From Elusimicrobiota bacterium (GTDB lineage: Bacteria; Elusimicrobiota; Elusimicrobia; UBA1565; UBA9628), in NCBI GenBank assembly GCA_044450965.1, contig JBIOJO010000013.1, positions 1,853-65,852 of the forward strand: a stretch of 64,000 bases of DNA. The letters run 5' to 3'. The notes under the pieces were generated by a model, which worked only from the letters and a program-made list of their open reading frames with translations, ran no database searches and had not been told where the DNA came from. Both the position numbers and the translations under genes were made by a program. This document shows, one piece after another, positions 1 through 64,000 of the stretch. Position 1 is the stretch's first letter, and the number at the start of each line of letters is the position of its first letter.

Positions 1-10
1 CAGGCCGATG

Positions 11-463
11 TTAGCCACCAACTAGCCGCCGTGTACTTCTGAGCTCCTTACGCGCGTCATGCGGTGCTACGAAAATTGTCTCTACTGCTTTGAAATGTTT
101 TCCATGCTTTGAGACTACGTGCACTTCAAAACGAATTTCTTGACCGTTCGACAGCTTCCCATTTACAAATCCCTCCTTCGTCCCGGGGAGCAGTTCCAAC
201 CTCAACTCGGCTTCTCGAAGAACTACAGATCGAAAGCCGTGCTTCTCCAGTTGGTCCTGGAATTTAAGGCATGCAAGTCTCATTGCCTCATCTTTTTCTT
301 TGGAACTTGGCGTGCCCGCAGCCGCTGCGAGCAAGTTGATCTTTGTTCCGTCGAGATCTTTCAGGATCAAACCAAAGAGCCAATAACCATCGAAATCCGA
401 ATGCCGGCTTGTAAACGTCCCGAGAAAACCCCGCAGGACGCTCTTCAATAATTTCTCTGTCAT
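11..463 (-). CDS. hypothetical protein (150 aa), in low-GC segment at window start
   Basis: ORF in AT-richer region (1-1500) compared with the rest of the window; no recognisable motif. Confidence 0.35.
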   Translation of the reverse strand: MTEKLLKSVLRGFLGTFTSRHSDFDGYWLFGLILKDLDGTKINLLAAAAGTPSSKEKDEAMRLACLKFQDQLEKHGFRSVVLREAELRLELLPGTKEGFVNGKLSNGQEIRFEVHVVSKHGKHFKAVETIFVAPHDARKELRSTRRLVGG

Positions 464-562
464 AATGCGTGGCTAACGAATCGCTCTGCCGCCCGTGTTA
501 TGGAATTCCTTACCGATACGCGCCGGCAGAAGCGCGTGGCTAGACCTCACGAGCCCCATTTG

Positions 563-1468
563 TTACCACTCTTCATCATAGACATACCATCCATCCCCAA
601 TCGGGAAATATGTGCGATAAGGCCAGCCTTTAACCGACTTGGGCAAATCAATCGGCGACCATAGGTATCCTCGATTATTTTCGGTTGTTGCCAGTCTGGT
701 TGAGTCAAATATTAGCGCAACGGAGCCGTACCCGGTCTCATTGTTAAGCCAGATGGCTTTAATGCCTGCAGGCCTGCCGATTGACTCGTAGAGTAAATGT
801 CGCTGATCTTGGATCGAAGGATCTTTTACTCTAAAGAACATCCCTGAACCGTCCCCAATAGTAACACGACCCACATTGTCTTCCTTTATCATTCTTACGA
901 GTTCCGCGTAGTCGGCTTTATGGTGAGAAAATGCTTTCGCTAAGTAGACATCCGAATCAACCCAAACAGCCCAGGACCGTAGAATCGGCAGCGCCGTGAT
1001 AACAACGAGCAGGATCGCTAATCGCCAGCCGTGTGCCCAATGAAATGGCTTCTCTTCGAAGACCTCGCGAAGTCCGAGAATTCCGATGCACAGAACGCCC
1101 AGAAGCAACGGCAAAACTATTGTAAGAAGCCCAAAATTGAAACGCATTGGCCAAAGGCACCACCAATATAAAATGATGTGCAGAAATATTAATGAACTGC
1201 CACCGAAATACCGGGCTGCGGGAGAGATATCTCTCGTCCTTACCCGCCCCGCAAACCAAAGAGCCGAAGATAGAAGTGCTACAAGGAAGCCCCGGCCTTG
1301 AAAAACCAGCGTGAGGAACGCCGTGCCCGCTATCCAGATAAATCCAGCACGAATAAATTGTTGCATAGCGGTTGGGAGGTCTAACTTTGAATTCGACTGA
1401 TCCGTATAACTCGGAGCCGAGAGCAAGTCATTTCGCGAATTGTAACAGGGAAACCAGTGCTTTGCCAT
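563..1468 (-). CDS. hypothetical membrane protein: about 5 N-terminal TM helices plus a C-terminal soluble domain
   Basis: Hydrophobic segments in the N-terminal 170 aa, W/Y/G-rich soluble C-terminus; low-GC region. Confidence 0.4.
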   Translation of the reverse strand: MAKHWFPCYNSRNDLLSAPSYTDQSNSKLDLPTAMQQFIRAGFIWIAGTAFLTLVFQGRGFLVALLSSALWFAGRVRTRDISPAARYFGGSSLIFLHIILYWWCLWPMRFNFGLLTIVLPLLLGVLCIGILGLREVFEEKPFHWAHGWRLAILLVVITALPILRSWAVWVDSDVYLAKAFSHHKADYAELVRMIKEDNVGRVTIGDGSGMFFRVKDPSIQDQRHLLYESIGRPAGIKAIWLNNETGYGSVALIFDSTRLATTENNRGYLWSPIDLPKSVKGWPYRTYFPIGDGWYVYDEEW

Positions 1469-1501
1469 GGCAGGAGAGCCGTATCGAAACCGGGAAAGGC
1501 C

Positions 1502-1537
1502 GACCAGACTGGTCCGTATAGCTCAGGAGCGGACCAG
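1502..1537 (+). promoter_or_regulatory. Overlapping alternative hairpins built from three copies of GACCAG/CTGGTC in the 5' leader of the cld-like gene
   Basis: GACCAGaCTGGTC (6-bp stem) shares CTGGTC with CTGGTCCG-13nt-CGGACCAG (8-bp stem); the two structures are mutually exclusive. Confidence 0.3.
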
Positions 1538-1581
1538 TGGGCACCTCGACACCCCCCGACGGTAAAAAGTAGAATCATCCC

Positions 1582-2355
1582 GTGACCCAGCCCAACCATC
1601 CCTCCGCTCCCTCTCATTCTCACGCCCCCGCCGAAACGCCCGCGCTCGACCTTCGCGAGAAGGGCGGCGCCAAGGACGGCGTTCCTCAGACGTCCGACCG
1701 CCGCCTGTTCATGCAGTTGACCGCCTTCAGCGGCTGCCGCGACGCGCACAAGCTGATTAACTCTTTAATAGGCACCGGCGTGGACTGCGTGCTGTACGAA
1801 GAGCTCAACGATCCGACCGGCGTCGCGGTGCTGGCCATGTCCGAGGACCCCAATCTTCTCATCACCAAGCTGCGCCACGACCTCAACGGCGGCCCGTTCG
1901 CCGACTTGAAGGTCAAGCCCGAGTTCTCCATGCTGGGCCGCACCTACTCCCTGGGCTATGAGCCCAAGCTGGAGGACTGGCTCCTGCACCGCCCCCGCCG
2001 CGTGGTCTCCGACCCCGCCACCCCGTGGGCGATCTGGTACCCGCTGCGCCGCACCGGCGCGTTCTCCCGCCTGCCCAAGCCCGAGCAGGGCCAGATCCTG
2101 AAAGAGCACGGCATCATCGGCCGCCAGTTCGGCGACGCCGGCGTGGCCACCGACGTGCGCCTGGCCTGCCACGGCCTGGACAAGAACGACAACGACTTCG
2201 TGATCGGCCTGCTGGGCAAGGAACTGTTCCCGCTGTCCGCGTTGGTCGAGACCATGCGCCCCACCGTGCAGACCTCGCAGTACATCCAGAACCTCGGCCC
2301 CTTCTTCGTGGGCCGCGCGATCTGGCACACCCCCCAGAAGGAGGCCGCCAAGTGA
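1582..2355 (+). CDS. chlorite dismutase family protein (Cld/HemQ-like, heme-binding) with a low-complexity N-terminal extension
   Basis: About 210-aa core with the general look of the Cld/HemQ ferredoxin-like fold (IWYPLRRTGAFSRLP..GIIGRQFGD); adjacent to a DUF420 gene. Confidence 0.45.
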   Translation: MTQPNHPSAPSHSHAPAETPALDLREKGGAKDGVPQTSDRRLFMQLTAFSGCRDAHKLINSLIGTGVDCVLYEELNDPTGVAVLAMSEDPNLLITKLRHDLNGGPFADLKVKPEFSMLGRTYSLGYEPKLEDWLLHRPRRVVSDPATPWAIWYPLRRTGAFSRLPKPEQGQILKEHGIIGRQFGDAGVATDVRLACHGLDKNDNDFVIGLLGKELFPLSALVETMRPTVQTSQYIQNLGPFFVGRAIWHTPQKEAAK

Positions 2356-2753
2356 CCAAGAAATTCCGCGTCGCCATGTCGGAGCGCTGCTTCCGCTTCA
2401 AGCCCGACGCTCTCCCGTCCCACGCCCCGCACAAGCCCGGCGTGTACGAGTTCGTGACCTTCGACGCCCAGAAGAACCCCGTCGTCCTGTACGTCGGCGT
2501 GGCCATGGACAAGGCCATCTACCAGGCCCTCGACGACCACTGGAACGACAAGGCCAAGCCCGGCCGCACCGAGCTGTTCGCTGCCGCCCCCGACATCTAC
2601 TTCGACTACGTGGCCTCGGCCGACATCGCCGACATCGAGGAGCTCAAGGACATCGCGGGCTCCTTCATCGCCCGGCATAAGCCCAAGTTCAACACCGGCC
2701 CCGCGCCCACGTCCGGCAAGCACGCCGCCGTCGAGGTCGAAGAGGTCGGGTGA
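2352..2753 (+). CDS. GIY-YIG-like domain protein (about 133 aa)
   Basis: KPGVYEF...VLYVGVA resembles the GIY-YIG motif pair; GTG start overlaps the upstream stop (GTGA). Confidence 0.4.
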   Translation: MTKKFRVAMSERCFRFKPDALPSHAPHKPGVYEFVTFDAQKNPVVLYVGVAMDKAIYQALDDHWNDKAKPGRTELFAAAPDIYFDYVASADIADIEELKDIAGSFIARHKPKFNTGPAPTSGKHAAVEVEEVG

Positions 2754-3166
2754 TCCCGCTCGAGTCGTTTCCGGGTCTTAACGCGTCGTTAAACGCCACC
2801 ACGGCCGTTTTACTTTTGACCGGCTGGTTCCTGATCCGGGCGGGGAAACGCGAGGCGCACCGCTGGACCATGGTGACCGCGTTCTGCGTCTCCGCCGTGT
2901 TCCTGGCGTGCTACCTGTGGTACCACGCCCACCACGGCGTCACCCATTATCAGAAGACCGGCCTGATGAGGACCGTGTACTTCACCATCCTGGGCACGCA
3001 CACCGTTCTGGCCGTGCTGGTCCTGCCCATCATCCTGCGAACCTTGTACTTGGCGGCGACGGAGCGGTTCGAGGAGCACCGCCGGGCGGCCCGCTGGGCC
3101 TTCCCCATCTGGCTGTACGTCTCCGTCACCGGCGTGCTGGTGTACTGGATCCTGTACCGGCTTTAA
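2750..3166 (+). CDS. DUF420-like 4-TM membrane protein (YozB/CtaM-like, associated with heme-copper oxidases)
   Basis: 138 aa, four TM helices, conserved His residues; GTGA overlap with the upstream gene. Confidence 0.5.
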   Translation: MIPLESFPGLNASLNATTAVLLLTGWFLIRAGKREAHRWTMVTAFCVSAVFLACYLWYHAHHGVTHYQKTGLMRTVYFTILGTHTVLAVLVLPIILRTLYLAATERFEEHRRAARWAFPIWLYVSVTGVLVYWILYRL

Positions 3167-3173
3167 GCCGCGG

Positions 3174-4004
3174 TCACGACGCGCGCGGCTTGCGCGCCGC
3201 CAGTTCCAGGAAGTACTTGGTCATGCAACCCGCGGCCCACGCCGTGACCATGAACTGGAGCGCGTTGAAGACCAGCCCCGAGAGCAGGGCCCCGGCGGCA
3301 CCGGCGCCCGCCGCGGCGGAGCCCGCGCGCAGGACGACGTTCACGATCACCGCGGGAATCATCCCGACCAGAGCCGCTGCGATCAGCGCGGCCATGAAGA
3401 CCACGGTCTCGCCGAAGCTCCCGCCGACCAGCTCCCAGCTGCGGGAGAGGCCTTCCCGGGCGCTCAGGTCCTCCACCAAGGTCGCGCAGACGGCCAGGCT
3501 CAGGCGCACGAAGAGGTAAATGCCCGGGATGACGAAGAGAATGAAGCCGAACCCCAGAGCCGCGCCGATCATCGCCGACGCCAGCAGGACGCTTCCCATC
3601 CGGCCCAGCGCCTCGACGAACAGGTCCGTGACCGACGAGGATTCGCCGCGCAGCGCGCGCGCCGCAAGCAGGATGGTCGCGGCGTAGCCGATCAGGCCCA
3701 GCGCCATCGCCACCAGCGCCACGATGGCCAGCATGCCCAGCGCGGGCCAGTTCTGCCCGCTGATGGCGTCCTTGACGGCGTTCTGGTCGGTCAGGCCCGT
3801 GATCAGGCCCACGACGAAGCCCAGGAGCTGGGAGGGAAGCGAGCACAGGGCCCACAGGCCCAGCAGGACTCCCGCGTTGTCCAAAGTCGCGTTGGTGGCG
3901 GCGGAGAATATCCCGCCGAGGCCCGGCATGGCGGCGGACGGCGCGGGTGAGGCGGGGGCTTGTTCCATGACGGCAAGCGTAGCGGGACTGCGCCCGCGCG
4001 TCAA
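3174..4004 (-). CDS. hypothetical Gly/Ala-rich polytopic membrane protein
   Basis: Multiple hydrophobic helices; no recognised motif. Confidence 0.4.
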   Translation of the reverse strand: MTRGRSPATLAVMEQAPASPAPSAAMPGLGGIFSAATNATLDNAGVLLGLWALCSLPSQLLGFVVGLITGLTDQNAVKDAISGQNWPALGMLAIVALVAMALGLIGYAATILLAARALRGESSSVTDLFVEALGRMGSVLLASAMIGAALGFGFILFVIPGIYLFVRLSLAVCATLVEDLSAREGLSRSWELVGGSFGETVVFMAALIAAALVGMIPAVIVNVVLRAGSAAAGAGAAGALLSGLVFNALQFMVTAWAAGCMTKYFLELAARKPRAS

Positions 4005-4010
4005 GGGGTG

Positions 4011-4610
4011 CTAAGGCGCGGAGCGTGCCGCCGTGGGTGAAGCCGGGGCGTAGAGCGCCTTCAGGAAGTTCTTGTCGTCCTGCCATGCGGCCTCGGCGTC
4101 GGCCGCGAAGTCGGAGCGAGTGCGCTCCTGCGCGGCGGCGAACTGGTTCCAGCGCGCCTCGCGCGCGGCGAAGAACTCCTGCATCTTCTGCTTCTGTTGC
4201 GTCTCGAAGGACTTCACCATGGTGCCGCGCAGCCGCTCGTAATCCGCGACCGTGGACGCGTGGTCTTTCGGGTCCAAGGTTTCCAGGGTGGAGAAGAGGT
4301 CCACCGCCTGACGGGCGGTGCGCAGCTCGAAGGTCTTGCGCGCGTCGCGGTCCTTGCCCCAGAACTCCTCCCAAAGCAAGGTCTCGCGGGAGGAAAACTC
4401 CAAGCGCGCGGCGTACGCCTCCTGCAGCTTCTTGGTGCGCTGGGCCAGGTACGCCTCCACGCGCTTCTTGCCGTCCTCCGCGGCGGTCTTGACGGCGGCC
4501 GGGGCCTCGTCGGCGGGGGGCGCCTCGGTTTTCTTCCTCGAGGACGACGGGGCGGCGGCGGCCGCGGACGCCAGGCACAACAGGCAGAGGGAGACGCGCG
4601 TGATATTCAT
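4011..4610 (-). CDS. hypothetical secreted protein (signal peptide, coiled-coil rich)
   Basis: N-terminus MNITRVSLCLLCLASAAAAA is a signal peptide; charged helical remainder. Confidence 0.4.
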   Translation of the reverse strand: MNITRVSLCLLCLASAAAAAPSSSRKKTEAPPADEAPAAVKTAAEDGKKRVEAYLAQRTKKLQEAYAARLEFSSRETLLWEEFWGKDRDARKTFELRTARQAVDLFSTLETLDPKDHASTVADYERLRGTMVKSFETQQKQKMQEFFAAREARWNQFAAAQERTRSDFAADAEAAWQDDKNFLKALYAPASPTAARSAP

Positions 4611-4681
4611 TCCATGACCTCGGTTCACGGTCGGAGTGTAGCCGCGGTCTTCGCGCCTGTCAATGGCGACGGCGGGGAGGC

Positions 4682-5002
4682 CTAGACCGAGAACGACTTG
4701 CCGCAGGAGCAGGAGGAGACGGCCTGCGGGTTCTTCACCACGAAGCCCGAGGCCATCAGGCTTTCCGCGTAGTCCACCACGGAACCGCCGATGAAGAAGT
4801 CGGCCTTCGGGTCCACGACGGTCTTGGCTCCGAACGCCTCGAAGACGGCGTCGTCGGGATTGAGCACGTCGGAGACCTCGAACTCGTAGCTCATGCCGGA
4901 ACAGCCGCCCGCGCCCACCTTCACGCGCAGAACCGGCGCCTGGCCCTTCTTCTCGGCCAGAGCCTTGATCTTCTTGGCGGCGTTTTCGGTCAGAGTGATC
5001 AT
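4682..5002 (-). CDS. Fe-S cluster insertion protein, HesB/IscA/ErpA family
   Basis: 106 aa; Cys in GAGGCSG plus C-terminal SCSCGKSF (C-x-C) signature of A-type carriers. Confidence 0.8.
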   Translation of the reverse strand: MITLTENAAKKIKALAEKKGQAPVLRVKVGAGGCSGMSYEFEVSDVLNPDDAVFEAFGAKTVVDPKADFFIGGSVVDYAESLMASGFVVKNPQAVSSCSCGKSFSV

Positions 5003-5006
5003 GATC

Positions 5007-5330
5007 TTAGAACTGCTTCGATTTCCCGCAGCCGCAGGAGCCCTTTTCCAGCGGGTTCTTGATGCGGAAGCCGGAGCTGGTCTCGTCCTCGGCGTAATCG
5101 ATGGTGGCCTGCTCGACGAGGGGGTAGGTCTCGGGGTCGACGATGATGTCGAAGCCGCTCTGCGGGAGGATCTTGTCGGCCGCGCCCTTGTCGTCGAAGG
5201 CGATCTTGTACTCGTAGCCGGCGCAGCCGGACGGGGAGACCTTGATGCGCAGGGACTTGCCCTGCAGCGAATCCTCGGCCTTGATGAAATCCTTGATCTT
5301 ATCGGCGGCGTTGGGGGTGACGGTCAGCAT
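5007..5330 (-). CDS. Fe-S cluster insertion protein, HesB/IscA family (tandem paralog)
   Basis: 107 aa; PSGCAGY plus C-terminal GSCGCGKS motif. Confidence 0.8.
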   Translation of the reverse strand: MLTVTPNAADKIKDFIKAEDSLQGKSLRIKVSPSGCAGYEYKIAFDDKGAADKILPQSGFDIIVDPETYPLVEQATIDYAEDETSSGFRIKNPLEKGSCGCGKSKQF

Positions 5331-5475
5331 GGGAGGGTTCCTTCCTTATTGATACCGGACTTCAATAACAGTATACCCTGTCGACGGGGCGGCGTCAAGG
5401 CGGGCGGATGTAATATCATCGGGGAGTCCGGCACGGATAAAGGACGGAAGATAATAGTTCTCCAGGAGACACGGC

Positions 5476-6132
5476 ATGGCCAAGCTTCTCGCCCTCGCGC
5501 TCGTCCTCGCTTCCACGCCCGCTTTCGCGGCGGACGCCGTATTGGTGAAGCTCAGCGGCCCGGTCTTCATCCGCGCGGGCGGAGCGCCGAAGGACATCCG
5601 CGCCAAAGGCGGCGAGGAGCTGATTTATGGGGACGCGGTCCGGACCGGCCCCGGGGCCGTCGCCCAGATCGAACTGACCGGCCGCGGCGCGGTGCTGGTG
5701 CGCGAGAATTCCGCGTTCATCCTGCAGGGCGACCCGCAGATGACCTTGCTCAACTTCAAGTTCGGCGAGTTTTTGATCGGCCTGCGCAAGGCGCTGACGT
5801 CCGGGGAGAGCTTCCGCGTTCGCACGCCGGCGGCCGTGGCCGCCGTGCGGGGCACTTTGTTTTGGGGCAAGAGCGACGAGAAGAAGACCACCACGTATGC
5901 GGGCCTGGAGCACGTGATCGCCGTGACCGCGAAAGGAAAAACCGTCCTGATTCCGGCGGGGCTCACCACGACCGTCGCCTACGGCGAACCGCCGTCCGAT
6001 CCGAAGCCCCACGATATCGCCAAGTCCTATTTGAACAATTTCGCCGTGGACGGAGACATATTGGGCCTGGGCGATCTGCTTGAGGCCCCGAAGCCGGACG
6101 TCCCCAAAGCGCCCCCTGCCCCCAAGAAATAG
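5476..6132 (+). CDS. secreted FecR-domain protein
   Basis: Signal peptide; RTPAAVAAVRGTLFW matches the FecR-domain core; paralog at 47939..48532. Confidence 0.5.
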   Translation: MAKLLALALVLASTPAFAADAVLVKLSGPVFIRAGGAPKDIRAKGGEELIYGDAVRTGPGAVAQIELTGRGAVLVRENSAFILQGDPQMTLLNFKFGEFLIGLRKALTSGESFRVRTPAAVAAVRGTLFWGKSDEKKTTTYAGLEHVIAVTAKGKTVLIPAGLTTTVAYGEPPSDPKPHDIAKSYLNNFAVDGDILGLGDLLEAPKPDVPKAPPAPKK

Positions 6133-6270
6133 GCGGTCGTCTCTGGACTTGGCGGGGGCAAGAAAAGTATCCTTTTCTCGACGGGGAGAAGGCCCGAAGA
6201 CGGCGATCAAAGTCGTCCCGGGAAAGGCCCCGTCGGAACGCCGAGACATCACCATGGAGAGAATAACCCT

Positions 6271-8454
6271 ATGGCCCACCATCGACACGGAGCCCTTGAG
6301 ATGACCACCACCCAGCCCCAGACGACCTCCCCGTCCTCCGCCCCCATCGCGCCGAAGGTGTCCGAATACTACGGCTGCAACGTGTTCGGCGTGGAGACGA
6401 TGAAGCTGCTTCTGCCGAAGGAGACCTTCCGCAAGGTCCAGGACGCGATCGAGAAAGGCGAGCGCCTCGACATCGACGCCGCCAACGCCGTCGCCTCCGC
6501 GATGAAGACGTGGGCCATCCAGAAGGGCGCCACCCATTATTGCCACTGGTTCCAGCCGCTGACCGGGACCACCGCCGAGAAGCACGACGCGTTCTTCGAC
6601 ATCACCGGCCCCGGCTCGGTTCTCGAGACCTTCACCGGCCAGATGCTGGTGCAGGCCGAGCCCGACGCCTCCTCGTTCCCGTCCGGCGGCCTGCGCGCCA
6701 CGTTCGAGGCCCGCGGCTACACCGCGTGGGACCCGACGTCGCCCGCGTTCATCCTGGAGTCTACGGGTGGGAACACTTTGTGCATCCCGACCTGCTTCGT
6801 GTCCTACACCGGCCACGCGCTGGACACCAAGACCCCGCTGCTGCGCTCTATCGAGGCGCTCAACAACGCGGCGCTGGGCATCCTGGCCTACTTCAAGAGC
6901 GACGCGAAGAAGGTGGTCTCCACCCTCGGCGCGGAGCAGGAGTACTTCCTGATCGACCAGGAGTACTTCGACGCGCGCCCCGACCTGCTCCTGTCGGGCC
7001 GCACCTTGTTCGGCGCGGCGTCCCCGAAGGGCCAGCAGCTCGAGGACCACTACTTCGGCTCCATCAAGGACCGCGTGTTCGCGTACATGACCGACATGGA
7101 GAGCGAGCTGTACAAGCTGGGCGTTCCCCTGAAGACGCGCCACAACGAGGTCGCCCCGCACCAGTTCGAGTGCGCGCCGATCTTCGAGGAGGCGAACGTC
7201 GCCGTCGACCACAACCAGCTGGTCATGGACGTGATGAAGCGCGTCGCGGTGCGCCACGGCCTGGCCGCCCTCACCTACGAGAAGCCCTTCGCGGGCGTCA
7301 ACGGGTCGGGCAAGCACAACAACTGGTCGTTGGGCACGGACACGGGCAAGAACCTGCTGTCTCCCGGCGCCACGCCGCAGGAGAACCTGCAGTTCCTGAT
7401 CATCCTGGTCAGCATCATCAAGGCGGTCCACGAGCACAGCCTGCTGCTGCGCGCGTCCATCGCCTCCTCGGGTAACGACCACCGCCTGGGCGCCAACGAG
7501 GCCCCGCCGGCGATCATGTCGGTGTTCCTGGGCGAGCAGCTGACGAACGTCCTCAACGACCTGGAAAAGGGCGTGACGACCAAGCAGCTGGACCCGATGT
7601 GGATCCCGTTCGGCATCGACAAGATCCCGCCGGTGCTCAAGGACAACACGGACCGCAACCGGACCTCGCCGTTCGCCTTCACGGGCAACAAGTTCGAGTT
7701 CCGCGCGGTCGGCGCGTCCGCCAACAACGCCATTCCGATCACGACGGTCAACACCATCGTGGCGGGCCAGCTGATCGAGACGAAGAAGCTGATCGACGCG
7801 GCCATGAAGGGCGGCAAGCCTTTCAAGGACGCGGCCACCGAGGTGCTGCGCAAGCTCTACAAGGAGTCGAAGGCCGTCTGCTTCGAGGGCAACAACTACT
7901 CCGAGGAGTGGGTGAAGGAGGCCAAGAAGCGCGGCCTGCCCAACGAGAAGACCACGCCCGCGGCGCTGAAGGGCTTCAACCTGAAGAAGTCCGTCGAGCT
8001 GTTCGCGAAGCTGAAGGTCCTCACCGACGAGGAGTCGCACTCCCGCTACCACATCCTGCTGGAGAAGTACGCCAAGGACCTGCACATCGAGGCGAAGCTG
8101 GTGTCCGAGATGGCGACGACCTTGTTCGTCCCGGCGGCGCTCGAGTACCAGAACCAGATCGGCTCGGCCTTGCTCGCGCAGAAGGCCGCGGGCGTGAAGG
8201 CTCCGGCTCAGGCGTCGTTGCTGCGCTCGGTCTCCGACCGGGTGGAGGGCGTCCTCAAGAACGTCGAGGCCCTGGAAGGGGTGCTGTGCGACGCGGAGGC
8301 GGTGGAGGACGTGGAGAAGAAGGCCTTCGCGTACTGCGAGAAGGTGAAGCCGTACTTCGACAAGATCCGGACCGACGTGGACGCGCTGGAGCTGCTGATG
8401 CCGGCGTCCTCCTGGCCCGTGCCGAAGTACCGCGAGATGCTGTTCCTGATGTAA
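6271..8454 (+). CDS. glnN: glutamine synthetase type III
   Basis: 727 aa; N-terminal KVSEYYGCNVFGVETMK...HYCHWFQPLTG and overall length typical of GSIII. Confidence 0.85.
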   Translation: MAHHRHGALEMTTTQPQTTSPSSAPIAPKVSEYYGCNVFGVETMKLLLPKETFRKVQDAIEKGERLDIDAANAVASAMKTWAIQKGATHYCHWFQPLTGTTAEKHDAFFDITGPGSVLETFTGQMLVQAEPDASSFPSGGLRATFEARGYTAWDPTSPAFILESTGGNTLCIPTCFVSYTGHALDTKTPLLRSIEALNNAALGILAYFKSDAKKVVSTLGAEQEYFLIDQEYFDARPDLLLSGRTLFGAASPKGQQLEDHYFGSIKDRVFAYMTDMESELYKLGVPLKTRHNEVAPHQFECAPIFEEANVAVDHNQLVMDVMKRVAVRHGLAALTYEKPFAGVNGSGKHNNWSLGTDTGKNLLSPGATPQENLQFLIILVSIIKAVHEHSLLLRASIASSGNDHRLGANEAPPAIMSVFLGEQLTNVLNDLEKGVTTKQLDPMWIPFGIDKIPPVLKDNTDRNRTSPFAFTGNKFEFRAVGASANNAIPITTVNTIVAGQLIETKKLIDAAMKGGKPFKDAATEVLRKLYKESKAVCFEGNNYSEEWVKEAKKRGLPNEKTTPAALKGFNLKKSVELFAKLKVLTDEESHSRYHILLEKYAKDLHIEAKLVSEMATTLFVPAALEYQNQIGSALLAQKAAGVKAPAQASLLRSVSDRVEGVLKNVEALEGVLCDAEAVEDVEKKAFAYCEKVKPYFDKIRTDVDALELLMPASSWPVPKYREMLFLM

Positions 8455-8467
8455 AAGGAGTTTTATC

Positions 8468-9547
<1,080 letters not shown>

Positions 9548-9551
9548 TATT

Positions 9552-9616
9552 GGGGTCAGGCTTCAACTAATCAACTTATTCGGAAAAATAAGTTGATTGA
9601 GTTGAAGCCTGACACC
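9552..9616. repeat. Long AT-rich near-perfect palindrome (27-28 bp arms, 9-nt loop) with GGTCAGGCTT termini
   Basis: GGGGTCAGGCTTCAACTAATCAACTTATT cggaaaaat AATAAGTTGATTGAGTTGAAGCCTGACACC; arms are complementary with one bulge; related element at 56633..56711. Confidence 0.6.
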
Positions 9617-9631
9617 CTCCCAGGAGATAAC

Positions 9632-10117
9632 ATGACCACCGCCACCGCTACCCCCGAGACCACGCCGATCGCCGTCGGAGCCGTCGCCCCCGATTTCAAG
9701 CTGCCGGATTCGGAGAAGAAGGAGTGGACGCTCTCCGAGTTCAAGGGCAAGAAGCCCGTCGCCCTGTTCTTCTACCCGCTGGACTTCTCCCCGACCTGCT
9801 CCAAGGAGAACGTCTGCTTCTCCCAGGACCTGTCCCGCTACGAGCAGTTCGCGCAGGTGTTCGGCATCTCCGTGGACTCCGTCTGGGCGCACAAGGCCTA
9901 CAAGGCCGCCAACGGCCTGAAGCACACGCTCTTGGCCGACATGCACCGCTCCGCGATCAAGGCCTACGGCCTGTTCCTGCCCGCCGCGAACATCTCCCAG
10001 CGCGCCACCGTCCTGATCAACAAGGACGGCAAGGTGGCGTGGGTGAAGGTCGAGGCCGACATCACCAAGGAGCGCGACTACAAGGAGCTGGAAGCCCAGC
10101 TCGCGAAGCTCGCCTAA
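9632..10117 (+). CDS. peroxiredoxin (AhpC/TSA family, 1-Cys/Prx-type)
   Basis: FKGKKPVALFFYPLDFSPTCSKE peroxidatic Cys motif; AGGAGA RBS. Confidence 0.85.
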   Translation: MTTATATPETTPIAVGAVAPDFKLPDSEKKEWTLSEFKGKKPVALFFYPLDFSPTCSKENVCFSQDLSRYEQFAQVFGISVDSVWAHKAYKAANGLKHTLLADMHRSAIKAYGLFLPAANISQRATVLINKDGKVAWVKVEADITKERDYKELEAQLAKLA

Positions 10118-10142
10118 GAATCACGACGAGTCGCAAAGGAAA

Positions 10143-10179
10143 GCGCCCTCGGCCGAAAGGCCGGGGGCGCTTCGTTTTC
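10143..10179 (+). terminator. Rho-independent terminator after prx
   Basis: GCGCCCTCGGCC gaaa GGCCGGGGGCGC stem followed by TTCGTTTTCG. Confidence 0.55.
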
Positions 10180-10236
10180 GGCGATTGCGTTTTGCGGAGT
10201 TCACTGTTGTCAACAACAGTGGAATTGATGGAAACG

Positions 10237-10725
10237 CTATTTGCCCTGACTGATCGTCGGGCCCGGGGGGATTTTTCTCACGAGACCCCCGATGAAATCT
10301 TGGCTACAGGTAGAATCCTCGAAGCTTTCGCGTTTGAGGGTAAGACCGAATTTCATCCAATACACCGCAATCGAATCCTTGGTTGTGCATTGGCCGACTG
10401 GATTGGATCGATAGAAATCCAAGGTCCTATCCAATTTTTTGAGTTCTTCAGCGGTTATCCAAAGAGAAGATTGTCGATCAGTCCCGGAAATATGGATTTT
10501 ACGGAGATCAGCTCCGCTCATTTTGAGCGTATAGGATTGATCGTTGAAGCATCCTTTAGAATGGAAAATAATTTTTACCGTTTCATTCGTGGCCAGTTCG
10601 GCGACTGAGCGGCGGGCGTTCTTTGAATTCTGTGCGGAGGTCGTGATCGCTGTGCAGAAAAGGATAAGTCCGGAAAACCAAAGTGCCTTCTTGATCACCG
10701 CATGTACACGCTTAAGCGGTGCCAT
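10237..10725 (-). CDS. hypothetical secreted protein in a low-GC islet
   Basis: Signal-peptide-like N-terminus (MAPLKRVHAVIKKALWFSGLILFCTAITTSAQ); local GC far below the window average. Confidence 0.4.
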   Translation of the reverse strand: MAPLKRVHAVIKKALWFSGLILFCTAITTSAQNSKNARRSVAELATNETVKIIFHSKGCFNDQSYTLKMSGADLRKIHISGTDRQSSLWITAEELKKLDRTLDFYRSNPVGQCTTKDSIAVYWMKFGLTLKRESFEDSTCSQDFIGGLVRKIPPGPTISQGK

Positions 10726-10898
10726 TTCGTTTTGGAGTCTTCGGCTTCCATGCACAGGCGCGCCGCTTCCTTGAGCCGTTTGTCCAACTCAGCGAGGGTG
10801 CGGGCTTGCGTGTGGCAACCCTTCAAGGCGGGAACCGTGCCGACGAAAAGTCCGTCTTCGTCTCGTTCCACGACGACGGGAAACCGGTACTTCCTCAT
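10695..10898 (-). CDS. hicB: HicB-like antitoxin domain protein (UPF0150), orphan
   Basis: MRKYRFPVVVERDEDGLFVGTVPALKGCHTQARTLAE matches the HicB N-terminal fold; no HicA partner found. Confidence 0.45.
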   Translation of the reverse strand: MRKYRFPVVVERDEDGLFVGTVPALKGCHTQARTLAELDKRLKEAARLCMEAEDSKTKWHRLSVYMR

Positions 10899-11017
10899 GC
10901 CGATAGCATAGCAGGGGCTTCCGGGCGTCGCAAGGCGGGGTGCCATTTCCAGATATCTCCACTCAGTATCCGCGGCAGGGGGTGGAAAAGTTCCCATTCA
11001 GGGCCTATGCTTCAGGC

Positions 11018-11503
11018 ATGAAACCGAATTTCAAACGGCTCCTCTTCGCGGCGGTCTTCGTTTCCGGGTGCGCCTCCGCCCCGCATAAGCCCTTCGTCCA
11101 GCTTCCGCCGGCCCCGAACACGGCCGCCGTGTATTTCTTCCGCCCGTCGGAGATGACCGGCATGCTGCTCAAGCCGACTCTCTCCGCGAACGGCGCGGCG
11201 CTGGGCAAGCTCGGCAACGAGACCTGCGCCGTCGCGAACCTGCCGCCGGGTTCCATCGCGCTGCGCTCCCAGTGGGCGGGCATCCCGGGTTCGTCCCGCG
11301 ACGACTCCGCGACCGTGAACGCCGAGGCGGGGAAGAACTATTTCGTCCGCGTGCGCTATCACACCGCGAAGTCCCACGCGGTGGCTCCGGCGGGAGTTCT
11401 CTCGTTCGAGGACCGGACGGGCCTGGAGGAGACGACCGAGGCCGAGGCCATGCCCAACCTGGAACGCATGGGCGCCTGCGCGACGCTGGCCCCGGCGAAG
11501 TAG
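11018..11503 (+). CDS. hypothetical lipoprotein
   Basis: Lipobox LLFAAVFVSGCAS; beta-rich remainder. Confidence 0.45.
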   Translation: MKPNFKRLLFAAVFVSGCASAPHKPFVQLPPAPNTAAVYFFRPSEMTGMLLKPTLSANGAALGKLGNETCAVANLPPGSIALRSQWAGIPGSSRDDSATVNAEAGKNYFVRVRYHTAKSHAVAPAGVLSFEDRTGLEETTEAEAMPNLERMGACATLAPAK

Positions 11504-11506
11504 AGA

Positions 11507-12034
11507 CTAGCGCCGGATCAACTGGCCCAGCAGGCAGAGCTGCGCCAGCCCCACCAGCAGGCACGCCAGCCGGAACAGGCGCTGCTTGCGCGCGGCCACG
11601 TGCGCGCTCTCCGCGATCTGGCCGATGATGTCCTCGTAGTAGGCCGTCGCCGTGATCCCGCCGCCCAGGTACTTGTCGAAGCGGAAGATCAGGTCGCCGT
11701 GCGTGTATTTGGCCAGGTCGTCGGGGGAGATGAAGTTGTCGGCCGTTCCGGGCCGGTGCCGGGGGGGCTCCAGGAACGCCAGCCACTTGGGCAGGCGGTT
11801 CAGCGGCGCGAAGGCGAACAGCCCCAGCGGCAAGGCGATCGTCAGGGCCGTCGTCGCCAACGAACCGAGCGGGTCCGAGGCCGCCGTGATCTTCAGGAAC
11901 GCCAACTCGGCCGCCGCGAAGACGGTGAGCGCCCCGACCTTCGTCTCCGTCCACTCCACCGCGTGGCGCATGCTGTCCAGGATGATCCACAGACGCCGTT
12001 CCGGCTCCGGCGTCAGGTGGGCGGAGACGCTCAT
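11507..12034 (-). CDS. hypothetical membrane protein (3 TM) co-oriented immediately downstream of the desaturase
   Basis: Two adjacent TM helices near the N-terminus and one at the C-terminus; start lies 2 nt after the desaturase stop. Confidence 0.4.
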   Translation of the reverse strand: MSVSAHLTPEPERRLWIILDSMRHAVEWTETKVGALTVFAAAELAFLKITAASDPLGSLATTALTIALPLGLFAFAPLNRLPKWLAFLEPPRHRPGTADNFISPDDLAKYTHGDLIFRFDKYLGGGITATAYYEDIIGQIAESAHVAARKQRLFRLACLLVGLAQLCLLGQLIRR

Positions 12035-12035
12035 C

Positions 12036-13070
12036 CTAGGCGGCGCTGCACGACGGCGCGCAGCGGACCGGGTGCGCGTTGTCCACGGCGTCGAAACCCA
12101 CCAGCTTGCCGGTCTTCTCGTCCCACAGGGCGAGGGACATGCACGACAGGCTGTTGAACAAGGTCAGCTTGGTGACCTTCTGGAAGACCGGGTTCTCCTT
12201 CATGCACCGCTCCAGGTTGTAGTTCGGGATGCGGCTGTTGAGGTGGTGGATGTGGTGGAAGCCGATGTTGCCGCTGACCCACTGGAGGATCCGGGGCAGC
12301 TCGTAGTACGAGCAGCCCTTCAGGCTGGCCTCGGTCAGGTCCCAGTTCTTGTCGGGACTCCAGTAGGTGCCTTCGAACTGATGTTGGATGTAGAACAGCC
12401 AGACGCCGGCGGACGCCGTGATCAGCACCAAGGGGAGCTGCGCCCTCAGGAACGGCCACAGGCCCACCGTGTACGACGCGATGAGAAGGATGGAGGCCAA
12501 AACCACGTCGGTGAGCAGAATGCTCAGCCGCTCCTGCTTCCAGTCCGGCGGCACGATGACCGGGATCCGGTGGTTGATGACGAAGTGGTACGCCGGACCG
12601 ATGATGAACATCACCGGCGCGGAGCGGTACACCCGGTACTTCCACTGCCCCCAGCCCGAGAGCTTGTCGTACTCCTCGATGGTCAAGGTGTTGATGTCGC
12701 CGTACCCGCGCCGCTCCAGGTTGCCCGAGGTGGCGTGGTGAATGGCGTGCGTCTGCCGCCAGTAGCGGTACGGCGTCAAGGTGAACACCCCAAGCACCGC
12801 GCCGACCATGTCGTTGGCGCGCTGGGACTTGAAGAAGGAGCCGTGGCCGCAGTCGTGCTGGATGATGAACAGGCGCATCATGAAGGCCGCGCCGGGAAAG
12901 GCGAGCAGCAGGCTCAGCCAGCCGTGACCGCGGCTGTGCAGGAAGTGCATCAGCACGACGATCGCGAGATAAGGGAGCGCCGTGTTCGCCAGTTGGCCGA
13001 TGCTGGCGAGGAGATTGGGTTCCTTATATTTAGCAAGCAACACGTTGAGCGAGGCGATGTCTTTAATCAT
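12036..13070 (-). CDS. membrane fatty acid desaturase (acyl-lipid desaturase, DesA-like)
   Basis: Three histidine boxes: HDCGHGS, HAIHHATSGN, FHHIHH; multiple TM helices. Confidence 0.85.
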   Translation of the reverse strand: MIKDIASLNVLLAKYKEPNLLASIGQLANTALPYLAIVVLMHFLHSRGHGWLSLLLAFPGAAFMMRLFIIQHDCGHGSFFKSQRANDMVGAVLGVFTLTPYRYWRQTHAIHHATSGNLERRGYGDINTLTIEEYDKLSGWGQWKYRVYRSAPVMFIIGPAYHFVINHRIPVIVPPDWKQERLSILLTDVVLASILLIASYTVGLWPFLRAQLPLVLITASAGVWLFYIQHQFEGTYWSPDKNWDLTEASLKGCSYYELPRILQWVSGNIGFHHIHHLNSRIPNYNLERCMKENPVFQKVTKLTLFNSLSCMSLALWDEKTGKLVGFDAVDNAHPVRCAPSCSAA

Positions 13071-13276
13071 GCCTGAATAGGATGCTCGTATTGTCTCGAA
13101 AAATCAATAGATGGATGGGAAGTCCGCGACGCCGATTCGCCCACCCAGGAATCTATGTAACACGGCCGCGCCGCGGCTCCCGGGCCTTCGGACCTGGATG
13201 GAGGTGGGCCATAGTCGTCCGCCATTCGGGCCGAATGGTCCCCGACGGTCCGGCCGCTGGGGCTTATAATCGGTTC

Positions 13277-15550
13277 ATGAGATTGCTGCGGAGAGCGCTC
13301 GCGGTCCTTCTGTCCTACGCGATCGGAGTCCAGCCCGCCGTCGCGCAGTTTAATGTTGGGCGCGTCGCGGCGCCCTCCGTTTCCGGCGCGGGCTCGGCCG
13401 CCGCGGCGGTCAATTCCGGCGCGTCGGTCCAATCCGTCCAACTGACGACGTTGGGCGTCGTTCCCAATCTTTCCGTTGCCGCTTCCCTGAGCGCGCCGTC
13501 GGTCATGGCCGCCCCGTCCGTTTTCGCCGTGCCGGTCGCGGCCGTGCTTCCCGTGTCCGCCGTTTCCGCCGTCGCCGTCGCTCCCGCCTTGGCCCTCCGC
13601 GCCGTCCCCGCCGCCCCGACGGCGACGCAGCCCTCGAAGCCGGAAAAGATTTCCGTCACGCAGCATGTCGCGCAAATCTCCGTCGCAGCCCAAAACGCCG
13701 TACATGACATCGGCCGCGCCTCCGGCGCGGAATCCCGCGAGAAGGCCGACGCCCAGTTCACCGCGCTCCTTGAAAGCCGCCGCATCGCCGCGTCGGACGG
13801 GATCGAGACGCGCGTCCCGTCGGCGCTGTCCCGCGCGGACGCGCCGCGCGCCTATCTCGACGCGCCGACGCCCGCGGCGCCGAGCGGAGGGGAAAAAGCC
13901 GGCGTCCCCGCGCCGAAGGCCCCGAAGACCGGGATCTTCACCGTGTTCCGCGATCCGGTCCGCAACAGCGCGTTCTGGCGCTACGTCTCCGGCTACGCGA
14001 TCTTCCTGTTCGGCTACGAGATGTACGTGGTCGGCCTGCCCTACCTGATCTCGTCGATGACCACGAACTCCCTCAAGGAGCACAAGGACGCCCGCGTCGG
14101 AAACGACGAGGCGGTCAAGGAGCTGATCCGCACCAACCGCTCCCTGTCGCGCATCGCCCACTGGTTCGCCCAGGGCGTCAGCTACATCGCGATTCCTCTT
14201 TTCACCCGCAATCAGGAGACGGACGGTCCGAAGAAGTGGCTGGTGAAGTCCATGCTGATACGCGCCGGCGTTCTGGCCGCGGTTCCGGTCGTGTTCTTCG
14301 CCACGGGCGTGCTGGGACTGCACGCGGCCATGTGGGTGCTGTTCGGCTTGATCGCCGCGCAGGCGTTCTTCCAGGGAATCTCCGTGACGGCCGAGGGCGC
14401 CGCGACCACCCGCCTGCTGGGCGACAAGAGCGTCACCACCGACGAGCGCACCAAGGCCAACTCGATTCTGACCGTGCTGGCGGCCGTCATCGCCATCATC
14501 GGCCCGCTGGTCGCTGGGCAGATCGCCATGATCGGCCCCGTGATGGGCAAGAGCGGCGTCGGCGGCGCGGTCATCTACGGCATCTACGCCGGCGCCATCG
14601 CCGTGACCGGCCTGATCTACGCCACCATCAAGATGTTCGGCGGTCAGAGCGAGTCCACCAAGCTGGCCATCGCCCGCGGCGAGAAGCCGGACGCGGCCGC
14701 GCCGAAGACCCTCAAGGGCGTGATGAAGGAGCTGTGGACCTCCATCAAGGACGGCACCCGGATCGTTTTCAAGGACCGCCTTTTGCGCACCATGCTGCTG
14801 ATGTCCATGGTCAGCTCCCTGTTCTCCGACCCGCTGGTGTTCAACGTGCTGCCCGAATACATCGAGGGCCTGGTCGCCAAGAGCCCCGGCTCCGTCGGCG
14901 CCATCATGGGCATTCCCGGAATCGGCTGGTTCCTGAAGACTTTGACCGCCACGCCGATGGGCAACTTCGCGCTGATGATGGTCATGGCCAGCGTGGGCAG
15001 CATCGTGGCCACCTTGCTGATGAAGCCGCTGACCAAGCTGTTCCACAAATTCGGCTTCAAGACCGAGGAAGGCCTCACCGTCCCGTTCTACTTCCTGGCG
15101 GCCTTGGAAGCGCCCCTCTTCTTCCTGATGATCAACACGCCCACCATGCTGGGCGCCATCGCGCTGTACGGCCTGCAGTCCTTGGTCACCGGCTTCATCG
15201 GCATCGCCATCCAGGGTCTCTACCAGAAGAACCTGGGCAACCAGAAGGACGGCGACGTGAACAAGATCCTGGCGGCCGACTCCCTGCTGGGCATCGGCGC
15301 CGCCATCGTGTCCACCTTCGCCTACGGCTTCCTGCTCAAGAACATCCCCATCGCCACGTCCTTGATGATCGCCGCCATCGCCACCGGCGTGGTCGCCTTG
15401 ATCCGCCTGGCGGCGCCGTTCCTGTCGTTCACGAAGGATCAGCGCAAGCCGCCGTCCGATCCGCCGGCGCCCAAGGTGCCGTCCGCCAACGCCCTGCCGT
15501 CCACGGGCGTCCACAACGGCGCGAACTCCGTCCAATCCACGAACCTCTGA
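13277..15550 (+). CDS. MFS-type transporter with an N-terminal signal peptide and a roughly 200-aa Ala/Pro/Ser/Val-rich low-complexity extension
   Basis: 12-14 predicted TM helices after aa ~220 with an MFS-like loop arrangement; start chosen at the MRLLRRALAVLLSYA signal-like Met rather than the track start. Confidence 0.45.
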   Translation: MRLLRRALAVLLSYAIGVQPAVAQFNVGRVAAPSVSGAGSAAAAVNSGASVQSVQLTTLGVVPNLSVAASLSAPSVMAAPSVFAVPVAAVLPVSAVSAVAVAPALALRAVPAAPTATQPSKPEKISVTQHVAQISVAAQNAVHDIGRASGAESREKADAQFTALLESRRIAASDGIETRVPSALSRADAPRAYLDAPTPAAPSGGEKAGVPAPKAPKTGIFTVFRDPVRNSAFWRYVSGYAIFLFGYEMYVVGLPYLISSMTTNSLKEHKDARVGNDEAVKELIRTNRSLSRIAHWFAQGVSYIAIPLFTRNQETDGPKKWLVKSMLIRAGVLAAVPVVFFATGVLGLHAAMWVLFGLIAAQAFFQGISVTAEGAATTRLLGDKSVTTDERTKANSILTVLAAVIAIIGPLVAGQIAMIGPVMGKSGVGGAVIYGIYAGAIAVTGLIYATIKMFGGQSESTKLAIARGEKPDAAAPKTLKGVMKELWTSIKDGTRIVFKDRLLRTMLLMSMVSSLFSDPLVFNVLPEYIEGLVAKSPGSVGAIMGIPGIGWFLKTLTATPMGNFALMMVMASVGSIVATLLMKPLTKLFHKFGFKTEEGLTVPFYFLAALEAPLFFLMINTPTMLGAIALYGLQSLVTGFIGIAIQGLYQKNLGNQKDGDVNKILAADSLLGIGAAIVSTFAYGFLLKNIPIATSLMIAAIATGVVALIRLAAPFLSFTKDQRKPPSDPPAPKVPSANALPSTGVHNGANSVQSTNL

Positions 15551-15590
15551 CGCGCGCCGCGTTGGACCGGCGGATTGTTAGAATGAGGTC

Positions 15591-16109
15591 ATGAACCGAT
15601 TCCTCGTTCTCCTGTCGGCCGCCGTCCTGGCCGCTTCCGCCGCGGCCGCCGCCTCGCCGGGCGCCGCCGCGGATTATGCCGGCTTCGTCTCGGCGTGGCG
15701 TCAGGACTGCACCAACGGCTGCGGCGTGCCCGCGGGCGCCGGGCCCGGCCAGGCGGCGGCGTTCCGTTTGGACGTTCCGATGAACCCGGGAGAGGCGCGC
15801 ACGACGAAATTCGAGCGCGAGTTCGTTTTGGCCCCGACCGGAGAGCGGATCAAGGCGGCCTTCACCGTTTACGCCGTGTGTCCCCACGGCGCCAAGCCCG
15901 AGCCAGGCGGCGACTCCTGCCCGTCGCGCTACGTCCAAATCCAGGCCGTCCTGTCGGGCGACGCCCGCGCCTTCTGCGCCGCGTCCTTGAACGACGCCGA
16001 CGCCCGGCCGTTCCCCGTCATGATGTGCGCCGGGGAGAACCTGCGCCGCCCCGGCGAAAGGCTGGGGATCAGCTTGTCGCGCCAGGCCGTCGCGGCGCTC
16101 GCTCCTTAG
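15591..16109 (+). CDS. hypothetical secreted Cys-containing protein
   Basis: Ala-rich signal peptide; 6 Cys. Confidence 0.4.
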   Translation: MNRFLVLLSAAVLAASAAAAASPGAAADYAGFVSAWRQDCTNGCGVPAGAGPGQAAAFRLDVPMNPGEARTTKFEREFVLAPTGERIKAAFTVYAVCPHGAKPEPGGDSCPSRYVQIQAVLSGDARAFCAASLNDADARPFPVMMCAGENLRRPGERLGISLSRQAVAALAP

Positions 16110-16606
16110 CGGAGGAAGATCAACGGCGCCCAGATCGGCGCCGTGGCGACGCCCAGAACGAGCGCGACCGCGACCGGATAAACCACCAGCGCCGCGGGCA
16201 CCTCCCACACGCGGTTCCAGCAGGAACGCAGCGGGCCGGCCTCGTGCTCCTCGTAGCTGGGAACGCGGAACAGCGGACGGCAGCGGCCGGTGGGGGCCGA
16301 GACCTCGTAGTCGGTCAGATCCCAGTCCTCGCCGACCCGGCGGGCTTTTCCCAACGCCGGAATTTCGGAGCCGGCGCACAGTTGGCGCGGCAATGTCTCC
16401 AGCTTCTTGTTTTGCGCCATCTCCACCGGCAGGCAGGTGATGTCCAGCACGGTCCCGTCGCGCTCGACGCGCAAAGTCCGCCCTGTGTCGGAGGTGTAGT
16501 AGCGGGCGTACGAATCCTCGAGGAAGTAGGACCGGGCGGGGCCGGGCGTCGCGCAGGCGCTCAGCAGCGCGGCCAGGCCCGCGGTCCGCGCGGCGCGGAG
16601 GTTCAC
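16106..16606 (-). CDS. hypothetical lipoprotein with a C-terminal TM anchor
   Basis: Lipobox LLSACAT; C-terminal hydrophobic helix. Confidence 0.4.
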   Translation of the reverse strand: MNLRAARTAGLAALLSACATPGPARSYFLEDSYARYYTSDTGRTLRVERDGTVLDITCLPVEMAQNKKLETLPRQLCAGSEIPALGKARRVGEDWDLTDYEVSAPTGRCRPLFRVPSYEEHEAGPLRSCWNRVWEVPAALVVYPVAVALVLGVATAPIWAPLIFLR

Positions 16607-16612
16607 GCCGGC

Positions 16613-16855
16613 CTACTCTTTTTCTTTAAGGGACGAATTGTTGTCGGCGATGAACGCGCGGATCGCGTCCGACATCTCGAGAATCTTAAGCCACTGCTCC
16701 TTGTAGAGAGTGACGGGGAAGCGGCCCATGCCTTAGAGGGACACCGCGCCCTTCTGGCTGACCTTCAGGGAGATGCCCCGGGAGCCGGCCTTCTTCAGCG
16801 CCTCGTTTTCCGCCTTCAGCTTCGCCAATTCGGCGATCAACGCTTCTTCGCTCAT
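16613..16855 (-). pseudogene. Small gene (about 80 codons) interrupted by an in-frame TAA
   Basis: MSEEALIAELAKLKAENEALKKAGSRGISLKVSQKGAVSL-TAA-GMGRFPVTLYKEQWLKILEMSDAIRAFIADNNSSLKEKE reads continuously through the stop at about 16733-16735; ATG overlaps the upstream stop (ATGA). Confidence 0.35.
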
Positions 16856-17136
16856 CAGGGTCTCCTCGGGGCGACTTCAAAACGGCGGAAAGTGGAGTTG
16901 ACCGTCTCTCCGGCGCGCGTGGTCCCGCGCGCGGCGACGGTGTGCGTGCCGGCGCCGTAGCCGCTCCAGTCGTACCACCACAGGCCGCAGGCGTGGCGGC
17001 AGCGCTCCCACGGCCCGCGGTTGATCGAGATCTCGGCCTCGATCAGCGCCTCGGTCGCCGAGATGCGGAACGTGTAGCTGGCGGGGGCGATGGTCTCGCC
17101 GGAGCCCGGGTAGTCGATTTCAATTTGTGGCTGCAT
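16855..17136 (-). CDS. hypothetical 93-aa protein (possible Ig-like beta fold)
   Basis: ATGA-coupled to the downstream small gene and overlaps the upstream GT-C gene by 17 nt. Confidence 0.4.
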   Translation of the reverse strand: MQPQIEIDYPGSGETIAPASYTFRISATEALIEAEISINRGPWERCRHACGLWWYDWSGYGAGTHTVAARGTTRAGETVNSTFRRFEVAPRRP

Positions 17137-18690
17137 GGGGATGCTCGTGGACGGCGTTCGGTGGGATTGTAACTTTAATGCCGGTCATTCGCGGTGCGGC
17201 GCTGAGCTGGAAGACGTAGCCGTTCCGGTTCTCGGCCAGGATCGTGAAGCGCTTGTCTTCGCGGATCAGGCGGCGCAGCGCCGTGAACTTGCCGCCGCAC
17301 AGTCCGTAGCGCGCGTGAAAGGTGCCGGTCAGGGTCTCGACGGTCTCGTCGGCGTCGAGCTTTCCGTTGGCGACGTCGAACCAGCTCTGCCAGATCTGCG
17401 GGTTCCAGTAGTACATGAACGTGGGGTCCATCAGCACCGGGTACTGGTGCTGATGGTTGTAGAAAAGCAGCTCCGGGGTCTCGTCCCAGTCGCAGGTGTA
17501 GATCATCTCGCCGGGCGGAGCCTTCGCGGCCAAGACCGCGGCCAGCTCCTTGAAGCGCGGCGGGTTGATGCGGGAGAAATCGTTGTAGACGATGTTGGCT
17601 TCCGAACCGCTGGCCGCTCCCATCGCGATCAGCCAGGCGAAGGCGAAAGCCATGCCCGGCTTGCCGTAGTCCCGGCGGAAGTCCTCCGGGCCGTAGCCGG
17701 CGAACACGTCCTCGAACAGGAACGCGCAGAACAAGGTCGTCACGGGGATCGAGTATTCGACGAAGCGCTTGGAGCCGCAGGTGAGAAGGACGACGATCAG
17801 GGCGATCGGAAACATCAGGCGGGTGCGCTCCGACAGCGGCGTGCGGCGGTGCATGAACACGAAGAAAATCCCGACCAGGTGGGCGATCAGCACCGCGTGC
17901 GCGCCGACGATCTGGCGCGTGTCCAGCGGGAGAAATTCGCCCGCCAGGTAGAGGTTCACCTTGCTGGTCATCGCCAGGAACATCACGTAGAAATTCTGGA
18001 CGTAGAAGAACGTGAGGTTCTTGGGGAAATAGGGATGGAGCAAGGTCGCCAGGGCGTAGGCGCCCAGGCCCGCCAGCAGGATGCCGCGCTCGTCGCGCCG
18101 TTCGACGACTTTCAGGTAGGCCCAGCGCACGACGGAAAAGACCTGGGGGAGGAACGCGGCCACGTACGACAGCGGATACAGAAAGCTCATGGCGGCGAAC
18201 CGTTTCCGGTTGCCGTTGATCAGGAAATGGATGCTCCATAGGAGCAGGGCGGCGGACAGCACCTGGGGCCGGAGCACCATCATCCGCCACCAGAAGAAGC
18301 CTCCGCCCAGGAGGAACACCCAGAACCAATAAAGGCGGTCGCGGACCTTGTTGAGCGTCAGGATGGCGAAGAAGCTGGAGAGAGTGAAGGCCGAGAGAAC
18401 CAAGGTCGCCGCCTTGCCGCCGGCCATCAGGTCGCCGAACGTGAACGGAATCAGGAACAGGTGGAAGACGATGCTTCCGTCGCTGAAGCCGTCGCGCCAC
18501 AGGCTGAATTGGGTCCAGGGGAAGCCCGAGCGGAACAGGCCGTGGTGGCGGAGAAGCCAGGCGAACTTGATGTGGTAGTAGGAGTCTTCCTCGCCGAGGA
18601 ACGGCGTCTGGTACTGATACGCGGCGCAGATGGCGGCGCACACGGCGAAGGCGGCCAGCCATTCCAGCCAAAATCGGCGCGTTCGGCCCA
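17120..18690 (-). CDS. polytopic membrane protein with a C-terminal periplasmic domain, putative GT-C type glycosyltransferase
   Basis: About 12 TM helices then a 150-aa soluble domain; start taken at MGRTRRFWLEWLAAF because the upstream in-frame part is antisense to gene 18752..19333. Confidence 0.4.
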
Positions 18691-18751
18691 TAGACGGGAT
18701 TGTAATAAATCCTTTCCGCGTGTCTTCGTTCCAATGTGACTTAATCGTCCC

Positions 18752-19333
18752 TTGAATTCGCCCGGGCCCGGGGCTACACTGACGACGAGGGTCCTCTCCG
18801 CCGAGATGATCAAAACCACCCGTTCCCGCCTGGAGATTCGACAGGAGCCCGACCGGACGTCGTCGGTCGTCGGCGCTTTGCTCGTGGCCGTCGGGGCGAC
18901 CGAGGCGCTGCTGTCGATCGCCGCGCTGATCGCCGAAGGCGCGGCGCCTTCGGGCCGCGGCTTCCTTCTGCCCGCGATCCGGCTGGCCGTGTCGGCGCTG
19001 TTCGCGGCGTCCGGCTGGTTCTTCCTCCGCGGCCGGTCCCGCGTGGTGCTGGACCTCGATCACCGGATGGTCGCGCGCTACATGGGCGTCGGCAGCCGCT
19101 CGAGCGGCGGCAACGAAAGCTGGGACCTCGAGGAATTCCGCGCGGTGGTCCTGGTGCGCCGCGAGAGGCGCCGGCCGTTCTCGGGATTCCGGTCGCGCAC
19201 GGAGGCCGTCTGCCTGCGCCGCCCCGACGGCAGCGATCTGGAGCTGCATTGGTCGTCCGACGGCGGCGCGGAGATCGCGGCGCGCGTCGCGGACTTCTCG
19301 GGCCTGCCTTTCCTCGGCCGCGACGCGACCTGA
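18752..19333 (+). CDS. hypothetical 2-TM membrane protein
   Basis: Two hydrophobic helices followed by a charged domain. Confidence 0.4.
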   Translation: MNSPGPGATLTTRVLSAEMIKTTRSRLEIRQEPDRTSSVVGALLVAVGATEALLSIAALIAEGAAPSGRGFLLPAIRLAVSALFAASGWFFLRGRSRVVLDLDHRMVARYMGVGSRSSGGNESWDLEEFRAVVLVRRERRRPFSGFRSRTEAVCLRRPDGSDLELHWSSDGGAEIAARVADFSGLPFLGRDAT

Positions 19334-19355
19334 CGCGGCCGCGCGATGTGGTAAC

Positions 19356-20426
19356 ATGGGCGGCGTGAAAAACCTTCTTTTCTCCCTCTTGCTGCTGGCG
19401 CCCGCCGCGCGCGCCGCGTCGCCGTCCCGGGAGGAGGCCGCGCGCTTCGCCGCCCTGGCGTTGAAGTGCGCGACGGTGGAATTCCCGAACAAGGCCGACC
19501 ACATCGCCGACGGTCCGGACGACCTGGCCCGGCCGCGCGACGCGCATCCGGCGTTCTACGGCTGCTTCGACTGGCATTCGAGCGTGCACGGGCATTGGCT
19601 GATGGTCCGGACGCTGAAGCTGTATCCGGACCTGCCCGACGCGGCGCGCCTGCGCGCGGTCCTGGACGTCCAGCTTTCGACGACCGCGGTCGCGGGGGAG
19701 ATCGCGTATTTGGCGAAGCCCAGCCGGAAGTCGTTCGAGCGCACCTACGGCTGGGCCTGGCTGATGAAGCTGGACACGGAGCTGCGCGGCTGGGATGATC
19801 CCGACGCGCGGCGCTGGTCGGCGGCCCTGGCTCCGCTGACGCGGGAGTTCGCGCGGCGCACGCGGGACTTCCTGCCCAAGCTGACCTATCCCCTCCGCGT
19901 CGGGACCCACCCGAACACGGCGTTCGCGCTGGCTTTCGGCCTGGACTACGCGCGCGCGGCGGGGGACAAGGAACTCGAGGCCCTGCTGGTCGAGCGGACG
20001 AAGACGTATTTTCTCGCGGACAAGGACTATCCCGCGGCCTGGGAGCCGGGCGGGGAGGATTTCTTCTCTCCCGCGCTCCTGGAAGCCGACCTGATGCGCC
20101 GCGTGCTTCCGCCCGCCGCCTTCGCCCGCTGGCTGGACGGCTTCCTGCCGCTCCTGGGCCGCGGCGGGCCGGCGTCCTTGACGACTCCGGCGATCGTGAC
20201 GGACCGTTCCGACCCGCGCATCGTTCATTTGGACGGCCTGAATCTCAGCCGCGCCTGGTGCTTCCGGGGAATCTCGGCCGGCCTGCCGGCCGACGACCCG
20301 CGCCGGCGGGAGCTGTCCGCGCTGGCGCGCCGGCATCTGGACGCGTCCCTGCCGCACGTGACCAGCGGCGCCTACGAAGGCGAGCACTGGCTGGCGACGT
20401 TCGCCGTGTTCGCGCTGGCGCCCTAG
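19356..20426 (+). CDS. secreted hypothetical protein, possibly DUF2891-like
   Basis: Signal peptide; conserved-looking HPAFYGCFDWHSSVHGHW block. Confidence 0.4.
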   Translation: MGGVKNLLFSLLLLAPAARAASPSREEAARFAALALKCATVEFPNKADHIADGPDDLARPRDAHPAFYGCFDWHSSVHGHWLMVRTLKLYPDLPDAARLRAVLDVQLSTTAVAGEIAYLAKPSRKSFERTYGWAWLMKLDTELRGWDDPDARRWSAALAPLTREFARRTRDFLPKLTYPLRVGTHPNTAFALAFGLDYARAAGDKELEALLVERTKTYFLADKDYPAAWEPGGEDFFSPALLEADLMRRVLPPAAFARWLDGFLPLLGRGGPASLTTPAIVTDRSDPRIVHLDGLNLSRAWCFRGISAGLPADDPRRRELSALARRHLDASLPHVTSGAYEGEHWLATFAVFALAP

Positions 20427-21547
20427 CGAAGCCGCGGCTCGGCGCCGCGTCCGTCCCGGATGGTGAAGCGCTTGAACGCCGTCCGGAGCGTCGCCGCGAT
20501 CGTCCGGGGAACCGCCAGTTCGGCGCCGATGCCGTCGAAGCGCGGGTCGTGCGCGACGCGGAACACCTCGACGCCGGCCGCGGCCGCGCGGTCGGACAGC
20601 TCCTCGACCAGGTTCAGGATCGGATCGGTCGCCCGGAAGCACCAGGGACAGGAACGATGGTTCACGGACAGCCGTCCGCAGGCCGCGCAGGAGCGGCCCA
20701 TTTTCGCCCAGCCTTCGCGGACCAGGAGGCGCTTCACGCAGCCCTGCTGCAGCGCCTCGGCGACGCGCTCCAGCCCCGCGACGGCGCCGCCCGCGCGCGC
20801 TTCGGTCAGGAAATGCGAGACCAGGACGTCCTCGCGCAGCTTCAGCGCCTGGAGCTCGTTGTGCCTCACGCGCTCGACGACGGCTTCCACCGGACGCTCG
20901 GGTCCCAGCAGGGATTCGTGGATCAGTTGGTTCTGCGGATCGGCGTCCAACAACGGCTCCAACGCGGTCAGAAGGCCCGGCTCCGATCCCAGCACCAGCC
21001 GGTCGGCGCGCCGAGTCCGGTAGAGAGCGTTGACGCGGGCGGCCAGCGCGGACAGGTCTCCGCCGTCGAACGCCCCCGAAAGGGTTTCCAGATCGTGCGA
21101 TTCGCCGAGATGAATCTCGGTGAACCGCGCGGATCGCGGGTCGCATTGGAGCGACAGGAAGCGGTAGCTCCGTTGGCGCAGGTCGTTCAGCGGGCGCAGG
21201 TAGGGGCGATTTGAAACGGTCAAAGAGGCGCTCAGCGTTTCCGGCACGGCGAACGTCTCGAAGATCCCGTACTTCACGCAGGAGTAGACGCACAGCCCGC
21301 GCCGCGCGCCCGGGACGAAGCTCCGGCGCACGAAGGAGGAGATATGCTCGGTGTCTCGGGGCGCTCCCAACGGGCCGCCCTTCGCCGCGGCGGCTTCCTT
21401 GATCAGCCGGTCGAGGGTCGCCGGATAGGCGCCGGACGCGTCCACCGGCAGATGCAGGCTGACGACGTTCGGTTCGGAGGACTTCCAAGCGGCCAGCGCA
21501 TCCACTTTTTCGGCGCTGAGGAAAAATGACGGAGTGTCTGAATGCAT
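20423..21547 (-). CDS. hypothetical protein with a C-terminal Cys4 zinc ribbon (possible eRF1/Pelota-like baeRF-type fold, speculative)
   Basis: 374 aa; CAACGRLSVNHRSCPWC near the C-terminus; no GGQ seen. Confidence 0.4.
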   Translation of the reverse strand: MHSDTPSFFLSAEKVDALAAWKSSEPNVVSLHLPVDASGAYPATLDRLIKEAAAAKGGPLGAPRDTEHISSFVRRSFVPGARRGLCVYSCVKYGIFETFAVPETLSASLTVSNRPYLRPLNDLRQRSYRFLSLQCDPRSARFTEIHLGESHDLETLSGAFDGGDLSALAARVNALYRTRRADRLVLGSEPGLLTALEPLLDADPQNQLIHESLLGPERPVEAVVERVRHNELQALKLREDVLVSHFLTEARAGGAVAGLERVAEALQQGCVKRLLVREGWAKMGRSCAACGRLSVNHRSCPWCFRATDPILNLVEELSDRAAAAGVEVFRVAHDPRFDGIGAELAVPRTIAATLRTAFKRFTIRDGRGAEPRLR

Positions 21548-21613
21548 CGAGAGGACCTTGATCCGAGGATAGCCCGCCCTTCCAGCCGTGTCAAGTTAAC
21601 TCCCGGCAAACTC

Positions 21614-23590
21614 TCAGCGCGCGCGAAGGCTCCGGACGGCGCCGTCCCAGCCGATGAAGAACGGGGACTCGGAATCCTGGAGGACCAGCCCGCCTTCCAG
21701 GACGCGCAGGCCGTCATAAGAACCGGGTTTTTCCGCGGGAACCGGCAAAGTCCAGTCCTTCACGGGCATTCCGGTGCTTTCGTCCATCTCGACCAGGCGG
21801 TTCGCCTCGAAGACGATCCAGGCGTGCCCGCCCGCGCGGTGCACCAGGCGCGGCGTGTGCGGGGGGGCTCCGACGGGGCGGGGCCAGCGCTCGAACAGGC
21901 GCTTCGACTGGATTTTTGGCAGCACCGTGCCGCTCGGGTCGATGACGTTCCAGTCGTAGGCGTACTGGTAGATCAAAGTTCCATCCGGCAGCACATCGAG
22001 TTGGAGGCCCCCGATCGTGCTGAGCCCGGACCAACCGTGCTTCCAGAGCGTCTGAATTTTCCCGTCCTCGAAGCAGACGGCCACGGCTTCCTCGTCGCCG
22101 ATCCTCACGGGGACGAAATACGCGGTCTTGCCGCCTACCTGATAGGCGAGCGCGGTCCGGGCCGACGCGTACAGGTTCTCGGCGCGGCCGGGAAGGCGCC
22201 AGGTCCGGGCGTGCGGGGCGGGGCGGGACAGCGTCAGTCCATCCTTGGCGATCGTCGCGGTGAGAGGCAGTTCCTGGGATTGCAATGAGATCAGGCCGAA
22301 TCCCGTCTTGGACTGAGAGCACGTCCGCGCCCGGCCGTCGTCGTCCATCGCGCAGAATTGCGATTCGAGCCCTTTACGGAAGCCGACGCCGAGGACGCCT
22401 CCTTGCCGCAGGAGGTTCTCGGCGGTCCCGAGTTCGGGATCGACCGGATGCACGCCGCTTTGCGGACGTCCGACCCAGAACGAGGTCTTGTTCCCGGCCG
22501 CGGTCGTGACCCGGCGCTGGACCAGCAGGCGCCCGTCCCGGTCCCACACCGCGGCGTCCACGTGGGTCCGGTAGGGCTCGTTCAGAGCGAAGCGTCCCTT
22601 CTCTCCGTCAGGCAGGAGTCGTCGCACGCGGCCGTCGGGAGAGATCCAGAACAGCCCGCCGGCGACCGTGTCGGCGAGCGCTCCGGCGGACCGGACGGCG
22701 GGATACAGCGCCGCCTCGGCCTCCTCCGTCGAGGTTCCGATGGCCAGCAGCAAAGACGCCGTGCCCGGCTTGACCAGCCGCAGCGACGAGGTCAGCTGCG
22801 CGTAGGCCAGCTCCTCCGCGCCCCAGCAGAGCAGGAGGCCGGCCGAGAACAGCAGGGCCGTGCCGAGCATCCCGCCCGCGCCGAGGGGCGCCGCGCGCTC
22901 CGCTTTGGCCGCGAGGGGCTTCAGCGCGCCGGCTTTCGCCGCGAGCCCCGCCAACGCCGCGAGAAACAGGATCGGGCCGAACGACTCCACGCGGTCGGAG
23001 AAGAACGCGGGGTATTGCAGGCATAAGAGGATGGGGACCGTCTCGGCGGCGGCGAAGACGCTCCCGATCAGGCCGCCGGCGACGGCGTGTCCCAGGACGT
23101 AGGAGGCGGCGTAGCACGACGCGATCAGCTCGAAGGCCAGGAACGCGACCAGGCCGCGGTACATCATGGCGTGCGTCCAGGACGTCCAGGTCGCCGGACC
23201 GTTGAAGTCGAAGATGGCCCTGCTCCAGCCGGGCGCGACCAGTCCGCCGACGACGGCGGTGAGCAATATGAGGAGGACGAACTGGATCAGCGCGCCCGTC
23301 AGGCCGCGGAGGAGGCGTCCGGTCGCCGACGCGGGAAGCGGCGCGTCGGCATCGCGGACGGCGGCGGCGCGCAGGCCGGCGCCGGCGGAGGAACCGAAGA
23401 TCACGGCGGCGATCGGCAGTCCGACGATGGCCCACCACCACATCCCGGCCTGCAAGGAGACTCCGACGTCCAGGCCTTTCTGCTTGGCGACCAGGTATGA
23501 GAGCGGGGGGAGCAGGACGCAGGACGCGGCCAGGCCGATCGAGGTCATGCGGTTCTTGCGGAGCTCGAGCGAGATCAGCGCGGTATTCAT
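21614..23590 (-). CDS. ABC-2 type permease fused to a large C-terminal extracytoplasmic (beta-rich) domain
   Basis: About 6 TM helices in the N-terminal 330 aa then a 330-aa W/G-rich domain; overlaps the upstream ABC ATPase stop. Confidence 0.55.
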   Translation of the reverse strand: MNTALISLELRKNRMTSIGLAASCVLLPPLSYLVAKQKGLDVGVSLQAGMWWWAIVGLPIAAVIFGSSAGAGLRAAAVRDADAPLPASATGRLLRGLTGALIQFVLLILLTAVVGGLVAPGWSRAIFDFNGPATWTSWTHAMMYRGLVAFLAFELIASCYAASYVLGHAVAGGLIGSVFAAAETVPILLCLQYPAFFSDRVESFGPILFLAALAGLAAKAGALKPLAAKAERAAPLGAGGMLGTALLFSAGLLLCWGAEELAYAQLTSSLRLVKPGTASLLLAIGTSTEEAEAALYPAVRSAGALADTVAGGLFWISPDGRVRRLLPDGEKGRFALNEPYRTHVDAAVWDRDGRLLVQRRVTTAAGNKTSFWVGRPQSGVHPVDPELGTAENLLRQGGVLGVGFRKGLESQFCAMDDDGRARTCSQSKTGFGLISLQSQELPLTATIAKDGLTLSRPAPHARTWRLPGRAENLYASARTALAYQVGGKTAYFVPVRIGDEEAVAVCFEDGKIQTLWKHGWSGLSTIGGLQLDVLPDGTLIYQYAYDWNVIDPSGTVLPKIQSKRLFERWPRPVGAPPHTPRLVHRAGGHAWIVFEANRLVEMDESTGMPVKDWTLPVPAEKPGSYDGLRVLEGGLVLQDSESPFFIGWDGAVRSLRAR

Positions 23591-24459
23591 CGGGAACCTC
23601 CGTGAACGGACAGCAGGGCTTTGATCGTTTCGGTCATGGGCAGGGCTTCCTCGTCGGCGGCCTCCAGCCCGGCCGCGAGAAGGCGTCCGCGGGCGTCGGC
23701 GTCGAGCGCCGCCCAGGCGCCGACGGGGCCGGAGGAGGCCAGAGCCGCGATGCCGTCGGGGGCGCGGAAGCCGGGGCCCGGACGGCCGGTGACGCGGCGC
23801 GCCTCGGTCCGCAGCTTCTCGGCGTCGTAGATTCCGGCGATCTTTCCGCCGGACATGACCCAGATCTCGTCCAGCAGGCCGGACAGCTCATCAAGCCGGT
23901 GGCTGGCGATCAGGACGGTCTTCCCCGCCTCGCCCAGCTCGGAGACCAGGCCGGAGAGGACCTCCTCGCGCACCAGCGCGTCCAGCCCGGACGTGGGCTC
24001 GTCCAGCAGATATAAGGACGGGTCGTGCGCGGCGGCGCACACCCAGGCCAGCTTGCCGAGCGTGCCCTTGCTGGCGCCGGCGACGCGGATCTCCGGGGCC
24101 AGGCCCAGCCGGCGGCACAGCGCGTCGGCGCGCGCCGCGTCCCAGCGGTCGAACAGCTTGGCGCGAAGGGCCAGCGCCTCCCCGACGGTCATGAAATCGT
24201 GAAAGACGGGGCGCTCGGGCACGTAGCCGACGAGGCGCCGGATGCCGCCGTCGCCGTTCAGGCGGTTCCCCAGAACCTCGACGCGGCCCGATTCCGGAGC
24301 CAGAAGGTCGAGCAGGACCTTGAACAAGGTCGTCTTGCCCTCGCCGTTGCGTCCGAGCAGGCCGATGACCTTGCCCTCGTCGGCGCGGACAGACAGGCCG
24401 TCCAGCACGCGCCGTCCGTCGAAACTGCGCGTCACGCCGTCTAGGATGATGGGATTCAC
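23587..24459 (-). CDS. ABC transporter ATP-binding protein
   Basis: Walker A GRNGEGKTT, signature LSGG-like GTLGK, Walker B LYLLDEPTSGLD, H-loop. Confidence 0.85.
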   Translation of the reverse strand: MNPIILDGVTRSFDGRRVLDGLSVRADEGKVIGLLGRNGEGKTTLFKVLLDLLAPESGRVEVLGNRLNGDGGIRRLVGYVPERPVFHDFMTVGEALALRAKLFDRWDAARADALCRRLGLAPEIRVAGASKGTLGKLAWVCAAAHDPSLYLLDEPTSGLDALVREEVLSGLVSELGEAGKTVLIASHRLDELSGLLDEIWVMSGGKIAGIYDAEKLRTEARRVTGRPGPGFRAPDGIAALASSGPVGAWAALDADARGRLLAAGLEAADEEALPMTETIKALLSVHGGSR

Positions 24460-24827
24460 GGTTCCTCCCGGCGGGCCTCGCGGACCGCCGCTTCGACGTC
24501 GTTCCAGCTGAGACCGCCGCGTCGCGCCTGGCGGAGGGACTCGCGCAGGCGGACGCGCATGTCGTCCAGCCCGCTCTTCGCCATGCGGGGGGCGGCGTCG
24601 GCGACCACGGTGCCTTCGCCGCGGCGGGCGTCCAGCACGCCTTCGACGACCAGCTCCCGCACGGCGCGGGCGACGGTGTTGGGGTTGACCTTCAGGGTCT
24701 CGGCGAGTCCGCGGATGGACGGCGCCGGATCCCCGGGGCGGAGCGCGCCGCGGGCGATGAGGCCGCGCAGGCCGGCCTTGATCTGCTCGTTCAGCGGCAC
24801 CGGCGAACGCGAGTCGATGTTGATCAT
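24456..24827 (-). CDS. GntR family transcriptional regulator, YtrA subfamily
   Basis: 123 aa; winged HTH (PSIRGLAETLKVNPNTVARAVREL) with the short C-terminus typical of YtrA; first gene of a GntR-ABC-permease operon. Confidence 0.8.
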   Translation of the reverse strand: MINIDSRSPVPLNEQIKAGLRGLIARGALRPGDPAPSIRGLAETLKVNPNTVARAVRELVVEGVLDARRGEGTVVADAAPRMAKSGLDDMRVRLRESLRQARRGGLSWNDVEAAVREARREEP

Positions 24828-24828
24828 A

Positions 24829-24862
24829 TGTGTACTAGTGAACTAGTACACTAGTATTCTAG
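24829..24862. promoter_or_regulatory. Palindromic operator immediately upstream of the gntR start
   Basis: GTGTACTAGT ga ACTAGTACAC (perfect 10-bp inverted repeat) followed by a third ACTAGT; a second palindrome GTCAAGGG gt CCCTTGAC lies at about 24881-24898. Confidence 0.5.
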
Positions 24863-25359
24863 CCCCGGGCCTTCATTTTGTCAAGGGGTCCCTTGACGCG
24901 AACGGCCGACGCCTCTATTCTGACAGCGGAGGAACCATGTCCACCCTGCTGATTTTCCTGCTGGGAGCGCCGCTTCTGCTGTTGGGAATCGCGCCGGCGG
25001 CGGCGCTGTGGCGGCGCCGCGGCGAAAAGAGGACCGTCCACCGGCGCGCGCCCGCGCCGCCGCTGATCATGCCGACCGCCGAGGAGACGGCGGCGAGCAT
25101 CGAGCGTTTTCGCGACGCCGTCCGCCGCTTCCGGGAGACCGAAGCGGCATGGGAGTCGGAGCGGATTCGGGCCTTGACGGGACACGACGGCGGGGGTATC
25201 CTTCGTCGACGGCGCCCTCGGAGGACATCCCGATGAACCCCCTCGCTTTTCTCGCCTTGATCCCGCTCTCGATGCTGGCCGCGATGTACCTTTACGAGCG
25301 CACGCACCAGGAAGTCGCCATGCGGGTGCGCTCCGACGGCCGCCGCGCGCCGCGCTGAT

Positions 25360-26142
25360 CTAGCGCTGGCAGGACGGGCAGTAGCGGCTGGCGCGGCCGC
25401 CGATGCTTCGGCGCGTGTCCAGCGTCTTGGCTCCGCAGGTTCCGCATATCTCCCGGCCGTAGACCATGACGCCCATCTGCATGCGGCCCGGGCGACCCAG
25501 CGGATCCAGGAAAGACTCGTCGTCGAGGGTGGCTCCGCCGGCCTCCACGCCGCGGCGAAGGATGTCCGCGCAGGCGAGGGCCAGGAGATCGCTTTCGGCG
25601 CGGCTCAGCGACTTGCCCGCCCGTCCGGGGCGGACCTTCGCCTGATGCAGCGCCTCGGTGGCATAGATGTTTCCCAGTCCCGCGATCAGACGCTGGTCCA
25701 TGATCAGGGCCTTCACCGGCGCGGTGCGCTTGCGCAGAACCTTCCAAAGATAGTCCGCGCTGAATTCCGGATCCATGGGCTCCGGACCCAGCTTCGGCAG
25801 GGGGCAGCCGACGCGGCCGAAGCGGCGGGAATCGTGGAAAAGCACTTCATCGGCGTCGATGCGCATGGCGAATCGGACGTGGGGGCTCACGCCGCCCACG
25901 GTGATTCGCCCGGACATGCCAAGATGGAACACGACGCTGGGGCGTCCTTCCAGGTCGGCGACCAGGTATTTGCCGCGGCGGGAGAAGCCTTTGATCGTCG
26001 CGCCGTTGAGAGCCTGGACGGCGGCCGCGGGCGGGCGGCGGTAGAACGTGGGCTTGCCGATCTTCGCCGAGGAAATGATCTTGCCCGCGTAGCGTTCGTG
26101 CAGGACGCGGCGCACGGTCTCGACCTCCGGCAGTTCGGGCAT
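25360..26142 (-). CDS. fpg: formamidopyrimidine-DNA glycosylase
   Basis: N-terminal MPELPEVE, C-terminal zinc finger CGTCG...CPSCQ. Confidence 0.85.
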   Translation of the reverse strand: MPELPEVETVRRVLHERYAGKIISSAKIGKPTFYRRPPAAAVQALNGATIKGFSRRGKYLVADLEGRPSVVFHLGMSGRITVGGVSPHVRFAMRIDADEVLFHDSRRFGRVGCPLPKLGPEPMDPEFSADYLWKVLRKRTAPVKALIMDQRLIAGLGNIYATEALHQAKVRPGRAGKSLSRAESDLLALACADILRRGVEAGGATLDDESFLDPLGRPGRMQMGVMVYGREICGTCGAKTLDTRRSIGGRASRYCPSCQR

Positions 26143-26678
26143 CAGCGGGCGCCTTGGTTCCAGGGCATTCGCGCGAGGATCATCGCCATCGTGCAGGTGT
26201 CGGTGACGGCGGAAAACATCAGCCCCGCGGCCACGAAGGCCGACAGGCCGAAAAATGCGCGATGAACAAGGAGGCCGAGGGCGATCCCCGCGGCGACCAG
26301 GAGGCCGGCGGCGAAGCGTACCTGTCGTTCCAGGCTCCAGACCCGGGAGAAGCCGCGCACGACCGGGCTTCCCGACGCGATCCACGCGTCCAGCCCTCCG
26401 CGCACGACCTGAATGTCGCGGTGGCCCAGCTGGTGGAGCTGGGTGGCGGCGGACGCCGCGCGCGCGCCCGAACGGCACAGCAGGTACACGGGACGGGAAC
26501 GATCGAGCGCACCCACGTGCTCGCGCAGCCGCGATAGCGGCAGGTTCAGCGCGCCTTCGACGCGGAGAGCGTCGATCTCGGAGACTTCCCGCACGTCCAC
26601 CAGCTGCGCGCCGCCGCTTTGATCGACGGCCCGGTGCGCCGCCGCCGGCTCGATGAAGGAGTAGTGCTCCTCGATCAT
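26142..26678 (-). CDS. rhodanese-domain sulfurtransferase with a C-terminal 2-TM anchor (YgaP-like)
   Basis: Rhodanese active site VYLLCRSGARAASAATQL; two C-terminal TM helices; start overlaps the moeZ stop. Confidence 0.65.
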   Translation of the reverse strand: MIEEHYSFIEPAAAHRAVDQSGGAQLVDVREVSEIDALRVEGALNLPLSRLREHVGALDRSRPVYLLCRSGARAASAATQLHQLGHRDIQVVRGGLDAWIASGSPVVRGFSRVWSLERQVRFAAGLLVAAGIALGLLVHRAFFGLSAFVAAGLMFSAVTDTCTMAMILARMPWNQGAR

Positions 26679-27820
26679 CAGTAGGTCGGAACCGACGGGT
26701 CGATATCCTCCGACCACGCGGTGATGCCGCCGGCGACGTTCGTCGCGTCGAAGCCTTGCGCGCGCAGCAGCTGCACGGCGCGGGCGGAGCGGCCGCCCAT
26801 CTTGCAGTGCACGATCAGCTTCGCGGCCTTGTCCAGCTCGCCGACGCGCTGGGGCAGCTCGCCCAGGGGGATCAGCTTGGATCCGGGGATCTTGGCGATC
26901 TCGTACTCGTGCGGCTCGCGCACGTCCAGAAGGACGAACTTCTCCTTCTTGTCGATCTTGGCCTTCAGCTCTACGACGGTGATCTCGGGAATCATGTTGG
27001 CGGGTTTCTCCTTGAGGCCGCAGAAAGCCTCGTAATCGATGGGGGCGGTGATCGTCGGCTTGTCGCCGCAGACGGGGCAGGCCGGATTCTTCTTCACCTT
27101 CAGCGTGCGCCACGACTGCTCGAGCGCATCGTACAACATCAGGCGTCCGACCAACGGCTTGCCGATTCCGAGGATGAGCTTGATCGTCTCGATGGCCTGC
27201 ATGGTGCCGATCACGCCGGGGAGCACGCCCAGCACGCCGCCCTCGGCGCACGAGGGCACCAATCCCGGGGGCGGCGGCTCGGGGTAGAGGCAGCGGTAGC
27301 AGGGGCCGTCCTTGGCTCCGAACACGGACAACTGTCCTTCGAACCTGAATATCGAGCCGTACGCGTTGGGCTTGCCGGTCAAGACGCAGGCGTCGTTCAC
27401 GAGATATCTCGTCGGAAAATTGTCCGTCCCATCGGCGACCACGTCGTACTGCTTGAAGAGTTCGATGGCGTTCGCCGAACTCAGTTTGATTTCGTGGGTT
27501 TCGACGGATATGTAGGGATTCAACGCCAGAAGACGTTTCTTGGCGGACATGAGTTTGGGCGTGCCGATGGCGGCCGTGTCATGAATGATCTGCCGTTGAA
27601 GGTTCGACTCATCGACGACGTCGAAATCCACCAAGCCGATGCGCCCCACGCCGGCCGCCGCCAGGTACAGCGCCAGCGGGGAACCGAGGCCGCCGGCCCC
27701 GATGCAGAGCACCGAGGAATTCTTCAGCTTCTTTTGCCCTTCCGGTCCCACCTCCGGCATGATCAAATGCCGGTTGTACCGGAGAAGATCCTGCTTCGTC
27801 AGTTCGGCGTTAGGCGCCAT
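26678..27820 (-). CDS. moeZ: sulfur-carrier adenylyltransferase MoeZ/MoeB (E1-like with a C-terminal rhodanese domain)
   Basis: ThiF/MoeB Rossmann motif GAGGLGSP, CxxC pairs, C-terminal rhodanese HCKMGGRS. Confidence 0.85.
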   Translation of the reverse strand: MAPNAELTKQDLLRYNRHLIMPEVGPEGQKKLKNSSVLCIGAGGLGSPLALYLAAAGVGRIGLVDFDVVDESNLQRQIIHDTAAIGTPKLMSAKKRLLALNPYISVETHEIKLSSANAIELFKQYDVVADGTDNFPTRYLVNDACVLTGKPNAYGSIFRFEGQLSVFGAKDGPCYRCLYPEPPPPGLVPSCAEGGVLGVLPGVIGTMQAIETIKLILGIGKPLVGRLMLYDALEQSWRTLKVKKNPACPVCGDKPTITAPIDYEAFCGLKEKPANMIPEITVVELKAKIDKKEKFVLLDVREPHEYEIAKIPGSKLIPLGELPQRVGELDKAAKLIVHCKMGGRSARAVQLLRAQGFDATNVAGGITAWSEDIDPSVPTY

Positions 27821-28100
27821 GCGTCGAACCCCCCGCGATGGCGGGCACGATGAGAATGGTATCTCCGTCCTTGACCGGCGTCGCCAGCCCCTGCTTGTCG
27901 CGGGCGTCGTCGTCATTCACATAAACATTGACGAACGAGCGTAATTTCCCGTCGGGAGACAGCAATTGCGCCTTCAATCGGTCGTGCTGCTTGAACAAGA
28001 CGTCCAAAGCCTCTCCGACGTTCTTGGCGTCCACGGTTATCTTTTCTTGTTTGTCGGCAAACGCTCGCAGCGCGGTGGGCAGTCGTATCTCGATAGCCAT
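27810..28100 (-). CDS. cysO: CysO/MoaD/ThiS-like sulfur carrier protein with a 5-residue extension after the Gly-Gly
   Basis: 96 aa beta-grasp; ends ...IVPAIAGG-STHGA; GGAGGG RBS. Confidence 0.65.
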   Translation of the reverse strand: MAIEIRLPTALRAFADKQEKITVDAKNVGEALDVLFKQHDRLKAQLLSPDGKLRSFVNVYVNDDDARDKQGLATPVKDGDTILIVPAIAGGSTHGA

Positions 28101-28106
28101 ATAAAT

Positions 28107-28553
28107 TCATCCCTCCAAATATATCGTTTCTTCGACGAAGGAGCGTCCGTCCTCGGTCCGCTGCCAGCTGCGCGAGTCGGCGATCTTGCCGTCGTCCACG
28201 CGCACGATCCAGTAGCTGAGGCACGGCCACGCCATCATCAGGTCGAACGGCGACGGCCAGGCCGGCGCGTTCGGATGCGAATGAAAGAAGCCCACGACCC
28301 CGCGGCCCGTGCCGGACATTTCGGCTTCGACCTTCGCCAGCAGGCGCGGTTCGATCAGGTAGCGGTTCGTCTTGGCCGACGAGTCCCAGCCGTTGGGCAG
28401 GGGGCGCGCTTCGTCCACGACGACGGGGCGGCCCGGCGCGTCGAAAGAGTCGGGGAGCGGGCCGAGGAGCAGGCCGCAGCCCTCGTCGGGGAAGGCCTTC
28501 TCGCAGGTCTCCACGACGATCTTCTCCAGCGCCCGGCCGACCCGCAGGCTCAC
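28107..28553 (-). CDS. mec: JAMM/MPN+ metalloprotease (Mec+-like)
   Basis: JAMM motif GFFHSHPNAPAWPSPFD plus upstream E; GTG start overlaps the cysM stop (start call uncertain). Confidence 0.6.
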   Translation of the reverse strand: MSLRVGRALEKIVVETCEKAFPDEGCGLLLGPLPDSFDAPGRPVVVDEARPLPNGWDSSAKTNRYLIEPRLLAKVEAEMSGTGRGVVGFFHSHPNAPAWPSPFDLMMAWPCLSYWIVRVDDGKIADSRSWQRTEDGRSFVEETIYLEG

Positions 28554-29479
28554 GGCGTCCAAAACCTCTCGCCCAGGTAGCGCTCCCCGGCGTCCGGAAA
28601 AACGGTGGCGACGACGGCCTCGCGGCCCTGCTCGGCCAGGTCCCGGCCGAGACGCACGGCCGCGGCCAGGTTCGCGCCGCCCGAGGGTCCCAGCAGGATG
28701 CCGCCGCGCCGCGCCAGAACGCGCGCGGCCGTCTGGGCTTCCTCGGTGGAGACCTCGATTTTGGAGTCCGCCACGGCCATGTCGTAGATGGCGGGGACGA
28801 TGGACGTGTCCATGTGCTTGAGGCCTTCCAGTCCGTGCATGGGGCCGTCGGGCTCCATGGAGACCAGGCGGATGTCGGGGTTCAGTTCGCGCAGGCGCCG
28901 ACCGGCGCCCACGAAGGTGCCGCTGGTGCCCAGGCCCGCGACGAAGTGGGTGACCTTGCCGCCGGTTTGAGCGAAGATCTCCGGAGCCGTCGTCTCGTAG
29001 TGCGCGCGCCACGTCATGGGGTTCGAGTACTGGTCGGCGTAGTAATAGCGGTCGGGCTCGGCCTTCATCATCAGCCGGACTTCGCGGATGGCGCCGTCGG
29101 ATCCTTCGAGGGGGTCGGTGAACAACAGCTCGACGCCGTACGCCTCCAGGATGGCGCGGCGGTGCTTGGAGATGGAGCCGGGAACCGCGAGGCTGACCTT
29201 GCGTCCCAGGCGCGCGCCGATCCACGCGTAGGCGATGCCGGTGTTGCCCGAGGAGGAGTCCAGCAGGATTCGGTCCTTGTCGAGCTTCCCGGTCGCGAGC
29301 GCGTCGCGGAAGATGAACCAGCCGGCCCGGTCCTTGATTGAGCCGCCGGGGTTGTGCCACTCGGCCTTGCCCATCACGCGGACTTTCTCGCCCAGCTCCG
29401 GGAACGCGAACGATACGTCGAGGAGGGGGGTGTCGCCGACCTTCACGTCGGGGAATACGGCGGGGGAGGCGGTCGGCAT
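28550..29479 (-). CDS. cysM: cysteine synthase CysM-type (PLP-dependent, thiocarboxylate-using)
   Basis: PLP lysine motif GGSIKDRAG, SSGNTG, GLGTSGT glycine loop. Confidence 0.85.
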   Translation of the reverse strand: MPTASPAVFPDVKVGDTPLLDVSFAFPELGEKVRVMGKAEWHNPGGSIKDRAGWFIFRDALATGKLDKDRILLDSSSGNTGIAYAWIGARLGRKVSLAVPGSISKHRRAILEAYGVELLFTDPLEGSDGAIREVRLMMKAEPDRYYYADQYSNPMTWRAHYETTAPEIFAQTGGKVTHFVAGLGTSGTFVGAGRRLRELNPDIRLVSMEPDGPMHGLEGLKHMDTSIVPAIYDMAVADSKIEVSTEEAQTAARVLARRGGILLGPSGGANLAAAVRLGRDLAEQGREAVVATVFPDAGERYLGERFWTP

Positions 29480-29485
29480 CGGGTC

Positions 29486-29514
29486 CAGTATATGATACCT
29501 GACCTATTTGGTCA
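29486..29514 (-). promoter_or_regulatory. Candidate sigma70 promoter for the cysM operon with an inverted repeat across the -35
   Basis: On the minus strand TTGACC-17nt-TATACT; TGACCaaataGGTCA palindrome overlaps the -35. Confidence 0.4.
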
Positions 29515-29536
29515 AGATTGACGGCCGCTCATCACG

Positions 29537-30868
29537 TTAATCGCGTGGGAGCCGGTTCACATGCATGTCGATGGTGTCCGCTTCGAAGTTGTAGCTGTCG
29601 CGGCGCCAGATGTTGACGAACATGTAGGCCATCGGGAGGTACATCGCGGCGAAAGCGACGAGCTTGGCGGAATTGGGCCAGTGCGAGACGCCGATGGCGG
29701 CCATTCCCGCCATGCCGGCGAAAAATCCGATCATGCCCCGGAAGGCGTTCCTCTGATATCCCTTCTGGGCCGCGGCCTTGATCGCCTTCATCTCTTCCCA
29801 TCCGGGCATGGCGTCGCCGCCTCCGATGATCCAGCCGGTGAGCCAGGCGTGGTCGGACGACGCGTACCGAGTGCGGTCGATGGCCGAGCCGTAGAACTTC
29901 TCGACTTTGAGGACGTCCGTTCCGCGCGCGGCGCCCATTTCGAAGCGCGCGAGCGCCGCCTTCAGCTTCGGGTTTTCGCTGTAGGCCGCCCGGGCGCGGT
30001 CCGCGTGCATGTCCAGGAACTCGGCGATCTTCGTCGTCCCGGAGCGGGTCTCCGGGGATTCCTCATATTCCTTGGTCAAGGCTTCGGCGATATCGGGCTG
30101 GCGGAGGGCGGCCTTGAGGATCTCCGTCTGGCGAATGGTCCACGGACCGGGCGCGGCGCGGCCCAGGCTTTCCAGGCGGGCGCGATACAGCTCGGTGAGG
30201 GTCTGGTAGCGCTTCTCGGGCGCCTCGTCGGCGGCGTGCCAGCCGTCGGCGTCGCGGGCGATGATGTTCGTCCCGTCGAATTCCCCGGCGGCTATTTTCC
30301 CGGGCAGGTCATGAATGAACGCGTCGATCAGCTCCGAGCGTTTCGTCTCGTAGGCCTTCACCGATGCGACCGCCGCGGCGACTTGTTCGGCGCGCTCGGG
30401 CGACAGGTACAGGGCGATTCCGGCCGCGTTGGCGGTCTTGTGCGAGGCGTTCTGATAGGTCCCAATGCGGACGGGTTCCGCGACGGAGGCCAGGGCCTCG
30501 TCCGCGACGGCGGCGGCGTGGGCCTCGGCCGGGACGGCGGCGCGCGACAGGACCGCGAGTTTTTCGGCGGTGGGGAGAGCGGCGAAAGTCTGGGGCGTGA
30601 GGCCCTGCGCCTGGATCGCGTCGGTCAGCGGCGTGAGGGCTTGCGGGGCGGAGACGAAGGGGAGGCGGCCGCCGGCGTCGGGAGAGCTCAGCGCGGTCAG
30701 CGACGTGTATCCCAATCCCGCGACGCGATCCGAGCCCGCCGCGGTGACGGCCGCGGCCATGGGGCCAACCCAGGCCCCGGCCTCCGCGGCGGCGCCGGCG
30801 ACGACCTGGGCGCGGGCGGAGACGGAAAGGATCAGGAGCGCGGCGAGAGGAGACAGGAGTTTCACCAT
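29537..30868 (-). CDS. hypothetical secreted Ala-rich protein with a C-terminal membrane anchor
   Basis: Signal peptide MVKLLSPLAALLILSVSARA; C-terminal hydrophobic segment. Confidence 0.4.
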   Translation of the reverse strand: MVKLLSPLAALLILSVSARAQVVAGAAAEAGAWVGPMAAAVTAAGSDRVAGLGYTSLTALSSPDAGGRLPFVSAPQALTPLTDAIQAQGLTPQTFAALPTAEKLAVLSRAAVPAEAHAAAVADEALASVAEPVRIGTYQNASHKTANAAGIALYLSPERAEQVAAAVASVKAYETKRSELIDAFIHDLPGKIAAGEFDGTNIIARDADGWHAADEAPEKRYQTLTELYRARLESLGRAAPGPWTIRQTEILKAALRQPDIAEALTKEYEESPETRSGTTKIAEFLDMHADRARAAYSENPKLKAALARFEMGAARGTDVLKVEKFYGSAIDRTRYASSDHAWLTGWIIGGGDAMPGWEEMKAIKAAAQKGYQRNAFRGMIGFFAGMAGMAAIGVSHWPNSAKLVAFAAMYLPMAYMFVNIWRRDSYNFEADTIDMHVNRLPRD

Positions 30869-30955
30869 GGAGACAGTGTAGCTCCACGGCGGTTTCCCGC
30901 CGAGTGTCCTAAGACCCAAACGCCTCGGGTCTTGGGTCCCAGCCCCGCTTGGGCG

Positions 30956-33046
30956 CTAGGCCTTTTTCGGCGGCTCGCCGGAGTCCTGAGGGACCAGGCG
31001 CATGCCGGAGCCCATCAGGCTGGCCATGAACGCGGACAGCATGTTCGCGCTGCCGCCGCCGTTGCCGTCGCCGCCCACCATGATGTCGGGGGTGATCTTG
31101 ACCTTGCCGTCGGAGACGCGCTTCATGACCTCAATCATGGCCAGCGGTCCTTGACCGACGGCGGCGGCCTGGCGGACGTACGCCTCCGCGGTGGCCTGTC
31201 CGATGGCCAGGATCTTCTCGCCTTCGGCCTTGCCGACGGCCGCGATGCCGGCCGCGATGCCTTCCTGCTCCAGGCGCGTGGACTGGCTGCGCCCTTCGGC
31301 CGTGATGATGGCGCTTTGCTTGGACTGGGTGGCGATCTGGACGTCGATCTCGGCCTTCACCAGCTGGGGCTGGAGGTCGGCCTGGGCCTTGGTCTTCTCC
31401 ATCTCGCGGCGGCGCGCCTCGGCTTCCTGCTGGGAGTCGAACATGGACATCTGCTGGGCGGCCACGACTTTGTTGGTGAGCGTCTGCATCAGGCGCTCGG
31501 GCAGCACGATCTGGCAGATCAGGACGGACACGCACTCGACGTGGTACTTGGTGAGCTCCTCGACGATGTGCTCCTCGGCCTTGCGCTGTTCCTCATGCCG
31601 GTCCTGCATGAACTTCATGGCTTCGGACGACGAGGCCTGGTTGCGGAAGGAGGAGTCGATCAGCGGATGGACGACGTGCTCGATCAGGTTGTCGATGGTG
31701 CCGATGCGCGCCAGCATGTGCGGCGCCTGCTCGGGCAGGACGCGCAGGATGACCTTGACCTCGACCGTCATCTCGAAGCCGTCCTTGGAGACGATGGCCA
31801 GCGGGTTGAACGCGCGCTCGCCGCGCTGGGATTTTTCCTCGGCCCAGTCGATGGTGACGTTGGTGGTGGGGATGATATGCGGAGTGTAGGCCAGCTTATT
31901 GAGGTAGTAGGTGCCGGGTCCCAGCACTTCGCGCTGGATGCCGCGGTAGCCGGAGTCCACGACGTAGCGTTCGATGCCGTCCTTGAGCCGGTCCTCGGGC
32001 CTGGCGTTGGGGGAACCCGCAGCGGCGCCGATGGCGGCCGGATCCTTGCCGATGTTGGAGACGATGACCGAGACCTCGCCGCGCTCGACCTGGAGCACGT
32101 TGTCCAAAGTGGCGTCGAACATCAGCGGGTTGATGTAGTAGGTGCCGGGCTTCAGGAAATCCAACTGCGGTCCGCGCTGTCCGGCCGCCGCCAAGAACGC
32201 GGCGCCGTCCTGGAAATCCTTGTGGCCGGCGACGGCCTTGGCCACGTACTCGGACGGGGGCAGGGGTTCGCCGTCGCGCGCGGTCACCATGCCGACCTTC
32301 TGGGCGGGGATGAGGATGGCGTCGCGCATCTCCACCTGGAACAGCGCGGTGTTGACGCGGTAGGAGCCGGGGAGCAGGATGTCGATCTGCGGCCCCTTCT
32401 GTCCGTTCTTGGCGAGGAAGGCCTCGCCGTTCTGGAAGTTCTCGTGGCCGGGGACGCTGCGGCCGAGCAGGCGCCCGGAGGAGATGGGCTGGCCATCGGT
32501 GGCGACGACGACGCCGATCTTGTTGTTGGGGATGCGCAGGGCGGGCTTCTTGGTGATCTTGAAGAGATACGGGTTCACGCGGTAGGTGCCGGGCGGCAGG
32601 ATCTGGACCTGCGGGCCCTTCTCGCCGCCGCCGGTCAGGAAGGCCTCTCCGTCCTGGAACAGGTTGTGGTTGTCCAGCGCCTTGCCGAAGATCCGTCCCG
32701 GAGGCACCGGGGCGCCGTCGATGGATTCGACGAGTCCGATCTCGTTCTCGGCGATCATGACCATGCCCTGCTTCTCGGTGCTGTAAAGGAAAGGAGTCAG
32801 CAGGTGCAGGCCCGGGCCGAGGATGCGGGCCTGGATGCCGACCTCGCTGGCCATGGCGACAACGCGGCCTTCCGGCATGCCGCGCCCGAACCAGCGCCGT
32901 TCCAGCACCGCGATCTGGGTGCCGCCGATGATGACGATGGAGTTGTAAAGGAAGACGACGACGGCGAAGAAGCCCAGGACCAGCAAGGCGGGGCCGAATT
33001 CGACGCTGATGCCGAGCGTGGCGAGGACGGGGGCGAGGGGATTCAT
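30956..33046 (-). CDS. flotillin-like SPFH/band-7 protein (YqiK family) with five internal repeats in the N-terminal extension
   Basis: N-terminal TM; repeated G(E/A)AFL..G.(K/R)GPQ..L.PG.YR(V/I)N units; SPFH domain and long Ala/Glu-rich coiled coil. Confidence 0.7.
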   Translation of the reverse strand: MNPLAPVLATLGISVEFGPALLVLGFFAVVVFLYNSIVIIGGTQIAVLERRWFGRGMPEGRVVAMASEVGIQARILGPGLHLLTPFLYSTEKQGMVMIAENEIGLVESIDGAPVPPGRIFGKALDNHNLFQDGEAFLTGGGEKGPQVQILPPGTYRVNPYLFKITKKPALRIPNNKIGVVVATDGQPISSGRLLGRSVPGHENFQNGEAFLAKNGQKGPQIDILLPGSYRVNTALFQVEMRDAILIPAQKVGMVTARDGEPLPPSEYVAKAVAGHKDFQDGAAFLAAAGQRGPQLDFLKPGTYYINPLMFDATLDNVLQVERGEVSVIVSNIGKDPAAIGAAAGSPNARPEDRLKDGIERYVVDSGYRGIQREVLGPGTYYLNKLAYTPHIIPTTNVTIDWAEEKSQRGERAFNPLAIVSKDGFEMTVEVKVILRVLPEQAPHMLARIGTIDNLIEHVVHPLIDSSFRNQASSSEAMKFMQDRHEEQRKAEEHIVEELTKYHVECVSVLICQIVLPERLMQTLTNKVVAAQQMSMFDSQQEAEARRREMEKTKAQADLQPQLVKAEIDVQIATQSKQSAIITAEGRSQSTRLEQEGIAAGIAAVGKAEGEKILAIGQATAEAYVRQAAAVGQGPLAMIEVMKRVSDGKVKITPDIMVGGDGNGGGSANMLSAFMASLMGSGMRLVPQDSGEPPKKA

Positions 33047-33188
33047 GGACGACCTCCTAAGATGGGGCCCGACGCCCCAATACTAGGAAGTCGTTACTTT
33101 TGTAAGCAAGGCCTATGAGGGCCCCTCTTCATGGCGGGCCATGGAACAAAATCGAGGGGCAAACCGTATGATAGAGAGGCCTTGACGA

Positions 33189-33509
33189 ATGAACAATATA
33201 CGATTATCCTATATTCATAGTCACCAGATAGACATGGCAAAACTCCTCGCCGTCTCTCCCGTCGGGAAGAACGGACAGACCGTGGTTCCGTCGAAGATCC
33301 GCCGGCTGTTCAAGCTGGAGGAAGGGCGGGCTCTCGTCGGCTTCTATCTAGACGGCGACCGCGTCGAACTGGCGCCGATCTCGATCGTGCGTGAGAAGCT
33401 CGATTATACGGAAGCCGAGTTGGATCATCTGGAGCGCTTGGGAAAAGCGCGGCGCGGAAAGTCGTTCAAGAACGGTCGGAAAGCGAAGGCCCACCTCCGC
33501 ACCCTCTAA
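33189..33509 (+). CDS. AbrB/MazE/SpoVT-type antitoxin-like DNA-binding protein
   Basis: Swapped-hairpin motif VSPVGKNGQTVVPSKIRRLFKLEEG; AT-rich upstream region with a TTGACG promoter-like element. Confidence 0.5.
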   Translation: MNNIRLSYIHSHQIDMAKLLAVSPVGKNGQTVVPSKIRRLFKLEEGRALVGFYLDGDRVELAPISIVREKLDYTEAELDHLERLGKARRGKSFKNGRKAKAHLRTL

Positions 33510-33513
33510 CGGC

Positions 33514-33666
33514 GTGTTCGTCTCGTTCGCCCCTGCCTTCCTCAGGCAGATGAAGAAGCTCGATCCTCCGGTTAAGACGGCCGCCCGGTCCGCGGTTGAG
33601 AAAGTCATCGACTTCTATGAATCCGGCCGCCGTACGCCCGGCTTTTTAACGCGCCGGCGTTGTTAA
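33514..33666 (+). pseudogene. 3'-truncated RelE/ParE-like toxin gene fragment (about 50 codons)
   Basis: VFVSFAPAFLRQMKKLDPPVKTAARSAVEKVIDFYESGRRTPGF resembles a RelE/ParE N-terminal half; it stops where the convergent nrdB ends. Confidence 0.35.
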
Positions 33667-33668
33667 GG

Positions 33669-34667
33669 CTAGAACTCGTCGGTGAACGCGACGGCGCCGG
33701 TGACGCCGGTCTGGTACGCGGAGACGCGGCGCTCGAAGAAGTTCGCCAGCTCCTGCACGTCCTGGAGCTCCATGAAGTTGAACGGGTTCTTGGAGCCGTA
33801 GACGGGCTTGATGCCCAGGTTGCCCAGACGCTGGTCGGCGACGCACTGCAGGTACTGGCGCATGCCGTTGGCCGACAGCCCGGCGATGCCCAGGCCCAGA
33901 AGGTCCTCGGCGAAGGCCATCTCGCACTCGATGGCTTCCTTCATCATGGTGATCACGTCCTGCTCCATCTTGGGCGTGAACAAAGTCGGATCCTCGGCGC
34001 GGGCGGTCTTGATGATCTCCATGGCGGCGGCGATGTGCATGGACTCGTCGCGGAACACCCAGTTGGTGCCGCCGGCCAATCCGTTCAAGAGGCCCTTGGA
34101 CCGGAGGAAGTAGACGTACGCGAAGGCGGCGAAGAAGAACAGTCCTTCCACGCAGGAGGCGAAGCAGATCAGGTTCATCATGAACTGCCGCTTCTGGTCC
34201 TGGGTGTCCAGTCGGTCCAGGGAGTTGATCGAGTCGATCCACTTGAACATGAACTCGCCCTTCTTCTTGATGGACGGGATGTTCTCGATGGCGGAGAAGG
34301 CTTCCTCGCGGCCGGCCTGGTCGGGGATATAGGTGTCCAGCAAGGTCAGGTAGAACTCGACGTGGACGGCCTCCTCGAACAGCTGGCGGGACAGGTACAC
34401 GCGCGCCTCGGGGGAGTTCACGTGCTTGTAGAGGTTGAGCACCAGGTTGTTGCTGACGATGGAGTCGCCGGTGGCGAAGAACGCGACCAGGCGGTTGATC
34501 AGGTGGCGCTCGGCCGGGGTCAGCTTGGTCTTCAGGTCGGTGACGTCATGGGAGAAGTCCACTTCCTCGACGGTCCACGTGTTCTTGATGGCCGCCTTGT
34601 ACATCTCGAAGTACACGGGGTACTTCATGGGGCGCAGGGTCAAGTTGAAGCCGGGGTCGAGAATCAT
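33669..34667 (-). CDS. nrdB: ribonucleotide reductase class I beta subunit
   Basis: Diiron ligands EEAVHVEFY...ESMH, typical 332-aa length. Confidence 0.9.
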   Translation of the reverse strand: MILDPGFNLTLRPMKYPVYFEMYKAAIKNTWTVEEVDFSHDVTDLKTKLTPAERHLINRLVAFFATGDSIVSNNLVLNLYKHVNSPEARVYLSRQLFEEAVHVEFYLTLLDTYIPDQAGREEAFSAIENIPSIKKKGEFMFKWIDSINSLDRLDTQDQKRQFMMNLICFASCVEGLFFFAAFAYVYFLRSKGLLNGLAGGTNWVFRDESMHIAAAMEIIKTARAEDPTLFTPKMEQDVITMMKEAIECEMAFAEDLLGLGIAGLSANGMRQYLQCVADQRLGNLGIKPVYGSKNPFNFMELQDVQELANFFERRVSAYQTGVTGAVAFTDEF

Positions 34668-34714
34668 GGGAGTCTCCGTAGAAAAACGAACGGAAGAAAA
34701 AACGACGAAATCAT

Positions 34715-34747
34715 CCGGTGGGAGGCCCCTGAGGGGCCTCCCACCGG
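34715..34747 (-). terminator. Perfect 15-bp-stem hairpin between nrdA and nrdB (terminator/attenuator)
   Basis: CCGGTGGGAGGCCCC tga GGGGCCTCCCACCGG followed on the minus strand by a T-rich tract (TTTCGTCGTTTTTTCTT). Confidence 0.55.
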
Positions 34748-34759
34748 ATACGGGTTATC

Positions 34760-37180
34760 TTACTGGCAGGACTCGCAGCTCTCCGGGTTCTCCAGGGAGC
34801 AGGCGACCTTCTCCGCGTCAGTCGTCGCCGGCGTGGGAGCCGACGGCAACGGGGCGGCGGTCACCGTCGCGGTCACGGTCGTCTTCGCGATCTTCGTCGC
34901 GGGACGCGAGCGCAGGTAATACGTGGTCTTGAGCCCCTTCTTCCACGCGTACATGTACATGGAGGAGAGCTTGCCGATGTTCGGGCTCTCCATGAAGAGG
35001 TTCAGGGACTGGCTCTGGTCGATGAACGCGCCGCGGTCGGCGGCCATGTCGATCAGCGAGCGCTGAGGAACTTCCCAGACGGTGCGGAACATGGCCCGGA
35101 TGTTCTCCGGGATCTCGGCGATGTCCTGGATGGAGCCTTCGGCCATCTTGATGCGGTTGCGCATTTCCTCGTTCCACAGACCCAGCTTCTTGAGCTCCAG
35201 GCACAGGTACTTGTTGACCTGCAGGAACTCGCCGGACAAGGTCTCGCGCTTGAAGAGGTTCGAGATCTGCGGCTCGATGGCCTCGTAGGAGCCGACGATG
35301 GACGCGATCGTCGCCGTCGGCGCGATGGCCAGCAGCAGGGAGTTGCGCAGGCCCTTCTTGACCATCTCCGCGCGCAGCTTCTCCCACCGGGTCATGTCCG
35401 ACGGGGTCACGCCCCACAGCTCGAACTGGAACACGCCCTTCGCGGCCTTCGTCTCCGGGAAGGCCAGATGCGGGCCCTTCGCCCCGGAAAGCTCGACCGA
35501 CGCCGACAGCGCGTGGAAGTAGATTTCCTCGTTGATCTTCTTGGACAGCTCGCGCGCTTCCGGCGCGTCGAACGACAGCCCCATCTGGAAGAACGCGTCC
35601 TGCAGGCCCATCACGCCCAGGCCGACCGGCCGCCACTTCTTGTTGGAGTCCGCAGCGGCCTGCGTCGGGTAGAAGTTGATGTCCACGACGCGGTCCAGGT
35701 ACTTCACCGCGGTGCGGACGTTGGCCGCCAGCTTCACGAAGTCGAAGCGGCCGTCCTCCACGTACTTGCTCAGGTTGATCGAACCCAGGTTGCAGACGGC
35801 GGTCTCGCCCTGGGAGGTGACCTCGATGATCTCCGTGCACAGGTTCGACGAGTGCACGACGTTGGCCGGCGACCCGGTCTGGTTGGACTTGAGGTTGCTG
35901 GCGTCCTTGAAGTTCATCCAGCCGTTGCCCGTCTCGGCCAGGGACTTCATCATCTTCGCGTAGAGGTCGCGCGCCTTGACCTGGCGGGCGTACAGCTTCT
36001 TTTCCTCGCCTTCCAGGTACGCTTCCTCGAACGCCTTGCCGTACAGGTCGGTCAGCTGAGGCATCGTCTTCGGGTCGAACAGCGACCAGAGGGCGTCTTC
36101 CTCGACGCGCTGCATGAACAGGTCGGGGATCCAGTGGGCGAGGTGCAGGTTGTGCGCGCGCCGGGCGGCGTCGCCCGTGTTCTCGCGCAGTTCCAGGAAC
36201 TCCTCGATGTCGGGGTGCCACGTCTCCAGGTACACCGCGCAGGCGCCCTTGCGCTTGCCGCCCTGGTTGACCGCGACCACCGAGCTGTCGAGGGTCTTCA
36301 ACCACGGGATGATGCCGTTGGACTTCCCGTTCGTCGAGCGGATCAGCGAGCCGCGCGCGCGGATGCGGGAGTAAGACACGCCGATGCCGCCGGAGAACTT
36401 GGACAGAAGGGCGATGTCGGTGTAGCGGTTGTAGATGGCTTCCAGGTCGTCGATCGGGCTGTCCAGCAGGTAGCACGACGACATCTGCGGATGGCGCGTG
36501 CCCGAGTTGAACAGGGTCGGCGAGCTGGGCATGTGCTCGAAGCGGGAGATCAGGTTGTAGAACTCCACGGCTTCCTGCACGTTCTCGGCCAGGCCGCAGG
36601 CGACGCGCATGAAGAAGTACTGCGGGGTCTCCAGGACCTCGCGGCTCTCCGGGTTCTTCAGCAGGTAGCGGTCGTACACCGTGCGCAGGCCGAAGTACTC
36701 GAACAGCTCGTTGCGCTGGCTCTCGATCGCGTCGTTGAGCTTGCGCGCGTTGGTCGCCACGAACTGGCCGACCTTCTCGGACATCAGGCCGTGCCGCACG
36801 CCGGCGGAAATGGACTGCGAGAACGAATGGATGTCCTGGTTCTCGACTTCCTTGGCGATGTACGTCGACAAAAGACGAGCCGCGAGGCGCGAATACTCCG
36901 GCTCCTCGGCGATCAAAAGCGCCGAGGTCTGGATCGAAAGATTGTCGAGCTCCTTCGTGGTGGCGCCGTCGTACAGGCCGCCGATGGTTTTGGTGGCGAT
37001 CTTCAACACGTCCACGTTTTCAAGACCCTGGCCGCAGCGCGCGACGGCGCGCACGATCTTGTTGACGTCGACCGGTTCGAGGGAGCCGCTGCGCTTGCGC
37101 ACCTGCATGGTGGTGGCGTTCGCATCCTCGTTGTTCGTGCTGCTGGGGGTGACAGGCGTGGTTTGGGCAGCCGTGTTCAT
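34760..37180 (-). CDS. nrdA: ribonucleotide reductase class I alpha subunit
   Basis: N-terminal ATP-cone (VRKRSGSLEPVDVNKIVRAV), active-site NLCTEI, C-terminal CESCQ redox tail. Confidence 0.9.
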   Translation of the reverse strand: MNTAAQTTPVTPSSTNNEDANATTMQVRKRSGSLEPVDVNKIVRAVARCGQGLENVDVLKIATKTIGGLYDGATTKELDNLSIQTSALLIAEEPEYSRLAARLLSTYIAKEVENQDIHSFSQSISAGVRHGLMSEKVGQFVATNARKLNDAIESQRNELFEYFGLRTVYDRYLLKNPESREVLETPQYFFMRVACGLAENVQEAVEFYNLISRFEHMPSSPTLFNSGTRHPQMSSCYLLDSPIDDLEAIYNRYTDIALLSKFSGGIGVSYSRIRARGSLIRSTNGKSNGIIPWLKTLDSSVVAVNQGGKRKGACAVYLETWHPDIEEFLELRENTGDAARRAHNLHLAHWIPDLFMQRVEEDALWSLFDPKTMPQLTDLYGKAFEEAYLEGEEKKLYARQVKARDLYAKMMKSLAETGNGWMNFKDASNLKSNQTGSPANVVHSSNLCTEIIEVTSQGETAVCNLGSINLSKYVEDGRFDFVKLAANVRTAVKYLDRVVDINFYPTQAAADSNKKWRPVGLGVMGLQDAFFQMGLSFDAPEARELSKKINEEIYFHALSASVELSGAKGPHLAFPETKAAKGVFQFELWGVTPSDMTRWEKLRAEMVKKGLRNSLLLAIAPTATIASIVGSYEAIEPQISNLFKRETLSGEFLQVNKYLCLELKKLGLWNEEMRNRIKMAEGSIQDIAEIPENIRAMFRTVWEVPQRSLIDMAADRGAFIDQSQSLNLFMESPNIGKLSSMYMYAWKKGLKTTYYLRSRPATKIAKTTVTATVTAAPLPSAPTPATTDAEKVACSLENPESCESCQ

Positions 37181-37325
37181 CCTTTCCTCCGTGAATTTTG
37201 TAGCGTTCTTCTGCTCGGATCCGCGGCGCGGCCCGCGCGCGTTTTCGAGCAGGGGACTAGAATAACCGATGGGATTATTTTTGTAAAGACCCAGGTGGAC
37301 ACCCAGGATTGATGAGAGGTTTCAA

Positions 37326-37886
37326 GTGTTGTTGAGTGCTGTATTCTACATTGCGACTATTGTCATTTCAGGCTGCGCGAAGGCTCCGCCGCCGCTGCGC
37401 GCGCTTCCGGACTTTTCCCTGACCGCCGTCACCGTGGACGGGACCTCTCCGCTGGACCTGCGCGCGCTGCGCGGCCGCGCGTGGATCGCCGATTTCGTGT
37501 ACACGAGCTGCGCCGGACCGTGCCCCATGCTCAGCGCGAACATGGCGTCGCTTCAAAAGCGCCTGCCGAAATCCGTCGGGCTTCTGTCGTTCACCGTGGA
37601 TCCGGACCACGATTCGCCGGAAGTGCTGACCGTCTACGCGCGCAAGTTCGCCGCCGATCCGCAGAGGTGGTTTTTCGTCACGGGCGACAAGCCCGTGCTG
37701 GTGAAATTATTCCGGGACGGCTTCCAGATCGCCGTCGCCGAAAGCGCGGACGCGCCCCAAGGCCAGAACGTCGCGCACACGACCAAGTTCGTCCTGATCG
37801 ACGGCGACGGACGCATCCGGGGCTATTACGACGGCGACGACGCCGCCTCGCTGGACAAGCTCGCGGCCGACTCGTCGCGTCTTTAG
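37326..37886 (+). CDS. SCO1/SenC copper chaperone (thioredoxin fold), lipoprotein
   Basis: CxxxCP motif YTSCAGPCPM; lipobox VISGCAK. Confidence 0.8.
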   Translation: MLLSAVFYIATIVISGCAKAPPPLRALPDFSLTAVTVDGTSPLDLRALRGRAWIADFVYTSCAGPCPMLSANMASLQKRLPKSVGLLSFTVDPDHDSPEVLTVYARKFAADPQRWFFVTGDKPVLVKLFRDGFQIAVAESADAPQGQNVAHTTKFVLIDGDGRIRGYYDGDDAASLDKLAADSSRL

Positions 37887-38299
37887 GCCCGCTTCGAGCG
37901 CAGGTGGAATAAAAACGGCGCCAGCAGGACGGCGCCCAGCCAGGTGTGCACGAACGCCGCTCCTGATCGCGTCGTCTCGTCGACGGCGTAAAACAACACG
38001 GGGACGGTCAGGAAAAGAATCCCGAAGCAGGCGAGCAAAGTCACGCCGCTTTTCTTCTTTTTGCGCTGCTTGAGGCCGGGCTCCACGTGAACGCTCCAAA
38101 GATAGCCGAAGAGAACCAAGAAGATTAAACCGGCGATCGAGTGCGCGTGCAGGACGGTCGGCTTCCAAGGCGAGGGCTGGGGGCCGTAGCCTTCGTCGGT
38201 CATCATCCATTTCGCCAGCGCCCAAACGACGAGGCCGGAGGCGTACAGAAACGCCGAAGTCCACAGCAGGACGGATTTAAAACGGCGATCCAGCTTCAT
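37883..38299 (-). CDS. 4-TM His-rich membrane protein, candidate di-heme b-type cytochrome (DUF4405-like)
   Basis: Four TM helices each bearing a conserved-position His (LHAHSIAG, WSVHVE, FVHTWLG, LFHLRS). Confidence 0.35.
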   Translation of the reverse strand: MKLDRRFKSVLLWTSAFLYASGLVVWALAKWMMTDEGYGPQPSPWKPTVLHAHSIAGLIFLVLFGYLWSVHVEPGLKQRKKKKSGVTLLACFGILFLTVPVLFYAVDETTRSGAAFVHTWLGAVLLAPFLFHLRSKRA

Positions 38300-38808
38300 T
38301 TCGCGGGAGCCTCGTTTATAACGCGATGAACGGCGAGGACGCGCCTCACCCCGCGCGTGACGGCCTCGGACGTGATGCTGGCGCCGGTGATGTTGCGCAG
38401 TCCGCGGCGGACCAGGAGCTCGTCGTTCAGCGGCTTGCCCGCGAACTGGCCCAGCCATTTCTTCGGGGCCTGGTATTCGTCGGGCTCCGCGAAGGACAGG
38501 ATCTCCACGAAGCGCACGGTCGCGTCCGGATCCACGGCCACCATGAAGGTCTCGTTCATCGTCCGGACCTTGTGGGACTCGAAGTAGGCCGTGCCGACGA
38601 CGCCCTTCGTGGACGTCCCGACGTAGTAGGTCCAGACCTTGGAGTCGAGCTTCGATCCCGAGTCCTTCTCCACGGCGGAGGCCTGGGCATCGGTCAGGAA
38701 CGCGGTGCGGCGTTCGACCCTCACGCCTTCGGGGAAGGCCAAAGCCAACGCCTCCTTCTGCGTGAGCAGGACCTTCGCCGCGGCGCTCGCGGGGACGAAC
38801 GCCGTCAC
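38296..38808 (-). CDS. FMN-binding domain protein (RnfG/NqrC-like FMN_bind), substrate for ApbE flavinylation
   Basis: RNITGASITSEAV matches the covalent-FMN attachment motif D/N-x-x-[ST]-G-A-[ST]; N-terminal signal/anchor; start codon uncertain (GTG). Confidence 0.55.
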   Translation of the reverse strand: MTAFVPASAAAKVLLTQKEALALAFPEGVRVERRTAFLTDAQASAVEKDSGSKLDSKVWTYYVGTSTKGVVGTAYFESHKVRTMNETFMVAVDPDATVRFVEILSFAEPDEYQAPKKWLGQFAGKPLNDELLVRRGLRNITGASITSEAVTRGVRRVLAVHRVINEAPAK

Positions 38809-38816
38809 GAACAGCC

Positions 38817-40133
38817 CTAAAATATATATCCGACGCCGAGGTTCCACTGGTTCACTCCCGTATGCGCCTGGTTGAGCTTCCACTGCTGGTCCAGCTTGAG
38901 CACGACTTGAGGGATCGGCTTGTACGTCAGGCCGAGCGTGTATTCGACGCGGCTGTTCGCGGGGTCCTTCGCGTCGCCGGCCGGCACCCGCCACTGCGTA
39001 TCATAGCGTTCGTACCGGAAGAAGGGCGCGAGCGATTGGCCCTTCGGGTTCGGAACCAAGGTCAAGACGTCGTACGCCGCCTCGGCGTACCCGCCGAACA
39101 GGCGGCGGCCGATGGACTGGTTCCCGGCGAAGCCCTGAGCGACGTCCAGATTCGCCGCGTTGCCTATCGTTCCCTCCGCGTAAAGCCCGCGCACGGATGC
39201 GCCCCGCCATTGCGCCTCGGCGTGCGCTTCCCACAGCGTCACCGGCACGCTCGCGGAGGAATTGCCTCGGTCGGCGCGGCCCAGGTACAGTCCCGCTCCG
39301 GCCTTCACGCCCGGAGCCGCGGCCCAATCGACCCGCGACGCCCAGGCCAAGTCGTCGGCCGGGCTGTTCGCGCCTTCGGTGCTGGAGCCGCGGAGGCCGT
39401 TCGCGGCGGTGAAGCCGTCGGACGCGGGCGCCGCCGTTTTGGCGGCGCTCAGGGCCGCGAGCGCGTAGGTCCGGTACGAGACCGGGCCCCATTCTCCGAA
39501 GACCCCCGCGCCGTTCTCATGCCATGTCGACGGGATGATCACGGTTTCCACGCCGGGGCGGTTGACCCCGTGGAACGCGGTCGGCTCGTGCACCTCGTTG
39601 ACGAGGCCGAGGGGGACGATCACGTGGCCGACGCGGGCGCCGAATTCCTTCCAAGGCCGGAACTCGATGTACGCCTGCTCCACGCCGATCTCTCCCCGGT
39701 TCTCGTCGGCCTGCCCGGTTCCCGCGTGCTCGACCTCGAACTCGGAGTTGAACAGGATCCAGTCGTTGAACTTATAGCCGGTGTAGAGGACGAAACGCCG
39801 CAGATCGAAGGTCTTCTTGAGGCCGGAGGCGTCGCCGTTCTGCCGGCTCCGCGACGGCGCAAGATAGACGAACTCTCCGTAGCCGCCGAACGAAATCTTG
39901 TCGGGGCGGACGCCGTAAATCTTCGACGCCGACGGCCCGAAGCCGGGTTGGGACGAGGGGGCGGGGGCTTCGGCCGCGTCGCCCAGCTTGAGCGTCTCGA
40001 TTTCCTGGGTCAGGGCGTCGACCTTCCGCTCCAGTTCGGTCAATTGGGACCTTTGCGAGTCGTCGGCGCGGGCGAACGGGGCGGCGGTCAGCGGAACGGC
40101 GGCGGTTAAGACGGCGGCGAAAAGGCGCTTCAT
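38817..40133 (-). CDS. outer-membrane beta-barrel protein (porin-like) with an N-terminal coiled coil
   Basis: Signal peptide, alternating amphipathic beta strands, C-terminal ...GVGYIF aromatic terminus. Confidence 0.5.
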   Translation of the reverse strand: MKRLFAAVLTAAVPLTAAPFARADDSQRSQLTELERKVDALTQEIETLKLGDAAEAPAPSSQPGFGPSASKIYGVRPDKISFGGYGEFVYLAPSRSRQNGDASGLKKTFDLRRFVLYTGYKFNDWILFNSEFEVEHAGTGQADENRGEIGVEQAYIEFRPWKEFGARVGHVIVPLGLVNEVHEPTAFHGVNRPGVETVIIPSTWHENGAGVFGEWGPVSYRTYALAALSAAKTAAPASDGFTAANGLRGSSTEGANSPADDLAWASRVDWAAAPGVKAGAGLYLGRADRGNSSASVPVTLWEAHAEAQWRGASVRGLYAEGTIGNAANLDVAQGFAGNQSIGRRLFGGYAEAAYDVLTLVPNPKGQSLAPFFRYERYDTQWRVPAGDAKDPANSRVEYTLGLTYKPIPQVVLKLDQQWKLNQAHTGVNQWNLGVGYIF

Positions 40134-40984
40134 GGATGGCTTCCTTTTATAGCGGAGGTGGAGACGGCGGTGAAGAAGGATCGTCCCGGGAAGGACGGGG
40201 GCGTGCGGCCCAGGACGTAGAGGGCGGTGGACCAGGCGTCGGCGTCGGTCGCGCTCGGGAGAACCGCGGTGGCCTGGACGGCGCGGCGTACCGGGAGGCC
40301 GTCGAACGGTGAGGCGATGTGTCCGGGCCGCTCGGAATCGCCGGAGGTGGAAACCGAGGCGTTCCGCACGGTCAGCGGCTCGTCCCGGCCGGGCAGCGCG
40401 ACCGACCAATCGCCGCCGTCTTCCGCCGTTCCGAGCGCCATTATTTGTCCGCCGAAGTTGATGAAGGCGTTGGCGATGCCTTTCGCGCGCAGAACCTCGC
40501 CGGCGCGGTCCAGCGCCCAGCCCTTTCCGATCCCGCCGAAGTCCAGGCCCATGCCGGACTGAGGAAGCTCGATGGTTCCGGCCGCCGGGTCCAGCCGCAC
40601 CTTCGACCAGCCGATCAGGGGCAAGGCGGCGGGCCCGCGCCGGAGGACGGGCAGGATCGCCGGATCGAAGGCGCCGCCGGTCTCCCGGGCCAGGCGCAGG
40701 GCGGCTTCGGTCTGCGCGTACAGGCCGGGGGAGGCGCGGAACGGCCCTCGCCCGGCGGAAGCGTTCAGCGCGTTGAGCTCGCTTTCCTTTTTATAGAGAC
40801 TCAAGACGCGGTCCCAATGGTCGATCTCGTCGAACGCCGCGGCGACCGCGGCGCCGGCGCCGTCGCCCCGGGCTTCGATCGAGCAGAAGGTGCCCATCAG
40901 CCAGCGCGTGCGGGCGATTTTGCTCTCCGCGGCGTCCGCTCCGGCCGCGCCGAGCGTCAGCGCCGACATGACCAGGGCGGCCAT
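40130..40984 (-). CDS. apbE: FAD:protein FMN transferase, ApbE family
   Basis: ApbE signature LDFGGIGKGWALD and overall ApbE length; signal peptide. Confidence 0.8.
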   Translation of the reverse strand: MAALVMSALTLGAAGADAAESKIARTRWLMGTFCSIEARGDGAGAAVAAAFDEIDHWDRVLSLYKKESELNALNASAGRGPFRASPGLYAQTEAALRLARETGGAFDPAILPVLRRGPAALPLIGWSKVRLDPAAGTIELPQSGMGLDFGGIGKGWALDRAGEVLRAKGIANAFINFGGQIMALGTAEDGGDWSVALPGRDEPLTVRNASVSTSGDSERPGHIASPFDGLPVRRAVQATAVLPSATDADAWSTALYVLGRTPPSFPGRSFFTAVSTSAIKGSHP

Positions 40985-41057
40985 TTTCTTATTGATAAGC
41001 GATTTCAACAAGGAAAAGATAGCACACCTCTTATTGAAATACAATATCAATAAGAAA

Positions 41058-41094
41058 ACGGGCAAAAAGAAGGCCCGCCTCGCGGCGGGCCTTC
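41058..41094 (-). terminator. Rho-independent terminator after the dsbA-like gene
   Basis: GAAGGCCCGCC tcgc GGCGGGCCTTC followed on the minus strand by TTTTTGCCCGTTTTCTT. Confidence 0.6.
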
Positions 41095-41106
41095 GGCATG
41101 GGCGCT

Positions 41107-41877
41107 TTAGACGCCCAGCTTCGTGATGATCTTGTCGAACTCCTCGGGCGGGTAGGCGCCGCGCAGCGGAACGCCGTTGATCAGGAAGCCCGGCGTGCCG
41201 GAGAAGCCGAACGAGTGGGCTTCCTTCATGTCGGCCTCGATCTTCGCCTTCACGGCGTCGCTGGTCCGGTCGGCGTCGGCCTTCTTGACGTCCAGGCCCA
41301 GGTCCTTGACGACCTTGCGGAAGTACTCGTCGCCGATCTGGCCCTGGTTCTGGAACATCTTGTCCTGGAAGATCCAGGCCTTGTCGGGGCTCTGGATCGC
41401 CACGGCCTCGAACCACTGGGCGGCCGGCATGGCCAGGTGATGGATCGCGACCAGAGGCAGGTTCTTGTAGATGAAGCGCATCTTCGGACCGTACTTCTGG
41501 CGGACCTGCTCGAGGACCTGGTAGCCGCGGGCGCAATAGGGGCACTCGAAGTCGGAGTACTCGACGACCGTGATCGGCGCGTTCTTGTCGCCGCGGATCC
41601 GCGTCTTGTCGTCGATGACGGGCTTGTAGGGATTCTTGAAGGCGTTCTCGAGGTCCTTCTTCTCCTGCTCCTCCGCTTCCTTCTGCTTCTTCATCTGGTA
41701 GTCGGCCTGGGCGTCCACGACGACCTCGAAGAACGCGGCCTTGTCGGCCTTCTTCAGGGCGGCGAGCACCAGGTCGGGGTTCGCTTCAAGAGCTTTCTTG
41801 AGTTCGTCGCGGGTGATCGCGGCGAAAGACGGGGAGGCGATCAGCGCGCAAAGGACGGCGGCGACGATTCGATTCAT
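41107..41877 (-). CDS. DsbA-family thiol:disulfide oxidoreductase
   Basis: Signal peptide; active site CPYC; thioredoxin fold length. Confidence 0.8.
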   Translation of the reverse strand: MNRIVAAVLCALIASPSFAAITRDELKKALEANPDLVLAALKKADKAAFFEVVVDAQADYQMKKQKEAEEQEKKDLENAFKNPYKPVIDDKTRIRGDKNAPITVVEYSDFECPYCARGYQVLEQVRQKYGPKMRFIYKNLPLVAIHHLAMPAAQWFEAVAIQSPDKAWIFQDKMFQNQGQIGDEYFRKVVKDLGLDVKKADADRTSDAVKAKIEADMKEAHSFGFSGTPGFLINGVPLRGAYPPEEFDKIITKLGV

Positions 41878-42380
41878 GAGGGTCTCCTGTTCAGAAGGCT
41901 GAGAATATCATTTTCCACGGCGCGCGCGTCCAGCGGGCCCACGTAGCGCCGCACGATTCCTCCGTCCGGGGCGATCAGGAACGTCGTCGGCAGCATGTGG
42001 ATCGCGTAGGCGTCCATCGTCTTGCGGTCGGCGTAGAGGATCGGGTATTTGAGACCGTATTTCGCGGCGAAAGGGGGGACGACCTTGGCCGCGTCGTCGT
42101 CCACGCTCACGGAGAGCATCTCGAAGCGGTCGCCCAGGTCCGAACGGCGCAGCTCCAGGAGCGCGGGGATCTCGTCCTTGCAGGAGTCGCACCAGGTGGC
42201 CCAGAAATTGAGGAGAACGACGCGCCCTTTCCGGGAGGACAAGGTGATCGTCTTGCCTTCGGGGGACGTCAGGGCGAAATCCGTCGCGAGGCCGGTGGAG
42301 TCCCCGCCGCGGCACGCGGACAGGGCGCCGACCGCCAGCGCGGCCAGGACGAAGAGGCGGGATCGGGAGAAGATGGTCAT
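41874..42380 (-). CDS. TlpA/ResA-like redoxin lipoprotein
   Basis: Lipobox ALSACRG; WATWCDSCK CxxC motif. Confidence 0.75.
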   Translation of the reverse strand: MTIFSRSRLFVLAALAVGALSACRGGDSTGLATDFALTSPEGKTITLSSRKGRVVLLNFWATWCDSCKDEIPALLELRRSDLGDRFEMLSVSVDDDAAKVVPPFAAKYGLKYPILYADRKTMDAYAIHMLPTTFLIAPDGGIVRRYVGPLDARAVENDILSLLNRRPS

Positions 42381-42392
42381 CGCTTCAATTAT

Positions 42393-42438
42393 AGGAAAAG
42401 AACCGCCGCCTCCCGGCCTTGCGGCCGGAAGGCGGCGG
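42393..42438 (-). terminator. Rho-independent terminator after the tetR gene
   Basis: CCGCCGCCTCCCGGCC ttgc GGCCGGAAGGCGGCGG with a T-rich tail on the minus strand. Confidence 0.5.
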
Positions 42439-42448
42439 CTTAAACGGG

Positions 42449-43090
42449 TTAGCACCCGCAGGGAGTCTTCGGACCCATGGTATTATCCCTCCTATTTTCG
42501 GCTTGATGCTGCTCCAGAACCGAGCGGGCGATTCCGCCGACCCGCTTGAAAATCTTCGAGTCCCTCTGGGAGCGCGTCAGCATGATCGCTCCCTCGTACA
42601 TCGCGACGATGGACTCCGCGGCCGCCTTCGAGTCCAGCGTCGGTCGGAAATATCCCGACTTCTTGAGCCGTTCCAGGCATTCCGCGATGCTGGACGCCCA
42701 TTCCGCGAAGAAGCCGCCGACCCGCTCGCGGAAGACCTCGTCCTTGTCGCTCATCTCCAGCGCGATGTTGCCGACGAAGCAGCCCGCCTTGCAGCCGATG
42801 CCCTGGAAGAACTTCGCGCCCTCGTCGAACATCGCCTCGACGGCCTGCTCCGGCGCCGCGTGGCCGCACAAAGGCTCCACCCGGGTCCGGAATTCGTTGA
42901 TCTTGTAGTCCAGCACGGCCAACGCCAGCTGCGACTTCGAGCCGTAGTGATGAAAGAGGTTCGCCTTCGTCATCCCGCTGGCCTTGGCGATCTCGTCCAT
43001 GCAGGCGGCGCCGTATCCTTTGAGATGGATGACGTGCTCCGCTTGCTGGAGGATGCGCTCTCGGACCGCGAGGTCTGGCTTTCGTCCCAT
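42449..43090 (-). CDS. TetR/AcrR family transcriptional regulator
   Basis: N-terminal HTH GYGAACMDEIAKASGMTKANLFHHYGSK. Confidence 0.75.
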   Translation of the reverse strand: MGRKPDLAVRERILQQAEHVIHLKGYGAACMDEIAKASGMTKANLFHHYGSKSQLALAVLDYKINEFRTRVEPLCGHAAPEQAVEAMFDEGAKFFQGIGCKAGCFVGNIALEMSDKDEVFRERVGGFFAEWASSIAECLERLKKSGYFRPTLDSKAAAESIVAMYEGAIMLTRSQRDSKIFKRVGGIARSVLEQHQAENRRDNTMGPKTPCGC

Positions 43091-43152
43091 AATTGATTGA
43101 CTGACCGTCCGGTCAAAGAATAACACGAATCGGAAAGTTTGTCAAGCCTTCT

Positions 43153-44241
43153 TTATCCGATCGGCGTCACGCCGATGCCGCGGCGGACGGGGGCCAGGTC
43201 GTAGACGCCGCCGCGCGCGATTCTCAGTCCGCGCGTCGGGTCGCGTTTGAGCCACAGCGGCGTGTCCAGGTCCACCACGCCGAACCCGCCGACGCCCGCC
43301 GCGAAATGGGCGGCGCAGGCCATCGCCAGGGAGGTTTCGATCATGCCCCCGATCATCAGGCCCAATCCCCCGGCGCGGGCGATCAGCGCGCAGTCCCAGG
43401 CCTCGAGTATCCCCATCTTCATCAGCTTCAGATTGAGCACGGAAACGGCTCCGCTCCGCGTCAGCCCCAGCGCGTCGGCGCGGCCGCGCACCGACTCGTC
43501 GGCCGCGACGGGGACCCCGCCCAAACGGGCGACGCGGGCCAGGCCGTCCCAATCGTCCGCGGCGGCCGGCTGCTCGAACTGGGCGATGCGCAGGCCGCGT
43601 TTCCTCAATAGACGGAGCAGCTGGAGGGATTCCCGCGGCCCGTATCCCTGATTGGCGTCGAGCATCAAGGTGAAGCGCGGGTCCACCGCCGCCACCGCCG
43701 CCACGCGCGCCGCGTCCGACTCTGGGTCCTTTCCGACCTTGATCTTGACCGTGCGCACGCCGAACGCGCGGATGCGCCGGGCGGCCGCCGCCGCGGCCTC
43801 CGGAGGCAGGATGGTGACGGTGACGTCGCTGGTCACGCGGGTTTCCGCGCCGCCGAACAGCGCGCGCAGCGGAAGACCCGCGCGGCGCGTCCAGGCGTCG
43901 AGCAGGGCCATGCCCAGCGCGGCGCGCGCGGCGCCGGCGCCCTTCGGCAGCGCGTCCTCCAGTTCGACCAGGCGCGGACGCCAGGCCGCGCCGTCCCGGC
44001 CCAGCCACGCGCGTCCGGCCCGGCGGATCGCGGTCAGCGCGCCGGCGGCCGTTTCGCCGTTGAAGGCGGTCAGGGGGGACGCCTCGCCGTGGCCCACGGT
44101 GCCGTCCTTGAGCGTCAGGCGCACGAAAACTCCGGCGTGCTCGTGGGCCGTTCCGCCCGCGATCTCGAAGGATTCGGCCAGCTCGGAAATGAACGGCCGC
44201 GCCGCGACGTCGGCGATCTCGGCCCCGCCGGCCCGGCTCAT
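43153..44241 (-). CDS. enolase-superfamily enzyme (mandelate racemase/muconate lactonizing family, dipeptide epimerase-like)
   Basis: KIKVG, LMLDANQGY, EQP metal-binding/catalytic motifs. Confidence 0.7.
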   Translation of the reverse strand: MSRAGGAEIADVAARPFISELAESFEIAGGTAHEHAGVFVRLTLKDGTVGHGEASPLTAFNGETAAGALTAIRRAGRAWLGRDGAAWRPRLVELEDALPKGAGAARAALGMALLDAWTRRAGLPLRALFGGAETRVTSDVTVTILPPEAAAAAARRIRAFGVRTVKIKVGKDPESDAARVAAVAAVDPRFTLMLDANQGYGPRESLQLLRLLRKRGLRIAQFEQPAAADDWDGLARVARLGGVPVAADESVRGRADALGLTRSGAVSVLNLKLMKMGILEAWDCALIARAGGLGLMIGGMIETSLAMACAAHFAAGVGGFGVVDLDTPLWLKRDPTRGLRIARGGVYDLAPVRRGIGVTPIG

Positions 44242-45281
44242 GGAAGCTGAGTCACGGTGCAGGCGTCGGCGAAGGAGAAGCCGTAGACCCCGCCGCCCTT
44301 GCTTCCGGGAATCACGTCCAGCTCGTGCGGCTTGTCGCCGGCGTCTCGCGCCAGATCGTACAGGCGCTCGCTGTCGGCCAGGACGAAGCTGCGGCCGTCT
44401 TCGTCGTAGCGGATGTCCCGGCCCGCGATGCCCTCGTACAGCCACTGCTGATCGCGTTTGATGAAGAATTTCGTCTTCTGGCCCGGCGCCGGGGCCAGGA
44501 CCGCCATCGCCTGCGGCGCGACGTAGACGACGCGCACGAGGGCGCTTTGGTCGTCGTTGCTCTTCGCCAGGCGCAGGCCGTCCGGTTCGGTGTCCCACTT
44601 TCCCAGAATGGAGAGCTCTCCCTGGCGGGAATCCACGAGCAGGAGCTTCTTGGCGGGGTCCATCTCCGCCTTCAGCATGCGCGTCTTGGCGCGCGCGCCC
44701 ATGTCGACGTCCGGTGTCGCGTGGCCGCACTCGGTGCGCTGCGGCTCGGGCGAATCGACAGGCGGGGGGAGGGGATCGGTCGTCAAATCGTACAAGGCGT
44801 CGCGGATTTCGCCCTCGAATTCGGCGTATCCGCCTTCGCCCAGATGGTCGAAGACGATCTTGCCCTTGCGGTCCAGCAGGTACAGCGCGGGCCAGCCGTC
44901 GTTCCCGTAGGCCTTCCAAAGCTTCCGGTCGTTGTCCAGGATCACGGGGAAGTCGATCCCGATGCGCTTGAGCTGGGTCCGGCCCCAGACCGCGTCCTTT
45001 TGGATCTCAAGATCCGGAGTCACCACGCCGATGACCATCAGCTGCCTCAACGCGTAGCGGTCGAACCAGGCTTCCAACGTGGGCAGAAGGCGGATCGAAT
45101 GCAGTCCGGTCGGATTCAAGAAGACGACCAGGACGATCTTGCGGTCGCGCATCATGGCCAAGGACAGGGGCTTGGCGTTCACCCAGGCGGCGCCCGGCGG
45201 AAACTCGGGGGCGGGAGGCGTGATGGGACGCATGGCGGCGGCGGGCGCGCACAGCAGAACGGCGAGCGCGAGAGCCTTCAC
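44238..45281 (-). CDS. secreted protein with an N-terminal thioredoxin-like (redoxin) fold lacking CxxC, plus a C-terminal domain
   Basis: Signal peptide; KIVLVVFLNPTGLHS...GWPALYLLDRKGKIV resembles a redoxin fold. Confidence 0.35.
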   Translation of the reverse strand: MKALALAVLLCAPAAAMRPITPPAPEFPPGAAWVNAKPLSLAMMRDRKIVLVVFLNPTGLHSIRLLPTLEAWFDRYALRQLMVIGVVTPDLEIQKDAVWGRTQLKRIGIDFPVILDNDRKLWKAYGNDGWPALYLLDRKGKIVFDHLGEGGYAEFEGEIRDALYDLTTDPLPPPVDSPEPQRTECGHATPDVDMGARAKTRMLKAEMDPAKKLLLVDSRQGELSILGKWDTEPDGLRLAKSNDDQSALVRVVYVAPQAMAVLAPAPGQKTKFFIKRDQQWLYEGIAGRDIRYDEDGRSFVLADSERLYDLARDAGDKPHELDVIPGSKGGGVYGFSFADACTVTQLP

Positions 45282-46168
45282 TCCTCGTCTCCCGCTTCGC
45301 GCCCGGTCAGCGCGATCTCGACCAGGGCGGAGAGACGCTCGGCGCGCTCGACGGAGCCGGTCTTTTGATAGATGGAGAGCAGGTTGCGCATCATGCGCGC
45401 CAGAATCTCTCGGGGACCGCAGGGCTTCAGGTACTCCTCCCGGAATTCGTAGCCGTTGCGCACCAGCATGCGTTTGACCTCGTGGCCGTCCATCAGCTTG
45501 CCCGAGCGGAACGCGTCCAGGTAGCGCGCCTCGCCCTCCTCGCGGAAGCCGAGCAGGAAATGCCCCGGGGTTCCGACTCCGTAGATGGGGAGCTTCAGGC
45601 GCTTGGCCGCCAGCAGGTAGAGGACCGAGAGGGAGACGGGGATTCCGCGGCGGGTGTCGATCACGCGGGTCAGGGCGGAATTGTCGGGATCGTAGTAATT
45701 CGCCTCGTTGCCGGCGAAGCCCATGGATTGGAACAGGTGGGCGGACAGGAGGCGGGCCGACTCGGTGACGGACGCCTCGTACGGGATCTCGTCGTCCACG
45801 GCGGCCGCCACGCGGTCCAGCCAGCGGCCGTACACGGCGGGATCGGCGCCGGGGCGGATGAAGCGCGAGAGAAGGAAGGAGCCGGTTTCCAGATCCGGGA
45901 CGCGTTGGGCGGCCAAGGAGAGGAAATCGCGCTTCAGGTCCTGGAAGCGCAGTTCCTCGGCCATCTCGTCGAAGCGCGCGGCCAGCTCCGGCTCGGAGAC
46001 CGCGCGCGCGGCTTCCAGGAACGGGATGGCGGGGGCGCCCACGTCGAGCAGGCGGCGGCGGACCATTTCCAGGCTGCGCGGGTCCTCGTCGTCGAGGAGA
46101 TCCACGAGACTGCGCAGGGCGCTGTCGTCCAGGCTCACGCGGGCATTGTAGCGGTAGCGTGTTGCCAT
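45278..46168 (-). CDS. transglutaminase-like / SirB1 (UPF0162) family protein
   Basis: GVGTPGHFLLGF block and C-terminal TPR-like helices. Confidence 0.45.
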   Translation of the reverse strand: MATRYRYNARVSLDDSALRSLVDLLDDEDPRSLEMVRRRLLDVGAPAIPFLEAARAVSEPELAARFDEMAEELRFQDLKRDFLSLAAQRVPDLETGSFLLSRFIRPGADPAVYGRWLDRVAAAVDDEIPYEASVTESARLLSAHLFQSMGFAGNEANYYDPDNSALTRVIDTRRGIPVSLSVLYLLAAKRLKLPIYGVGTPGHFLLGFREEGEARYLDAFRSGKLMDGHEVKRMLVRNGYEFREEYLKPCGPREILARMMRNLLSIYQKTGSVERAERLSALVEIALTGREAGDEE

Positions 46169-46192
46169 TTCAAGGCTAGAGGGACCGGGAAT

Positions 46193-47929
46193 ATGATTGA
46201 ATCCGAAGATATGGGAGCTCCCCGCCCCCACGAGGCGCTGAACGTCCTGCGCGCCCTGGAAGAACTCGCCTCCGCGGACCCGCTGAACGTGCGCGGCGTC
46301 CTGGCCACTTTGTTGACCTTGGACGGCGCTCCGCACGAGCGCTCCGGGGCTCTGGCGCTGTTCTGCGACGACGCGGCGACCGGGGCGGACGGCGCCCGTC
46401 CCTTGGGAACGTTGCCGGAGGACCTGCGCGAGGCGGCCGAGCGCGCGATGACGGAGCAGAAGCCCGTCCTGGCGGAGCTCCGCCTGGACGAGGACGAAGC
46501 CCTGTTCGGCCCCGGAGGGCTGGAGGGGCGCGCGGAGCTGTGGCTGGAGCCGGTGACGGGCGATCTGCGCGAGACGCTGCGGGAGGCGCGGGAAACCCTT
46601 CTGCGGGGCGAGGGCCTGGTCGTCGAGCTTATACTTTCCGGCGACGAGCCGGGCCGGCGCTTCCAGCGCGCCCCGTCCGATCCGGCGGTGCGGGCGTGCT
46701 ACGCCGAAGGCCAGCCGGAATTGGACGAGGAATCGGGCCGCGGAGGCGTGCGGCGGGTTTTCCGCCTTCCGCTGATCCCGATGGGCAAGGCCCTGCTGAT
46801 GGGATCCGGAGAGGACGTCCGCCGCCTGGCCGATCTTCTGGACCGCCTGGGCTTCGTCGTGACGATCTCCGATCACCGCCCGGGCCGGCTGCGCGGCCCC
46901 GACTGGGACCGCGCGCGCTGGCAATTGGTGGAGGGAACCTGGGACGCGGCTCGTTCCGCGGCGCGGCCCGACGCGGACACCTACGTCGTGATCATGACCC
47001 ATAGCCTCTCCGCCGACGGGCGGGCGCTCAAGGGGGCGCTGCAAAGCCCGGCCCGCTACGTCGGCCTGGTCGGCCCGGCCACGCGCGCGGCGAAGCTGCT
47101 CGCCGAACTCAAGGACAAGGGCGTGGAGCCGCGCACCGGCGTGTTCTCCGCCCCCGCGGGTTTGGAAATCGGCTCCGAGACGCCGGAGGAAACGGCTTTG
47201 TCCGTCGCGGCGGAAATATTGGCGGTGCGCTTCGGCCGCAAGGGCGGGCGCCCCGCGCGCCTGCGCCCGTCGGGCTCGTCGCCGTCGGCGCGCATGGGCG
47301 GCGTGAAGATTCCGGGCCTGGTTCTGGCCGCGGGCCGCGGCCGCCGCTTCGGCGGAGGCTCCAAGATGCTGGCCGACGTGGACGGCCGGCCGGTGCTGCG
47401 CCACGCGGTGGAGTCGGCGTTGGGCTCGCGGCTGGATCCGGTGATCGTGGTCCTGGGCGCCGGCGCCGAGGCGGGCCTGAAGGCGATCGAGGGTCTGGAC
47501 GATCCGCGCCTGCGCGTGGTGTTCAATCCGGCGTGGGCGTCGGGCAAGGCCTCGTCGTTCCAGGTGGGCCTGCGCGAGGTTCCGGCGGACGCGCCCGGCG
47601 TGGTGGCGCTGCTGGGCGACATGCCGCGCGTGAAGCCGTGGCTGATCGACCGCGTGGTGTCCGAGTTCGAATTGTCGGGACGCTTCTGCTTTCCGATCTA
47701 TCCCGGCCCCGAGGGCCCCGAGAAGGGCCATCCCACCGCCTATCCGCGCGAGCTGTTCGGCGAGATCGGAAACCTGATCGGCGACGACACCGCGATGGCC
47801 GCGGTGCGGCGGCACTGGTCGGAGGCGGTGAAGATCCCGCTGGACGACGCGAACACGCAGGCCGACATCGACACGGCCCAGGACCTGGAGTTGCTGAAGG
47901 TCAGACCGGAGCAGGGCCGGCTGCTCTAG
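46193..47929 (+). CDS. XdhC/CoxI-family accessory protein fused to a MocA-like molybdenum cofactor cytidylyltransferase
   Basis: XdhC Rossmann KALLMGSGEDVRRL...VIMTHS; C-terminal NTP-transferase GLVLAAGRGRRFGGGSKMLADVDGRPVL. Confidence 0.65.
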   Translation: MIESEDMGAPRPHEALNVLRALEELASADPLNVRGVLATLLTLDGAPHERSGALALFCDDAATGADGARPLGTLPEDLREAAERAMTEQKPVLAELRLDEDEALFGPGGLEGRAELWLEPVTGDLRETLREARETLLRGEGLVVELILSGDEPGRRFQRAPSDPAVRACYAEGQPELDEESGRGGVRRVFRLPLIPMGKALLMGSGEDVRRLADLLDRLGFVVTISDHRPGRLRGPDWDRARWQLVEGTWDAARSAARPDADTYVVIMTHSLSADGRALKGALQSPARYVGLVGPATRAAKLLAELKDKGVEPRTGVFSAPAGLEIGSETPEETALSVAAEILAVRFGRKGGRPARLRPSGSSPSARMGGVKIPGLVLAAGRGRRFGGGSKMLADVDGRPVLRHAVESALGSRLDPVIVVLGAGAEAGLKAIEGLDDPRLRVVFNPAWASGKASSFQVGLREVPADAPGVVALLGDMPRVKPWLIDRVVSEFELSGRFCFPIYPGPEGPEKGHPTAYPRELFGEIGNLIGDDTAMAAVRRHWSEAVKIPLDDANTQADIDTAQDLELLKVRPEQGRLL

Positions 47930-47938
47930 AGCCTTCGG

Positions 47939-48532
47939 CTAGGGCTTGTCGGCGGCCAGCAGGCCGCGCAAGACGTCGAGCTCCGCGTCGTTGTGCCCAT
48001 GACCGCCCTTGAGAGGGGCGTCGTCGTGCGTCACGCCCGACGCGGTCTTCCAGAAACGGAACGGCAGGTGGTGCTCGGCCGCCATCGGCACGGTCTTCAT
48101 GCCCTTGGCGCTCACCTCCAGCTCTCCGCGGCAGATGCAGACCTGGACCTCTCCGCTGGGAACGACCTCGACGAAGAAGTCGGTGCCGCGCACGGCCGCC
48201 ACGGCGGACGGCGTCCGCACGGAGAAACGCAGACCCGGGCGGTGCTTCAGCACGCTGAGCAAAGAACCGAGCGTCAGCCGGAACGAGGACTTTCGCGGGG
48301 TGAAGATCGCGGGGCCGTGCAAAAGGAACCGTCCGCCCTCGATGCCGAGGGTCGCGGTGCCCGTGGCCAGTCGGATCTCGGCGTCCGGAAGCTCGTCGCC
48401 GGCCGTCAACGCGCGGCCGCCGGCGGTGAGCGCTCCGTCGACGGAGATGACGCGGCCCGCGGCGGAGGAGAAGCGTGGAACGGAAACGAGGAGCAGCGCC
48501 GCCAATAAACCGCCGCCGATGAGCTTATTCAT
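47939..48532 (-). CDS. secreted FecR-domain protein (paralog of 5476..6132)
   Basis: Signal peptide; VRTPSAVAAVRGTDFFV FecR core. Confidence 0.5.
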   Translation of the reverse strand: MNKLIGGGLLAALLLVSVPRFSSAAGRVISVDGALTAGGRALTAGDELPDAEIRLATGTATLGIEGGRFLLHGPAIFTPRKSSFRLTLGSLLSVLKHRPGLRFSVRTPSAVAAVRGTDFFVEVVPSGEVQVCICRGELEVSAKGMKTVPMAAEHHLPFRFWKTASGVTHDDAPLKGGHGHNDAELDVLRGLLAADKP

Positions 48533-48594
48533 GGGATTCTCCTGCGCACGCCCATCATAGCAACTGTCTTTGACGACAGTTCGAATGTGAACAA

Positions 48595-49077
48595 CTAAGC
48601 CGCGTACTCGACCGAAACGACGGTCCAGCGTTCGCCGTCCCATTCCAGAACCCCGCCCGTCTTGAGTCCGAACAGGGCCTGTACAAACGGTCCCGACCAA
48701 GGCACGAGGTCGCCGCCTTCCTCGGCCTCGTCTTCTCCGACGATGCGTATGATTCGTTCGGCGCCGTCTTCGCGGCGTAAAATCACGCGCGCGCCGAAGC
48801 GAATATCCTCTTTCGGCGTCGTCGCCACGGGGATGGCGGTCTCCAGTCGGGCGCGGACATAGCGAAGGTCCCGCTCGAGTTCTCTCTTTCGTCGTCGGCG
48901 CGCGGGATCGGGCTGCGCGCCGGAATAGCCCGCCAATTCCGCGACGATATTCTCCTCGGCCGCTTCCAAAAGCCTCGCTCCGCGCGGCGTCACGTAGTTG
49001 GGAAAGGGGGAGAGAGGCTTCTCCGGCGGGTTCTCGTCCGGCTCGGGACCGTCCTCCTTGACGAAGGCGCGGCTCAC
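48595..49077 (-). CDS. GreA/GreB-family C-terminal domain protein (Rnk-like)
   Basis: IRIVGEDEAEEGGDLVPWSGPFVQALFGLKTGGVLEW matches the Gre C-terminal FKBP-like domain. Confidence 0.55.
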   Translation of the reverse strand: MSRAFVKEDGPEPDENPPEKPLSPFPNYVTPRGARLLEAAEENIVAELAGYSGAQPDPARRRRKRELERDLRYVRARLETAIPVATTPKEDIRFGARVILRREDGAERIIRIVGEDEAEEGGDLVPWSGPFVQALFGLKTGGVLEWDGERWTVVSVEYAA

Positions 49078-49081
49078 GGGA

Positions 49082-50386
49082 TCAGCCGCGGGCGGCGATG
49101 CGCGCGCAGGCCTCTTCCACGGTCATGGCCTGCTCGTCGCCGGTCGCCAGCGACTTGACCTGCACCACGCCGCGCGCGGCCTCGTCGGGGCCGATGACGA
49201 CGGCGTAGGCCGCCTTCTTCTGGTCCGCGTACTTGAACTGGTGCTTGAGCTTGCCTCCGCCGGGGAACACGTCCACCGACAGGCCCTTGGAGCGCAGGAC
49301 CGTGGCGACCGCGATGGAGCGGCCGCGCAGCTCGTCGGAGAAAACGGTGACGACGGCGTCCGGCGTCCCGGTGGCCGCGTGCTTGCCCATCTCTTCCAGG
49401 ATCAGCATCAGCCGCTCGAAGCCGATCGAGCCGCCGCAGGCCGGAATGGGCTGGCCCCCGAACTTCTCGGTCAGGCGGTCGTAGCGGCCGCCGCCGCCCA
49501 GAGAACCGGACAGGGAGGGATGGCGGAACTCGAACACCGGTCCGGTGTAGTAGCCCATGCCGCGCATCAGGTTCGGCGTCAGCACGATGTCGGCGTCGGG
49601 CATCACGCTTTTCACCGCGTCGGAAATCTTGGAGAGGTGCGAGAACTCGCCCTTCACCGCCGCGTGCATGTCGGGACCGGCCTCGGTGGACATGATGGAG
49701 CCCGACAGCGTCTTGGCCGCCGCGGCGCCGACCTCGAGCTCCAGCTCCGCCAGCACCTTCGCCGGCTCCACCTTGTCGAGCTTGTCCACGATCACGCAGG
49801 CCGCGCCGCGCTTGTCCGCGGGCACGCCGGCTTTCTCCAGCGCCTGGTCCACGAAGCGGCGGTCGTTGAGGTGGACCTTCACGCCGGTCAGGCCGAACGC
49901 CTTGAACACCGTGAGGATGGCGGTGATCACTTCCACTTCGCCGCCCCAGGAGTCCGCGCCGATGATGTCCACGTCGCACTGGGTGAACTCGCGGTAGCGG
50001 CCCTTCTGCGCGCGCTCCGCGCGCCACACCGGTCCCATGTTGAACGCCTTGAACGGATGCGGCAGCAAGGAGCCGTGCTTGGTGTAGTAGCGCGCCAGCG
50101 GCAAGGTCAGGTCGAAGCGCAGGCCCAGGTCGGCCAGGTCCGTCTTTTCCGCGTGCGCGCGCTCCAGCGCCTCGCCGCGCTTCATGATCTTGAAGATCAG
50201 CTTCTCGTTCTCGTTGCCGCCCTGCCCGACCAGCACCGAGAGGTCCTCCACCGCCGAGGTCGCGACCGGCTGGAAACCGAACGAACGGTAGATCTTCTGG
50301 ATGGTCTCGATCGCGTCGTGGCGCAGGGCGACCTGTTCCGGGAGAAAATCACGGAAGCCCGACGGCGGCGCGGTGGGGATGGACAT
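49082..50386 (-). CDS. hisS: histidine--tRNA ligase
   Basis: Class II motifs; GFRDFLPE, anticodon-binding domain; overall length. Confidence 0.9.
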   Translation of the reverse strand: MSIPTAPPSGFRDFLPEQVALRHDAIETIQKIYRSFGFQPVATSAVEDLSVLVGQGGNENEKLIFKIMKRGEALERAHAEKTDLADLGLRFDLTLPLARYYTKHGSLLPHPFKAFNMGPVWRAERAQKGRYREFTQCDVDIIGADSWGGEVEVITAILTVFKAFGLTGVKVHLNDRRFVDQALEKAGVPADKRGAACVIVDKLDKVEPAKVLAELELEVGAAAAKTLSGSIMSTEAGPDMHAAVKGEFSHLSKISDAVKSVMPDADIVLTPNLMRGMGYYTGPVFEFRHPSLSGSLGGGGRYDRLTEKFGGQPIPACGGSIGFERLMLILEEMGKHAATGTPDAVVTVFSDELRGRSIAVATVLRSKGLSVDVFPGGGKLKHQFKYADQKKAAYAVVIGPDEAARGVVQVKSLATGDEQAMTVEEACARIAARG

Positions 50387-50438
50387 GGCGGAGAGTTTAT
50401 CAAACTCGGGCCCCAACCGAAGCCGGCGGGTGACGTCG

Positions 50439-51950
50439 TTACTGGGTCAGAGGACAGCCGTCGTGGCAGTCGACGACTTGCGACGGCGCGGGCAGGAATT
50501 TCGGCTGCGGCGGAGCCGAAGCGGCGACCGGAGCGCTCGCGGGCGCCGGCCTGGGGATCGCGACGACCGGCGGCAGGGGGGTGTCCGGCGGGAGCGGCGG
50601 CACGGGTTGCGGGGGGCCGCCGACGCCGACCTGGGTCAGGTTGAGCGGAGTCAAGTCGCCGAACCAACTCACGTTCTCCTGCACCATCCGCCACGCGAAC
50701 GGATAGACCCCGGCCTCTTTCGGCGCGATGACCTTGAAGTGGAAAACGTGGGTTTGTCCGGGCTCCACGCGATCGGGTCCGCTCAATTCCACGCGGCTTC
50801 TTCCCCAATAAGCCGCGTCCTCGGGTTCCGCGCCGAGCTTGTAGCCCTCGGCCGCGGTCCAGACGGTGCCGCCGACGTTCTTCATCGTGACGGACGCCGT
50901 GGCGAGCCTGCCGGGGCCGATGTTCTGCGGCGGAGGGGCGACGGCGACGAATTTGGCGTTCGTGCCGAGGGCCGGCTCGTACGCCAGCGCCTCGGCGCCG
51001 AAATTGGTCCGGGTGTACAACTCCGAATAGGCGATCTTGAAGTAGCCCTGCTCGCCCCACCAGGTTCCCCAGCTGTTCTTGACGATGAAGGCCTGGATCG
51101 CATCGTCGTAGCCGACGATCAGGACGTCGTGCGACCCTTCGGCGACGCCGCTCACGTGGGAATAGACGCCGCCGACGTAGGAATAGAAGTCGCTGTAGAC
51201 GTTGAAGATCACGGGAATGGGTCCATAGGAGACGAGAGCCGCCTTGAGCGCGGCGACCGATTTCCCGACGCCGGTGTAGCCGGCGAGGCGCGGCGGGCCG
51301 GACCCGTTCGGGTTGCGACGGCCGCGGAAGGGGCAGGCCGGCGTGGCGAAGGGCTCCGCGTAATCCACGTACGGGAAGGAGGATTCTTCGGGAAGTCCGT
51401 ACCCCATGATGAACTCGGCGACTTGATCCGGATATCCCCCGTCGCACGTGTCCGCGCCGCAGGAGAGGATGGTCTGCGGAGCCAGGATCGGTTCGTCGGC
51501 GAGGCCGCGGAGCATCAGGTAGGTCTCGAAAGCGGAGGTCTCGGCGAACGCGACGCAGCTGCCGCATTGCCCCTGGTCCTTGATCGGAGTCACGTAGTTT
51601 TTGCCGTACCAGTCGCGGTAGTCCAGCTTGTCCCTCGAGCGCGGCACCGCGAAGCGCTGGGTGTGCGGACGGGTCGTCACTTCGCCGCGATCATCGAGGA
51701 CCACCGCCTCGTCCGGGGAATGCGCCCTTCTGTTGCGAATCCGGCCCAGGCGCTTGACGCGCTCGGCCGGGGCCAGACGGTTCATGGACGTCGGTCCGGC
51801 CGTCCATTGCGCCCCGGCCTGCTGAATTGCCGCGTTGATGCTCTCGACCTCGGACGGTTCCGGTTTGGAGGCGACGGCCTCCTCCTCCTGCGCCCGCGCC
51901 GCCGAGGCGATGAAGATCAGCGACGCGACGACGGCGATCTTGAGAACCAT
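50439..51950 (-). CDS. secreted papain-family (C1A) cysteine peptidase with a C-terminal beta domain and Pro-rich tail
   Basis: QGQCGSCVAF catalytic Cys, NSWG..WG oxyanion/Asn-His region; signal peptide. Confidence 0.7.
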   Translation of the reverse strand: MVLKIAVVASLIFIASAARAQEEEAVASKPEPSEVESINAAIQQAGAQWTAGPTSMNRLAPAERVKRLGRIRNRRAHSPDEAVVLDDRGEVTTRPHTQRFAVPRSRDKLDYRDWYGKNYVTPIKDQGQCGSCVAFAETSAFETYLMLRGLADEPILAPQTILSCGADTCDGGYPDQVAEFIMGYGLPEESSFPYVDYAEPFATPACPFRGRRNPNGSGPPRLAGYTGVGKSVAALKAALVSYGPIPVIFNVYSDFYSYVGGVYSHVSGVAEGSHDVLIVGYDDAIQAFIVKNSWGTWWGEQGYFKIAYSELYTRTNFGAEALAYEPALGTNAKFVAVAPPPQNIGPGRLATASVTMKNVGGTVWTAAEGYKLGAEPEDAAYWGRSRVELSGPDRVEPGQTHVFHFKVIAPKEAGVYPFAWRMVQENVSWFGDLTPLNLTQVGVGGPPQPVPPLPPDTPLPPVVAIPRPAPASAPVAASAPPQPKFLPAPSQVVDCHDGCPLTQ

Positions 51951-52030
51951 CGCACCAGTATAAAGGGTGCGCCTCGGCCGCGCCAGAGGGGAAACCGATT
52001 TTTTACCCACGTTTTATCTAAACTGTCCGA

Positions 52031-55000
52031 GTGAGCGGAACGCTGAAGGTCTTTCACGGCCCCTTCGAGGCTCTCGAAGACGCGCTCGCCGCGCGCGTCG
52101 CCGAACTGCGTCCGAAAGAGGGGGACGCGCCGCTGCTGATCGTCGCGCCGTCGCGCGCGATGGCGGAGCGTCTGGAGCGCCTGCTGTCGGTGGAGAAGGG
52201 CCTGCCGCTGCTCGGCGTCCACTTCCACACGTTTCATTCCCTCGCCGCGGCGATCGTCGAGGAAGGGGGTTTTCCGGACGGCGTGCTGATCTCCGATCCG
52301 TTGTTCCACGACGCCGTCGTGGACCAGGTTCTGGACGAGGCGCCGTCCTTGGGCATCGCCAAGGAGCTGCGGCCCAAGGCCTTGGCGGCGGCCGTGCGTT
52401 CCAGCCTACGCGACCTGGTGGACGCGGGCGTGGACCCCGCCCTGCTGGCGGAGAACTTCGGCGACGAGCTCCTGCGCGAGGACGCGGACGAGCGCGCGCG
52501 CTTCATCGCGCTGCTGTCCCTGTTGGCCGTCTATGAGAAGAAGCTGGCGAAGCTGGGCGTCCTGCCGCCGTCGGCCTTGGTCCGGCGCGCGGCGCTGCTG
52601 GCCCCGGAGTCGAAGTGGCTGGGACGGTTCCGCGAGGTGTTCTACTACGGCTTCTACGATTTGACCGGCCTTCAAGCCGACGCGTTCGAGGCCGTGACCT
52701 CGTCGCGCCCGTCTCGGCTTTATTTTCCTTACCGCAAGGGACACCCCGCGTTCCGCTTCGCCGACGCGTTTTTCGACGTCAAACTGGCGGGACGCGAGCC
52801 GGTCGACGTGTCTCGCCCGGGCGGGCCGGGAACCGCTCTGGGGCCGGCGCTCGATGCGCTGTTCGATCCGGCGGGGCTCCCATCGAAGGTCGACTCGGAG
52901 ATGATACGCGTCGTCTCGGCTTCCGGCGCGCGCGACGAGGCCTGGGCCTCCGCCAAGGAGGCTTACCGCCTGATCGAAGACGGCGTGCCGTGCGGGGAGA
53001 TCGCGGTGATCGCGCGCCAACTGGAGCCGTACCGCGCCGCGCTGACCGAGGCCTTCGCCGCGGAGGGCCTGCCTCTCGATCTGTCGGCGGGCGAGCCCAT
53101 CCTGCGCCACCCGCTGGCCAAGGCCGCGCTGGACCTGCTGACCCTGCGCCGCCGCGATTTCCCGGCGCGCGCGGTCGAGGACCTGGCCGCGTCGCCGTAC
53201 TTCGAATCGGCGGATCCCGGGCGCGTGGCGCTGTGGCGGAAGCTGATCGCCGCGCTGGGCGTCCGCGCGGGCTGGCTGCAGTGGCGCGGGAAGCTGGAGC
53301 CGCGCGCGCGCGGCCCCGTGGAGCTGTATCCGCACCGCGTCCGCGAGGGCCTGGCCGGCTTCGCCGTCCCGGCGGCGGACGTGGCCGCGCTGTGGGATTT
53401 CCTGGCGGGCGTGCGCGACGGTTTGGGCGGCCCGGCGGCGCCCTGGTCGAAGCGCGTCGAGGAGGCCCGGGCCCTTCTGGCAGCGCATCTGGGATTTCCC
53501 AAGGATCCGTCGCCGGCGGAGGCCGACGCCCGCCGGGCGGTCGCCGACGCCCTGACGGAGCTGGAGGCCTTCGACCGGCTGGGCGCCGCCGCGTCGTGGG
53601 AGGATTTCCTGGACGCGTTCGAGGCGAAGCTGACGCGCGCGACGCGCTCCGTCGGCGCCGGAGAGGGCGGCGTGCGCGCGCTGGACGCCATGGACGCGCG
53701 CGGACATCGCTTCCGCGCGACCATCGTCATGGGCCTCAAGGAAAAGCTGTTCCCGCGTCAGATCCAGGAGGATCCCATCCTACGCGAGGGCGCGCGCGCC
53801 GCGTTGCGCCACCCCGCCGGCTACTGGATCGGACGCAAGGCCGCGGGCCACGAGGAAGAGAGGCTTTTGTTCTATCTGACCGTCGCCTCCGCGCGCGAGC
53901 GCCTCACCTTGATCTATCCGCGCTCCGACGAGAACGGCCGCGCCGACGTCCCGTCCACTTATCTCCGCGAGCTGTGCCGGGCCGCGGGCCTGCCCGCGCC
54001 CGGAGAGGACGACGCCTGGCGCGTTCCGCGTCCGCCGGCGGAGCGCCTGCGCGCGACGCCGGCCGCGCGGCGCACCCCCGCGGAGGCGGTCCTGCTCTGC
54101 GCGCTGGAGGGGGGCGATCCGCCCGCGGCTTTGGACGCCGGAGGCGCCCTGGCCGAAGGCTTCCGCCTGGCCGCGGCGCTCAACGCGCGCGGAGGCCCGG
54201 GACCGCACGACGGGCAGGTCCCTCCGCCCGCGGCCGCCCTCGCCGCCTGGAGGAAGTCCGGCCTGTCCCCGACGGCATTGGACGAATACGCGAAATGTCC
54301 TTTTAAATTTTTTGCGTCGCGTGTCCTGGGCCTCTCCGATCGCGAGGAAGGAACCGAACGGGGGGAATTGTCGTCCGCCGCGCGCGGGCAGGTCTATCAT
54401 GGCGTGCTGGAGAGGTTCTACCGGACATTGCCTGAGGCGGTCTGGGTGGGACGGGGCGACGCCCCCGGCCACCTTAATGCGGTGTTGGCCGAGGCGTTTG
54501 CCGAGAACGATTGGCGGGTGCTGGGGCTGTATCCGTTGCTGTGGGAGGCGGCGCGACTGGAAATGAGCGCGCACCTGCACGCGTTTGTCGCGTGGGATCT
54601 GGCGCGTTTGCGCGCCGGCTCTTTCCGGCCGCGTCTGTTTGAGGCGAAGTTGAAGGGTGAGCCGGAAGGGGGTGCGCCCGCGGGTATTCCCTGGCGCGGC
54701 ATCGTGGACCGCGTGGACGCCGACGAGGCCGGCGTGAGGTTTCGTGTCGTCGACTACAAGACACGCAAGAGCGCCAGTTGGAGCAAGAATCTGTCTAGGA
54801 AAATCGCCGAAGGCGAGTCTCATCAGATCCCGTTTTACGCGGTTCTGGCAGCGGGAGCGCTGGGCAACGGTTGGGAATTCGCCGGCGGCGAGTTGCTCTT
54901 CCTGGAGGCGGACGAAGACGCGCATGCGTCCGGGCTGACGTCCGAGGATTGGGCGAAGGCGCGTGAGCCGTTTCTACGCACATTGGCGGTGAAGGTGGAG

Positions 55001-55132
55001 GCCATCGGTCGCGGGAGATTCCCGATCCGGCCAATGGACGGCGAGGGAGGTCACTGCTCCTGGTGCGACTTCCCGACCTTGTGCCGCAAATCGCACGGCC
55101 CTTCGCGGGCCCGAGCCGCCGTCGCCGCCTAG
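52031..55132 (+). CDS. addB: AddB-type helicase-nuclease subunit (inactive helicase fold + PD-(D/E)XK nuclease with an Fe-S cluster)
   Basis: C-terminal VVDYKT nuclease motif and Cys cluster ...HCSWCDFPTLC; no Walker A at the N-terminus. Confidence 0.7.
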   Translation: MSGTLKVFHGPFEALEDALAARVAELRPKEGDAPLLIVAPSRAMAERLERLLSVEKGLPLLGVHFHTFHSLAAAIVEEGGFPDGVLISDPLFHDAVVDQVLDEAPSLGIAKELRPKALAAAVRSSLRDLVDAGVDPALLAENFGDELLREDADERARFIALLSLLAVYEKKLAKLGVLPPSALVRRAALLAPESKWLGRFREVFYYGFYDLTGLQADAFEAVTSSRPSRLYFPYRKGHPAFRFADAFFDVKLAGREPVDVSRPGGPGTALGPALDALFDPAGLPSKVDSEMIRVVSASGARDEAWASAKEAYRLIEDGVPCGEIAVIARQLEPYRAALTEAFAAEGLPLDLSAGEPILRHPLAKAALDLLTLRRRDFPARAVEDLAASPYFESADPGRVALWRKLIAALGVRAGWLQWRGKLEPRARGPVELYPHRVREGLAGFAVPAADVAALWDFLAGVRDGLGGPAAPWSKRVEEARALLAAHLGFPKDPSPAEADARRAVADALTELEAFDRLGAAASWEDFLDAFEAKLTRATRSVGAGEGGVRALDAMDARGHRFRATIVMGLKEKLFPRQIQEDPILREGARAALRHPAGYWIGRKAAGHEEERLLFYLTVASARERLTLIYPRSDENGRADVPSTYLRELCRAAGLPAPGEDDAWRVPRPPAERLRATPAARRTPAEAVLLCALEGGDPPAALDAGGALAEGFRLAAALNARGGPGPHDGQVPPPAAALAAWRKSGLSPTALDEYAKCPFKFFASRVLGLSDREEGTERGELSSAARGQVYHGVLERFYRTLPEAVWVGRGDAPGHLNAVLAEAFAENDWRVLGLYPLLWEAARLEMSAHLHAFVAWDLARLRAGSFRPRLFEAKLKGEPEGGAPAGIPWRGIVDRVDADEAGVRFRVVDYKTRKSASWSKNLSRKIAEGESHQIPFYAVLAAGALGNGWEFAGGELLFLEADEDAHASGLTSEDWAKAREPFLRTLAVKVEAIGRGRFPIRPMDGEGGHCSWCDFPTLCRKSHGPSRARAAVAA

Positions 55133-56625
55133 GCGGCGGCCAAGGTGAAGGAGAAGCGCGAGCCCTTCCCGGGCCGGCTGTCCAGCTCCAGCTCGCTGCC
55201 GTGCGCTTCGAGGATCATCCGCGAGAGCGCCAAGCCGACGCCGAAGCCCTTCGCCGTGCGCTTGCCCTGCTCGGTGCGGTAGTAGCCGGAAAAGATCTTC
55301 TCGCGGTCCTCGGGCGCGATGCCGATGCCCGTGTCCTTCACGAAAACCTCCACGCGTCCGTCGGCGCGCCGCAGCGCGCCCAAGCTCACCGCGCCGTTTT
55401 CCGGCGTGTACTTGAACGCGTTCGTCAGCAGGTTCGCCACGACCAGCGGGAGCGCGTCCGGATCGCCGGAAACCGCGGGCAGGCCCGGCGCCACGTCCAG
55501 CGTGACGGTCAGCTTCTTGCGCCGGGCGATCACCTGCAGGCGCTCGAGAGACTGGCTCAGCAGGGGGGCCAGCTCCACGCGCTGGGACTCCAGGTTGAAT
55601 TTCCCCGACTCCAACCGGCCCAGGTTCAGCAGGTTGGTGGCCATGGCCGACAGGGCGCTGACGTTGGCGTCCAGCATCTCGTGCCAGGGAGCGTCGGCGG
55701 GGGACTTGTCGTTCTCCATCAGCAGGACGTGCGCGGTATGGATGACGGTGAGGGCGTTGTTGAACTCGTGGCTGACGCCGGAGACCAACTGCGACTTCAG
55801 CCGGTTGGTCTCGCGCTCGCGCTCGAACTGGGCGTTGAGCTTGCCGGCCATGGCCCGCATCGTCTCAATAAGGTCGTGAAGCTCCCGAGGGGCGTCCCGG
55901 TCGTCCTGAAGAGTCCAAATCTCTCCCAGTTTCCACGCGCCCGCCTGCGCGCGCAGGCGCAGGAGCGGATTGACCAAGATGCGCGCGACCATGGCCGACA
56001 GCGTCAGCGCGCCGAAGACGCCGAAGATCAGGATGAATCCGAACGTGGCGAAGGCGGCGGATCGGGCGGCGCGGCGCTGGGCGTCCATGCGCTGGAAGCC
56101 GATGCGGCCGATGCGCGCCATCCTCTCCACCAGGGAGTCCACGTCGTCCTTCATCAGCGCCTTCTCGACGGCCTCGGCGCGGTTCATGTTCCCGCGCTGC
56201 GCCCGCTCCAAAATCTTGTTCTCCGATTCGATGTATTGATCGAACTGCTCCCCGATTTGGCTCCATTCCTTGAGCTCCAGCGGGTTCTTCAGGCGGGAGG
56301 CGAGCCGGCGATGGTTGGCGCGGAACTCCGCGATCGCGGCGCGGCGGCGGGCCAGCCAGTCGGGCTTGTGCGTCAGCAGGTAATCCGCCGCGTCGATGTC
56401 GATCTTGTGCACCAGGGCGCGCTGGGCCGGCAGATCGGCCAGGAAAGAGAGCTCCTCGGCGAACCCGGCCTCCAGGCGGTCCTCCTCGCGGCTGCTGGTC
56501 AGGTAGGCCACGGTGGAGAGCCCCGTGAAAACGCATAGGGCGGTGGCCAGCAAAGCGGTCAGGCGCGCGCGGAGGGTCCAGGTCTTCACGACGGTATACT
56601 GCGATTTAAGCCCTTGTCCCCGCAA
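55129..56625 (-). CDS. sensor histidine kinase (2 TM, HAMP, HisKA, HATPase_c), no cognate regulator nearby
   Basis: H-box SHEFNNALTVI, N/G1/G2 boxes LLTNAFKYT, DTGIGI, GFGVGLALS; TTG start per track. Confidence 0.8.
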   Translation of the reverse strand: MRGQGLKSQYTVVKTWTLRARLTALLATALCVFTGLSTVAYLTSSREEDRLEAGFAEELSFLADLPAQRALVHKIDIDAADYLLTHKPDWLARRRAAIAEFRANHRRLASRLKNPLELKEWSQIGEQFDQYIESENKILERAQRGNMNRAEAVEKALMKDDVDSLVERMARIGRIGFQRMDAQRRAARSAAFATFGFILIFGVFGALTLSAMVARILVNPLLRLRAQAGAWKLGEIWTLQDDRDAPRELHDLIETMRAMAGKLNAQFERERETNRLKSQLVSGVSHEFNNALTVIHTAHVLLMENDKSPADAPWHEMLDANVSALSAMATNLLNLGRLESGKFNLESQRVELAPLLSQSLERLQVIARRKKLTVTLDVAPGLPAVSGDPDALPLVVANLLTNAFKYTPENGAVSLGALRRADGRVEVFVKDTGIGIAPEDREKIFSGYYRTEQGKRTAKGFGVGLALSRMILEAHGSELELDSRPGKGSRFSFTLAAA

Positions 56626-56632
56626 CGTCGAG

Positions 56633-56711
56633 GCGGGGTCAGGCTTTTACTTATTTCACTTATTCATGCGCGACGTTTCAATAAGTGAAATAAGTAAAAG
56701 CCTGACCCCGC
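56633..56711. repeat. Perfect 32-bp inverted repeat with a 15-nt loop, AT-rich interior, GGTCAGGCTT termini
   Basis: GCGGGGTCAGGCTTTTACTTATTTCACTTATT catgcgcgacgtttc AATAAGTGAAATAAGTAAAAGCCTGACCCCGC; lies in the divergent HK/addA promoter region. Confidence 0.65.
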
Positions 56712-56730
56712 TTCATCCTATAATCCGTGG

Positions 56731-59700
56731 ATGGACGCCCCCGACCGCGAGCACCGCGACCGCGCGCGCTTCCGGCTCGACGCGAACGTGGTGGTCGAGG
56801 CGGGGGCGGGCACGGGCAAGACCACCTTGCTCACCGACCGCATCTTGTTCCTGGTGCTGGGCTGGGACAAGCCGGCGCCGGTGAGCGTGGACCGCGTCGT
56901 GGCGCTGACCTTCACCGAGAAGGCCGCGGGCGAGATCAAGCTGCGCCTCTCCGACCGCCTGGCCGAGCTGGCGGGGCGGCTGGCCGGCGGCGCGCTGGGC
57001 GGCGCGGCGGCCGAGCGCGCCGACCGGACCTTGGACGAATTGCGCGGCCAGTTCGGCAAGCAGGACGCGGAGCTGCTGGCGCGCGCGCGCGCGGCGCTGG
57101 AGGATCTGGACAAAGCTCCGATCGGCACGATCCATTCCTTCTGCGCCCAGATACTGCGTCTTCATCCCGTCGAGGCGGGCGTGGACCCCGGCTTCCGCGT
57201 GGACGAGGGCACGGCGTTCGAGGAGCTGTTCGCGTCCGAATGGGCGGCCTGGCTGGACGACGAGTTGGGCGAGCGGCCGCCGCGCCGCGGGGCGTGGCTG
57301 GAACTGCTGGCCGTCGCGGAGCTGGACGAGCTGGAGGCGCTGGCGCGGGAGCTGTGCGCGGAGAAGCTGGAACTGGGCGGCCAGGGCGGACCGGATCCCG
57401 CGGCCGCCTCGGCGCTGCGCGCGCTCGCGAAAAGCGCGGCGAACCTCCCGGAGGGGCGTCCCAAGCCGCGCGGCAAGATCCTGGAGGCGCTGGCCGAGAT
57501 CGGCGCGCGCCTGGAAGCCGCCGCGGAGGCCGCGGAGTCGGACGCGCCCGCGCTGGACGCCGCGGAGCCTCCCGCGCCGCGCGACGCGAAGTGGCCGTCC
57601 GCTTGGGAGGAGGATCCCGCGGCGGAGGCTTTGTACGAGCGCCTGTCCGCGGTGGCCGCGTCGGCCAGCCCGCGCGGGGAGGCCGCCGCACGCCGCGCGG
57701 CGCGCCTGCTGGTCCCGTTCGCCGAGCGCTTCCGCCGCGAATTCGCGCGCCGGGGCTGGGTCTCCTTCGATGGGCTTCTTCGCCGCGCGCGCGACCTGGT
57801 CCGGGACCGGCCGCGGGTGCGAGAAGAGGTCAAGCGCCGCTTCGCCGCGCTCCTGATCGACGAGTTCCAGGACACCGACCCTCTGCAGGGCGAGCTCCTG
57901 ATGTATCTGGCCGAGAAGCCGGAAGGCGGCGCCAAGCGCTGGCGGGACGTGATCCCCGCGCCGGGCCGCGTGTTCGTGGTCGGCGATCCGAAGCAGTCCA
58001 TCTACCGATTCCGCGGGGCGGACATCGCGGCCTACGAGGGCTTCGTGGACCGTCTGCGCGAAACGGGGGCGCTGGTCTGCGACCTGACCGCGAACTTCCG
58101 CTCGGTGCCGGGAGTGGTGGGGCCGGTGAACCGGGCGTTCGAAAAGGCGATGGTCGCCGAGCCGGGCGCGCAGCCTCCGTACAAGGCCATCCTGGCCGCG
58201 CGCGCGCCCGGCGCGCCGGAGCCGGCGGTGCGCGTCGTGGCGGTGACCGATCCCTCGGGCGTGTCCGACGCGGCCGACGTCCAGCGCGCCGAGGCGAGTT
58301 GGATATCCCGTTGGATTTCCGAGAATGCGCGCGTTCCGGGAGCCTCGAAGGAAGGCCGGCGTCCGTTGAAGGACATCGCCGTGCTGCTGCGTTCGTCCAC
58401 GTCTCTGCCGTCTTTGTTGGACGCTTTCAAGAGGGCGGGAATTCCGTACGCGGTCGAGATCGAGCGGTTCTTCTACGAAGCGCCCGAAGTGTCCGACTTT
58501 TTGAATCTTCTGCGGGCGCTGGACGACGACGGCGATCGCATCGCGATCGCCGGGCTGCTCCGTTCGCCGTTGGCCGCGTTGACCGATGGAAGTCTTCTGG
58601 CGCTATCCCAGGAAGACGGGCTCACGTACCGCCGCGATCCGGCGAGAGGCGTCATTCCGGAGGGGGAGCGTCGCCGCGCGGCGGACCTGTTCGAGGCCCT
58701 TCGGTCTCTGCGCGCGCGCGTCGGCCGCGAGCCTCTCGGCGACCTGGTCGGCGCCGCGCTGGAAAAAACCCGCTTGGTCGAATTGTCCGCGCGCGCGTAT
58801 CACGGCCAGCAGACGGTTTCGAATCTGCTGAAGCTCCGGCGCCTGGCGGTGGAGGCGTCCGACGGACGGGGCGCGACATTGAAGGAATTCGCCGCCCACG
58901 TCCGCGACGCCGCGCGCGAGTCCCGCCGCGAGGGCGAAAGCCCGCTGGCCGACGAGAAGCTGGAAGCGGTGCGCGTGATGACCATGCACAAATCGAAAGG
59001 GCTGGAATTTCCGGTGGTCATCGCGGCGAACCTTTCCGGCAAGCCGGGCGGGGGAAGCGAGAAGCCGGTCTCCCGCCTGGACCCGGCGACCGGCCGCGCC
59101 GCCCTGCGCCTGGGAAGCCTGGCCTCCGCCGCGATGGCGCTGGCCGACGCGCGGGAGAAGGAGATGGAGCGCCGGGAGTCCGTGCGCCTGCTCTACGTGG
59201 CGATGACCCGCGCCCGGGAAATCCTCTATCTGGTCGGACGGGAGAAAGCGGCGAGCGGCTCCCTGGCCTCGCATCTGGACGGGGCGGGATCCTGGCCCGG
59301 CGAGGGACGCGAGGGCCATCTGCCCGCGGCCTTCATCGACGCCGCCCAGACCCCGGAGCCCGCTTCCGCCGCGCCCGCCGCCGCGTCGTCCGATCCGAAG
59401 GACGTCGCGGCCGTCGTCGCCGCGTGGGAGCGGCGCGCCGTTTTGAGGAAGTCCGCGGAGACGCCGCGCGCGCGCGCCGCGACCGCGTATTTGCGCGAAC
59501 TGCCGAAGCGGCCGTCGTCCGCGGAAGAAGGCGGCGGATCTCCGGCCGGGGCGGAGGTGGGGCAGCTCTGCCACCGGGTCCTGCAAGAATGGGACTTCCG
59601 CGCGGGCGGCGACCTCAAGAAGGAGACGAAAAGCGCGCGGGAGCTTTTGGAGCGGCGCGCGCCGGGCCCCCGTTGGCCGGAGGCGGAAGCCGAAGCGGTG

Positions 59701-60012
59701 AAAATCCTGGAGACGTTCGTCGCGTCCAAGGCCGCGAAGTCCTTGGCCATGGCCGAGATTCTGGGCCGGGAGACGCCGTTCGCGTACGCCGACGGAGACA
59801 CGGTGGTGCGCGGCGCCGCGGACCTGATCTATCGCGACGGCAAGACGGTGGTCGTCGCGGACTTCAAGAGCGAGAAGGTGGACGAGAAATCCGCCGCGGC
59901 GATTCGCGCCCGCTACGCGGAGCAGGGCCGCGCCTACTGCGAGGCGGTGGAGCGGGCCTGGGGCGTCCCGGCGGAGTTCCGGGTGCTGTTCCTGCGCCGT
60001 CCGGACCTCTGA
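56731..60012 (+). CDS. addA: AddA-type helicase-nuclease subunit (UvrD-like helicase + C-terminal PD-(D/E)XK nuclease)
   Basis: Walker A EAGAGTGKTT, UvrD motifs; C-terminal AADLIYRDGKTVVVADFKSEK nuclease motif; TATAAT 8 nt upstream of the ATG. Confidence 0.8.
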   Translation: MDAPDREHRDRARFRLDANVVVEAGAGTGKTTLLTDRILFLVLGWDKPAPVSVDRVVALTFTEKAAGEIKLRLSDRLAELAGRLAGGALGGAAAERADRTLDELRGQFGKQDAELLARARAALEDLDKAPIGTIHSFCAQILRLHPVEAGVDPGFRVDEGTAFEELFASEWAAWLDDELGERPPRRGAWLELLAVAELDELEALARELCAEKLELGGQGGPDPAAASALRALAKSAANLPEGRPKPRGKILEALAEIGARLEAAAEAAESDAPALDAAEPPAPRDAKWPSAWEEDPAAEALYERLSAVAASASPRGEAAARRAARLLVPFAERFRREFARRGWVSFDGLLRRARDLVRDRPRVREEVKRRFAALLIDEFQDTDPLQGELLMYLAEKPEGGAKRWRDVIPAPGRVFVVGDPKQSIYRFRGADIAAYEGFVDRLRETGALVCDLTANFRSVPGVVGPVNRAFEKAMVAEPGAQPPYKAILAARAPGAPEPAVRVVAVTDPSGVSDAADVQRAEASWISRWISENARVPGASKEGRRPLKDIAVLLRSSTSLPSLLDAFKRAGIPYAVEIERFFYEAPEVSDFLNLLRALDDDGDRIAIAGLLRSPLAALTDGSLLALSQEDGLTYRRDPARGVIPEGERRRAADLFEALRSLRARVGREPLGDLVGAALEKTRLVELSARAYHGQQTVSNLLKLRRLAVEASDGRGATLKEFAAHVRDAARESRREGESPLADEKLEAVRVMTMHKSKGLEFPVVIAANLSGKPGGGSEKPVSRLDPATGRAALRLGSLASAAMALADAREKEMERRESVRLLYVAMTRAREILYLVGREKAASGSLASHLDGAGSWPGEGREGHLPAAFIDAAQTPEPASAAPAAASSDPKDVAAVVAAWERRAVLRKSAETPRARAATAYLRELPKRPSSAEEGGGSPAGAEVGQLCHRVLQEWDFRAGGDLKKETKSARELLERRAPGPRWPEAEAEAVKILETFVASKAAKSLAMAEILGRETPFAYADGDTVVRGAADLIYRDGKTVVVADFKSEKVDEKSAAAIRARYAEQGRAYCEAVERAWGVPAEFRVLFLRRPDL

Positions 60013-60091
60013 CGCCTTCCGGTATAAGACCTAACCCGCCGAGGGCCGTTGGACTCAGGACGCCGGACGCTCCCGGGTCTACACTGAAGTC

Positions 60092-61687
60092 ATGAGACTC
60101 CTGTTCCGGCTTCTGCTCCTGCCCCTCGCGGTCCTGAATTCCCGCGCGGCGATGGTTCAGGTCGCCCCGGCGGAAGTCCCGCACATCATCGCTCCGTCGG
60201 TGGCTTTCGGCCAGTCCTCGGCCCCGGGTCTGTATTTGGTTCCGACCGCGCCTTTCCTGACGATCCCGCCCGCGCCGGTCCTCATCATACCGGCCGCGCC
60301 GGTGATCCTGACCCCGGCGCCGGTGATCGTGACGGCGGCGCGTCCGCTCACCGAACTGGAAGCCGCGCCGGAGAAGCTGCCGTCGCAGGGCGACCTCAAG
60401 AAGCTGGCCGAGTCCCTGGCCCCGTCGCGCGACGCCGCGGACGCGTCCGACGCCTCCCGCGCGGGCGCGCTTGATTCCACTTTCGACGGCAAGTTGGCTC
60501 CCGAGGCGACGGCCTGGGACGACGTGTCGGAGCGGTTCGCCCGCGGCCCGCTGACGCCGGGACTTCCGGTGGTGGAAACCGCGGCGCGTTCGCTGATCGC
60601 GCGCCTCCTGCCCGCTTTGTACCGCCGGGTCCCGGCGGCCTCCGCCTACGACCGAAGCGAGAACCCGGTGACGGGCCACACGTGGACGCCGGAGAAGGGG
60701 CACCTGATCGAGATCGCGCCGGTTCGGGCCGATTCGCGCGGTGAAGTGAAGAACGCCTTCGGCGGAGACGGCGCGACGCGGGTCCAGCAGAAGATGGAGC
60801 ACCTGATGGAGTTCGCGCACGAGTATTTCCACGTTCTGTTCGATTCCGCCGTCCGCCGCACGGAGAACCACGCGCCGCATTCCGTGTACTCGGCCATGAC
60901 CGAGGGCTTCGCCGTCAGCGGAGAGCAATTGCTGGCCGAGCGCATGCTGGATTTGGTCCCGTCATTGGGCCTTGGGCCGCGCGACGCCATGGATCTGGTC
61001 TCCGTCTCCCGCGAGCGCCGCCGTTGGCTGGACACCGAGGACAACCATTACTCGGAGGGAATCATCGCCTGGCGCAAGGCCCATGAGGAAGGGGGATTGC
61101 AGGGCATGATCTCATTCCTGTCCTCCCTGTCGGCCCGGCGCATGGCGGGAACTTCGCGCTCCGACGCCGCGTACCAGCTGGCGCTGGGCGATCACAAGCT
61201 TTTGGCCGCGTACTTGGGCCGCCAGGACAACGCCGTGCGCCGCGGCTTCGATGCTTTCGCGAAAGCCGCGCGCGGCGAGAAGTTGAATGAAGTCGAAACG
61301 CGCGAGGCCGCCGCCGCCGTGGAGCTGGCCGGCCCCGAAGGCTGGCGCCGCCTCTTCGACCGGACCTTGCTGGCCGACAAGCGAATCAAAGAGCCGAAGG
61401 CCGCCGTCGAGACGGCGAACTGGTGGGACAAGAAGGCCGAGCCCATGGCCAGCGTCGAGCCCGTCTTCGCGCTGGCGCGCCTGAGTCCCGCCGCGGGAGC
61501 CGCGCTGTCCCATTACCTCGCCGCGACTATCTCCGACCGCGGCGGCGCCGTGCGCCTGTTCGAGCGCCCCGGGCCCAACGAGAAGACCAACGCGATCATC
61601 AACGGCGCGGGCGGGCTGCCGTGGGCCGCGGCCGATCAGAAGGCCTGGGACGACGGGCTGATGCGCTGGCTGATCGGGACGAATTAG
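60092..61687 (+). CDS. secreted protein with a Pro/Ala/Val-rich repeat N-terminus and an HExxH zinc-metallopeptidase-like motif
   Basis: Signal peptide; PAPVLIIPAAPVILTPAPVIV repeats; FAHEYFH...TEGFAVSGE (HExxH plus downstream Glu). Confidence 0.4.
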   Translation: MRLLFRLLLLPLAVLNSRAAMVQVAPAEVPHIIAPSVAFGQSSAPGLYLVPTAPFLTIPPAPVLIIPAAPVILTPAPVIVTAARPLTELEAAPEKLPSQGDLKKLAESLAPSRDAADASDASRAGALDSTFDGKLAPEATAWDDVSERFARGPLTPGLPVVETAARSLIARLLPALYRRVPAASAYDRSENPVTGHTWTPEKGHLIEIAPVRADSRGEVKNAFGGDGATRVQQKMEHLMEFAHEYFHVLFDSAVRRTENHAPHSVYSAMTEGFAVSGEQLLAERMLDLVPSLGLGPRDAMDLVSVSRERRRWLDTEDNHYSEGIIAWRKAHEEGGLQGMISFLSSLSARRMAGTSRSDAAYQLALGDHKLLAAYLGRQDNAVRRGFDAFAKAARGEKLNEVETREAAAAVELAGPEGWRRLFDRTLLADKRIKEPKAAVETANWWDKKAEPMASVEPVFALARLSPAAGAALSHYLAATISDRGGAVRLFERPGPNEKTNAIINGAGGLPWAAADQKAWDDGLMRWLIGTN

Positions 61688-61740
61688 CATCGTGACGCGG
61701 CGATAGTTCGAGTCCCAATCCCGCAGCCACTCTCAGCAAT

Positions 61741-61776
61741 AAGTCCCTCGCCGAAGAAGCGAGGGACTTTTTTGTA
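61741..61776 (+). terminator. Rho-independent terminator
   Basis: AAGTCCCTCGC cgaagaa GCGAGGGACTT TTTTTGT. Confidence 0.65.
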
Positions 61777-61789
61777 GGATGCCAAAAGA

Positions 61790-62431
61790 ATGTCCGGGAT
61801 CTATTGCTTCGGTGACAGCATCACGCGTGGAGAAAACGATCTCCTTCATGGCGGCTGGGCCGATCGTCTCAAGGCATTCTATCTTCGGCAATATTGTCGG
61901 GACGGAGACGAAGAGCGATGCGTCTACAATTTAGGGATCGGGGGAGAAACGACCGCGGGACTCCGGCGCCGATTTCTTCCCGAATTGCAGGCTCGACTTG
62001 ACCCCGATGGGCGTTCCGTCGCCTCTTTCGCATACGGCGCCAACGATGCCGCGGGAACGGGGAAATCTTTCGTCGTCCCCATTGCCGAGTACATAAAGAA
62101 TCTCTCTTATTGCATCGACGCGGCGAAGAAGATGGGCTGTGAAGTGTTCTTGTTGAATATCACGCCGGTGAGCGATGTCGTGGACGGCGCTCGTAAACCC
62201 AATGGGCGACTCCGTAAGAATCTATTTATTAGGCGTTATAACGAAGCGTTGCGCGGCCTCGCTTTAGAAAATGATGCCGTTCTGGTCGATGTTCACTCCG
62301 ATTTCGTGACGTACAAGCGCACGGCGTTATTCGCACCGGACGGCGTTCACCCCAATGCCGCCGGACACGCCTTGATCTACCGCGCGGTAAAGAAGCAGCT
62401 GGAAATCAGGAAAGTTCTAAAGTCGTCATAG
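61790..62431 (+). CDS. SGNH/GDSL hydrolase (lipase/esterase)
   Basis: GDSL block CFGDSITRG near the N-terminus; GxND and DGVHP catalytic blocks; lower GC than neighbours. Confidence 0.8.
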   Translation: MSGIYCFGDSITRGENDLLHGGWADRLKAFYLRQYCRDGDEERCVYNLGIGGETTAGLRRRFLPELQARLDPDGRSVASFAYGANDAAGTGKSFVVPIAEYIKNLSYCIDAAKKMGCEVFLLNITPVSDVVDGARKPNGRLRKNLFIRRYNEALRGLALENDAVLVDVHSDFVTYKRTALFAPDGVHPNAAGHALIYRAVKKQLEIRKVLKSS

Positions 62432-62467
62432 TCGGGCGGCCATTCAAAACGACACGTTACAACACGA

Positions 62468-62500
62468 AAGCCCCCCGGTGATGGGGGGCTTCCTATTTTG
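62468..62500 (+). terminator. Rho-independent terminator after the GDSL hydrolase gene
   Basis: AAGCCCCCC ggtgat GGGGGGCTT CCTATTTTGG. Confidence 0.65.
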
Positions 62501-62604
62501 GGGTCGTGTGGCTCCACCTTGAAGCGTGGTTATTTGTAATATTCAACGTCGCCATGCGAAGCGTTCATACCCTTCAAAAAACCTTCAACCCGCCCGGAGT
62601 CCGA

Positions 62605-64000
62605 ATGTCCCGGTCTTGCCTCGTCTCGACGATGTGCCTGCTGCTGGCCAGCTCCCCCGTGTTCGCTCAGAACACGGGCGTGATCGACAAGGAAGGCTCC
62701 CGGCCGGCCGCGCAGGCGAACGCCGCGAGCCGGGCCGCCCAAGCCGACGCGGAATCCTCGAAGCTGAACGTGAGCGGCGGCGGAGACGTCACCTACGAGC
62801 AGGTCTCGGCGGATCCGGACAACGTGGAACTGAACTACCGCTACGCTCAGGCGCAGATTCGCCGTGGACAGCTGAAGGGCGCTTCCGCGACGCTGGAGCG
62901 CATCCTCCTTCTCGACCCCGAACTTCCGCAGATCCGCCTGCTCTACGGCGTGGTCCTCTATCGCTTGGACAACCTGATGGAGGCCGAGCACGCCCTCTCC
63001 GCCGCGCTCGCCTCGAATCCGCCCGACGCGATCAAGGCCGAGGCGGCGCGCTACCTGGCCGAAGTCCATCGGCGGCAGAAGCGGACCCAGCTGACGGGCC
63101 GCTTGGGCGTGGGCTGGGAGTACGACGACAACCGGAACGCCGCCCCCGCGACCGGCATCAGCCAGTTCGCCGGGCTCCCGGTCCAGCTGAGCCCCGGCTC
63201 GATGCGCACGTCCGACACGAGCGCCCTTTTCCTCGGCAACGTCGAGGCGCATCACGACCTCGGCCTGCCCGCCGGCCACGAGGTCTTCGCGACGTTCAAC
63301 TATTACCGCGCCGAACAGACGAATCTCAAGAACCTGAACCTGACCGCGTACTCTCCGGCGCTCGGCGGCGTGTACAAGACGCCGTACCTCAACGTGACGC
63401 CGCAGCTGGTGTACGACTACGTGCTGCTCGCGCAGACGAAGTTCATGGCCGACCGCGGCGTCGACATCCGCTTGGACAAGACGCTGAGCGCGCGCGCCGC
63501 CGTTTACGCGGATCTTCACGACGTCCGCCAGGTCTACTCGCCCACCGCGGTCGTCCCCGCGGCGTCCGACCGCACCGGGATCCAGGTGGACGCGACGCTC
63601 GGCGGCGAATACTCGATCTTCCCGACGAACCGCGTCGGCCTCAGCGCGCTCTACGCCGTCAAGCACGCGCAGAACATCGCCTTCTCCTACTTCCGCAAAG
63701 GTTTCGGCGTCAACGACACCTGGCTTCTCGGCAAAGGAATGTTCCTGCTGACGGCCGTGCGCCTGAACGTCGACAACTACGGCAACGCCGACCCTCTGGT
63801 GGGCCCAGGACTGCGCCGCGACACGATCCTCCAAACCGACGTGACCTATGGAGCGCCCCTGAGCCTGCTGCACCCCAAGCTCCAGGACCTGGTCCTCACC
63901 CTCACCTACGAGAACTACGACGCGATGTCGACGCTCTCGAACTACGCCTACACGAACAACAAGATCTCGGGCATGCTGACCTACAAGTGGGCGGCGGGGT
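62605..64000 (+). CDS. TPR-containing outer-membrane beta-barrel protein (Slam/DUF560-like), 3' end beyond the window
   Basis: Signal peptide MSRSCLVSTMCLLLASSPVFAQ, N-terminal TPR-like helices, then alternating beta strands; open reading frame runs to the window end (not in the ORF track because no stop). Confidence 0.45.
   Translation, partial: MSRSCLVSTMCLLLASSPVFAQNTGVIDKEGSRPAAQANAASRAAQADAESSKLNVSGGGDVTYEQVSADPDNVELNYRYAQAQIRRGQLKGASATLERILLLDPELPQIRLLYGVVLYRLDNLMEAEHALSAALASNPPDAIKAEAARYLAEVHRRQKRTQLTGRLGVGWEYDDNRNAAPATGISQFAGLPVQLSPGSMRTSDTSALFLGNVEAHHDLGLPAGHEVFATFNYYRAEQTNLKNLNLTAYSPALGGVYKTPYLNVTPQLVYDYVLLAQTKFMADRGVDIRLDKTLSARAAVYADLHDVRQVYSPTAVVPAASDRTGIQVDATLGGEYSIFPTNRVGLSALYAVKHAQNIAFSYFRKGFGVNDTWLLGKGMFLLTAVRLNVDNYGNADPLVGPGLRRDTILQTDVTYGAPLSLLHPKLQDLVLTLTYENYDAMSTLSNYAYTNNKISGMLTYKWAAG

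Follow-up and report, generated by a model that had tools for sequence, protein, structure and literature searches.

The AT-rich palindrome that separates apbC from prx in a contig of an Elusimicrobiota bacterium is probably (roughly 80%) a non-autonomous miniature of a mobile element, composed of two inverted copies of the terminal inverted repeat (TIR) of a TIRtron, and not a regulator specific to prx. A TIRtron consists of a RAYT-like HUH Y1 transposase gene, whose product has a C-terminal DnaA-type HTH, bracketed by TIRs that begin GGGGWSAS. Three parts of this reading are directly supported: membership of the palindrome in a repeat family by sequence, association of the same TIRs with a transposase gene in other genomes, and presence, absence and decay of the element at the orthologous site in relatives. 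The window, that is, the whole stretch of 64,000 nucleotides that was analyzed, holds two such palindromes, referred to below as copy 1 and copy 2.

Structure and setting of the two palindromes

Sequence, fold and gene calls bear out the preliminary description of a near-perfect, AT-rich palindrome between apbC and prx in GC-rich DNA. In copy 1 (9552..9616), a hairpin-forming miniature element, two terminal repeats meet head to head and the dimer is complete, as indicated by its fold and by the match of both arms to an arm profile. The left arm (9552-9580; GGGGTCAGGCTTCAACTAATCAACTTATT) begins on the plus strand with the conserved outer 12-mer GGGGTCAGGCTT (9552..9563), which fits the TIRYT motif GGGGWSAS, and continues into a lineage-specific AT-rich interior (9564..9580) that the 8-nt periodicity of such arms divides into a tandem pair of units, CAACTAAT and CAACTTATT, each about 8 nt long. 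After an apical loop of 6 nt, CGGAAA (9581..9586), which is placed by the fold and differs in the closest relative, L001, the right arm follows on the minus strand (9587..9616) as AATAAGTTGATTGAGTTG plus AAGCCTGACACC; compared with the left arm, it has an additional base and a single mismatch. Read through, this arm is AATAAGTTGATTGAGTTGAAGCCTGACACC(C), at 9587-9616/7; its reverse complement, GGTGTCAG, has one mismatch to GGGGWSAS. The fold comprises 29 base pairs and two single-base irregularities, both on the 3ʹ arm. The arms are thus slightly longer, and the loop shorter, than the 27–28 bp and 9 nt of the preliminary description. As RNA, copy 1 has a predicted folding energy of -43.7 kcal/mol (z -8.8), which none of 200 shuffled sequences equals, and as single-stranded DNA one of -27.6 kcal/mol (z -9.3). 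No self-complementarity was found within a single arm.

Upstream of copy 1 lies apbC/mrp (8468..9547, plus strand; Pfam ParA/NUBPL 4.4e-102 and FeS_assembly_P), which encodes an Fe-S carrier ATPase whose homologues in Elusimicrobiota carry the names Mrp/NBP35; its stop codon is 4 nt ahead of the element. ApbC homologues assign the window to Elusimicrobiota; an exact look-up of its ApbC sequence found no record. Downstream lies the peroxiredoxin gene prx (9632..10117, plus strand), identified by its translation and a Pfam AhpC-TSA match (3.1e-30). Between the end of the hairpin and the Shine-Dalgarno sequence of prx lie 5 nt, and this ribosome-binding site (AGGAG, 9622-9626) takes part in no pairing in the minimum-energy fold. 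The two genes probably share one transcript that contains copy 1, and prx is followed by a terminator of the ordinary kind at 10160-10182. At gathering thresholds, Rfam 15 gave no match in the window, and a permissive search returned sub-threshold, generic miRNA-precursor hairpin models only.

Copy 2 (56635..56709) is likewise a complete dimer by fold and arm profile, with a 75-nt core that reads GGGGTCAGGCTT TTACTTAT TTCACTTATT, a 15-nt loop and the mirror image. Its palindromy reaches 56630-56714, with 35-nt arms that are 97% complementary, and its RNA is predicted to fold at -63 kcal/mol (z -14.3). It stands between divergent genes, a sensor histidine kinase on the minus strand (55129..56625; Pfam HATPase_c, HisKA and CHASE3) and an AddA/UvrD-type helicase-nuclease on the plus strand (56731..60012; Pfam UvrD-helicase, UvrD_C and PDDEXK_1). 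The span given for the kinase is that of the longest ORF, and its true start may be a GTG at 56589. Neither copy is flanked by a direct repeat that could be a target-site duplication; the flanks are TAATATT and CTCCCAG at copy 1 and GAGGC and GCTTC at copy 2. No T-tract lies 3ʹ of the copy 1 hairpin, where terminator and promoter scans also found no match, and at copy 2 there is no T-tract, no terminator call and no sigma-70-like promoter call. These results, and the position of copy 2 between divergent genes, do not fit an intrinsic (Rho-independent) terminator, in keeping with the earlier judgment that copy 1 is not a standard terminator.

Both copies have the termini GGGGTCAGGCTT...AAGCCTGAC and ACTTATT at the loop junction, a resemblance that had been recognized from the outset and that the 56635-56709 core of copy 2 confirms. 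Seven occurrences of the heptamer AATAAGT were counted in the window, where 0.63 would be expected, and six of these are inside the two elements. Most of the window is 62-72% GC, and both element interiors are among its few AT-rich islands. An arm profile built solely from the arms of other genomes has exactly four matches in the window, namely the arms of copies 1 and 2; three of the four begin GGGGTCAG, which fits GGGGWSAS. A third AT-rich inverted repeat, at 40981-41061, has neither the conserved ends nor a match to the arm profile and is not a member of the family.

A repeat family in many phyla

The two-copy family of the preliminary description holds for the window, where the profile finds only those four arms, but not beyond it, the family being far larger elsewhere. 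The genome-wide palindrome search that it had proposed favors a repeat family: when one genome per species (185,579 species) was scanned with the pattern GGTCAGGCTT-N30-60-AAGCCTGAC, at least 120 loci matched. By our own arithmetic, about 67 one-sided matches are expected by chance in the whole collection, and about 8 of the 120 listed loci look like chance. The design of the window elements, GGGGTCAGGCTT, an AT-rich palindromic interior and AAGCCTGACCCC, is found in about 36 loci from about nine phyla among the matches listed; their layout is (G)GGGTCAGGCTT, the AT-rich palindromic interior, a loop, the mirror image and AAGCCTGACCC(C). The phyla represented among these listed matches are Thermodesulfobacteriota, Bacillota, Planctomycetota, Chloroflexota, Elusimicrobiota, Atribacterota, SAR324, Gammaproteobacteria and WWE3, and the hosts listed include Desulfobacterales, Syntrophales, Clostridia and other Bacillota, Planctomycetaceae, Dehalococcoidia, Elusimicrobia and one gammaproteobacterial MAG. 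Two of the listed hosts, Desulfofustis glycolicus DSM 9705 and a Desulfotomaculum sp., are cultured isolates.

Copies are alike within a genome, as illustrated by six near-identical 71-nt copies on two small contigs of one Planctomycetaceae MAG, and between lineages the outer 12-mer alone is common. The family is dispersed: the window contains two dimers, close relatives contain dimers and single arms, and other genomes contain multi-copy sets and tandem groups. Only one match was found among 2.9 million viral contigs, so the element is not a phage feature. A literature search with 10-mers from the element returned unrelated primer sequences only. A sigma-54 promoter-like TGGC...TTG is present inside some arms and was judged a coincidence.

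About 75 further listed loci, nearly all from Planctomycetota, are GTAG-type REP doublets of the form GTAG-GTCAGGCT-TTCC-AGCCTGAC. These resemble the window element in the GTCAGGCT stem and in the doublet arrangement; however, in the planctomycetal doublets each unit forms a hairpin of 22 nt that is tagged with GTAG and lacks an AT-rich interior. Chance, or descent of the recognition sites from a common ancestor, may account for the likeness of the stems.

Association with a Y1 transposase gene

A search for arms with no partner close by linked these repeats to a transposase: in the Atribacterota locus L113, the arms of a short palindrome (1603-1677) are found again, about 1 kb from each other, on either side of a 300-aa ORF (3957-4859). 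The encoded protein matches Y1_Tnp (4.6e-16) and Bac_DnaA_C (2.7e-5), and its C-terminal part matches domain IV of DnaA (2z4r, 7.7e-5). Against the NCBIfam models it scores 72.7 bits for REP_Tyr_transpos, the REP-associated tyrosine transposase, which is under the cut-off of 80, and 23 bits for transpos_IS200, for which the cut-off is 55. It has hundreds of homologues, many of them named RayT, and in GC-rich homologues Bac_DnaA_C is above its cut-off. The homologue alignment shows no variation at the HUH histidines H66 and H68 or at the catalytic tyrosine Y125, and from these residues the transposase looks active.

The association extends to metagenomic DNA. Flanks were scored at 80 loci that encode homologues, with loci that have room for a 200-nt flank as denominators and a chance rate of approximately 1-2% for a 7-mer in such flanks. 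GTCAGGC is present within 200 nt upstream of the transposase gene in 52 of 64 loci, GCCTGAC within 200 nt downstream in 50 of 68, and the two together in 36 of 54. Moreover, their positions are stereotyped, approximately 50-70 nt ahead of the start codon and 11-25 nt past the end of the match. Over all DNA collected, the spacing from GGTCAGGC to GCCTGACC is bimodal, with 121 cases at 45-99 nt and 54 at 800-1299 nt. The pairing of gene and TIRs is also seen in loci of 51-61% GC, where the TIRs are still AT-rich; the interior is therefore AT-rich whatever the GC content of the genome.

The collected loci also bear on how the short forms arise. In three cases from Atribacterota, the short palindromes are left-arm/left-arm dimers and not fusions of a left with a right arm, so their origin is not plain internal deletion. 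In addition, the identical TIRtron P0242 occurs in different contexts, with the same left flank in every locus and a right flank that diverges 7 nt past the TIR. Searched by tblastn with 81 TIRYT proteins, neither the 64-kb window nor some 110 kb of DNA from related Elusimicrobiota yielded a TIRYT gene. A homology search with GC-rich TIRYTs gave 7148 relatives, with none named Elusimicrobiota among the 120 listed. A cognate transposase in this organism is accordingly assumed.

Organization of the arm

Beyond the 12-mer, arms have an internal period of 8 nt. Non-redundant arms shifted by 8 nt match themselves at 0.50, compared with 0.33 for shuffled sequences, and in 38 of 53 arms the self-match is best at an offset of 8 or 9, where 24% would be expected (p = 4e-13). 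Tandem units of this kind are CAACTAAT-CAACTTATT in copy 1 and TTACTTAT-TTCACTTATT in copy 2, and examples from other genomes are CACAAGTT-CACAAAAT and GCACAATT-GCACATT. The 12-mer GGGGTCAGGCTT also begins the repeats that flank TIRYT genes. On the strength of this periodicity, each arm can be described as a universal 12-mer followed by two lineage-specific units. This organization suggests a division of labor in which the conserved Y1 core would read the 12-mer and the DnaA-like HTH the 8-nt units.

The apbC-prx spacer in relatives

The spacer was compared among relatives retrieved through ApbC and Prx. L001, whose Prx protein is identical to that of the window, has the full element with perfect arms and a different apex. 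In L123 (ApbC 97% identical), the same flanks and outer stem, including a derived GACACC, enclose an unrelated interior, TTGATTCTTTTGAT, that is itself a perfect palindrome, and L124-126 (ApbC 94%) have a third, different interior. Only the left arm is left in L127-129 (ApbC 91%); the half element of L127 is not distinguished from chance by its fold (z -2.2). In the complete 3.8-Mb genome of L130 (ApbC 87%), the spacer is 29 nt long and the element is absent. The GACACC variant of the right arm is common to the window, L001, L002 and L123, and the outer stem is therefore orthologous. In every relative compared, prx and its ribosome-binding site are kept. This comparison, another that the preliminary description had called for, yields full, variant, half and empty states, so the site behaves as an insertion; with prx and its ribosome-binding site retained throughout, the states point to insertion, turnover and decay, and not to a regulator dedicated to prx. 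The contigs of L001 and L002 both end inside the element, as expected of a repeat.

Arms are also found at the edges of genes in these genomes. In L123, a strain-specific gene of 566 aa sits exactly at the synteny break with the window and has a direct copy of one arm, AATAAGT[A/C]AATAAAGTAAAAGCCTGACCCCTCC, on each side; in L124, a single arm marks one edge of an insertion of three genes. In other relatives, the slot occupied in L123 holds different genes, with no arms at the junctions. The direct arm copies of L123 suggest that arms can also take part in recombination. Furthermore, the unrelated interiors of the window, L123 and L124 at one orthologous site are not explained by a simple history in which the element inserts once and then decays.

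Alternative explanations

It is improbable, although the alternative has several observations in its favor, that the element is kept mainly as an RNA device of the host, with its mobile origin secondary. In line with proposals made for some REPs, it would then be a terminator or attenuator lacking a U-tract, or a 3ʹ stabilizer by which apbC mRNA is protected and the apbC:prx ratio set. The position of a very stable RNA hairpin directly after the apbC stop codon is consistent with such a role, as are the occupation of the site in relatives down to 91% ApbC identity and the compensatory changes that restore palindromy in L001 and L123. In addition, passages of Di Nocera et al. 2013 (PMC3733652) report that REPs lie mostly downstream of ORFs and work as RNA elements. 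However, copy 2 is not downstream of any gene, copy 1 has neither a T-tract nor a terminator call while the terminator of prx is ordinary, and the loss of the right arm in L127-129 and of the whole element in L130 is accompanied by no visible change in the genes.

Very improbable is a reading in which gene cassettes are delimited by the arms, acting as recombination sites much like integron attC sites, and the palindrome is an empty or fused junction. The arm-bracketed gene of L123, the single arm beside the insertion of L124, the exchange of interiors between retained outer 12-mers at one orthologous site, and the variable right flank of P0242 are all in line with it. Nevertheless, only the first of these is a clear case, the genes that other relatives have in the same slot lack arms at their junctions, attC core sites are absent, as is an integrase gene in the neighborhood, and the statistically strong association is that with the Y1 transposase gene.

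Scarcely credible, finally, is the large operator or RNA structure controlling prx that the preliminary description had entertained, in which the hairpin or a palindrome-bound protein would control translation or transcription of that gene: the hairpin is indeed close to the prx Shine-Dalgarno sequence, is transcribed if apbC and prx form an operon and could in principle bind a dimeric regulator, but identical termini are found beside unrelated genes in about nine phyla, copy 2 separates a kinase from a helicase gene, the interior is unconserved across orthologous spacers, some of which hold half an element or none while prx and its ribosome-binding site persist, that site is unpaired in the fold, and Rfam offers generic hairpin models only.

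Relation to known elements

TIRtrons are the class that the window element resembles most in the features compared. According to the relevant passages of Di Nocera et al. 2013 (PMC3733652), certain RAYT-like genes, named TIRYT, are flanked by long terminal inverted repeats within TIRtrons; the TIRs share GGGGWSAS, and TIR families are moderately abundant, with members found singly, as dimers or in groups. Quentin et al. 2018 (PMC6006769), in the portions that treat these proteins, place 20 of 26 TIRYTs in TnpA-Y1 subclass 2.1, with a Bac_DnaA_C/HTH tail, and compare only GGGGWSAS with the DnaA box, to which they find no resemblance. The window element has the GGGGWSAS outer motif (here GGGGTCAG), is intergenic, belongs to a family of singles, dimers and groups and lacks a GTAG tag, and in other genomes the same arms flank Y1_Tnp and Bac_DnaA_C genes at stereotyped distances. 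Judged by sequence, it is probably a TIR dimer of the TIRYT/TIRtron class. The REP/MITE-like element of the preliminary description is thereby supported and given a more specific identity, that of a TIR dimer of TIRYT-type Y1 transposase elements.

Compared with published TIRtrons, the window host is new, with a GC-rich, Elusimicrobiota-like genome, and the cognate gene is not among the DNA examined. Relative to the published passages on the class, the conserved end extends here to the 12-mer GGGGTCAGGCTT, common to many phyla, and window-type arms carry two tandem, lineage-specific 8-nt units. Against the same passages, both the combination of a universal 12-mer with two such units and the swapping of interiors at one site appear to be new observations. 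A literature search found no experimental demonstration of TIRYT activity, and among the papers searched only these two mention the class.

In the REPIN/RAYT system (Bertels & Rainey 2011; Nunvar et al. 2010), REP doublets reportedly form hairpins and are accompanied by a single-copy Y1 transposase. The window element is similar in that a long hairpin is made from two inverted copies, a homologous HUH/Y1 gene is flanked by the same repeats, singlets resemble decayed doublets and target-site duplications are absent. Unlike REPIN units, its arms start with GGGG and have no GTAG (or CGTC) tag, the TIRYT protein has an additional DnaA-like HTH, and the interior of the element is AT-rich and bipartite. 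Moreover, a classical REP unit is an imperfect palindrome of 20-40 nt, whereas a single window-type arm is not a palindrome. Since a single arm is not self-complementary, the analogy with single-stranded DNA hairpins is limited to dimers.

IS200/IS605 elements and their miniature derivatives share the Y1 HUH catalytic family, a folded single-stranded DNA substrate and insertion without duplication; however, their ends are short subterminal hairpins, in contrast to the long terminal inverted repeats of the TIRtron type. Classical MITEs such as Correia/NEMIS, RUP, ERIC and Nezha are also short, non-coding, TIR-bounded, intergenic, often co-transcribed and hairpin-forming, but they depend on DDE transposases and have target-site duplications. 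A MITE of a DDE transposase does not agree with the absence of a direct repeat at either window copy. Two further candidates were rejected. An integron attC site does not agree with the ends, GGGGTCAGG and CCTGACCCC, with the absence of RYYYAAC/GTTRRRY core sites or with the absence of an integrase among the scanned neighbors. Inverted repeats of the Tn3 type, considered for the GGGG ends and cassette-like spacing, would call for an inward TAAG motif and a 5-bp duplication, neither of which is present.

Proposed mechanism and implications

In the model proposed here for the TIR dimer, the outer 12-mer GGGGTCAGGCTT would be recognized by the conserved Y1 core, with cleavage at or beside it, and the two inner AT-rich 8-nt units would be binding sites of the DnaA-like HTH. 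By comparison with IS200/IS605 and REP/RAYT, the element would fold into a hairpin at a single-stranded DNA stage, and a TIRYT encoded elsewhere in the genome would copy or move the folded dimer in trans, leaving no target-site duplication. The lack of a duplication at both window copies is as expected for Y1 transposition. At the apbC-prx site, the insertion would have placed an RNA hairpin of high stability shortly ahead of the ribosome-binding site of prx. It is possible that this hairpin alters the stability or processing of apbC-prx mRNA; any change in mRNA stability or in the apbC:prx ratio would be a by-product of insertion and not the purpose of the element.

A more speculative extension, which we consider doubtful at present, treats the arm as a two-part module: the Y1 core reads the 12-mer as its cleavage or target site, the HTH reads the 8-nt units in the way that DnaA reads 9-mers, and cleavage at the boundary between 12-mer and interior swaps interiors and, occasionally, genes at a resident site. 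If this were true, each TIRYT lineage would have a private address in its 8-nt units. Cleavage at the boundary would then explain how orthologous outer stems in the apbC-prx spacer come to enclose unrelated, perfectly palindromic interiors. It would likewise explain the left-arm/left-arm dimers and the direct arm copies around the strain-specific gene of L123.

For genome annotation, identification of the palindrome as a TIR dimer means that a candidate prx regulator is replaced by a repeat-element call, and its identity as a repeat explains assembly breaks at such sites in this clade. TIRYT elements are almost unstudied, and the terminal 12-mer described here is common from Atribacterota to Elusimicrobiota. 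The tandem 8-nt module is a candidate recognition target of the DnaA-like domain, and the full, swapped, half and empty natural alleles of a single site provide both substrates and predictions for a first biochemical test. Should processing of the apbC-prx mRNA prove to be altered, the element would be another selfish hairpin that changes the expression of an operon, in this case one concerned with Fe-S cluster delivery and peroxide defense.

Intermediate and clustered forms of the element

Besides the short AT-rich palindromes, the terminal repeats (arms) occur in TIRtrons, in which they flank a gene for TIRYT, a Y1 tyrosine transposase. Two complete TIRtrons lie 3.8 kb apart in locus L158 (3946-4899 and 7736-8689), and derivatives of 180-400 nt that consist of a left plus a right arm are found in L182 (5727-5905) and L174 (5269-5672). 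Because of these structures, forms that bridge the short palindromes and the element with its gene can be said to exist. Arms are also found next to or nested within each other, and right arms form tandem runs; such arrangements are seen in L111, where right arms recur with a 92-nt period (~4340-4540), and at L047 2316-2351 and L051 1735-1766 and 6718-6800, so the elements have a tendency to form clusters or to insert side by side. One identical TIRYT protein, P0242, whose TIRtron is present in loci L214-L223, appears in 92 of the collection's blocks. The contigs that carry it are almost always shorter than 5 kb, and its TIRtron has two right-flank variants that begin to diverge 7 nt past the right TIR, a pattern consistent with assembly breaks and rearrangements at repeats.

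The apbC–prx locus and its variable neighbor

In three of the relatives compared at the apbC–prx spacer (L124, at 8864-8886, L125 and L126), the apbC side of the element carries a tandem duplication of AAGCTTAGAAG, a sequence that includes the apbC stop codon; the duplication lies directly left of the element. On the other side of prx, the slot bounded by the prx terminator and the fatty-acid desaturase gene differs in gene content in every relative and represents a hotspot of strain variation. In the window (10178-12036) this slot is occupied by a DUF2846 gene and a 175-aa ORF; its counterparts span L001 658-1888, L123 11706-13488, L124 from 9503 onward and L127 4366-5589. The L001 counterpart of the 175-aa ORF, likewise of 175 aa, has a PycTM match on record. 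In L123, the slot is occupied by a 566-aa gene with direct single-arm copies, AATAAGT[A/C]AATAAAGTAAAAGCCTGACCCCTCC, on both sides (11706-11738 and 13452-13485), and this gene could have been captured or recombined at the arms.

Other features of the window

A third AT-rich inverted repeat (40981-41061; outer arms TTTTCTTATTGATA / TATCAATAAGAAAA, inner pair TTTCAAcAAG / CTTATTGAAA) sits directly upstream of apbE, whose start is at 40984 on the minus strand, and adjoins the intrinsic terminator of a dsbA-like gene (~41062-41095). It has CTTATT in common with the two window elements; the GGGGTCAGGC ends are absent from it, and it was not matched when the window was scanned with a profile built only from arms of other genomes. 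This repeat may serve as a promoter or operator of apbE, or it may be the decayed interior of an element. Directly right of the second window element, a perfect TATAAT (56719-56724) stands 7 nt upstream of the ATG of an addA-like gene; a promoter scan found no -35 partner for it. A perfect palindrome of 18+18 nt (ATCCGGTGGGAGGCCCCT / AGGGGCCTCCCACCGGAT; 34713-34749) in an apparent intergenic gap may be a bidirectional terminator. Finally, GC content is only 53% in the first 2,000 nt (1-2000), compared with ~66% elsewhere; the ORFs of this stretch (563-1468 and 11-463, minus strand) have no Pfam match, and it may be recently acquired DNA.

Possible relationship to GTAG-tagged REP sequences

Among the loci retrieved by the species-genome pattern search (L003-L122), about 75 from Planctomycetota abound in GTAG-tagged REP doublets of the form GTAG-GTCAGGCT-TTCC-AGCCTGAC (for example, L006 3009-3059), and two from Actinomycetes MAGs (L016 and L098) contain minimal hairpins, GGGGTCAGGCT-TT-AGCCTGACCCC. 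The GTCAGGCT stem is common to the Planctomycetota doublets and the TIRYT repeat end, and the recognition sites of the two repeat types may have a common origin.

What the first reader, a model, noticed from the sequence alone, without database searches (positions are those of the whole stretch)
26142..29479. CysO-dependent cysteine pathway operon whose sulfur carrier needs proteolytic activation
Six co-directional, overlapping genes read cysM - JAMM protease (mec) - cysO - moeZ - rhodanese(YgaP-like) - fpg. The CysO homolog ends GG-STHGA, so the Gly-Gly terminus needed for thiocarboxylate formation is masked by 5 residues. The adjacent JAMM/MPN+ protease is then predicted to process the carrier before MoeZ adenylation, as QbsD does for QbsE; it may additionally hydrolyse adducts as in Mec+/CysO/CysM of M. 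tuberculosis. The fused membrane-anchored rhodanese and the coupling to fpg are unusual.
Basis: partly seen in the sequence, partly recalled or inferred. Interest (0 to 1): 0.6.

Follow-up and report, generated by a model that had tools for sequence, protein, structure and literature searches.

The report
Cysteine operon with a capped sulfur carrier
This is a protein-thiocarboxylate cysteine-synthesis operon whose small sulfur-carrier protein carries five extra residues that the neighbouring metalloprotease probably has to trim off; it is a real and well-conserved arrangement, but of a kind already known.

Summary
Six co-directional minus-strand genes (29479 to 25360) encode a CysM-type PLP enzyme, a JAMM/MPN+ peptidase, a 96-aa ThiS/MoaD carrier ending AIAGG-STHGA, a ThiF+rhodanese E1, a YgaP-like membrane rhodanese and Fpg.

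The carrier aligns end to end with M. tuberculosis CysO, whose terminal Gly-Gly matches G90-G91.

The JAMM motif (E24, H91-x-H93-x7-S101-x2-D104) is invariant in 77 orthologues.

- **Conservation.** The core cysM-JAMM-cysO-E1 is kept in 75 of 80 related loci.
- **Tails.** Of 199 carrier homologues only 9 end at Gly-Gly. The rest carry hypervariable tails of 1-16 aa or are fused in frame to the E1, as in three Elusimicrobiota relatives.
- **Origin of the tail.** The window's tail is the remnant of that fusion linker, split by a 1-nt frameshift. The same split occurs in three independent assemblies.
- **Tail-less homologues.** Three of the four examined lie in loci without a JAMM gene.

JAMM-dependent maturation at Gly91 is therefore well supported by inference, though no cleavage was shown.

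It is not new in kind. This operon class was catalogued in 2006, and JAMM trimming of pro-carriers is known or proposed for QbsE, HcyS, MetO, CxnE and MoaD-MoaE.

The YgaP-like gene is a variable accessory, and the fpg linkage is specific to this lineage.

The parts
29487..29515 (-). Sigma-70-like promoter TTGACC-17 nt-TATACT. Its -10 hexamer ends 7 nt before the cysM ATG, so the cysM mRNA is probably leaderless. A possible operator overlaps the -35 hexamer and spacer.
   Evidence: 10 of 12 consensus positions; 4 promoter-like sites found against 0.4 expected in shuffles. Sequence read. The promoter and spacer are conserved in six related loci while the flanks differ.
28550..29479 (-). cysM-type fold-type-II PLP enzyme (309 aa), the predicted CysO-thiocarboxylate-dependent cysteine synthase.
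   Evidence: Pfam PALP 2.9e-59. The best NCBIfam model is cysM at 290.7 bits, below its 394 cutoff; cysK scores 239. 37% identical to M. tuberculosis CysM. The PLP lysine K49, S77-G-N-T-G81 and G184-T-x-G-T188 are invariant in 74 orthologues.
28107..28553 (-). JAMM/MPN+ zinc peptidase (148 aa). Predicted to act both as the pro-CysO maturase and as the CysO-Cys hydrolase.
   Evidence: Pfam Prok-JAB 2.8e-18. Best solved relative is 2kcq_A, E=6.5e-13, aligned over residues 17-144. E24, H91, H93, S101 and D104 are invariant in 77 of 77 orthologues.
27828..28100 (-). Mature part of cysO: residues 1-91, a beta-grasp sulfur carrier ending in Gly90-Gly91.
   Evidence: The ThiS profile ends at residue 91. 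Aligns to M. tuberculosis CysO, which ends at GG. AlphaFold2 pLDDT is about 90 through residue 88. A89, G90 and G91 are invariant.
27810..27827 (-). Pro-peptide tail S92-T-H-G-A96 plus the stop codon. It overlaps the E1 start codon and is predicted to be cleaved off.
   Evidence: The tail has pLDDT below 50. Homologous tails are hypervariable in length and sequence.
27829..27834 (-). A GGGGGG run spanning the Gly90-Gly91 codons, 8 nt upstream of the E1 ATG. It probably serves as the Shine-Dalgarno site for the E1 gene.
   Evidence: The split relatives L081, L082 and L083 have GGAGGC here, whereas the fused relatives L001-L003 have GGCGGC or GGCGGT.
26678..27820 (-). E1-like adenylyltransferase/sulfurtransferase (380 aa): a ThiF domain with two CXXC motifs plus a C-terminal rhodanese domain.
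   Evidence: Pfam ThiF 2.4e-83 and Rhodanese 1.4e-18. NCBIfam MoeB PRK07411 567 bits; MoeZ PRK07878 504 bits. C174, C177, C191, C248, C251 and the rhodanese C339 are invariant in 72 of 72 orthologues.
26142..26678 (-). YgaP-like membrane rhodanese (178 aa). A variable accessory gene and a possible sulfur-relay input.
   Evidence: Pfam Rhodanese plus YgaP-like_TM. Matches the E. coli YgaP TM domain (2mpn, 4.7e-13) and its rhodanese domain (2moi, 2e-4). Among relatives it is present only in the window and L001.
25360..26142 (-). fpg, formamidopyrimidine-DNA glycosylase (260 aa). It is the last gene of the operon and is translationally coupled to the gene before it.
   Evidence: NCBIfam fpg models score above their cutoffs: 231 bits against 212, and 210.7 against 203.3. 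fpg follows the E1 gene in L001, L002, L003 and L081, but in none of the non-Elusimicrobiota loci.

Best explanation
This is a protein-thiocarboxylate cysteine-biosynthesis operon of the CysM/CysO/Mec+/MoeZ type, in which the carrier is made as a pro-protein.

Proposed steps:
1. One promoter drives a probably leaderless six-gene transcript with translationally coupled genes.
2. Pro-CysO (96 aa) cannot be adenylated, because Gly91 is not its C-terminus. The adjacent JAMM zinc peptidase hydrolyses the Gly91-Ser92 bond and releases STHGA.
3. The ThiF domain of the E1 adenylates the Gly91 carboxylate. A persulfide on Cys339 of the fused rhodanese domain converts the adenylate into CysO-COSH. The YgaP-like membrane rhodanese may feed sulfane sulfur into this step.
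4. CysM forms the PLP-aminoacrylate from O-phosphoserine or O-acetylserine, and the thiocarboxylate attacks it. After an S-to-N acyl shift the product is CysO-Gly-Gly-Cys.
5. The same JAMM hydrolyses the bond after Gly91 and releases cysteine. Chemically this is the same reaction as the maturation step.

The five-residue tail is an evolutionary remnant. The nearest relatives encode a CysO-linker-E1 fusion. In this lineage a 1-nt insertion split the gene, leaving S-T from the old linker and H-G-A read out of frame across the new E1 start codon.

What is shown: gene order, domain identities, catalytic motifs, the position of the GG, hypervariability of the tails, the fusions, synteny, and co-occurrence with JAMM.

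What is inferred: every chemical step, the identity of the processing protease, and the acceptor substrate.
For: - Domains and motifs.
- The carrier aligns end to end with M. tuberculosis CysO, with GG at G90-G91.
- cysM-JAMM-cysO-E1 synteny holds in 75 of 80 loci across Elusimicrobiota, Acidobacteriota, Armatimonadota, Chloroflexota and Gemmatimonadota.
- Only 9 of 199 homologues end at GG. The majority-residue frequency is typically about 0.8-1.0 (range 0.36-1.0) in the 20 columns before GG and at most 0.32 after it.
- 29 of 79 genomic homologues are in-frame fusions to the E1, including L001-L003. A fusion can only work if it is cleaved after GG.
- The frameshift relationship between window and fused relatives is visible at DNA level.
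- The same split, with an 11-13 nt overlap, occurs in the independent assemblies L081, L082 and L083.
- The tail-less homologues L007, L084 and L086 sit in loci without JAMM or cysM, whereas all 77 tailed or fused loci have JAMM.
- The tail is predicted to be disordered.
- Established chemistry and precedents: the M. tuberculosis pathway (PMC3227635); QbsD/QbsE and the proposed CxnF/CxnE pair (PMC5925218); Mec maturing MetO (preprint 10.1101/2024.10.14.618325); DRJAMM cleaving MoaD-MoaE (PMC8832034); and the 2006 prediction that JAB peptidases free the C-terminus of fused ThiS/MoaD (PMC1779556).
Against: - No biochemical evidence exists for this locus or this clade.
- The PLP enzyme is not specifically closest to M. 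tuberculosis CysM. It scores 156 bits against it, compared with 188-198 bits for E. coli CysM and plant O-acetylserine sulfhydrylases. It also lacks the roughly 20-residue C-terminal tail of the mycobacterial enzyme.
- All cysteine-synthase NCBIfam models score below their cutoffs.
- JAMM would be retained for cysteine release even if it did not process the tail, so its presence alone does not prove a maturase role.
- The association between tails and JAMM rests on clades that are not phylogenetically independent.
- NCBIfam's SAMP1 model scores just above its cutoff (65.6 against 60), so a protein-conjugation role is not excluded.
Confidence: 0.8

Rival explanations
1. The module is primarily a ubiquitin-like protein-conjugation system, like SAMP/UbaA/JAMM1 or TtuB. 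The carrier would be attached to lysines of target proteins and JAMM would act as the deconjugase. Cysteine synthesis would be secondary or absent.
For: The NCBIfam SAMP1 equivalog scores 65.6 bits, above its cutoff of 60. The best NCBIfam hit for the JAMM is the halophile desampylase model, and the E1 matches the UbaA model at 353 bits. Iyer et al. proposed such roles for JAB-linked operons.
Against: The desampylase model (51 bits against 130) and the UbaA model (353 against 450) are both below cutoff. The carrier is closer to M. tuberculosis CysO (E=1.9e-16) than to SAMP1 structures (4e-6 to 3e-5). A cysteine-synthase gene is tightly linked in 75 of 80 loci. Where it is missing it is replaced by a MetY-type sulfhydrylase (L024, L060), which points to amino-acid sulfur chemistry.
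Confidence: 0.07
2. The tail is removed by some other protease, such as a housekeeping carboxypeptidase, and the JAMM serves only to hydrolyse the CysO-Cys adduct.
For: In M. tuberculosis the JAMM (Mec+) is present although CysO already ends in GG. JAMM presence therefore needs no processing role. One-residue tails, the commonest class (53 of 199), could be trimmed by a carboxypeptidase.
Against: The in-frame CysO-E1 fusions (29 of 79) need an endoproteolytic cut exactly after GG. That bond is the same one JAMM must cut in CysO-GG-Cys. Experimental precedents show JAMM enzymes doing both jobs or cutting fusions. No other protease gene is conserved in the neighbourhood.
Confidence: 0.08
3. The separate 96-aa cysO is an assembly or sequencing indel artefact, and the real gene is a CysO-E1 fusion as in L001-L003.
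For: A single extra nucleotide separates the window from the fused reading frame. The window is probably from a metagenome-assembled genome.
Against: Three independent assemblies (L081 from ENA, L082 from NCBI, L083 from Logan) have the same split, with 11-13 nt overlaps and 96-aa products. Several more 95-96-aa homologues carry out-of-frame-type tails. Split forms have a proper start codon and an SD-like GGAGG or GGGGG in the Gly-Gly codons, which fused forms lack. Either way the carrier would still need cleavage.
Confidence: 0.02
4. The tail is not removed, and the capped carrier is inactive or has a non-sulfur role in this organism.
For: No direct evidence of cleavage.
Against: The body of the protein, the invariant A-G-G and all partner active sites are under strong conservation. 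Tails occur in about 95% of the clade, which cannot all be dead genes.
Confidence: 0.03

Closest known systems
M. tuberculosis CysM / CysO / Mec+ / MoeZ(R) cysteine pathway (Burns et al. 2005; summarised in PMC3227635)
   Same: It has the same four protein types, with the PLP enzyme, the JAMM and the carrier clustered together. The carrier aligns end to end with CysO (E=1.9e-16) and the Gly-Gly falls at the same position. The PLP enzyme is 37% identical to CysM and has a basic residue (K221) at the R220 position.
   Different: M. tuberculosis CysO ends at Gly-Gly and needs no maturation. Here five residues follow it. The E1 here is encoded in the operon and keeps both CXXC motifs, so it is MoeBR-like. 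The PLP enzyme lacks the mycobacterial C-terminal tail and is not specifically closest to M. tuberculosis CysM. The actinobacterial operon carries ClpS and other genes instead (class 4d in PMC1779556).
Operon class 4c of Iyer, Burroughs and Aravind 2006 (ThiS/MoaD + E1-rhodanese + JAB + cysteine synthase; PMC1779556)
   Same: The gene content is exactly the same. The class was listed for Acidobacteria (Solibacter), Chloroflexus, Salinibacter, Rubrobacter and others. The same paper predicted that JAB peptidases free the C-terminus of fused ThiS/MoaD proteins.
   Different: In the passages retrieved from that paper I saw nothing on the near-universal tails or on CysO-E1 fusions in this class. 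It also predates the Elusimicrobiota genomes.
[quoted passage not shown] The details are from my own knowledge; the paper is not held in the library.
   Same: The carrier is made with an extra C-terminal residue (Ala) after Gly-Gly. One JAMM-type metalloprotease both matures it and releases the amino-acid product.
   Different: The product there is homocysteine, made via a fold-type-I MetY enzyme. Two relatives found here (L024, L060) do have a MetY-type enzyme in place of CysM.
QbsE / QbsD / QbsC (thioquinolobactin) and CxnE / CxnF (chuangxinmycin) (PMC5925218)
   Same: Pro-carriers with 2 residues (CF) or 10 residues (SEAARAEESR) after Gly-Gly, a co-encoded JAMM proposed or shown to expose the Gly-Gly, and activation by a MoeZ-type E1.
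   Different: These are secondary-metabolite pathways, and no cysteine synthase is involved.
MoaD-MoaE fusions cleaved by JAMM (D. radiodurans DRJAMM, PMC8832034) and M. tuberculosis MoaX (PMC4326299)
   Same: A sulfur carrier fused upstream of a partner enzyme must be cut after its C-terminal Gly to become active. This parallels the CysO-E1 fusions in L001-L003.
   Different: The fusion partner there is the synthase large subunit, not the E1, and the pathway is molybdopterin synthesis.
Eukaryotic ubiquitin and Ubl precursors processed by deubiquitinases (textbook knowledge)
   Same: The carrier is synthesised with extra C-terminal residues or as a fusion protein. The same class of peptidase both matures it and removes it from its product.
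   Different: There is no E2 or E3 here, the product is a free amino acid, and the chemistry goes through a thiocarboxylate rather than a thioester cascade.

Membership tests
CysO-type ThiS/MoaD sulfur carrier | Beta-grasp ThiS/MoaD fold | tested here: met
   Pfam ThiS 3e-14. The AlphaFold2 model has mean pLDDT 86 and beta-grasp secondary-structure elements.
CysO-type ThiS/MoaD sulfur carrier | A Gly-Gly equivalent to the C-terminal Gly-Gly of characterised CysO | tested here: met
   G90-G91 align with the terminal GG of 3dwg_C and 4n6e_B. A89, G90 and G91 are invariant in 37 homologues.
CysO-type ThiS/MoaD sulfur carrier | The Gly-Gly is the free C-terminus of the primary translation product | tested here: not met
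   Five residues (STHGA) follow the GG. The protein is therefore a pro-form, as are about 95% of its clade.
CysO-type ThiS/MoaD sulfur carrier | Carries a C-terminal thiocarboxylate and donates sulfur to CysM | not testable with these tools
   Needs mass spectrometry or enzymology.
Mec+ / JAMM (MPN+) metallopeptidase | The E...HxHx7Sx2D zinc-site motif | tested here: met
   E24, H91, H93, S101 and D104 are present and invariant in 77 of 77 orthologues. Pfam Prok-JAB scores above its cutoff.
Mec+ / JAMM (MPN+) metallopeptidase | Direct sequence relationship to M. tuberculosis Rv1334 (Mec+) | not tested
   No Rv1334 sequence was available. My recalled sequence failed an exact look-up and was discarded.
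Mec+ / JAMM (MPN+) metallopeptidase | Hydrolyses the bond after CysO Gly-Gly, in both the adduct and the pro-peptide | not testable with these tools
   Inferred from synteny, from the fusions and from published precedents.
M. tuberculosis-type CysM (O-phosphoserine sulfhydrylase) | Fold-type-II PLP enzyme with the Schiff-base lysine and the substrate and phosphate loops | tested here: met
   PALP 2.9e-59. K49, SGNTG(77-81) and GT-x-GT(184-188) are invariant.
M. tuberculosis-type CysM (O-phosphoserine sulfhydrylase) | Arg220, the O-phosphoserine specificity determinant reported by Agren et al. 2008 (own knowledge) | tested here: inconclusive
   Lys221 aligns with Arg220. Across 74 orthologues this position is K in 70 and R in 4. 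A basic residue is kept, but a choice between O-phosphoserine and O-acetylserine cannot be made.
M. tuberculosis-type CysM (O-phosphoserine sulfhydrylase) | The C-terminal extension of about 20 residues seen in mycobacterial CysM | tested here: not met
   The alignment ends at M. tuberculosis residue 301 of 323. The window protein stops 7 residues later.
M. tuberculosis-type CysM (O-phosphoserine sulfhydrylase) | Closer to M. tuberculosis CysM than to other cysteine synthases | tested here: not met
   156 bits to 3dki/3dwg, against 188 bits to E. coli CysM and 189-198 bits to plant-type enzymes.
MoeZ/MoeZR as defined by Leimkuhler and co-workers (PMC3227635) | ThiF/MoeB adenylation domain plus a C-terminal rhodanese domain with an active-site Cys | tested here: met
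   Pfam ThiF plus Rhodanese. C339 is invariant.
MoeZ/MoeZR as defined by Leimkuhler and co-workers (PMC3227635) | First CXXC motif replaced by NYRD, and second CXXC motif missing | tested here: not met
   CYRC (174-177) and CPVC (248-251) are present and invariant in 72 of 72 orthologues. This puts the enzyme in the MoeBR class. In NCBIfam the MoeB model (567 bits) outscores the MoeZ model (504 bits).
Pro-carrier plus JAMM maturase systems (QbsE/QbsD, HcyS/HcyD, CxnE/CxnF, MetO/Mec) | Extra residues after the carrier Gly-Gly, and a JAMM gene in the same cluster | tested here: met
   All 77 tailed or fused loci have an adjacent JAMM.
Pro-carrier plus JAMM maturase systems (QbsE/QbsD, HcyS/HcyD, CxnE/CxnF, MetO/Mec) | Demonstrated cleavage of the tail by the JAMM | not testable with these tools
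   Needs an in vitro assay.
YgaP-type membrane rhodanese | N-terminal rhodanese domain with an active-site Cys plus a C-terminal two-helix YgaP TM domain | tested here: met
   Pfam Rhodanese 1.1e-14 and YgaP-like_TM at 28.7 bits, above its 25.3 cutoff. Matches PDB 2mpn (4.7e-13) and 2moi (2e-4). The CRSGARA loop is present.
Archaeal SAMP1 / UbaA / desampylase conjugation system | All three NCBIfam equivalog models score above their cutoffs | tested here: not met
   SAMP1 65.6 against 60: met. UbaA 353.5 against 450: not met. Desampylase 51.4 against 130: not met.

The most novel reading that the evidence does not exclude
In a large non-actinobacterial clade (Acidobacteriota, Elusimicrobiota, Armatimonadota and others), the pro-form is the default state of CysO. 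In this clade cysO and its E1 gene have repeatedly fused and split through indels in a disposable linker. That would make the JAMM an obligate maturase and the system a prokaryotic counterpart of ubiquitin-precursor processing. Maturation might also gate sulfur flux, and in this lineage the module may be wired with Fpg and a YgaP-like rhodanese into one oxidative-stress operon under a conserved operator. In the papers I searched and read I found no systematic description of this pattern.
Probability: 0.35. Interest if true: 0.45.

Novelty: new member of a known kind. Interest (0 to 1): 0.3.

Why it matters
The locus extends the protein-thiocarboxylate route to cysteine to Elusimicrobiota, which are poorly studied and mostly uncultured. 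Until now this route has been characterised in M. tuberculosis.

The comparative data show that outside the characterised actinobacterial systems the carrier is almost always made capped or fused to its E1. Annotation pipelines and metabolic reconstructions should therefore expect a JAMM maturation step. They should also not call these genes MoaD, MoeB or SAMP1.

The natural series of fused, split and tailed variants is a ready-made substrate panel. It could be used to define the P1' tolerance of bacterial JAMM peptidases, which are relatives of the eukaryotic proteasome and signalosome deubiquitinases.

Tried and rejected
1. Exact look-up of the window CysO in the assembly index found nothing. 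Close homologues had to be used instead.
2. I recalled the M. tuberculosis Mec+ (Rv1334) sequence from memory so that I could compare it directly. The exact look-up failed, so the recalled sequence was not used.
3. My recalled M. tuberculosis CysM sequence was checked against PDB 3dwg_A. It was identical over 323 residues, and only then was it used.
4. I looked for a riboswitch or other RNA element upstream. There is no Rfam hit at gathering score anywhere in the window, and the intergenic region is only 57 nt.
5. No convincing intrinsic terminator follows fpg. The terminator-like hits all lie inside coding sequence.
6. The papers by Krishnamoorthy and Begley (2011) and Tran et al. (2011) on HcyS/HcyD are not held in the library. 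Those details are therefore marked as my own knowledge.
7. Two literature searches were swamped by unrelated 'HCys' and 'mec' matches.
8. I considered and rejected the idea that the cysO/E1 split is an assembly artefact, and the idea of programmed frameshifting. There is no slippery site, and the split forms carry their own SD and start codon.
9. I considered whether the YgaP-like gene and fpg are integral to the pathway and rejected it. They are absent from all non-Elusimicrobiota loci, and the YgaP-like gene is present in only 2 of 6 close relatives.

Full report
**1. What is there**

The region is G+C-rich (61-72%), and many of the long ORFs on both strands are spurious. The real genes are six co-directional minus-strand ORFs.

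| Gene | Window coordinates | Length |
|---|---|---|
| cysM | 28550-29479 | 309 aa |
| JAMM | 28107-28553 | 148 aa (GTG start); 151 aa from the TTG at 28562 |
| cysO | 27810-28100 | 96 aa |
| E1 ('moeZ') | 26678-27820 | 380 aa |
| Rhodanese + TM protein | 26142-26678 | 178 aa |
| fpg | 25360-26142 | 260 aa |

The junctions are as follows:
- cysM/JAMM: 4-nt overlap.
- JAMM/cysO: 6-nt gap.
- cysO/E1: 11-nt overlap.
- E1/rhodanese: 1-nt overlap.
- rhodanese/fpg: 1-nt overlap.

The genes are therefore translationally coupled.

A sigma-70-like promoter, TTGACC-17-TATACT, sits at 29515-29487 in the 57-nt gap upstream of cysM. Its -10 hexamer ends 7 nt before the ATG, and there is no Shine-Dalgarno sequence, so the transcript is probably leaderless.

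**2. The carrier and its tail**

- The ThiS profile ends exactly at residue 91.
- The protein aligns end to end with M. tuberculosis CysO (3dwg_C, E=1.9e-16) and with the A. orientalis carrier (4n6e_B, E=1.4e-17). The C-terminal Gly-Gly of both falls on G90-G91.
- Residues 92-96 (STHGA) are extra.
- An AlphaFold2 model built on 37 homologues gives a confident beta-grasp fold, with pLDDT about 90 through residue 88. Residues 90-96 have pLDDT below 50.

**3. The JAMM and the other enzymes**

- **JAMM.** It carries E24 and H91-S-H93-x7-S101-x2-D104. These five residues are invariant in 77 orthologues taken from related loci.
- **PLP enzyme.**
  - K49, S77-G-N-T-G81 and G184-T-x-G-T188 are invariant.
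  - It scores best against the cysM NCBIfam model, though below its cutoff.
  - It is 37% identical to M. tuberculosis CysM. I checked that sequence against PDB 3dwg_A before using it.
  - Lys221 aligns with the mycobacterial Arg220. This position is K in 70 and R in 4 of 74 orthologues.
  - The mycobacterial C-terminal tail is absent.
  - The enzyme is not specifically nearest to M. tuberculosis CysM.
  - Whether the acceptor substrate is O-phosphoserine or O-acetylserine stays open.
- **E1.**
  - It has the GxGxxG loop and the conserved C191.
  - It has the rhodanese C339 and both CXXC motifs, all invariant in 72 of 72 orthologues.
  - By the nomenclature in PMC3227635 this makes it a MoeB-rhodanese ('MoeBR') type, not the NYRD-type MoeZR.
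  - The functional label 'moeZ' is reasonable, but the class label is not.

**4. Comparative evidence**

*Protein search.* A protein search with the carrier returned 2,443 homologues. Of the best 120, only 7 end at Gly-Gly. Forty-six have one extra residue, others have 2-14, and 14 run on into a ThiF domain. An alignment of 37 homologues shows an invariant A-G-G followed by no conservation of sequence or length.

*Genome scan.* A scan of one genome per species found 527 or more relatives.
- The nearest are Elusimicrobiota MAGs at 83-90% identity. The window therefore most likely comes from that phylum.
- The next nearest are Acidobacteriota at about 55-60%.
- I annotated the 80 retained loci with the six window proteins. 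The order cysM-JAMM-cysO-E1 appears in 75 of the 80.
- In 29 of 79 loci the carrier is fused in frame to the E1 through a variable linker. This includes all three Elusimicrobiota genomes L001-L003. Only 2 loci end at Gly-Gly.

*Pooled set (199 sequences, with some redundancy).*

| Residues after Gly-Gly | Sequences |
|---|---|
| 0 | 9 |
| 1 | 53 |
| 2-5 | 69 |
| 6-16 | 25 |
| more than 16 (fusions or read-through) | 43 |

- The majority-residue frequency is mostly about 0.8-1.0 (range 0.36-1.0) in the 20 columns before Gly-Gly. It is at most 0.32 in the tail columns.
- The residue just after Gly-Gly is most often R, A or S, but 16 different residues occur.

*Tail-less homologues.*
- L007, L084 and L086 lie in ThiS-E1 pairs with no JAMM and no cysM nearby.
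- L007 is labelled as a Thermoplasmatota archaeon, and L086 carries a fibrillarin gene, so these loci are probably archaeal.
- All 77 tailed or fused loci have a JAMM gene. Fisher's exact test gives p=5e-5, but the loci are not phylogenetically independent.

A disposable, hypervariable extension that always travels with a JAMM gene is what a cleaved pro-peptide should look like. Fusions that cannot function uncut point the same way.

**5. Origin of this particular tail**

At DNA level the window reads GGG GGT TCG ACG C|ATG GCG CCT AAC GCC GAA CTG. The fused relative L002 reads GGC GGT GCG ACG CTG GCC GCG GAA GCG GAG CTC.
- One extra nucleotide shifts the frame.
- The carrier then terminates after S-T-H-G-A.
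- The E1 restarts at an ATG inside the old linker.

This is not an assembly error. Three independent assemblies have the same split, with 11-13 nt overlaps and 96-aa products: L081 from ENA, L082 from NCBI and L083 from Logan.

In the split forms the Gly-Gly codons are GGGGGT or GGAGGC, which is Shine-Dalgarno-like and lies 6-8 nt before the E1 start. In the fused forms they are GGCGGC or GGCGGT. The sample is small, three lineages against three. It suggests that the tail length is set by the geometry of translational coupling and is tolerated because the tail is discarded.

**6. Mechanism**

The best-supported account is the M. tuberculosis pathway (PMC3227635) preceded by a maturation step.
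1. JAMM cuts the Gly91-Ser92 bond.
2. The E1 adenylates Gly91, and its rhodanese persulfide makes CysO-COSH.
3. CysM couples CysO-COSH to the aminoacrylate.
4. After the acyl shift, JAMM cuts the bond after Gly91 again and releases cysteine.

Both JAMM steps hydrolyse a peptide bond after the same Gly-Gly, so no new activity has to be assumed. None of these steps has been shown for this locus.

**7. The accessory genes**

- **Rhodanese + TM protein.** It matches both domains of E. coli YgaP, so the architecture is ordinary. Among the close relatives it is present only in the window and L001. It is absent from L081 (the closest, at 93%), L002 and L003. It may deliver sulfane sulfur, but it is not a core part of the system.
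- **fpg.** It follows the E1 in the four Elusimicrobiota loci that extend that far (L001, L002, L003, L081), as it does in the window, and nowhere else. A shared oxidative-stress rationale is possible, because expression of the mycobacterial pathway is induced by oxidative stress (PMC3227635). That rationale is speculative, and lineage-specific synteny is the simpler reading.

**8. Comparison with what is known**

- The operon content is class 4c of Iyer, Burroughs and Aravind (2006). They listed it for Solibacter, Chloroflexus, Salinibacter and others, and predicted that JAB peptidases free the C-terminus of fused ThiS/MoaD (PMC1779556).
- JAMM maturation of pro-carriers is documented or proposed in several systems:
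  - QbsE/QbsD and CxnE/CxnF (PMC5925218).
  - MetO/Mec (preprint 10.1101/2024.10.14.618325).
  - HcyS/HcyD (own knowledge).
  - MoaD-MoaE fusions cleaved by DRJAMM (PMC8832034).
- Two relatives, L024 and L060, carry a MetY-type enzyme instead of CysM. This links the clade to the HcyS-type homocysteine route.

**9. Verdict**

In kind this is a new member of a known class. The modest added value is the comparative picture:
- Pro-forms and E1 fusions are the rule in this clade.
- Fused and split forms interconvert through frameshifts in the linker.
- The diglycine codons double as the ribosome-binding site of the E1 gene.

Scores: interest 0.3; confidence in the mechanism 0.8.

Noticed in passing
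window 29479-29545 (minus strand); L081:3262-3330, L082:6562-6630, and upstream of cysM in L001-L003: The cysM promoter is conserved in six Elusimicrobiota loci while the flanking sequence is not. This covers the -35 hexamer, a 17-nt spacer containing AAATAGTCAGGTAT, and the -10 hexamer. The ATG lies 5-7 nt after the -10 hexamer, which implies a leaderless mRNA. A partial inverted repeat (GATACTTGAC...GTCAGGTATC) overlaps the -35 hexamer and spacer and could be an operator.
   Followed up: partly
window 27829-27834; L081 around 4960-4991; L082 around 8260-8291; L001-L003 junctions: Where cysO and the E1 are separate genes, the Gly-Gly codons are GGGGGT or GGAGGC (SD-like) and lie 6-8 nt before the E1 start codon. 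Where the two are fused, the codons are GGCGGC or GGCGGT. The sample is only three lineages against three.
   Followed up: partly
L024:5314-6525 (+) and L060:4446-5708 (-): In two Acidobacteriota loci the cysteine synthase next to JAMM-cysO is replaced by a Cys_Met_Meta_PP (MetY/MetB-type) enzyme. This suggests the same carrier family also serves a homocysteine route like that of Wolinella HcyS.
   Followed up: partly
L007, L084:5001-6425, L086:2842-4264: The few homologues that end exactly at Gly-Gly (motif PSVAGG) sit in ThiS-E1 pairs with no JAMM or cysM nearby. L007 is labelled a Thermoplasmatota archaeon and L086 carries a fibrillarin gene, so these loci are probably archaeal. In L084 and L086 the pair is preceded by two conserved small ORFs of about 105-116 aa; the two from L084 had no Pfam match when scanned.
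   Followed up: partly
window 26678-27820 (E1), residue C267: Besides the expected cysteines, Cys267 (motif FCG, in the linker between the ThiF and rhodanese domains) is invariant in 72 of 72 orthologues. I know of no assigned role for it.
   Followed up: no
window 28550-29479 (cysM), residues 215-222: There is a clade-specific invariant loop, H215-G-x-E218-G-x-K221-H222, where CysK-type enzymes have a longer loop and M. tuberculosis CysM has Y-A-L-R220-N. It may form the docking or substrate site for the carrier tail.
   Followed up: no
window 29537-30919 (-) and 30956-33046 (-): Directly upstream of the operon lies a 460-aa protein with no Pfam match. A similar unannotated 443-aa gene precedes cysM in L081. 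Beyond it is a 696-aa SPFH/Band 7 protein.
   Followed up: no
window 21614-24884 (-): Downstream of fpg there is a separate unit with a near-consensus promoter (TTGACA-17-TAGAAT, 24884-24856). It is followed by a GntR-family regulator, an ABC ATPase and a 658-aa membrane protein with no Pfam match. This looks like a GntR/ABC-type efflux or sensing module.
   Followed up: no
whole window 1-64000: No Rfam family reaches its gathering score anywhere in the 64 kb, so there is no tRNA, rRNA or riboswitch.
   Followed up: yes

Follow-up and report, generated by a model that had tools for sequence, protein, structure and literature searches.

A four-gene operon encoding ApbE, a predicted flavinylation substrate, a presumed cytochrome b and a porin in Elusimicrobiota is a local variant of a widespread cassette

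INTRODUCTION

ApbE-dependent flavinylation is now viewed as a third general route of extracytoplasmic electron transfer, beside c-type cytochromes and thioredoxin-like proteins, and for most of the predicted flavinylation systems the substrate is still to be identified. Among the systems described so far, DUF4405 proteins adjoining apbE bind heme b; the evidence comes from one DUF4405 protein and its relative FezC (PMC11334425). Clusters of PepSY-like, DUF2271 and ApbE proteins are Fur-regulated and have been proposed to be assimilatory ferric reductases, some of them being tied to an outer-membrane transporter (PMC8238504, PMC3751524).

In this report, we describe four adjoining genes of an Elusimicrobiota bacterium that encode ApbE, its predicted substrate, a presumed cytochrome b with four transmembrane helices (hereafter the 4TM protein) and an outer-membrane porin. 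They lie in a stretch of 64,000 nucleotides (the window), to which all positions refer. An earlier note on this DNA had proposed that these genes form a module for extracytoplasmic electron transfer via flavin and heme, and our analysis supports this reading: the flavinylation motif and the synteny, on either of which it could have foundered, are both conserved.

RESULTS

All eight genes that the earlier note had placed in this region were found at or near their positions. On the minus strand, apbE, the porin gene, the FMN_bind gene and the 4TM gene follow each other in this order as one operon. Its tight, overlapping layout, already remarked upon, was confirmed: ATGA overlaps join apbE to the porin gene and the FMN_bind gene to the 4TM gene, and the porin and FMN_bind genes overlap by 31 nt, an overlap that is kept in relatives. 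The first gene (40,130 to 40,984 or 41,011) encodes an FAD:protein FMN transferase (PF02424, 173.4 bits against a cutoff of 25.6), for which an ATG at 40,984 and a TTG at 41,011 or 41,008 are the candidate starts, the TTG giving the better signal peptide; export of ApbE is directly supported. The third gene (38,296 to 38,847, minus strand, GTG start) encodes a periplasmic, RnfG/NqrC-like FMN_bind protein of 183 aa that exceeds the PF04205 cutoff (28.2 bits against 22) and has a signal peptide or anchor at its N-terminus. The motif N-I-T-G-A-S pointed out earlier is present as T154-G-A-S157, with Ser157 (codon 38,379 to 38,377, minus strand) as the predicted flavinylated residue. This site held up on alignment: of 88 homologues, 83 have the strict motif and 87 its terminal Ser/Thr. 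The data directly support this periplasmic protein, with its conserved [S/T]GA[S/T] site, as the predicted substrate of ApbE.

The second gene (38,817 to 40,133, minus strand) encodes a protein of 438 aa whose signal peptide is followed by an N-terminal helix (residues 25-50) and whose C-terminus reads ...GYIF. Its score against Porin_O_P (PF07396) is 19.6 bits, just below the cutoff of 20.9, while an orthologue (L004) reaches 23.0 bits; of 1122 homologues, many among the top matches listed carry PF07396. The AF2 model has 16 strands (pLDDT 80), and a Foldseek search with it retrieved OmpU, OmpM1, OprP and OprO with E values between 1e-12 and 1e-10. The model and these matches directly support a predicted 16-strand porin of the OprO/OprP type. 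The alignment also shows a conserved His and Glu in a porin loop (residues 173-207).

The fourth gene (37,883 to 38,299, minus strand) encodes the 4TM protein, a presumed di-heme cytochrome b of 138 aa, assigned from alignments, an AF2 model and weak profile matches. Of its five His (51, 53, 71, 118 and 132), four are invariant, and these do not stand one to a helix as had been proposed: H53 and H71 lie on TM2, 18 residues apart, and H118 and H132 on TM4, 14 residues apart, TM1 and TM3 being without His. All four are 100% conserved in 71 diverse homologues and 82 homologues from the cassettes described below, in sequence and HMM alignments. The AF2 model has four helices (pLDDT 74), and its topology, set by these helices together with the positive charges at both termini and in the TM2-3 loop, directly supports the predicted placement of H53 and H118 close to where TM2 and TM4 meet the periplasm, and of H71 and H132 close to where they meet the cytoplasm. 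Such a placement would be the geometry of a di-heme b cytochrome. In cytochrome b of the bc1 and b6f complexes, helices B and D likewise carry two His each. The family is large (1020 representatives) and barely detected by Pfam, and it stands close to cytochrome b561 and DUF4405. The window protein itself stays below the cutoffs of DUF4405 (PF14358, 19.2 bits against 26.7) and Ni_hydr_CYTB (PF01292, 16.7 bits against 30.1). At E<0.01, 29 of 71 family members match Ni_hydr_CYTB and 18 of 71 match DUF4405 (best 4.2e-7), and the orthologue in a Bradyrhizobium centrosematis cassette is above the PF01292 cutoff with 33.8 bits. Sequence searches found no solved relative of the 4TM protein, and fold searches with the pLDDT-74 model were non-specific and yielded no direct alignment of the His with known heme ligands.

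The operon had been said to resemble, without matching, the Rnf, Nqr, NosR and flavin-based extracellular electron transfer (EET) arrangements, and this was borne out by the absence of their defining membrane components. At E values up to 0.1, none of the eight proteins encoded in this region matched the profiles for RnfD/NqrB (PF03116), NapH (PF12801), MsrQ (PF01794), PepSY_TM (PF03929/PF16357) or DsbD (PF02683).

The four-gene arrangement is not due to chance. Among Elusimicrobiota relatives retrieved through the 4TM gene, apbE, porin, FMN_bind and 4TM genes are complete wherever the contig extends far enough. When retrieval started from the porin gene, the relatives had apbE, porin and FMN_bind genes as in the window, but their fourth gene encodes a different membrane protein, the unrelated Aq_1264_TM, which is without the four-His pattern. 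Conserved synteny elsewhere, on which the earlier proposal depended, is thus found both within Elusimicrobiota and, for three of the genes, across many other phyla. In 66 of 70 evaluable GTDB loci from other phyla, the FMN_bind, ApbE and 4TM genes stand in a cassette with a gene for a DUF6662 protein (DUF6662-FMN_bind-ApbE-4TM). The hosts include Proteobacteria, Verrucomicrobiota, Acidobacteriota, Oligoflexia and others, comprising cultured Bradyrhizobium, Variovorax, Nitrospirillum, Dyella and Ralstonia as well as uncultured phyla. The cassette is equally compact, its first member is a presumed outer-membrane protein, and its other three proteins are homologous to those of the window (E 1e-24 to 1e-79, with HMMs from both types). 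It differs in gene order and in its outer-membrane member: DUF6662 proteins are about 300 aa long, often with a His-rich C-terminus, and have no detectable kinship with the window porin (hhalign probability 1.7%). We located no paper on this cassette, and the window operon is a local variant of it, that is, of a widespread and undescribed gene group; current domain models largely miss the cassette, since its 4TM protein scores too low for the Pfam cutoffs. Around the 66 cassettes, no other recurrent neighbour was found, which marks the core as a self-contained module of outer-membrane channel, flavoprotein, ApbE and cytochrome.

The genes flanking the operon present a different picture. SCO1 (37,326 to 37,886, plus strand), a SCO1/SenC copper chaperone gene (PF02630, 75.9 bits; CAGPC motif), had been described as divergent from the operon; it is in fact convergent with the 4TM gene, tail to tail with a 4-nt overlap, and divergent from nrdA. 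On the other side lie, all on the minus strand, dsbA (41,107 to 41,877) for a DsbA-like thioredoxin-fold protein (PF13462, PF01323; CPYC motif), tlpA (41,874 to 42,380) for a TlpA/ResA-like redoxin (AhpC-TSA, Redoxin and NCBIfam ResA/TlpA matches; WCDSC motif) and a gene for a TetR-family regulator (42,449 to 43,090) that was recognized by profile search and, with a terminator scan, assigned its own promoter and terminator. These three were thought to have a terminator each, but only two strong intrinsic terminators were found, both on the minus strand: one after tetR (42,401 to 42,440) and one after dsbA (41,069 to 41,094; an 11-pair stem and T tract, conserved in relatives). The latter is shared by tlpA and dsbA, which overlap by ATGA and are translationally coupled, and it splits this pair from the apbE operon. 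The order TetR-redoxin-DsbA-[module]-SCO1 is kept in Elusimicrobiota down to 58% porin identity; in one rearranged neighbourhood (L096) DsbB-DsbA and a redoxin still adjoin the module, and in another locus (L003) SCO1 is missing downstream of it. None of the SCO1, DsbA, TlpA and TetR genes occurs beside the 66 cassettes of other phyla. The wider 'envelope redox cluster' of the earlier note is not supported as a functional unit: these genes are separate transcription units and companions in Elusimicrobiota only, with a synteny specific to that phylum, and they are neighbours rather than demonstrated parts of the module.

The upstream region of apbE contains two copies of an inverted repeat, TTATTGA-N9-TCAATAA, here called operators. 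Operator 1 (41,031 to 41,053) is exact and overlaps the -35 region of the apbE promoter; operator 2 (40,989 to 41,011), 42 bp from operator 1, has one mismatch and overlaps the start region of apbE. Between them, a candidate -10 hexamer TATCTT preceded by TG (41,016 to 41,021, minus strand) was picked out by eye and not called by the promoter scan; relatives have TA..AT-like hexamers at the same place. Operator 1 is conserved in 7 of 7 Elusimicrobiota loci that include the apbE upstream region. A third, exact copy (5,346 to 5,368) lies between the divergent genes for an erpA/iscA-like Fe-S carrier (5,007 to 5,330, minus strand) and a secreted FecR-domain protein (5,476 to 6,132, plus strand), so that the 64 kb hold three sites against 0.06 expected. 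The operator agrees with the E. coli Fur consensus at 12/19 positions at best; it is not a canonical Fur box, its inner bases vary, and the 64-kb window contains no Fur-family gene. The same 14-base pattern was found in two probably unrelated high-GC contigs, upstream of zur-znuA-type and COG0523 genes, and the metal sensed could on this account be zinc. The DUF6662 cassettes have Fur-type boxes in place of the Elusimicrobiota operator: of 79 upstream regions, 28 have a match to the Fur consensus at 13/19 positions or more, where shuffled sequences give 2.8 (maximum 8), and 15 have one at 14/19 or more, where shuffling gives 0.42; perfect 7-1-7 palindromes stand 25-55 bp upstream of the first gene. 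In a complete Elusimicrobiota genome, a ferritin-like gene lies 17 nt downstream of the membrane-protein gene, in the same direction.

DISCUSSION

Our data suggest that the four-gene module probably supplies a flavoprotein in the periplasm with electrons from the inner membrane. We infer its function, including the substrate and the direction of electron flow, and put at about even odds (roughly 0.5) the reading that this is a self-contained module passing electrons from quinol through heme b and covalent FMN to an acceptor in the periplasm, probably ferric iron admitted by the porin. ApbE would attach FMN to Ser157, and the 4TM cytochrome would draw electrons from the quinol pool or a cytoplasmic donor; the electrons would cross the membrane via two hemes b to the covalently bound FMN, and the flavoprotein would then reduce a small solute entering the periplasm through the dedicated porin. 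That every cassette has an outer-membrane protein of its own points to a defined imported substrate, the likeliest acceptor being ferric iron or a small ferric chelate. With a ferric acceptor, the module would be a TonB-independent assimilatory metal reductase, for which the Fur-regulated PepSY-like/DUF2271/ApbE clusters and the cytochrome-b561-type ferric reductases would be the analogues. Iron is suggested by the Fur-type boxes of the DUF6662 cassettes, by the ferritin-like gene downstream of a membrane-protein gene, by the operator common to apbE and the Fe-S carrier gene, and by the precedent of these Fur-regulated clusters. Expression would be controlled by a repressor on the two operators over the promoter, a site that also precedes the Fe-S carrier gene. 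The replacement of the 4TM protein by Aq_1264_TM in some Elusimicrobiota suggests that electron entry may not always use the 4TM cytochrome.

Other readings of these genes were weighed against this one. The conserved neighbourhood could be taken to indicate an envelope thiol/copper maintenance unit, in which the module would trade electrons with DsbA, the TlpA-like redoxin and SCO1, for example by re-oxidising DsbA in place of DsbB or by supplying reducing power for TlpA/SCO1-dependent assembly of copper centres. The gene order that persists down to 58% porin identity, and the DsbB-DsbA and redoxin genes that stay with the module even in the rearranged L096, speak for such a unit; nevertheless, strong terminators part the units, SCO1 is convergent and is missing downstream of the module in L003, none of these genes accompanies the 66 homologous cassettes of other phyla, and synteny within one lineage is weak evidence, so we regard it as unlikely. 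We find it equally hard to favour flavin-based EET, in which the flavoprotein would reduce free flavins or other shuttles that pass the porin to insoluble extracellular acceptors, for respiration or iron mobilisation. The parts do parallel the Listeria FmnB/PplA system (PMC8238504; PMC9973259), a dedicated outer-membrane channel is co-transcribed, and iron limitation induces riboflavin synthesis in Caulobacter. However, the operon is without an NADH dehydrogenase, a quinone-synthesis gene or a flavin exporter, its single FMN domain would not make a multi-flavin wire, and a barrel of at most 16 strands cannot house a protein, so that only small shuttles could pass.

We give little credence to a reversed flow, in which superoxide, Fe(II) or some other reductant arriving via the porin would be oxidised in the periplasm and its electrons would pass via FMN and the hemes into the quinone pool, much as those of superoxide do via E. 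coli cytochrome b561 CybB. The same holds for a response to zinc limitation, with TTATTGA-N9-TCAATAA as a Zur box and an operon that would be induced by zinc scarcity for a purpose other than iron reduction. It is the operator pattern that suggests this, since it recurs before genes for a Fur-family regulator, ZnuA and an ABC ATPase (L154) and before one for a His-rich COG0523 GTPase (L105); but both contigs are probably unrelated, and they were found with a pattern that prescribes no more than the outer bases shared by all Fur-family boxes. Moreover, zinc is not redox-active, the proteobacterial cassettes have Fur-type rather than Zur-type boxes, and the third site in the window stands before an Fe-S carrier gene.

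The ferric-reductase reading can be extended, tentatively and with rather more doubt than confidence, to all the cassettes. They would then represent a widespread, envelope-spanning and TonB-independent form of reductive uptake of iron (or another metal), made up of a dedicated outer-membrane channel, a flavinylated reductase with an ApbE of its own and a minimal 4TM di-heme cytochrome b, all controlled by a metalloregulator. Unrelated families would have supplied its outer-membrane partner on at least two occasions (DUF6662, and the OprP-like porin in Elusimicrobiota), and its membrane partner would be exchangeable (Aq_1264_TM). The outer-membrane protein of its own and the Fur-type boxes make a porin-fed periplasmic ferric reductase a directly testable hypothesis; if true, a TonB-independent route would be added to bacterial iron uptake, and a minimal model of a di-heme cytochrome b would be at hand.

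The FMN_bind protein is like RnfG/NqrC in its length of about 180 aa, its N-terminal anchor or signal, its FMN_bind domain and its flavinylated Ser/Thr in [S/T]GA[S/T]; in contrast, no RnfD/NqrB, RnfA/E or other complex subunits are encoded near the window operon, and NCBIfam rnfG scores 18 bits for the window protein against cutoffs of 102-230. The 4TM protein shares with the cytochrome b561 family (PF01292: CybB, HyaC, FdnI) the four membrane helices and two TM4 His that are 14 residues apart. FdnI/CybB-type proteins draw their remaining two ligands from TM1 and TM2, whereas the window protein, with its 138 aa, has the other His pair on TM2, 18 residues apart. The PepSY-like/DUF2271/DUF4198/ApbE clusters (Meheust et al. 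2021, eLife, PMC8238504; Caulobacter CC_3059-3063, PMC3751524) also combine ApbE with a periplasmic protein that is flavinylated and a membrane protein that has His-ligated heme, but their membrane family is PepSY_TM, their substrate is DUF2271 and their outer-membrane partner, if any, is a TonB-dependent receptor, where the window operon has a porin. The DUF4405 cytochromes (Huang, Meheust, Barquera and Light 2024, mSystems, PMC11334425) differ from the window protein, which has four helices, 138 aa and a score below the Pfam cutoff, in having six transmembrane helices; they are typically found with Flavodoxin_4 and a flavin transporter rather than FMN_bind, they come from Firmicutes and Proteobacteria, and an outer-membrane barrel partner like that of the window is not mentioned there. 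Nevertheless, they share with it four conserved membrane His, the position next to apbE and beside a flavinylation substrate, a DUF4405 profile match that is weak in the window protein, and a proposed transmembrane electron transfer to a flavinylated extracytosolic protein; with the 2024 description of such DUF4405-like heme-b cytochromes associated with ApbE (PMC11334425), the window operon belongs to a general kind of system that is already known.

RESULTS

Gene content and conservation of the operon

On the minus strand of the window (G+C about 66%), the gene identities and operon structure of the module are clear. The apbE gene (40130-40984/41011; Pfam ApbE, 173 bits) shares an ATGA overlap with the gene for a 438-aa outer-membrane barrel (38817-40133), which in turn overlaps a GTG-started FMN_bind gene (38296-38847) by 31 nt, and a further ATGA overlap leads into the gene for a 138-aa protein with four transmembrane helices (the 4TM protein; 37883-38299). 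Upstream on the same strand lie tetR (42449-43090; Pfam TetR), followed by an 18-pair terminator, and a tlpA-like redoxin gene (41874-42380; Pfam AhpC-TSA/Redoxin) joined by an ATGA overlap to a dsbA-like gene (41107-41877; Pfam DsbA/Thioredoxin_4), which ends at an 11-pair terminator; the gap from there to apbE is 95 bp and AT-rich. The earlier note had described SCO1 (37326-37886, plus strand; Pfam SCO1) as divergent from the operon; it is convergent with the 4TM gene, the two ends overlapping by 4 nt, and its divergent partner is nrdA. Between its predicted promoter and its start codon, tetR has a perfect palindrome, TGACCG-GA-CGGTCA (43102-43115), which is likely a TetR auto-operator unrelated to the apbE operator. 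Further upstream, 44238-45281 encodes a secreted 347-aa Thioredoxin_10-type protein (annotated from the orthologue at the related locus L001), in whose translation inspection revealed no CxxC; relatives keep this gene, an MR_MLE enolase-family gene and a Transglut_core2 gene as a block upstream of tetR.

The four-gene order described in the earlier note recurs in Elusimicrobiota contigs whose 4TM proteins are 56-79% identical to that of the window. The full apbE-porin-FMN_bind-4TM operon is present on six contigs (L001, L002, L004 and L006-L008), and three others (L003, L005 and L009) are cut near the 4TM gene and hold only the 3' part of the operon; this synteny excludes chance adjacency of the module genes. 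In most relatives the operon is likewise preceded by tetR-redoxin-dsbA and followed by a convergent SCO1, L003 being an exception in that SCO1 is absent, and one lineage carries an extra 457-aa gene between the 4TM gene and SCO1 (L004 3633-5006, L005 1717-3090), whose product gave only a faint HEAT-repeat match. Two further loci, in the complete 3.8-Mb genome CP096137 (L095) and on a 52-kb contig (L096), encode porins 54-58% identical to that of the window and keep apbE-porin-FMN_bind, and their fourth gene specifies a different 4TM protein, PF27139 (Aq_1264_TM; L095 10873-11791, L096 10834-11343). The proteins at these two loci are unmatched by the 4TM family HMM, carry no histidine on the last helix and have a SHAH...H pattern on a single helix only. 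In CP096137 a ferritin-like gene (PF00210, 64.7 bits) begins 17 nt downstream of the fourth gene and SCO1 is again convergent; on the 52-kb contig the upstream genes are unrelated, and downstream of the module come DsbB-DsbA and a redoxin in convergent orientation.

The 4TM protein and its invariant histidines

The 4TM protein has exactly five histidines, all of them invariant in an alignment of 24 close relatives. Four of these, H53, H71, H118 and H132, are the sole invariant histidines among 71 diverse family members and again among 82 members from the cassettes described below, and G22, G65, G85, Y104 and G122 are likewise invariant in both sets. In the structural model (pLDDT 74) the helices span residues 5-31, 46-72, 78-104 and 108-137. 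The invariant histidines thus fall as two each on two helices, which corrects the previous claim of one histidine per helix and strengthens the accompanying idea of a cytochrome b, since in the cytochrome b of bc1 and b6f complexes two hemes b are ligated by two helices with two histidines each. The 14-residue spacing on the fourth helix is that of the corresponding ligands in proteins of the FdnI/CybB type. Placing the positively charged N-terminus, loop between helices 2 and 3 (KQRKKKKS) and C-terminus in the cytoplasm would put H53 and H118 near the periplasmic face and H71 and H132 near the cytoplasmic face.

A word-indexed search with the 4TM protein recovered Elusimicrobiota relatives only (at least 56% identity), and exhaustive searching with an HMMER profile of the aligned sequences yielded 1020 cluster representatives (E<=1e-3), of which 245 reach E<=1e-10; almost all of the 150 matches listed measure 110-215 aa. 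On Pfam assignment, both DUF4405 and Ni_hydr_CYTB are matched within the family (18/71 diverse members, best 4.2e-7, and 29/71, best 3.7e-7, respectively), and the member from Bradyrhizobium centrosematis scores above the cutoff for Ni_hydr_CYTB (33.8 against 30.1); the window protein itself matches weakly (19.2 bits for DUF4405 and 16.7 for Ni_hydr_CYTB). No related solved structure was found when the family profile was compared with PDB sequences, fold searches with the model gave non-specific matches, and hhalign produced no alignment between the family and an approximate E. coli CybB sequence. Thus, judged by these comparisons, the family appears to adjoin cytochrome b561 and DUF4405 while being mostly invisible at curated thresholds.

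The porin and the FMN_bind protein

The barrel protein scores just under the Porin_O_P cutoff (19.6 against 20.9 bits). Its 1122 homologues in a large protein collection bear PF07396 in many cases among the matches listed, and some are named OprO/OprP-family porins by NCBI. An AlphaFold2 model built with 40 homologues (mean pLDDT 80) has an N-terminal helix at 25-50 and 16 strands, and Foldseek aligned it with the trimeric 16-strand porins OmpU, OmpM1, OmpC/F, OprP and OprO (E 1e-12 to 1e-10); the C-terminus reads GYIF, and a His/Glu-rich loop (173-207) is strongly conserved. The porin has neither an [S/T]GA[S/T] motif nor a DUF3570 match, and a flavinylated DUF3570-type barrel was therefore ruled out. 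As no barrel here exceeds 16 strands, we discarded the idea of a porin-protein conduit with the flavoprotein inside the barrel, as MtrA in MtrB. One 712-aa metagenomic protein (P0425) joins ApbE and Porin_O_P domains, whether by genuine fusion or by a sequencing-error read-through across the ATGA overlap. The FMN_bind protein (28.2 bits, cutoff 22), 99% identical to an NCBI entry for an FMN-binding protein from an Elusimicrobiota metagenome-assembled genome, begins with a signal peptide or anchor, and the flavinylation motif attributed to it is indeed present, as a conserved site, N-I-T154-G-A-S157.

A second architecture in other phyla

The distant 4TM members that we looked up (28-43% identity) stand in wholly different neighbourhoods, always as DUF6662-FMN_bind-ApbE-4TM. 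With DUF6662 proteins as queries against one genome per GTDB species, 80 loci were found in Oligoflexia, Alpha-, Beta- and Gammaproteobacteria (among them Bradyrhizobium, Nitrospirillum, Variovorax, Dyella, Sphingomonas, Novosphingobium, Ralstonia syzygii and Methylophilaceae), Verrucomicrobiota, Acidobacteriota, Binatia and one Chloroflexota MAG. Of the loci, scanned with HMMs from both cassette types, 70 extend far enough downstream to be assessed; 66 of these hold all four genes, in the order DUF6662-FMN_bind-ApbE-4TM everywhere except at L030, two lack apbE and two have DUF6662 alone. Several Methylophilaceae/Methylotenera loci (L028, L044, L046, L051 and L082) read DUF6662-FMN_bind-4TM without apbE inside the cassette, so that either another locus must supply ApbE or the flavin is bound in another way, and five loci (L018, L033, L034, L035 and L069) carry two tandem DUF6662 genes. 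Clustering of ORFs within 4.5 kb of the 80 cassettes revealed no neighbour family in more than seven loci. In one carrier (L011), a stretch of genes with Pfam families in keeping with menaquinone biosynthesis (9906-16432; chorismate-binding, TPP enzyme, hydrolase, ECH, UbiA and OSBS) starts 1.5 kb downstream of the 4TM gene; this could be fortuitous or could point to the quinol donor.

DUF6662 proteins have a signal peptide, a strand-like alternation and a weak match to a Treponema outer-membrane barrel family, and four aligned members (L011-L014, e.g. L013 5696-6601) end in a short His-rich tail (consensus GGEHxHAH) that suggests metal binding. Homology between the window porin and DUF6662 was considered and dropped (hhalign probability 1.7%). 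The module is conserved in two architectures whose outer-membrane proteins are not detectably related; therefore, the conserved unit appears to consist of an outer-membrane protein, FMN_bind, ApbE and 4TM, with the outer-membrane member apparently recruited from two unrelated families.

Operators and Fur-like sites

The gap before apbE contains an exact inverted repeat, TTATTGA-N9-TCAATAA (41031-41053), and a second copy with one mismatch lies 42-43 bp away (40989-41011), with a -10-like element, TG-TATCTT, between them. Both copies are conserved in every Elusimicrobiota locus covering the apbE upstream region, including those with different genes upstream, and the inner nine bases vary. With up to three mismatches, the pattern occurs four times in the 64-kb window against 0.06 expected. 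The third copy (5346-5368) is exact and is separated by 16 bp from the start of a gene for an erpA/iscA-like Fe-S carrier (5007-5330, minus strand; PF01521) and by 108 bp from a divergent gene for a secreted FecR-domain protein (5476-6132, plus strand); the fourth, at 13088, has three mismatches. An Mrp/NBP35-type Fe-S assembly ATPase is encoded nearby at 8468-9547.

The outer TGA-N9-TCA of the operator is the frame of the 7-1-7 boxes of the Fur family, and the operator agrees with the Fur consensus, which is that of E. coli, at only 12/19 positions. A metagenome scan for the pattern gave mostly AT-rich chance matches, with a G+C content of at least 55% in 8 of the 120 matches listed; one of these eight precedes a Fur-family regulator-ZnuA-ABC ATPase operon and another a gene for a His-rich COG0523 GTPase, and no cassette genes were found within 2.5 kb at the seven high-G+C sites tested. 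The frame and these two matches therefore suggest that the operator probably belongs to a Fur-family regulator, iron- or zinc-sensing; no gene for such a regulator occurs within the window.

Fur-like boxes are enriched at the DUF6662 cassettes: the consensus is matched at 13/19 positions or better in 28 of 79 upstream regions (composition-matched shuffles, mean 2.8, maximum 8) and at 14/19 or better in 15 of 79 (0.42 in shuffles). Many of these sites are perfect palindromes (TGAGAATnATTCTCA, TGCGAATnATTCGCA, or GATAATCATTATC-type) situated 25-55 bp before the first gene. The Bradyrhizobium loci have in common a conserved TTTAGATCGATTCCGAA element, which resembles the Irr ICE motif at 11/14 bases.

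DISCUSSION

The earlier note, which proposed an envelope redox cluster from the sequence alone, was largely right in its observation and in part in its interpretation. We propose that the 4TM protein would bind heme b and that quinol would donate electrons, by way of heme and FMN, to an acceptor in the periplasm; this acceptor may be ferric iron and may enter through the porin. The iron reading draws on the regulation, the one ferritin neighbour, the operator shared with the Fe-S carrier gene and precedent in other systems; as the overall mechanism we consider it about as likely as not.

Four other explanations were weighed against it. SCO1, Dsb or redoxin genes flank the module at both loci with Aq_1264_TM as well, and thus thiol-redox genes recur near it, in Elusimicrobiota only; a role in thiol or copper maintenance alongside the adjacent Dsb, TlpA and SCO1 genes is unlikely, given the different neighbourhoods of the DUF6662 cassettes. 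Flavin-shuttle extracellular electron transfer we regard as improbable. Electron flow in the reverse direction, as in CybB, seems quite unlikely. A response to zinc limitation would agree with the operator matches before the ZnuA and COG0523 genes, and is placed at a rather slim chance, given the operator copy before the Fe-S carrier gene. The locus is of more interest for leading to a cassette that is widespread, uncharacterised and probably iron-regulated than in itself.

ApbE-associated clusters have been catalogued with five classes of membrane partner, namely NapH-like, MsrQ-like, PepSY-like, DsbD and Nqr/Rnf-like, and several were tied to iron assimilation (Meheust et al. 2021, PMC8238504); a Caulobacter PepSY-like/DUF2271/DUF4198/ApbE cluster is strongly induced when iron is limiting and when fur is mutated (PMC3751524). 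DUF4405 proteins have been described as having six transmembrane helices and four histidines, binding heme b and usually having a Flavodoxin_4 partner, and were related to the ferrosome cytochrome FezC (Huang et al. 2024, PMC11334425). The general kind of system is therefore already known. In the literature and supplements searched, DUF6662 and Aq_1264_TM are not mentioned, and no operon described there combines ApbE, FMN_bind and cytochrome b561 with a partner in the outer membrane. As far as we have searched, this 4TM subfamily, its obligatory outer-membrane partner and its Fur-type sites are undescribed.
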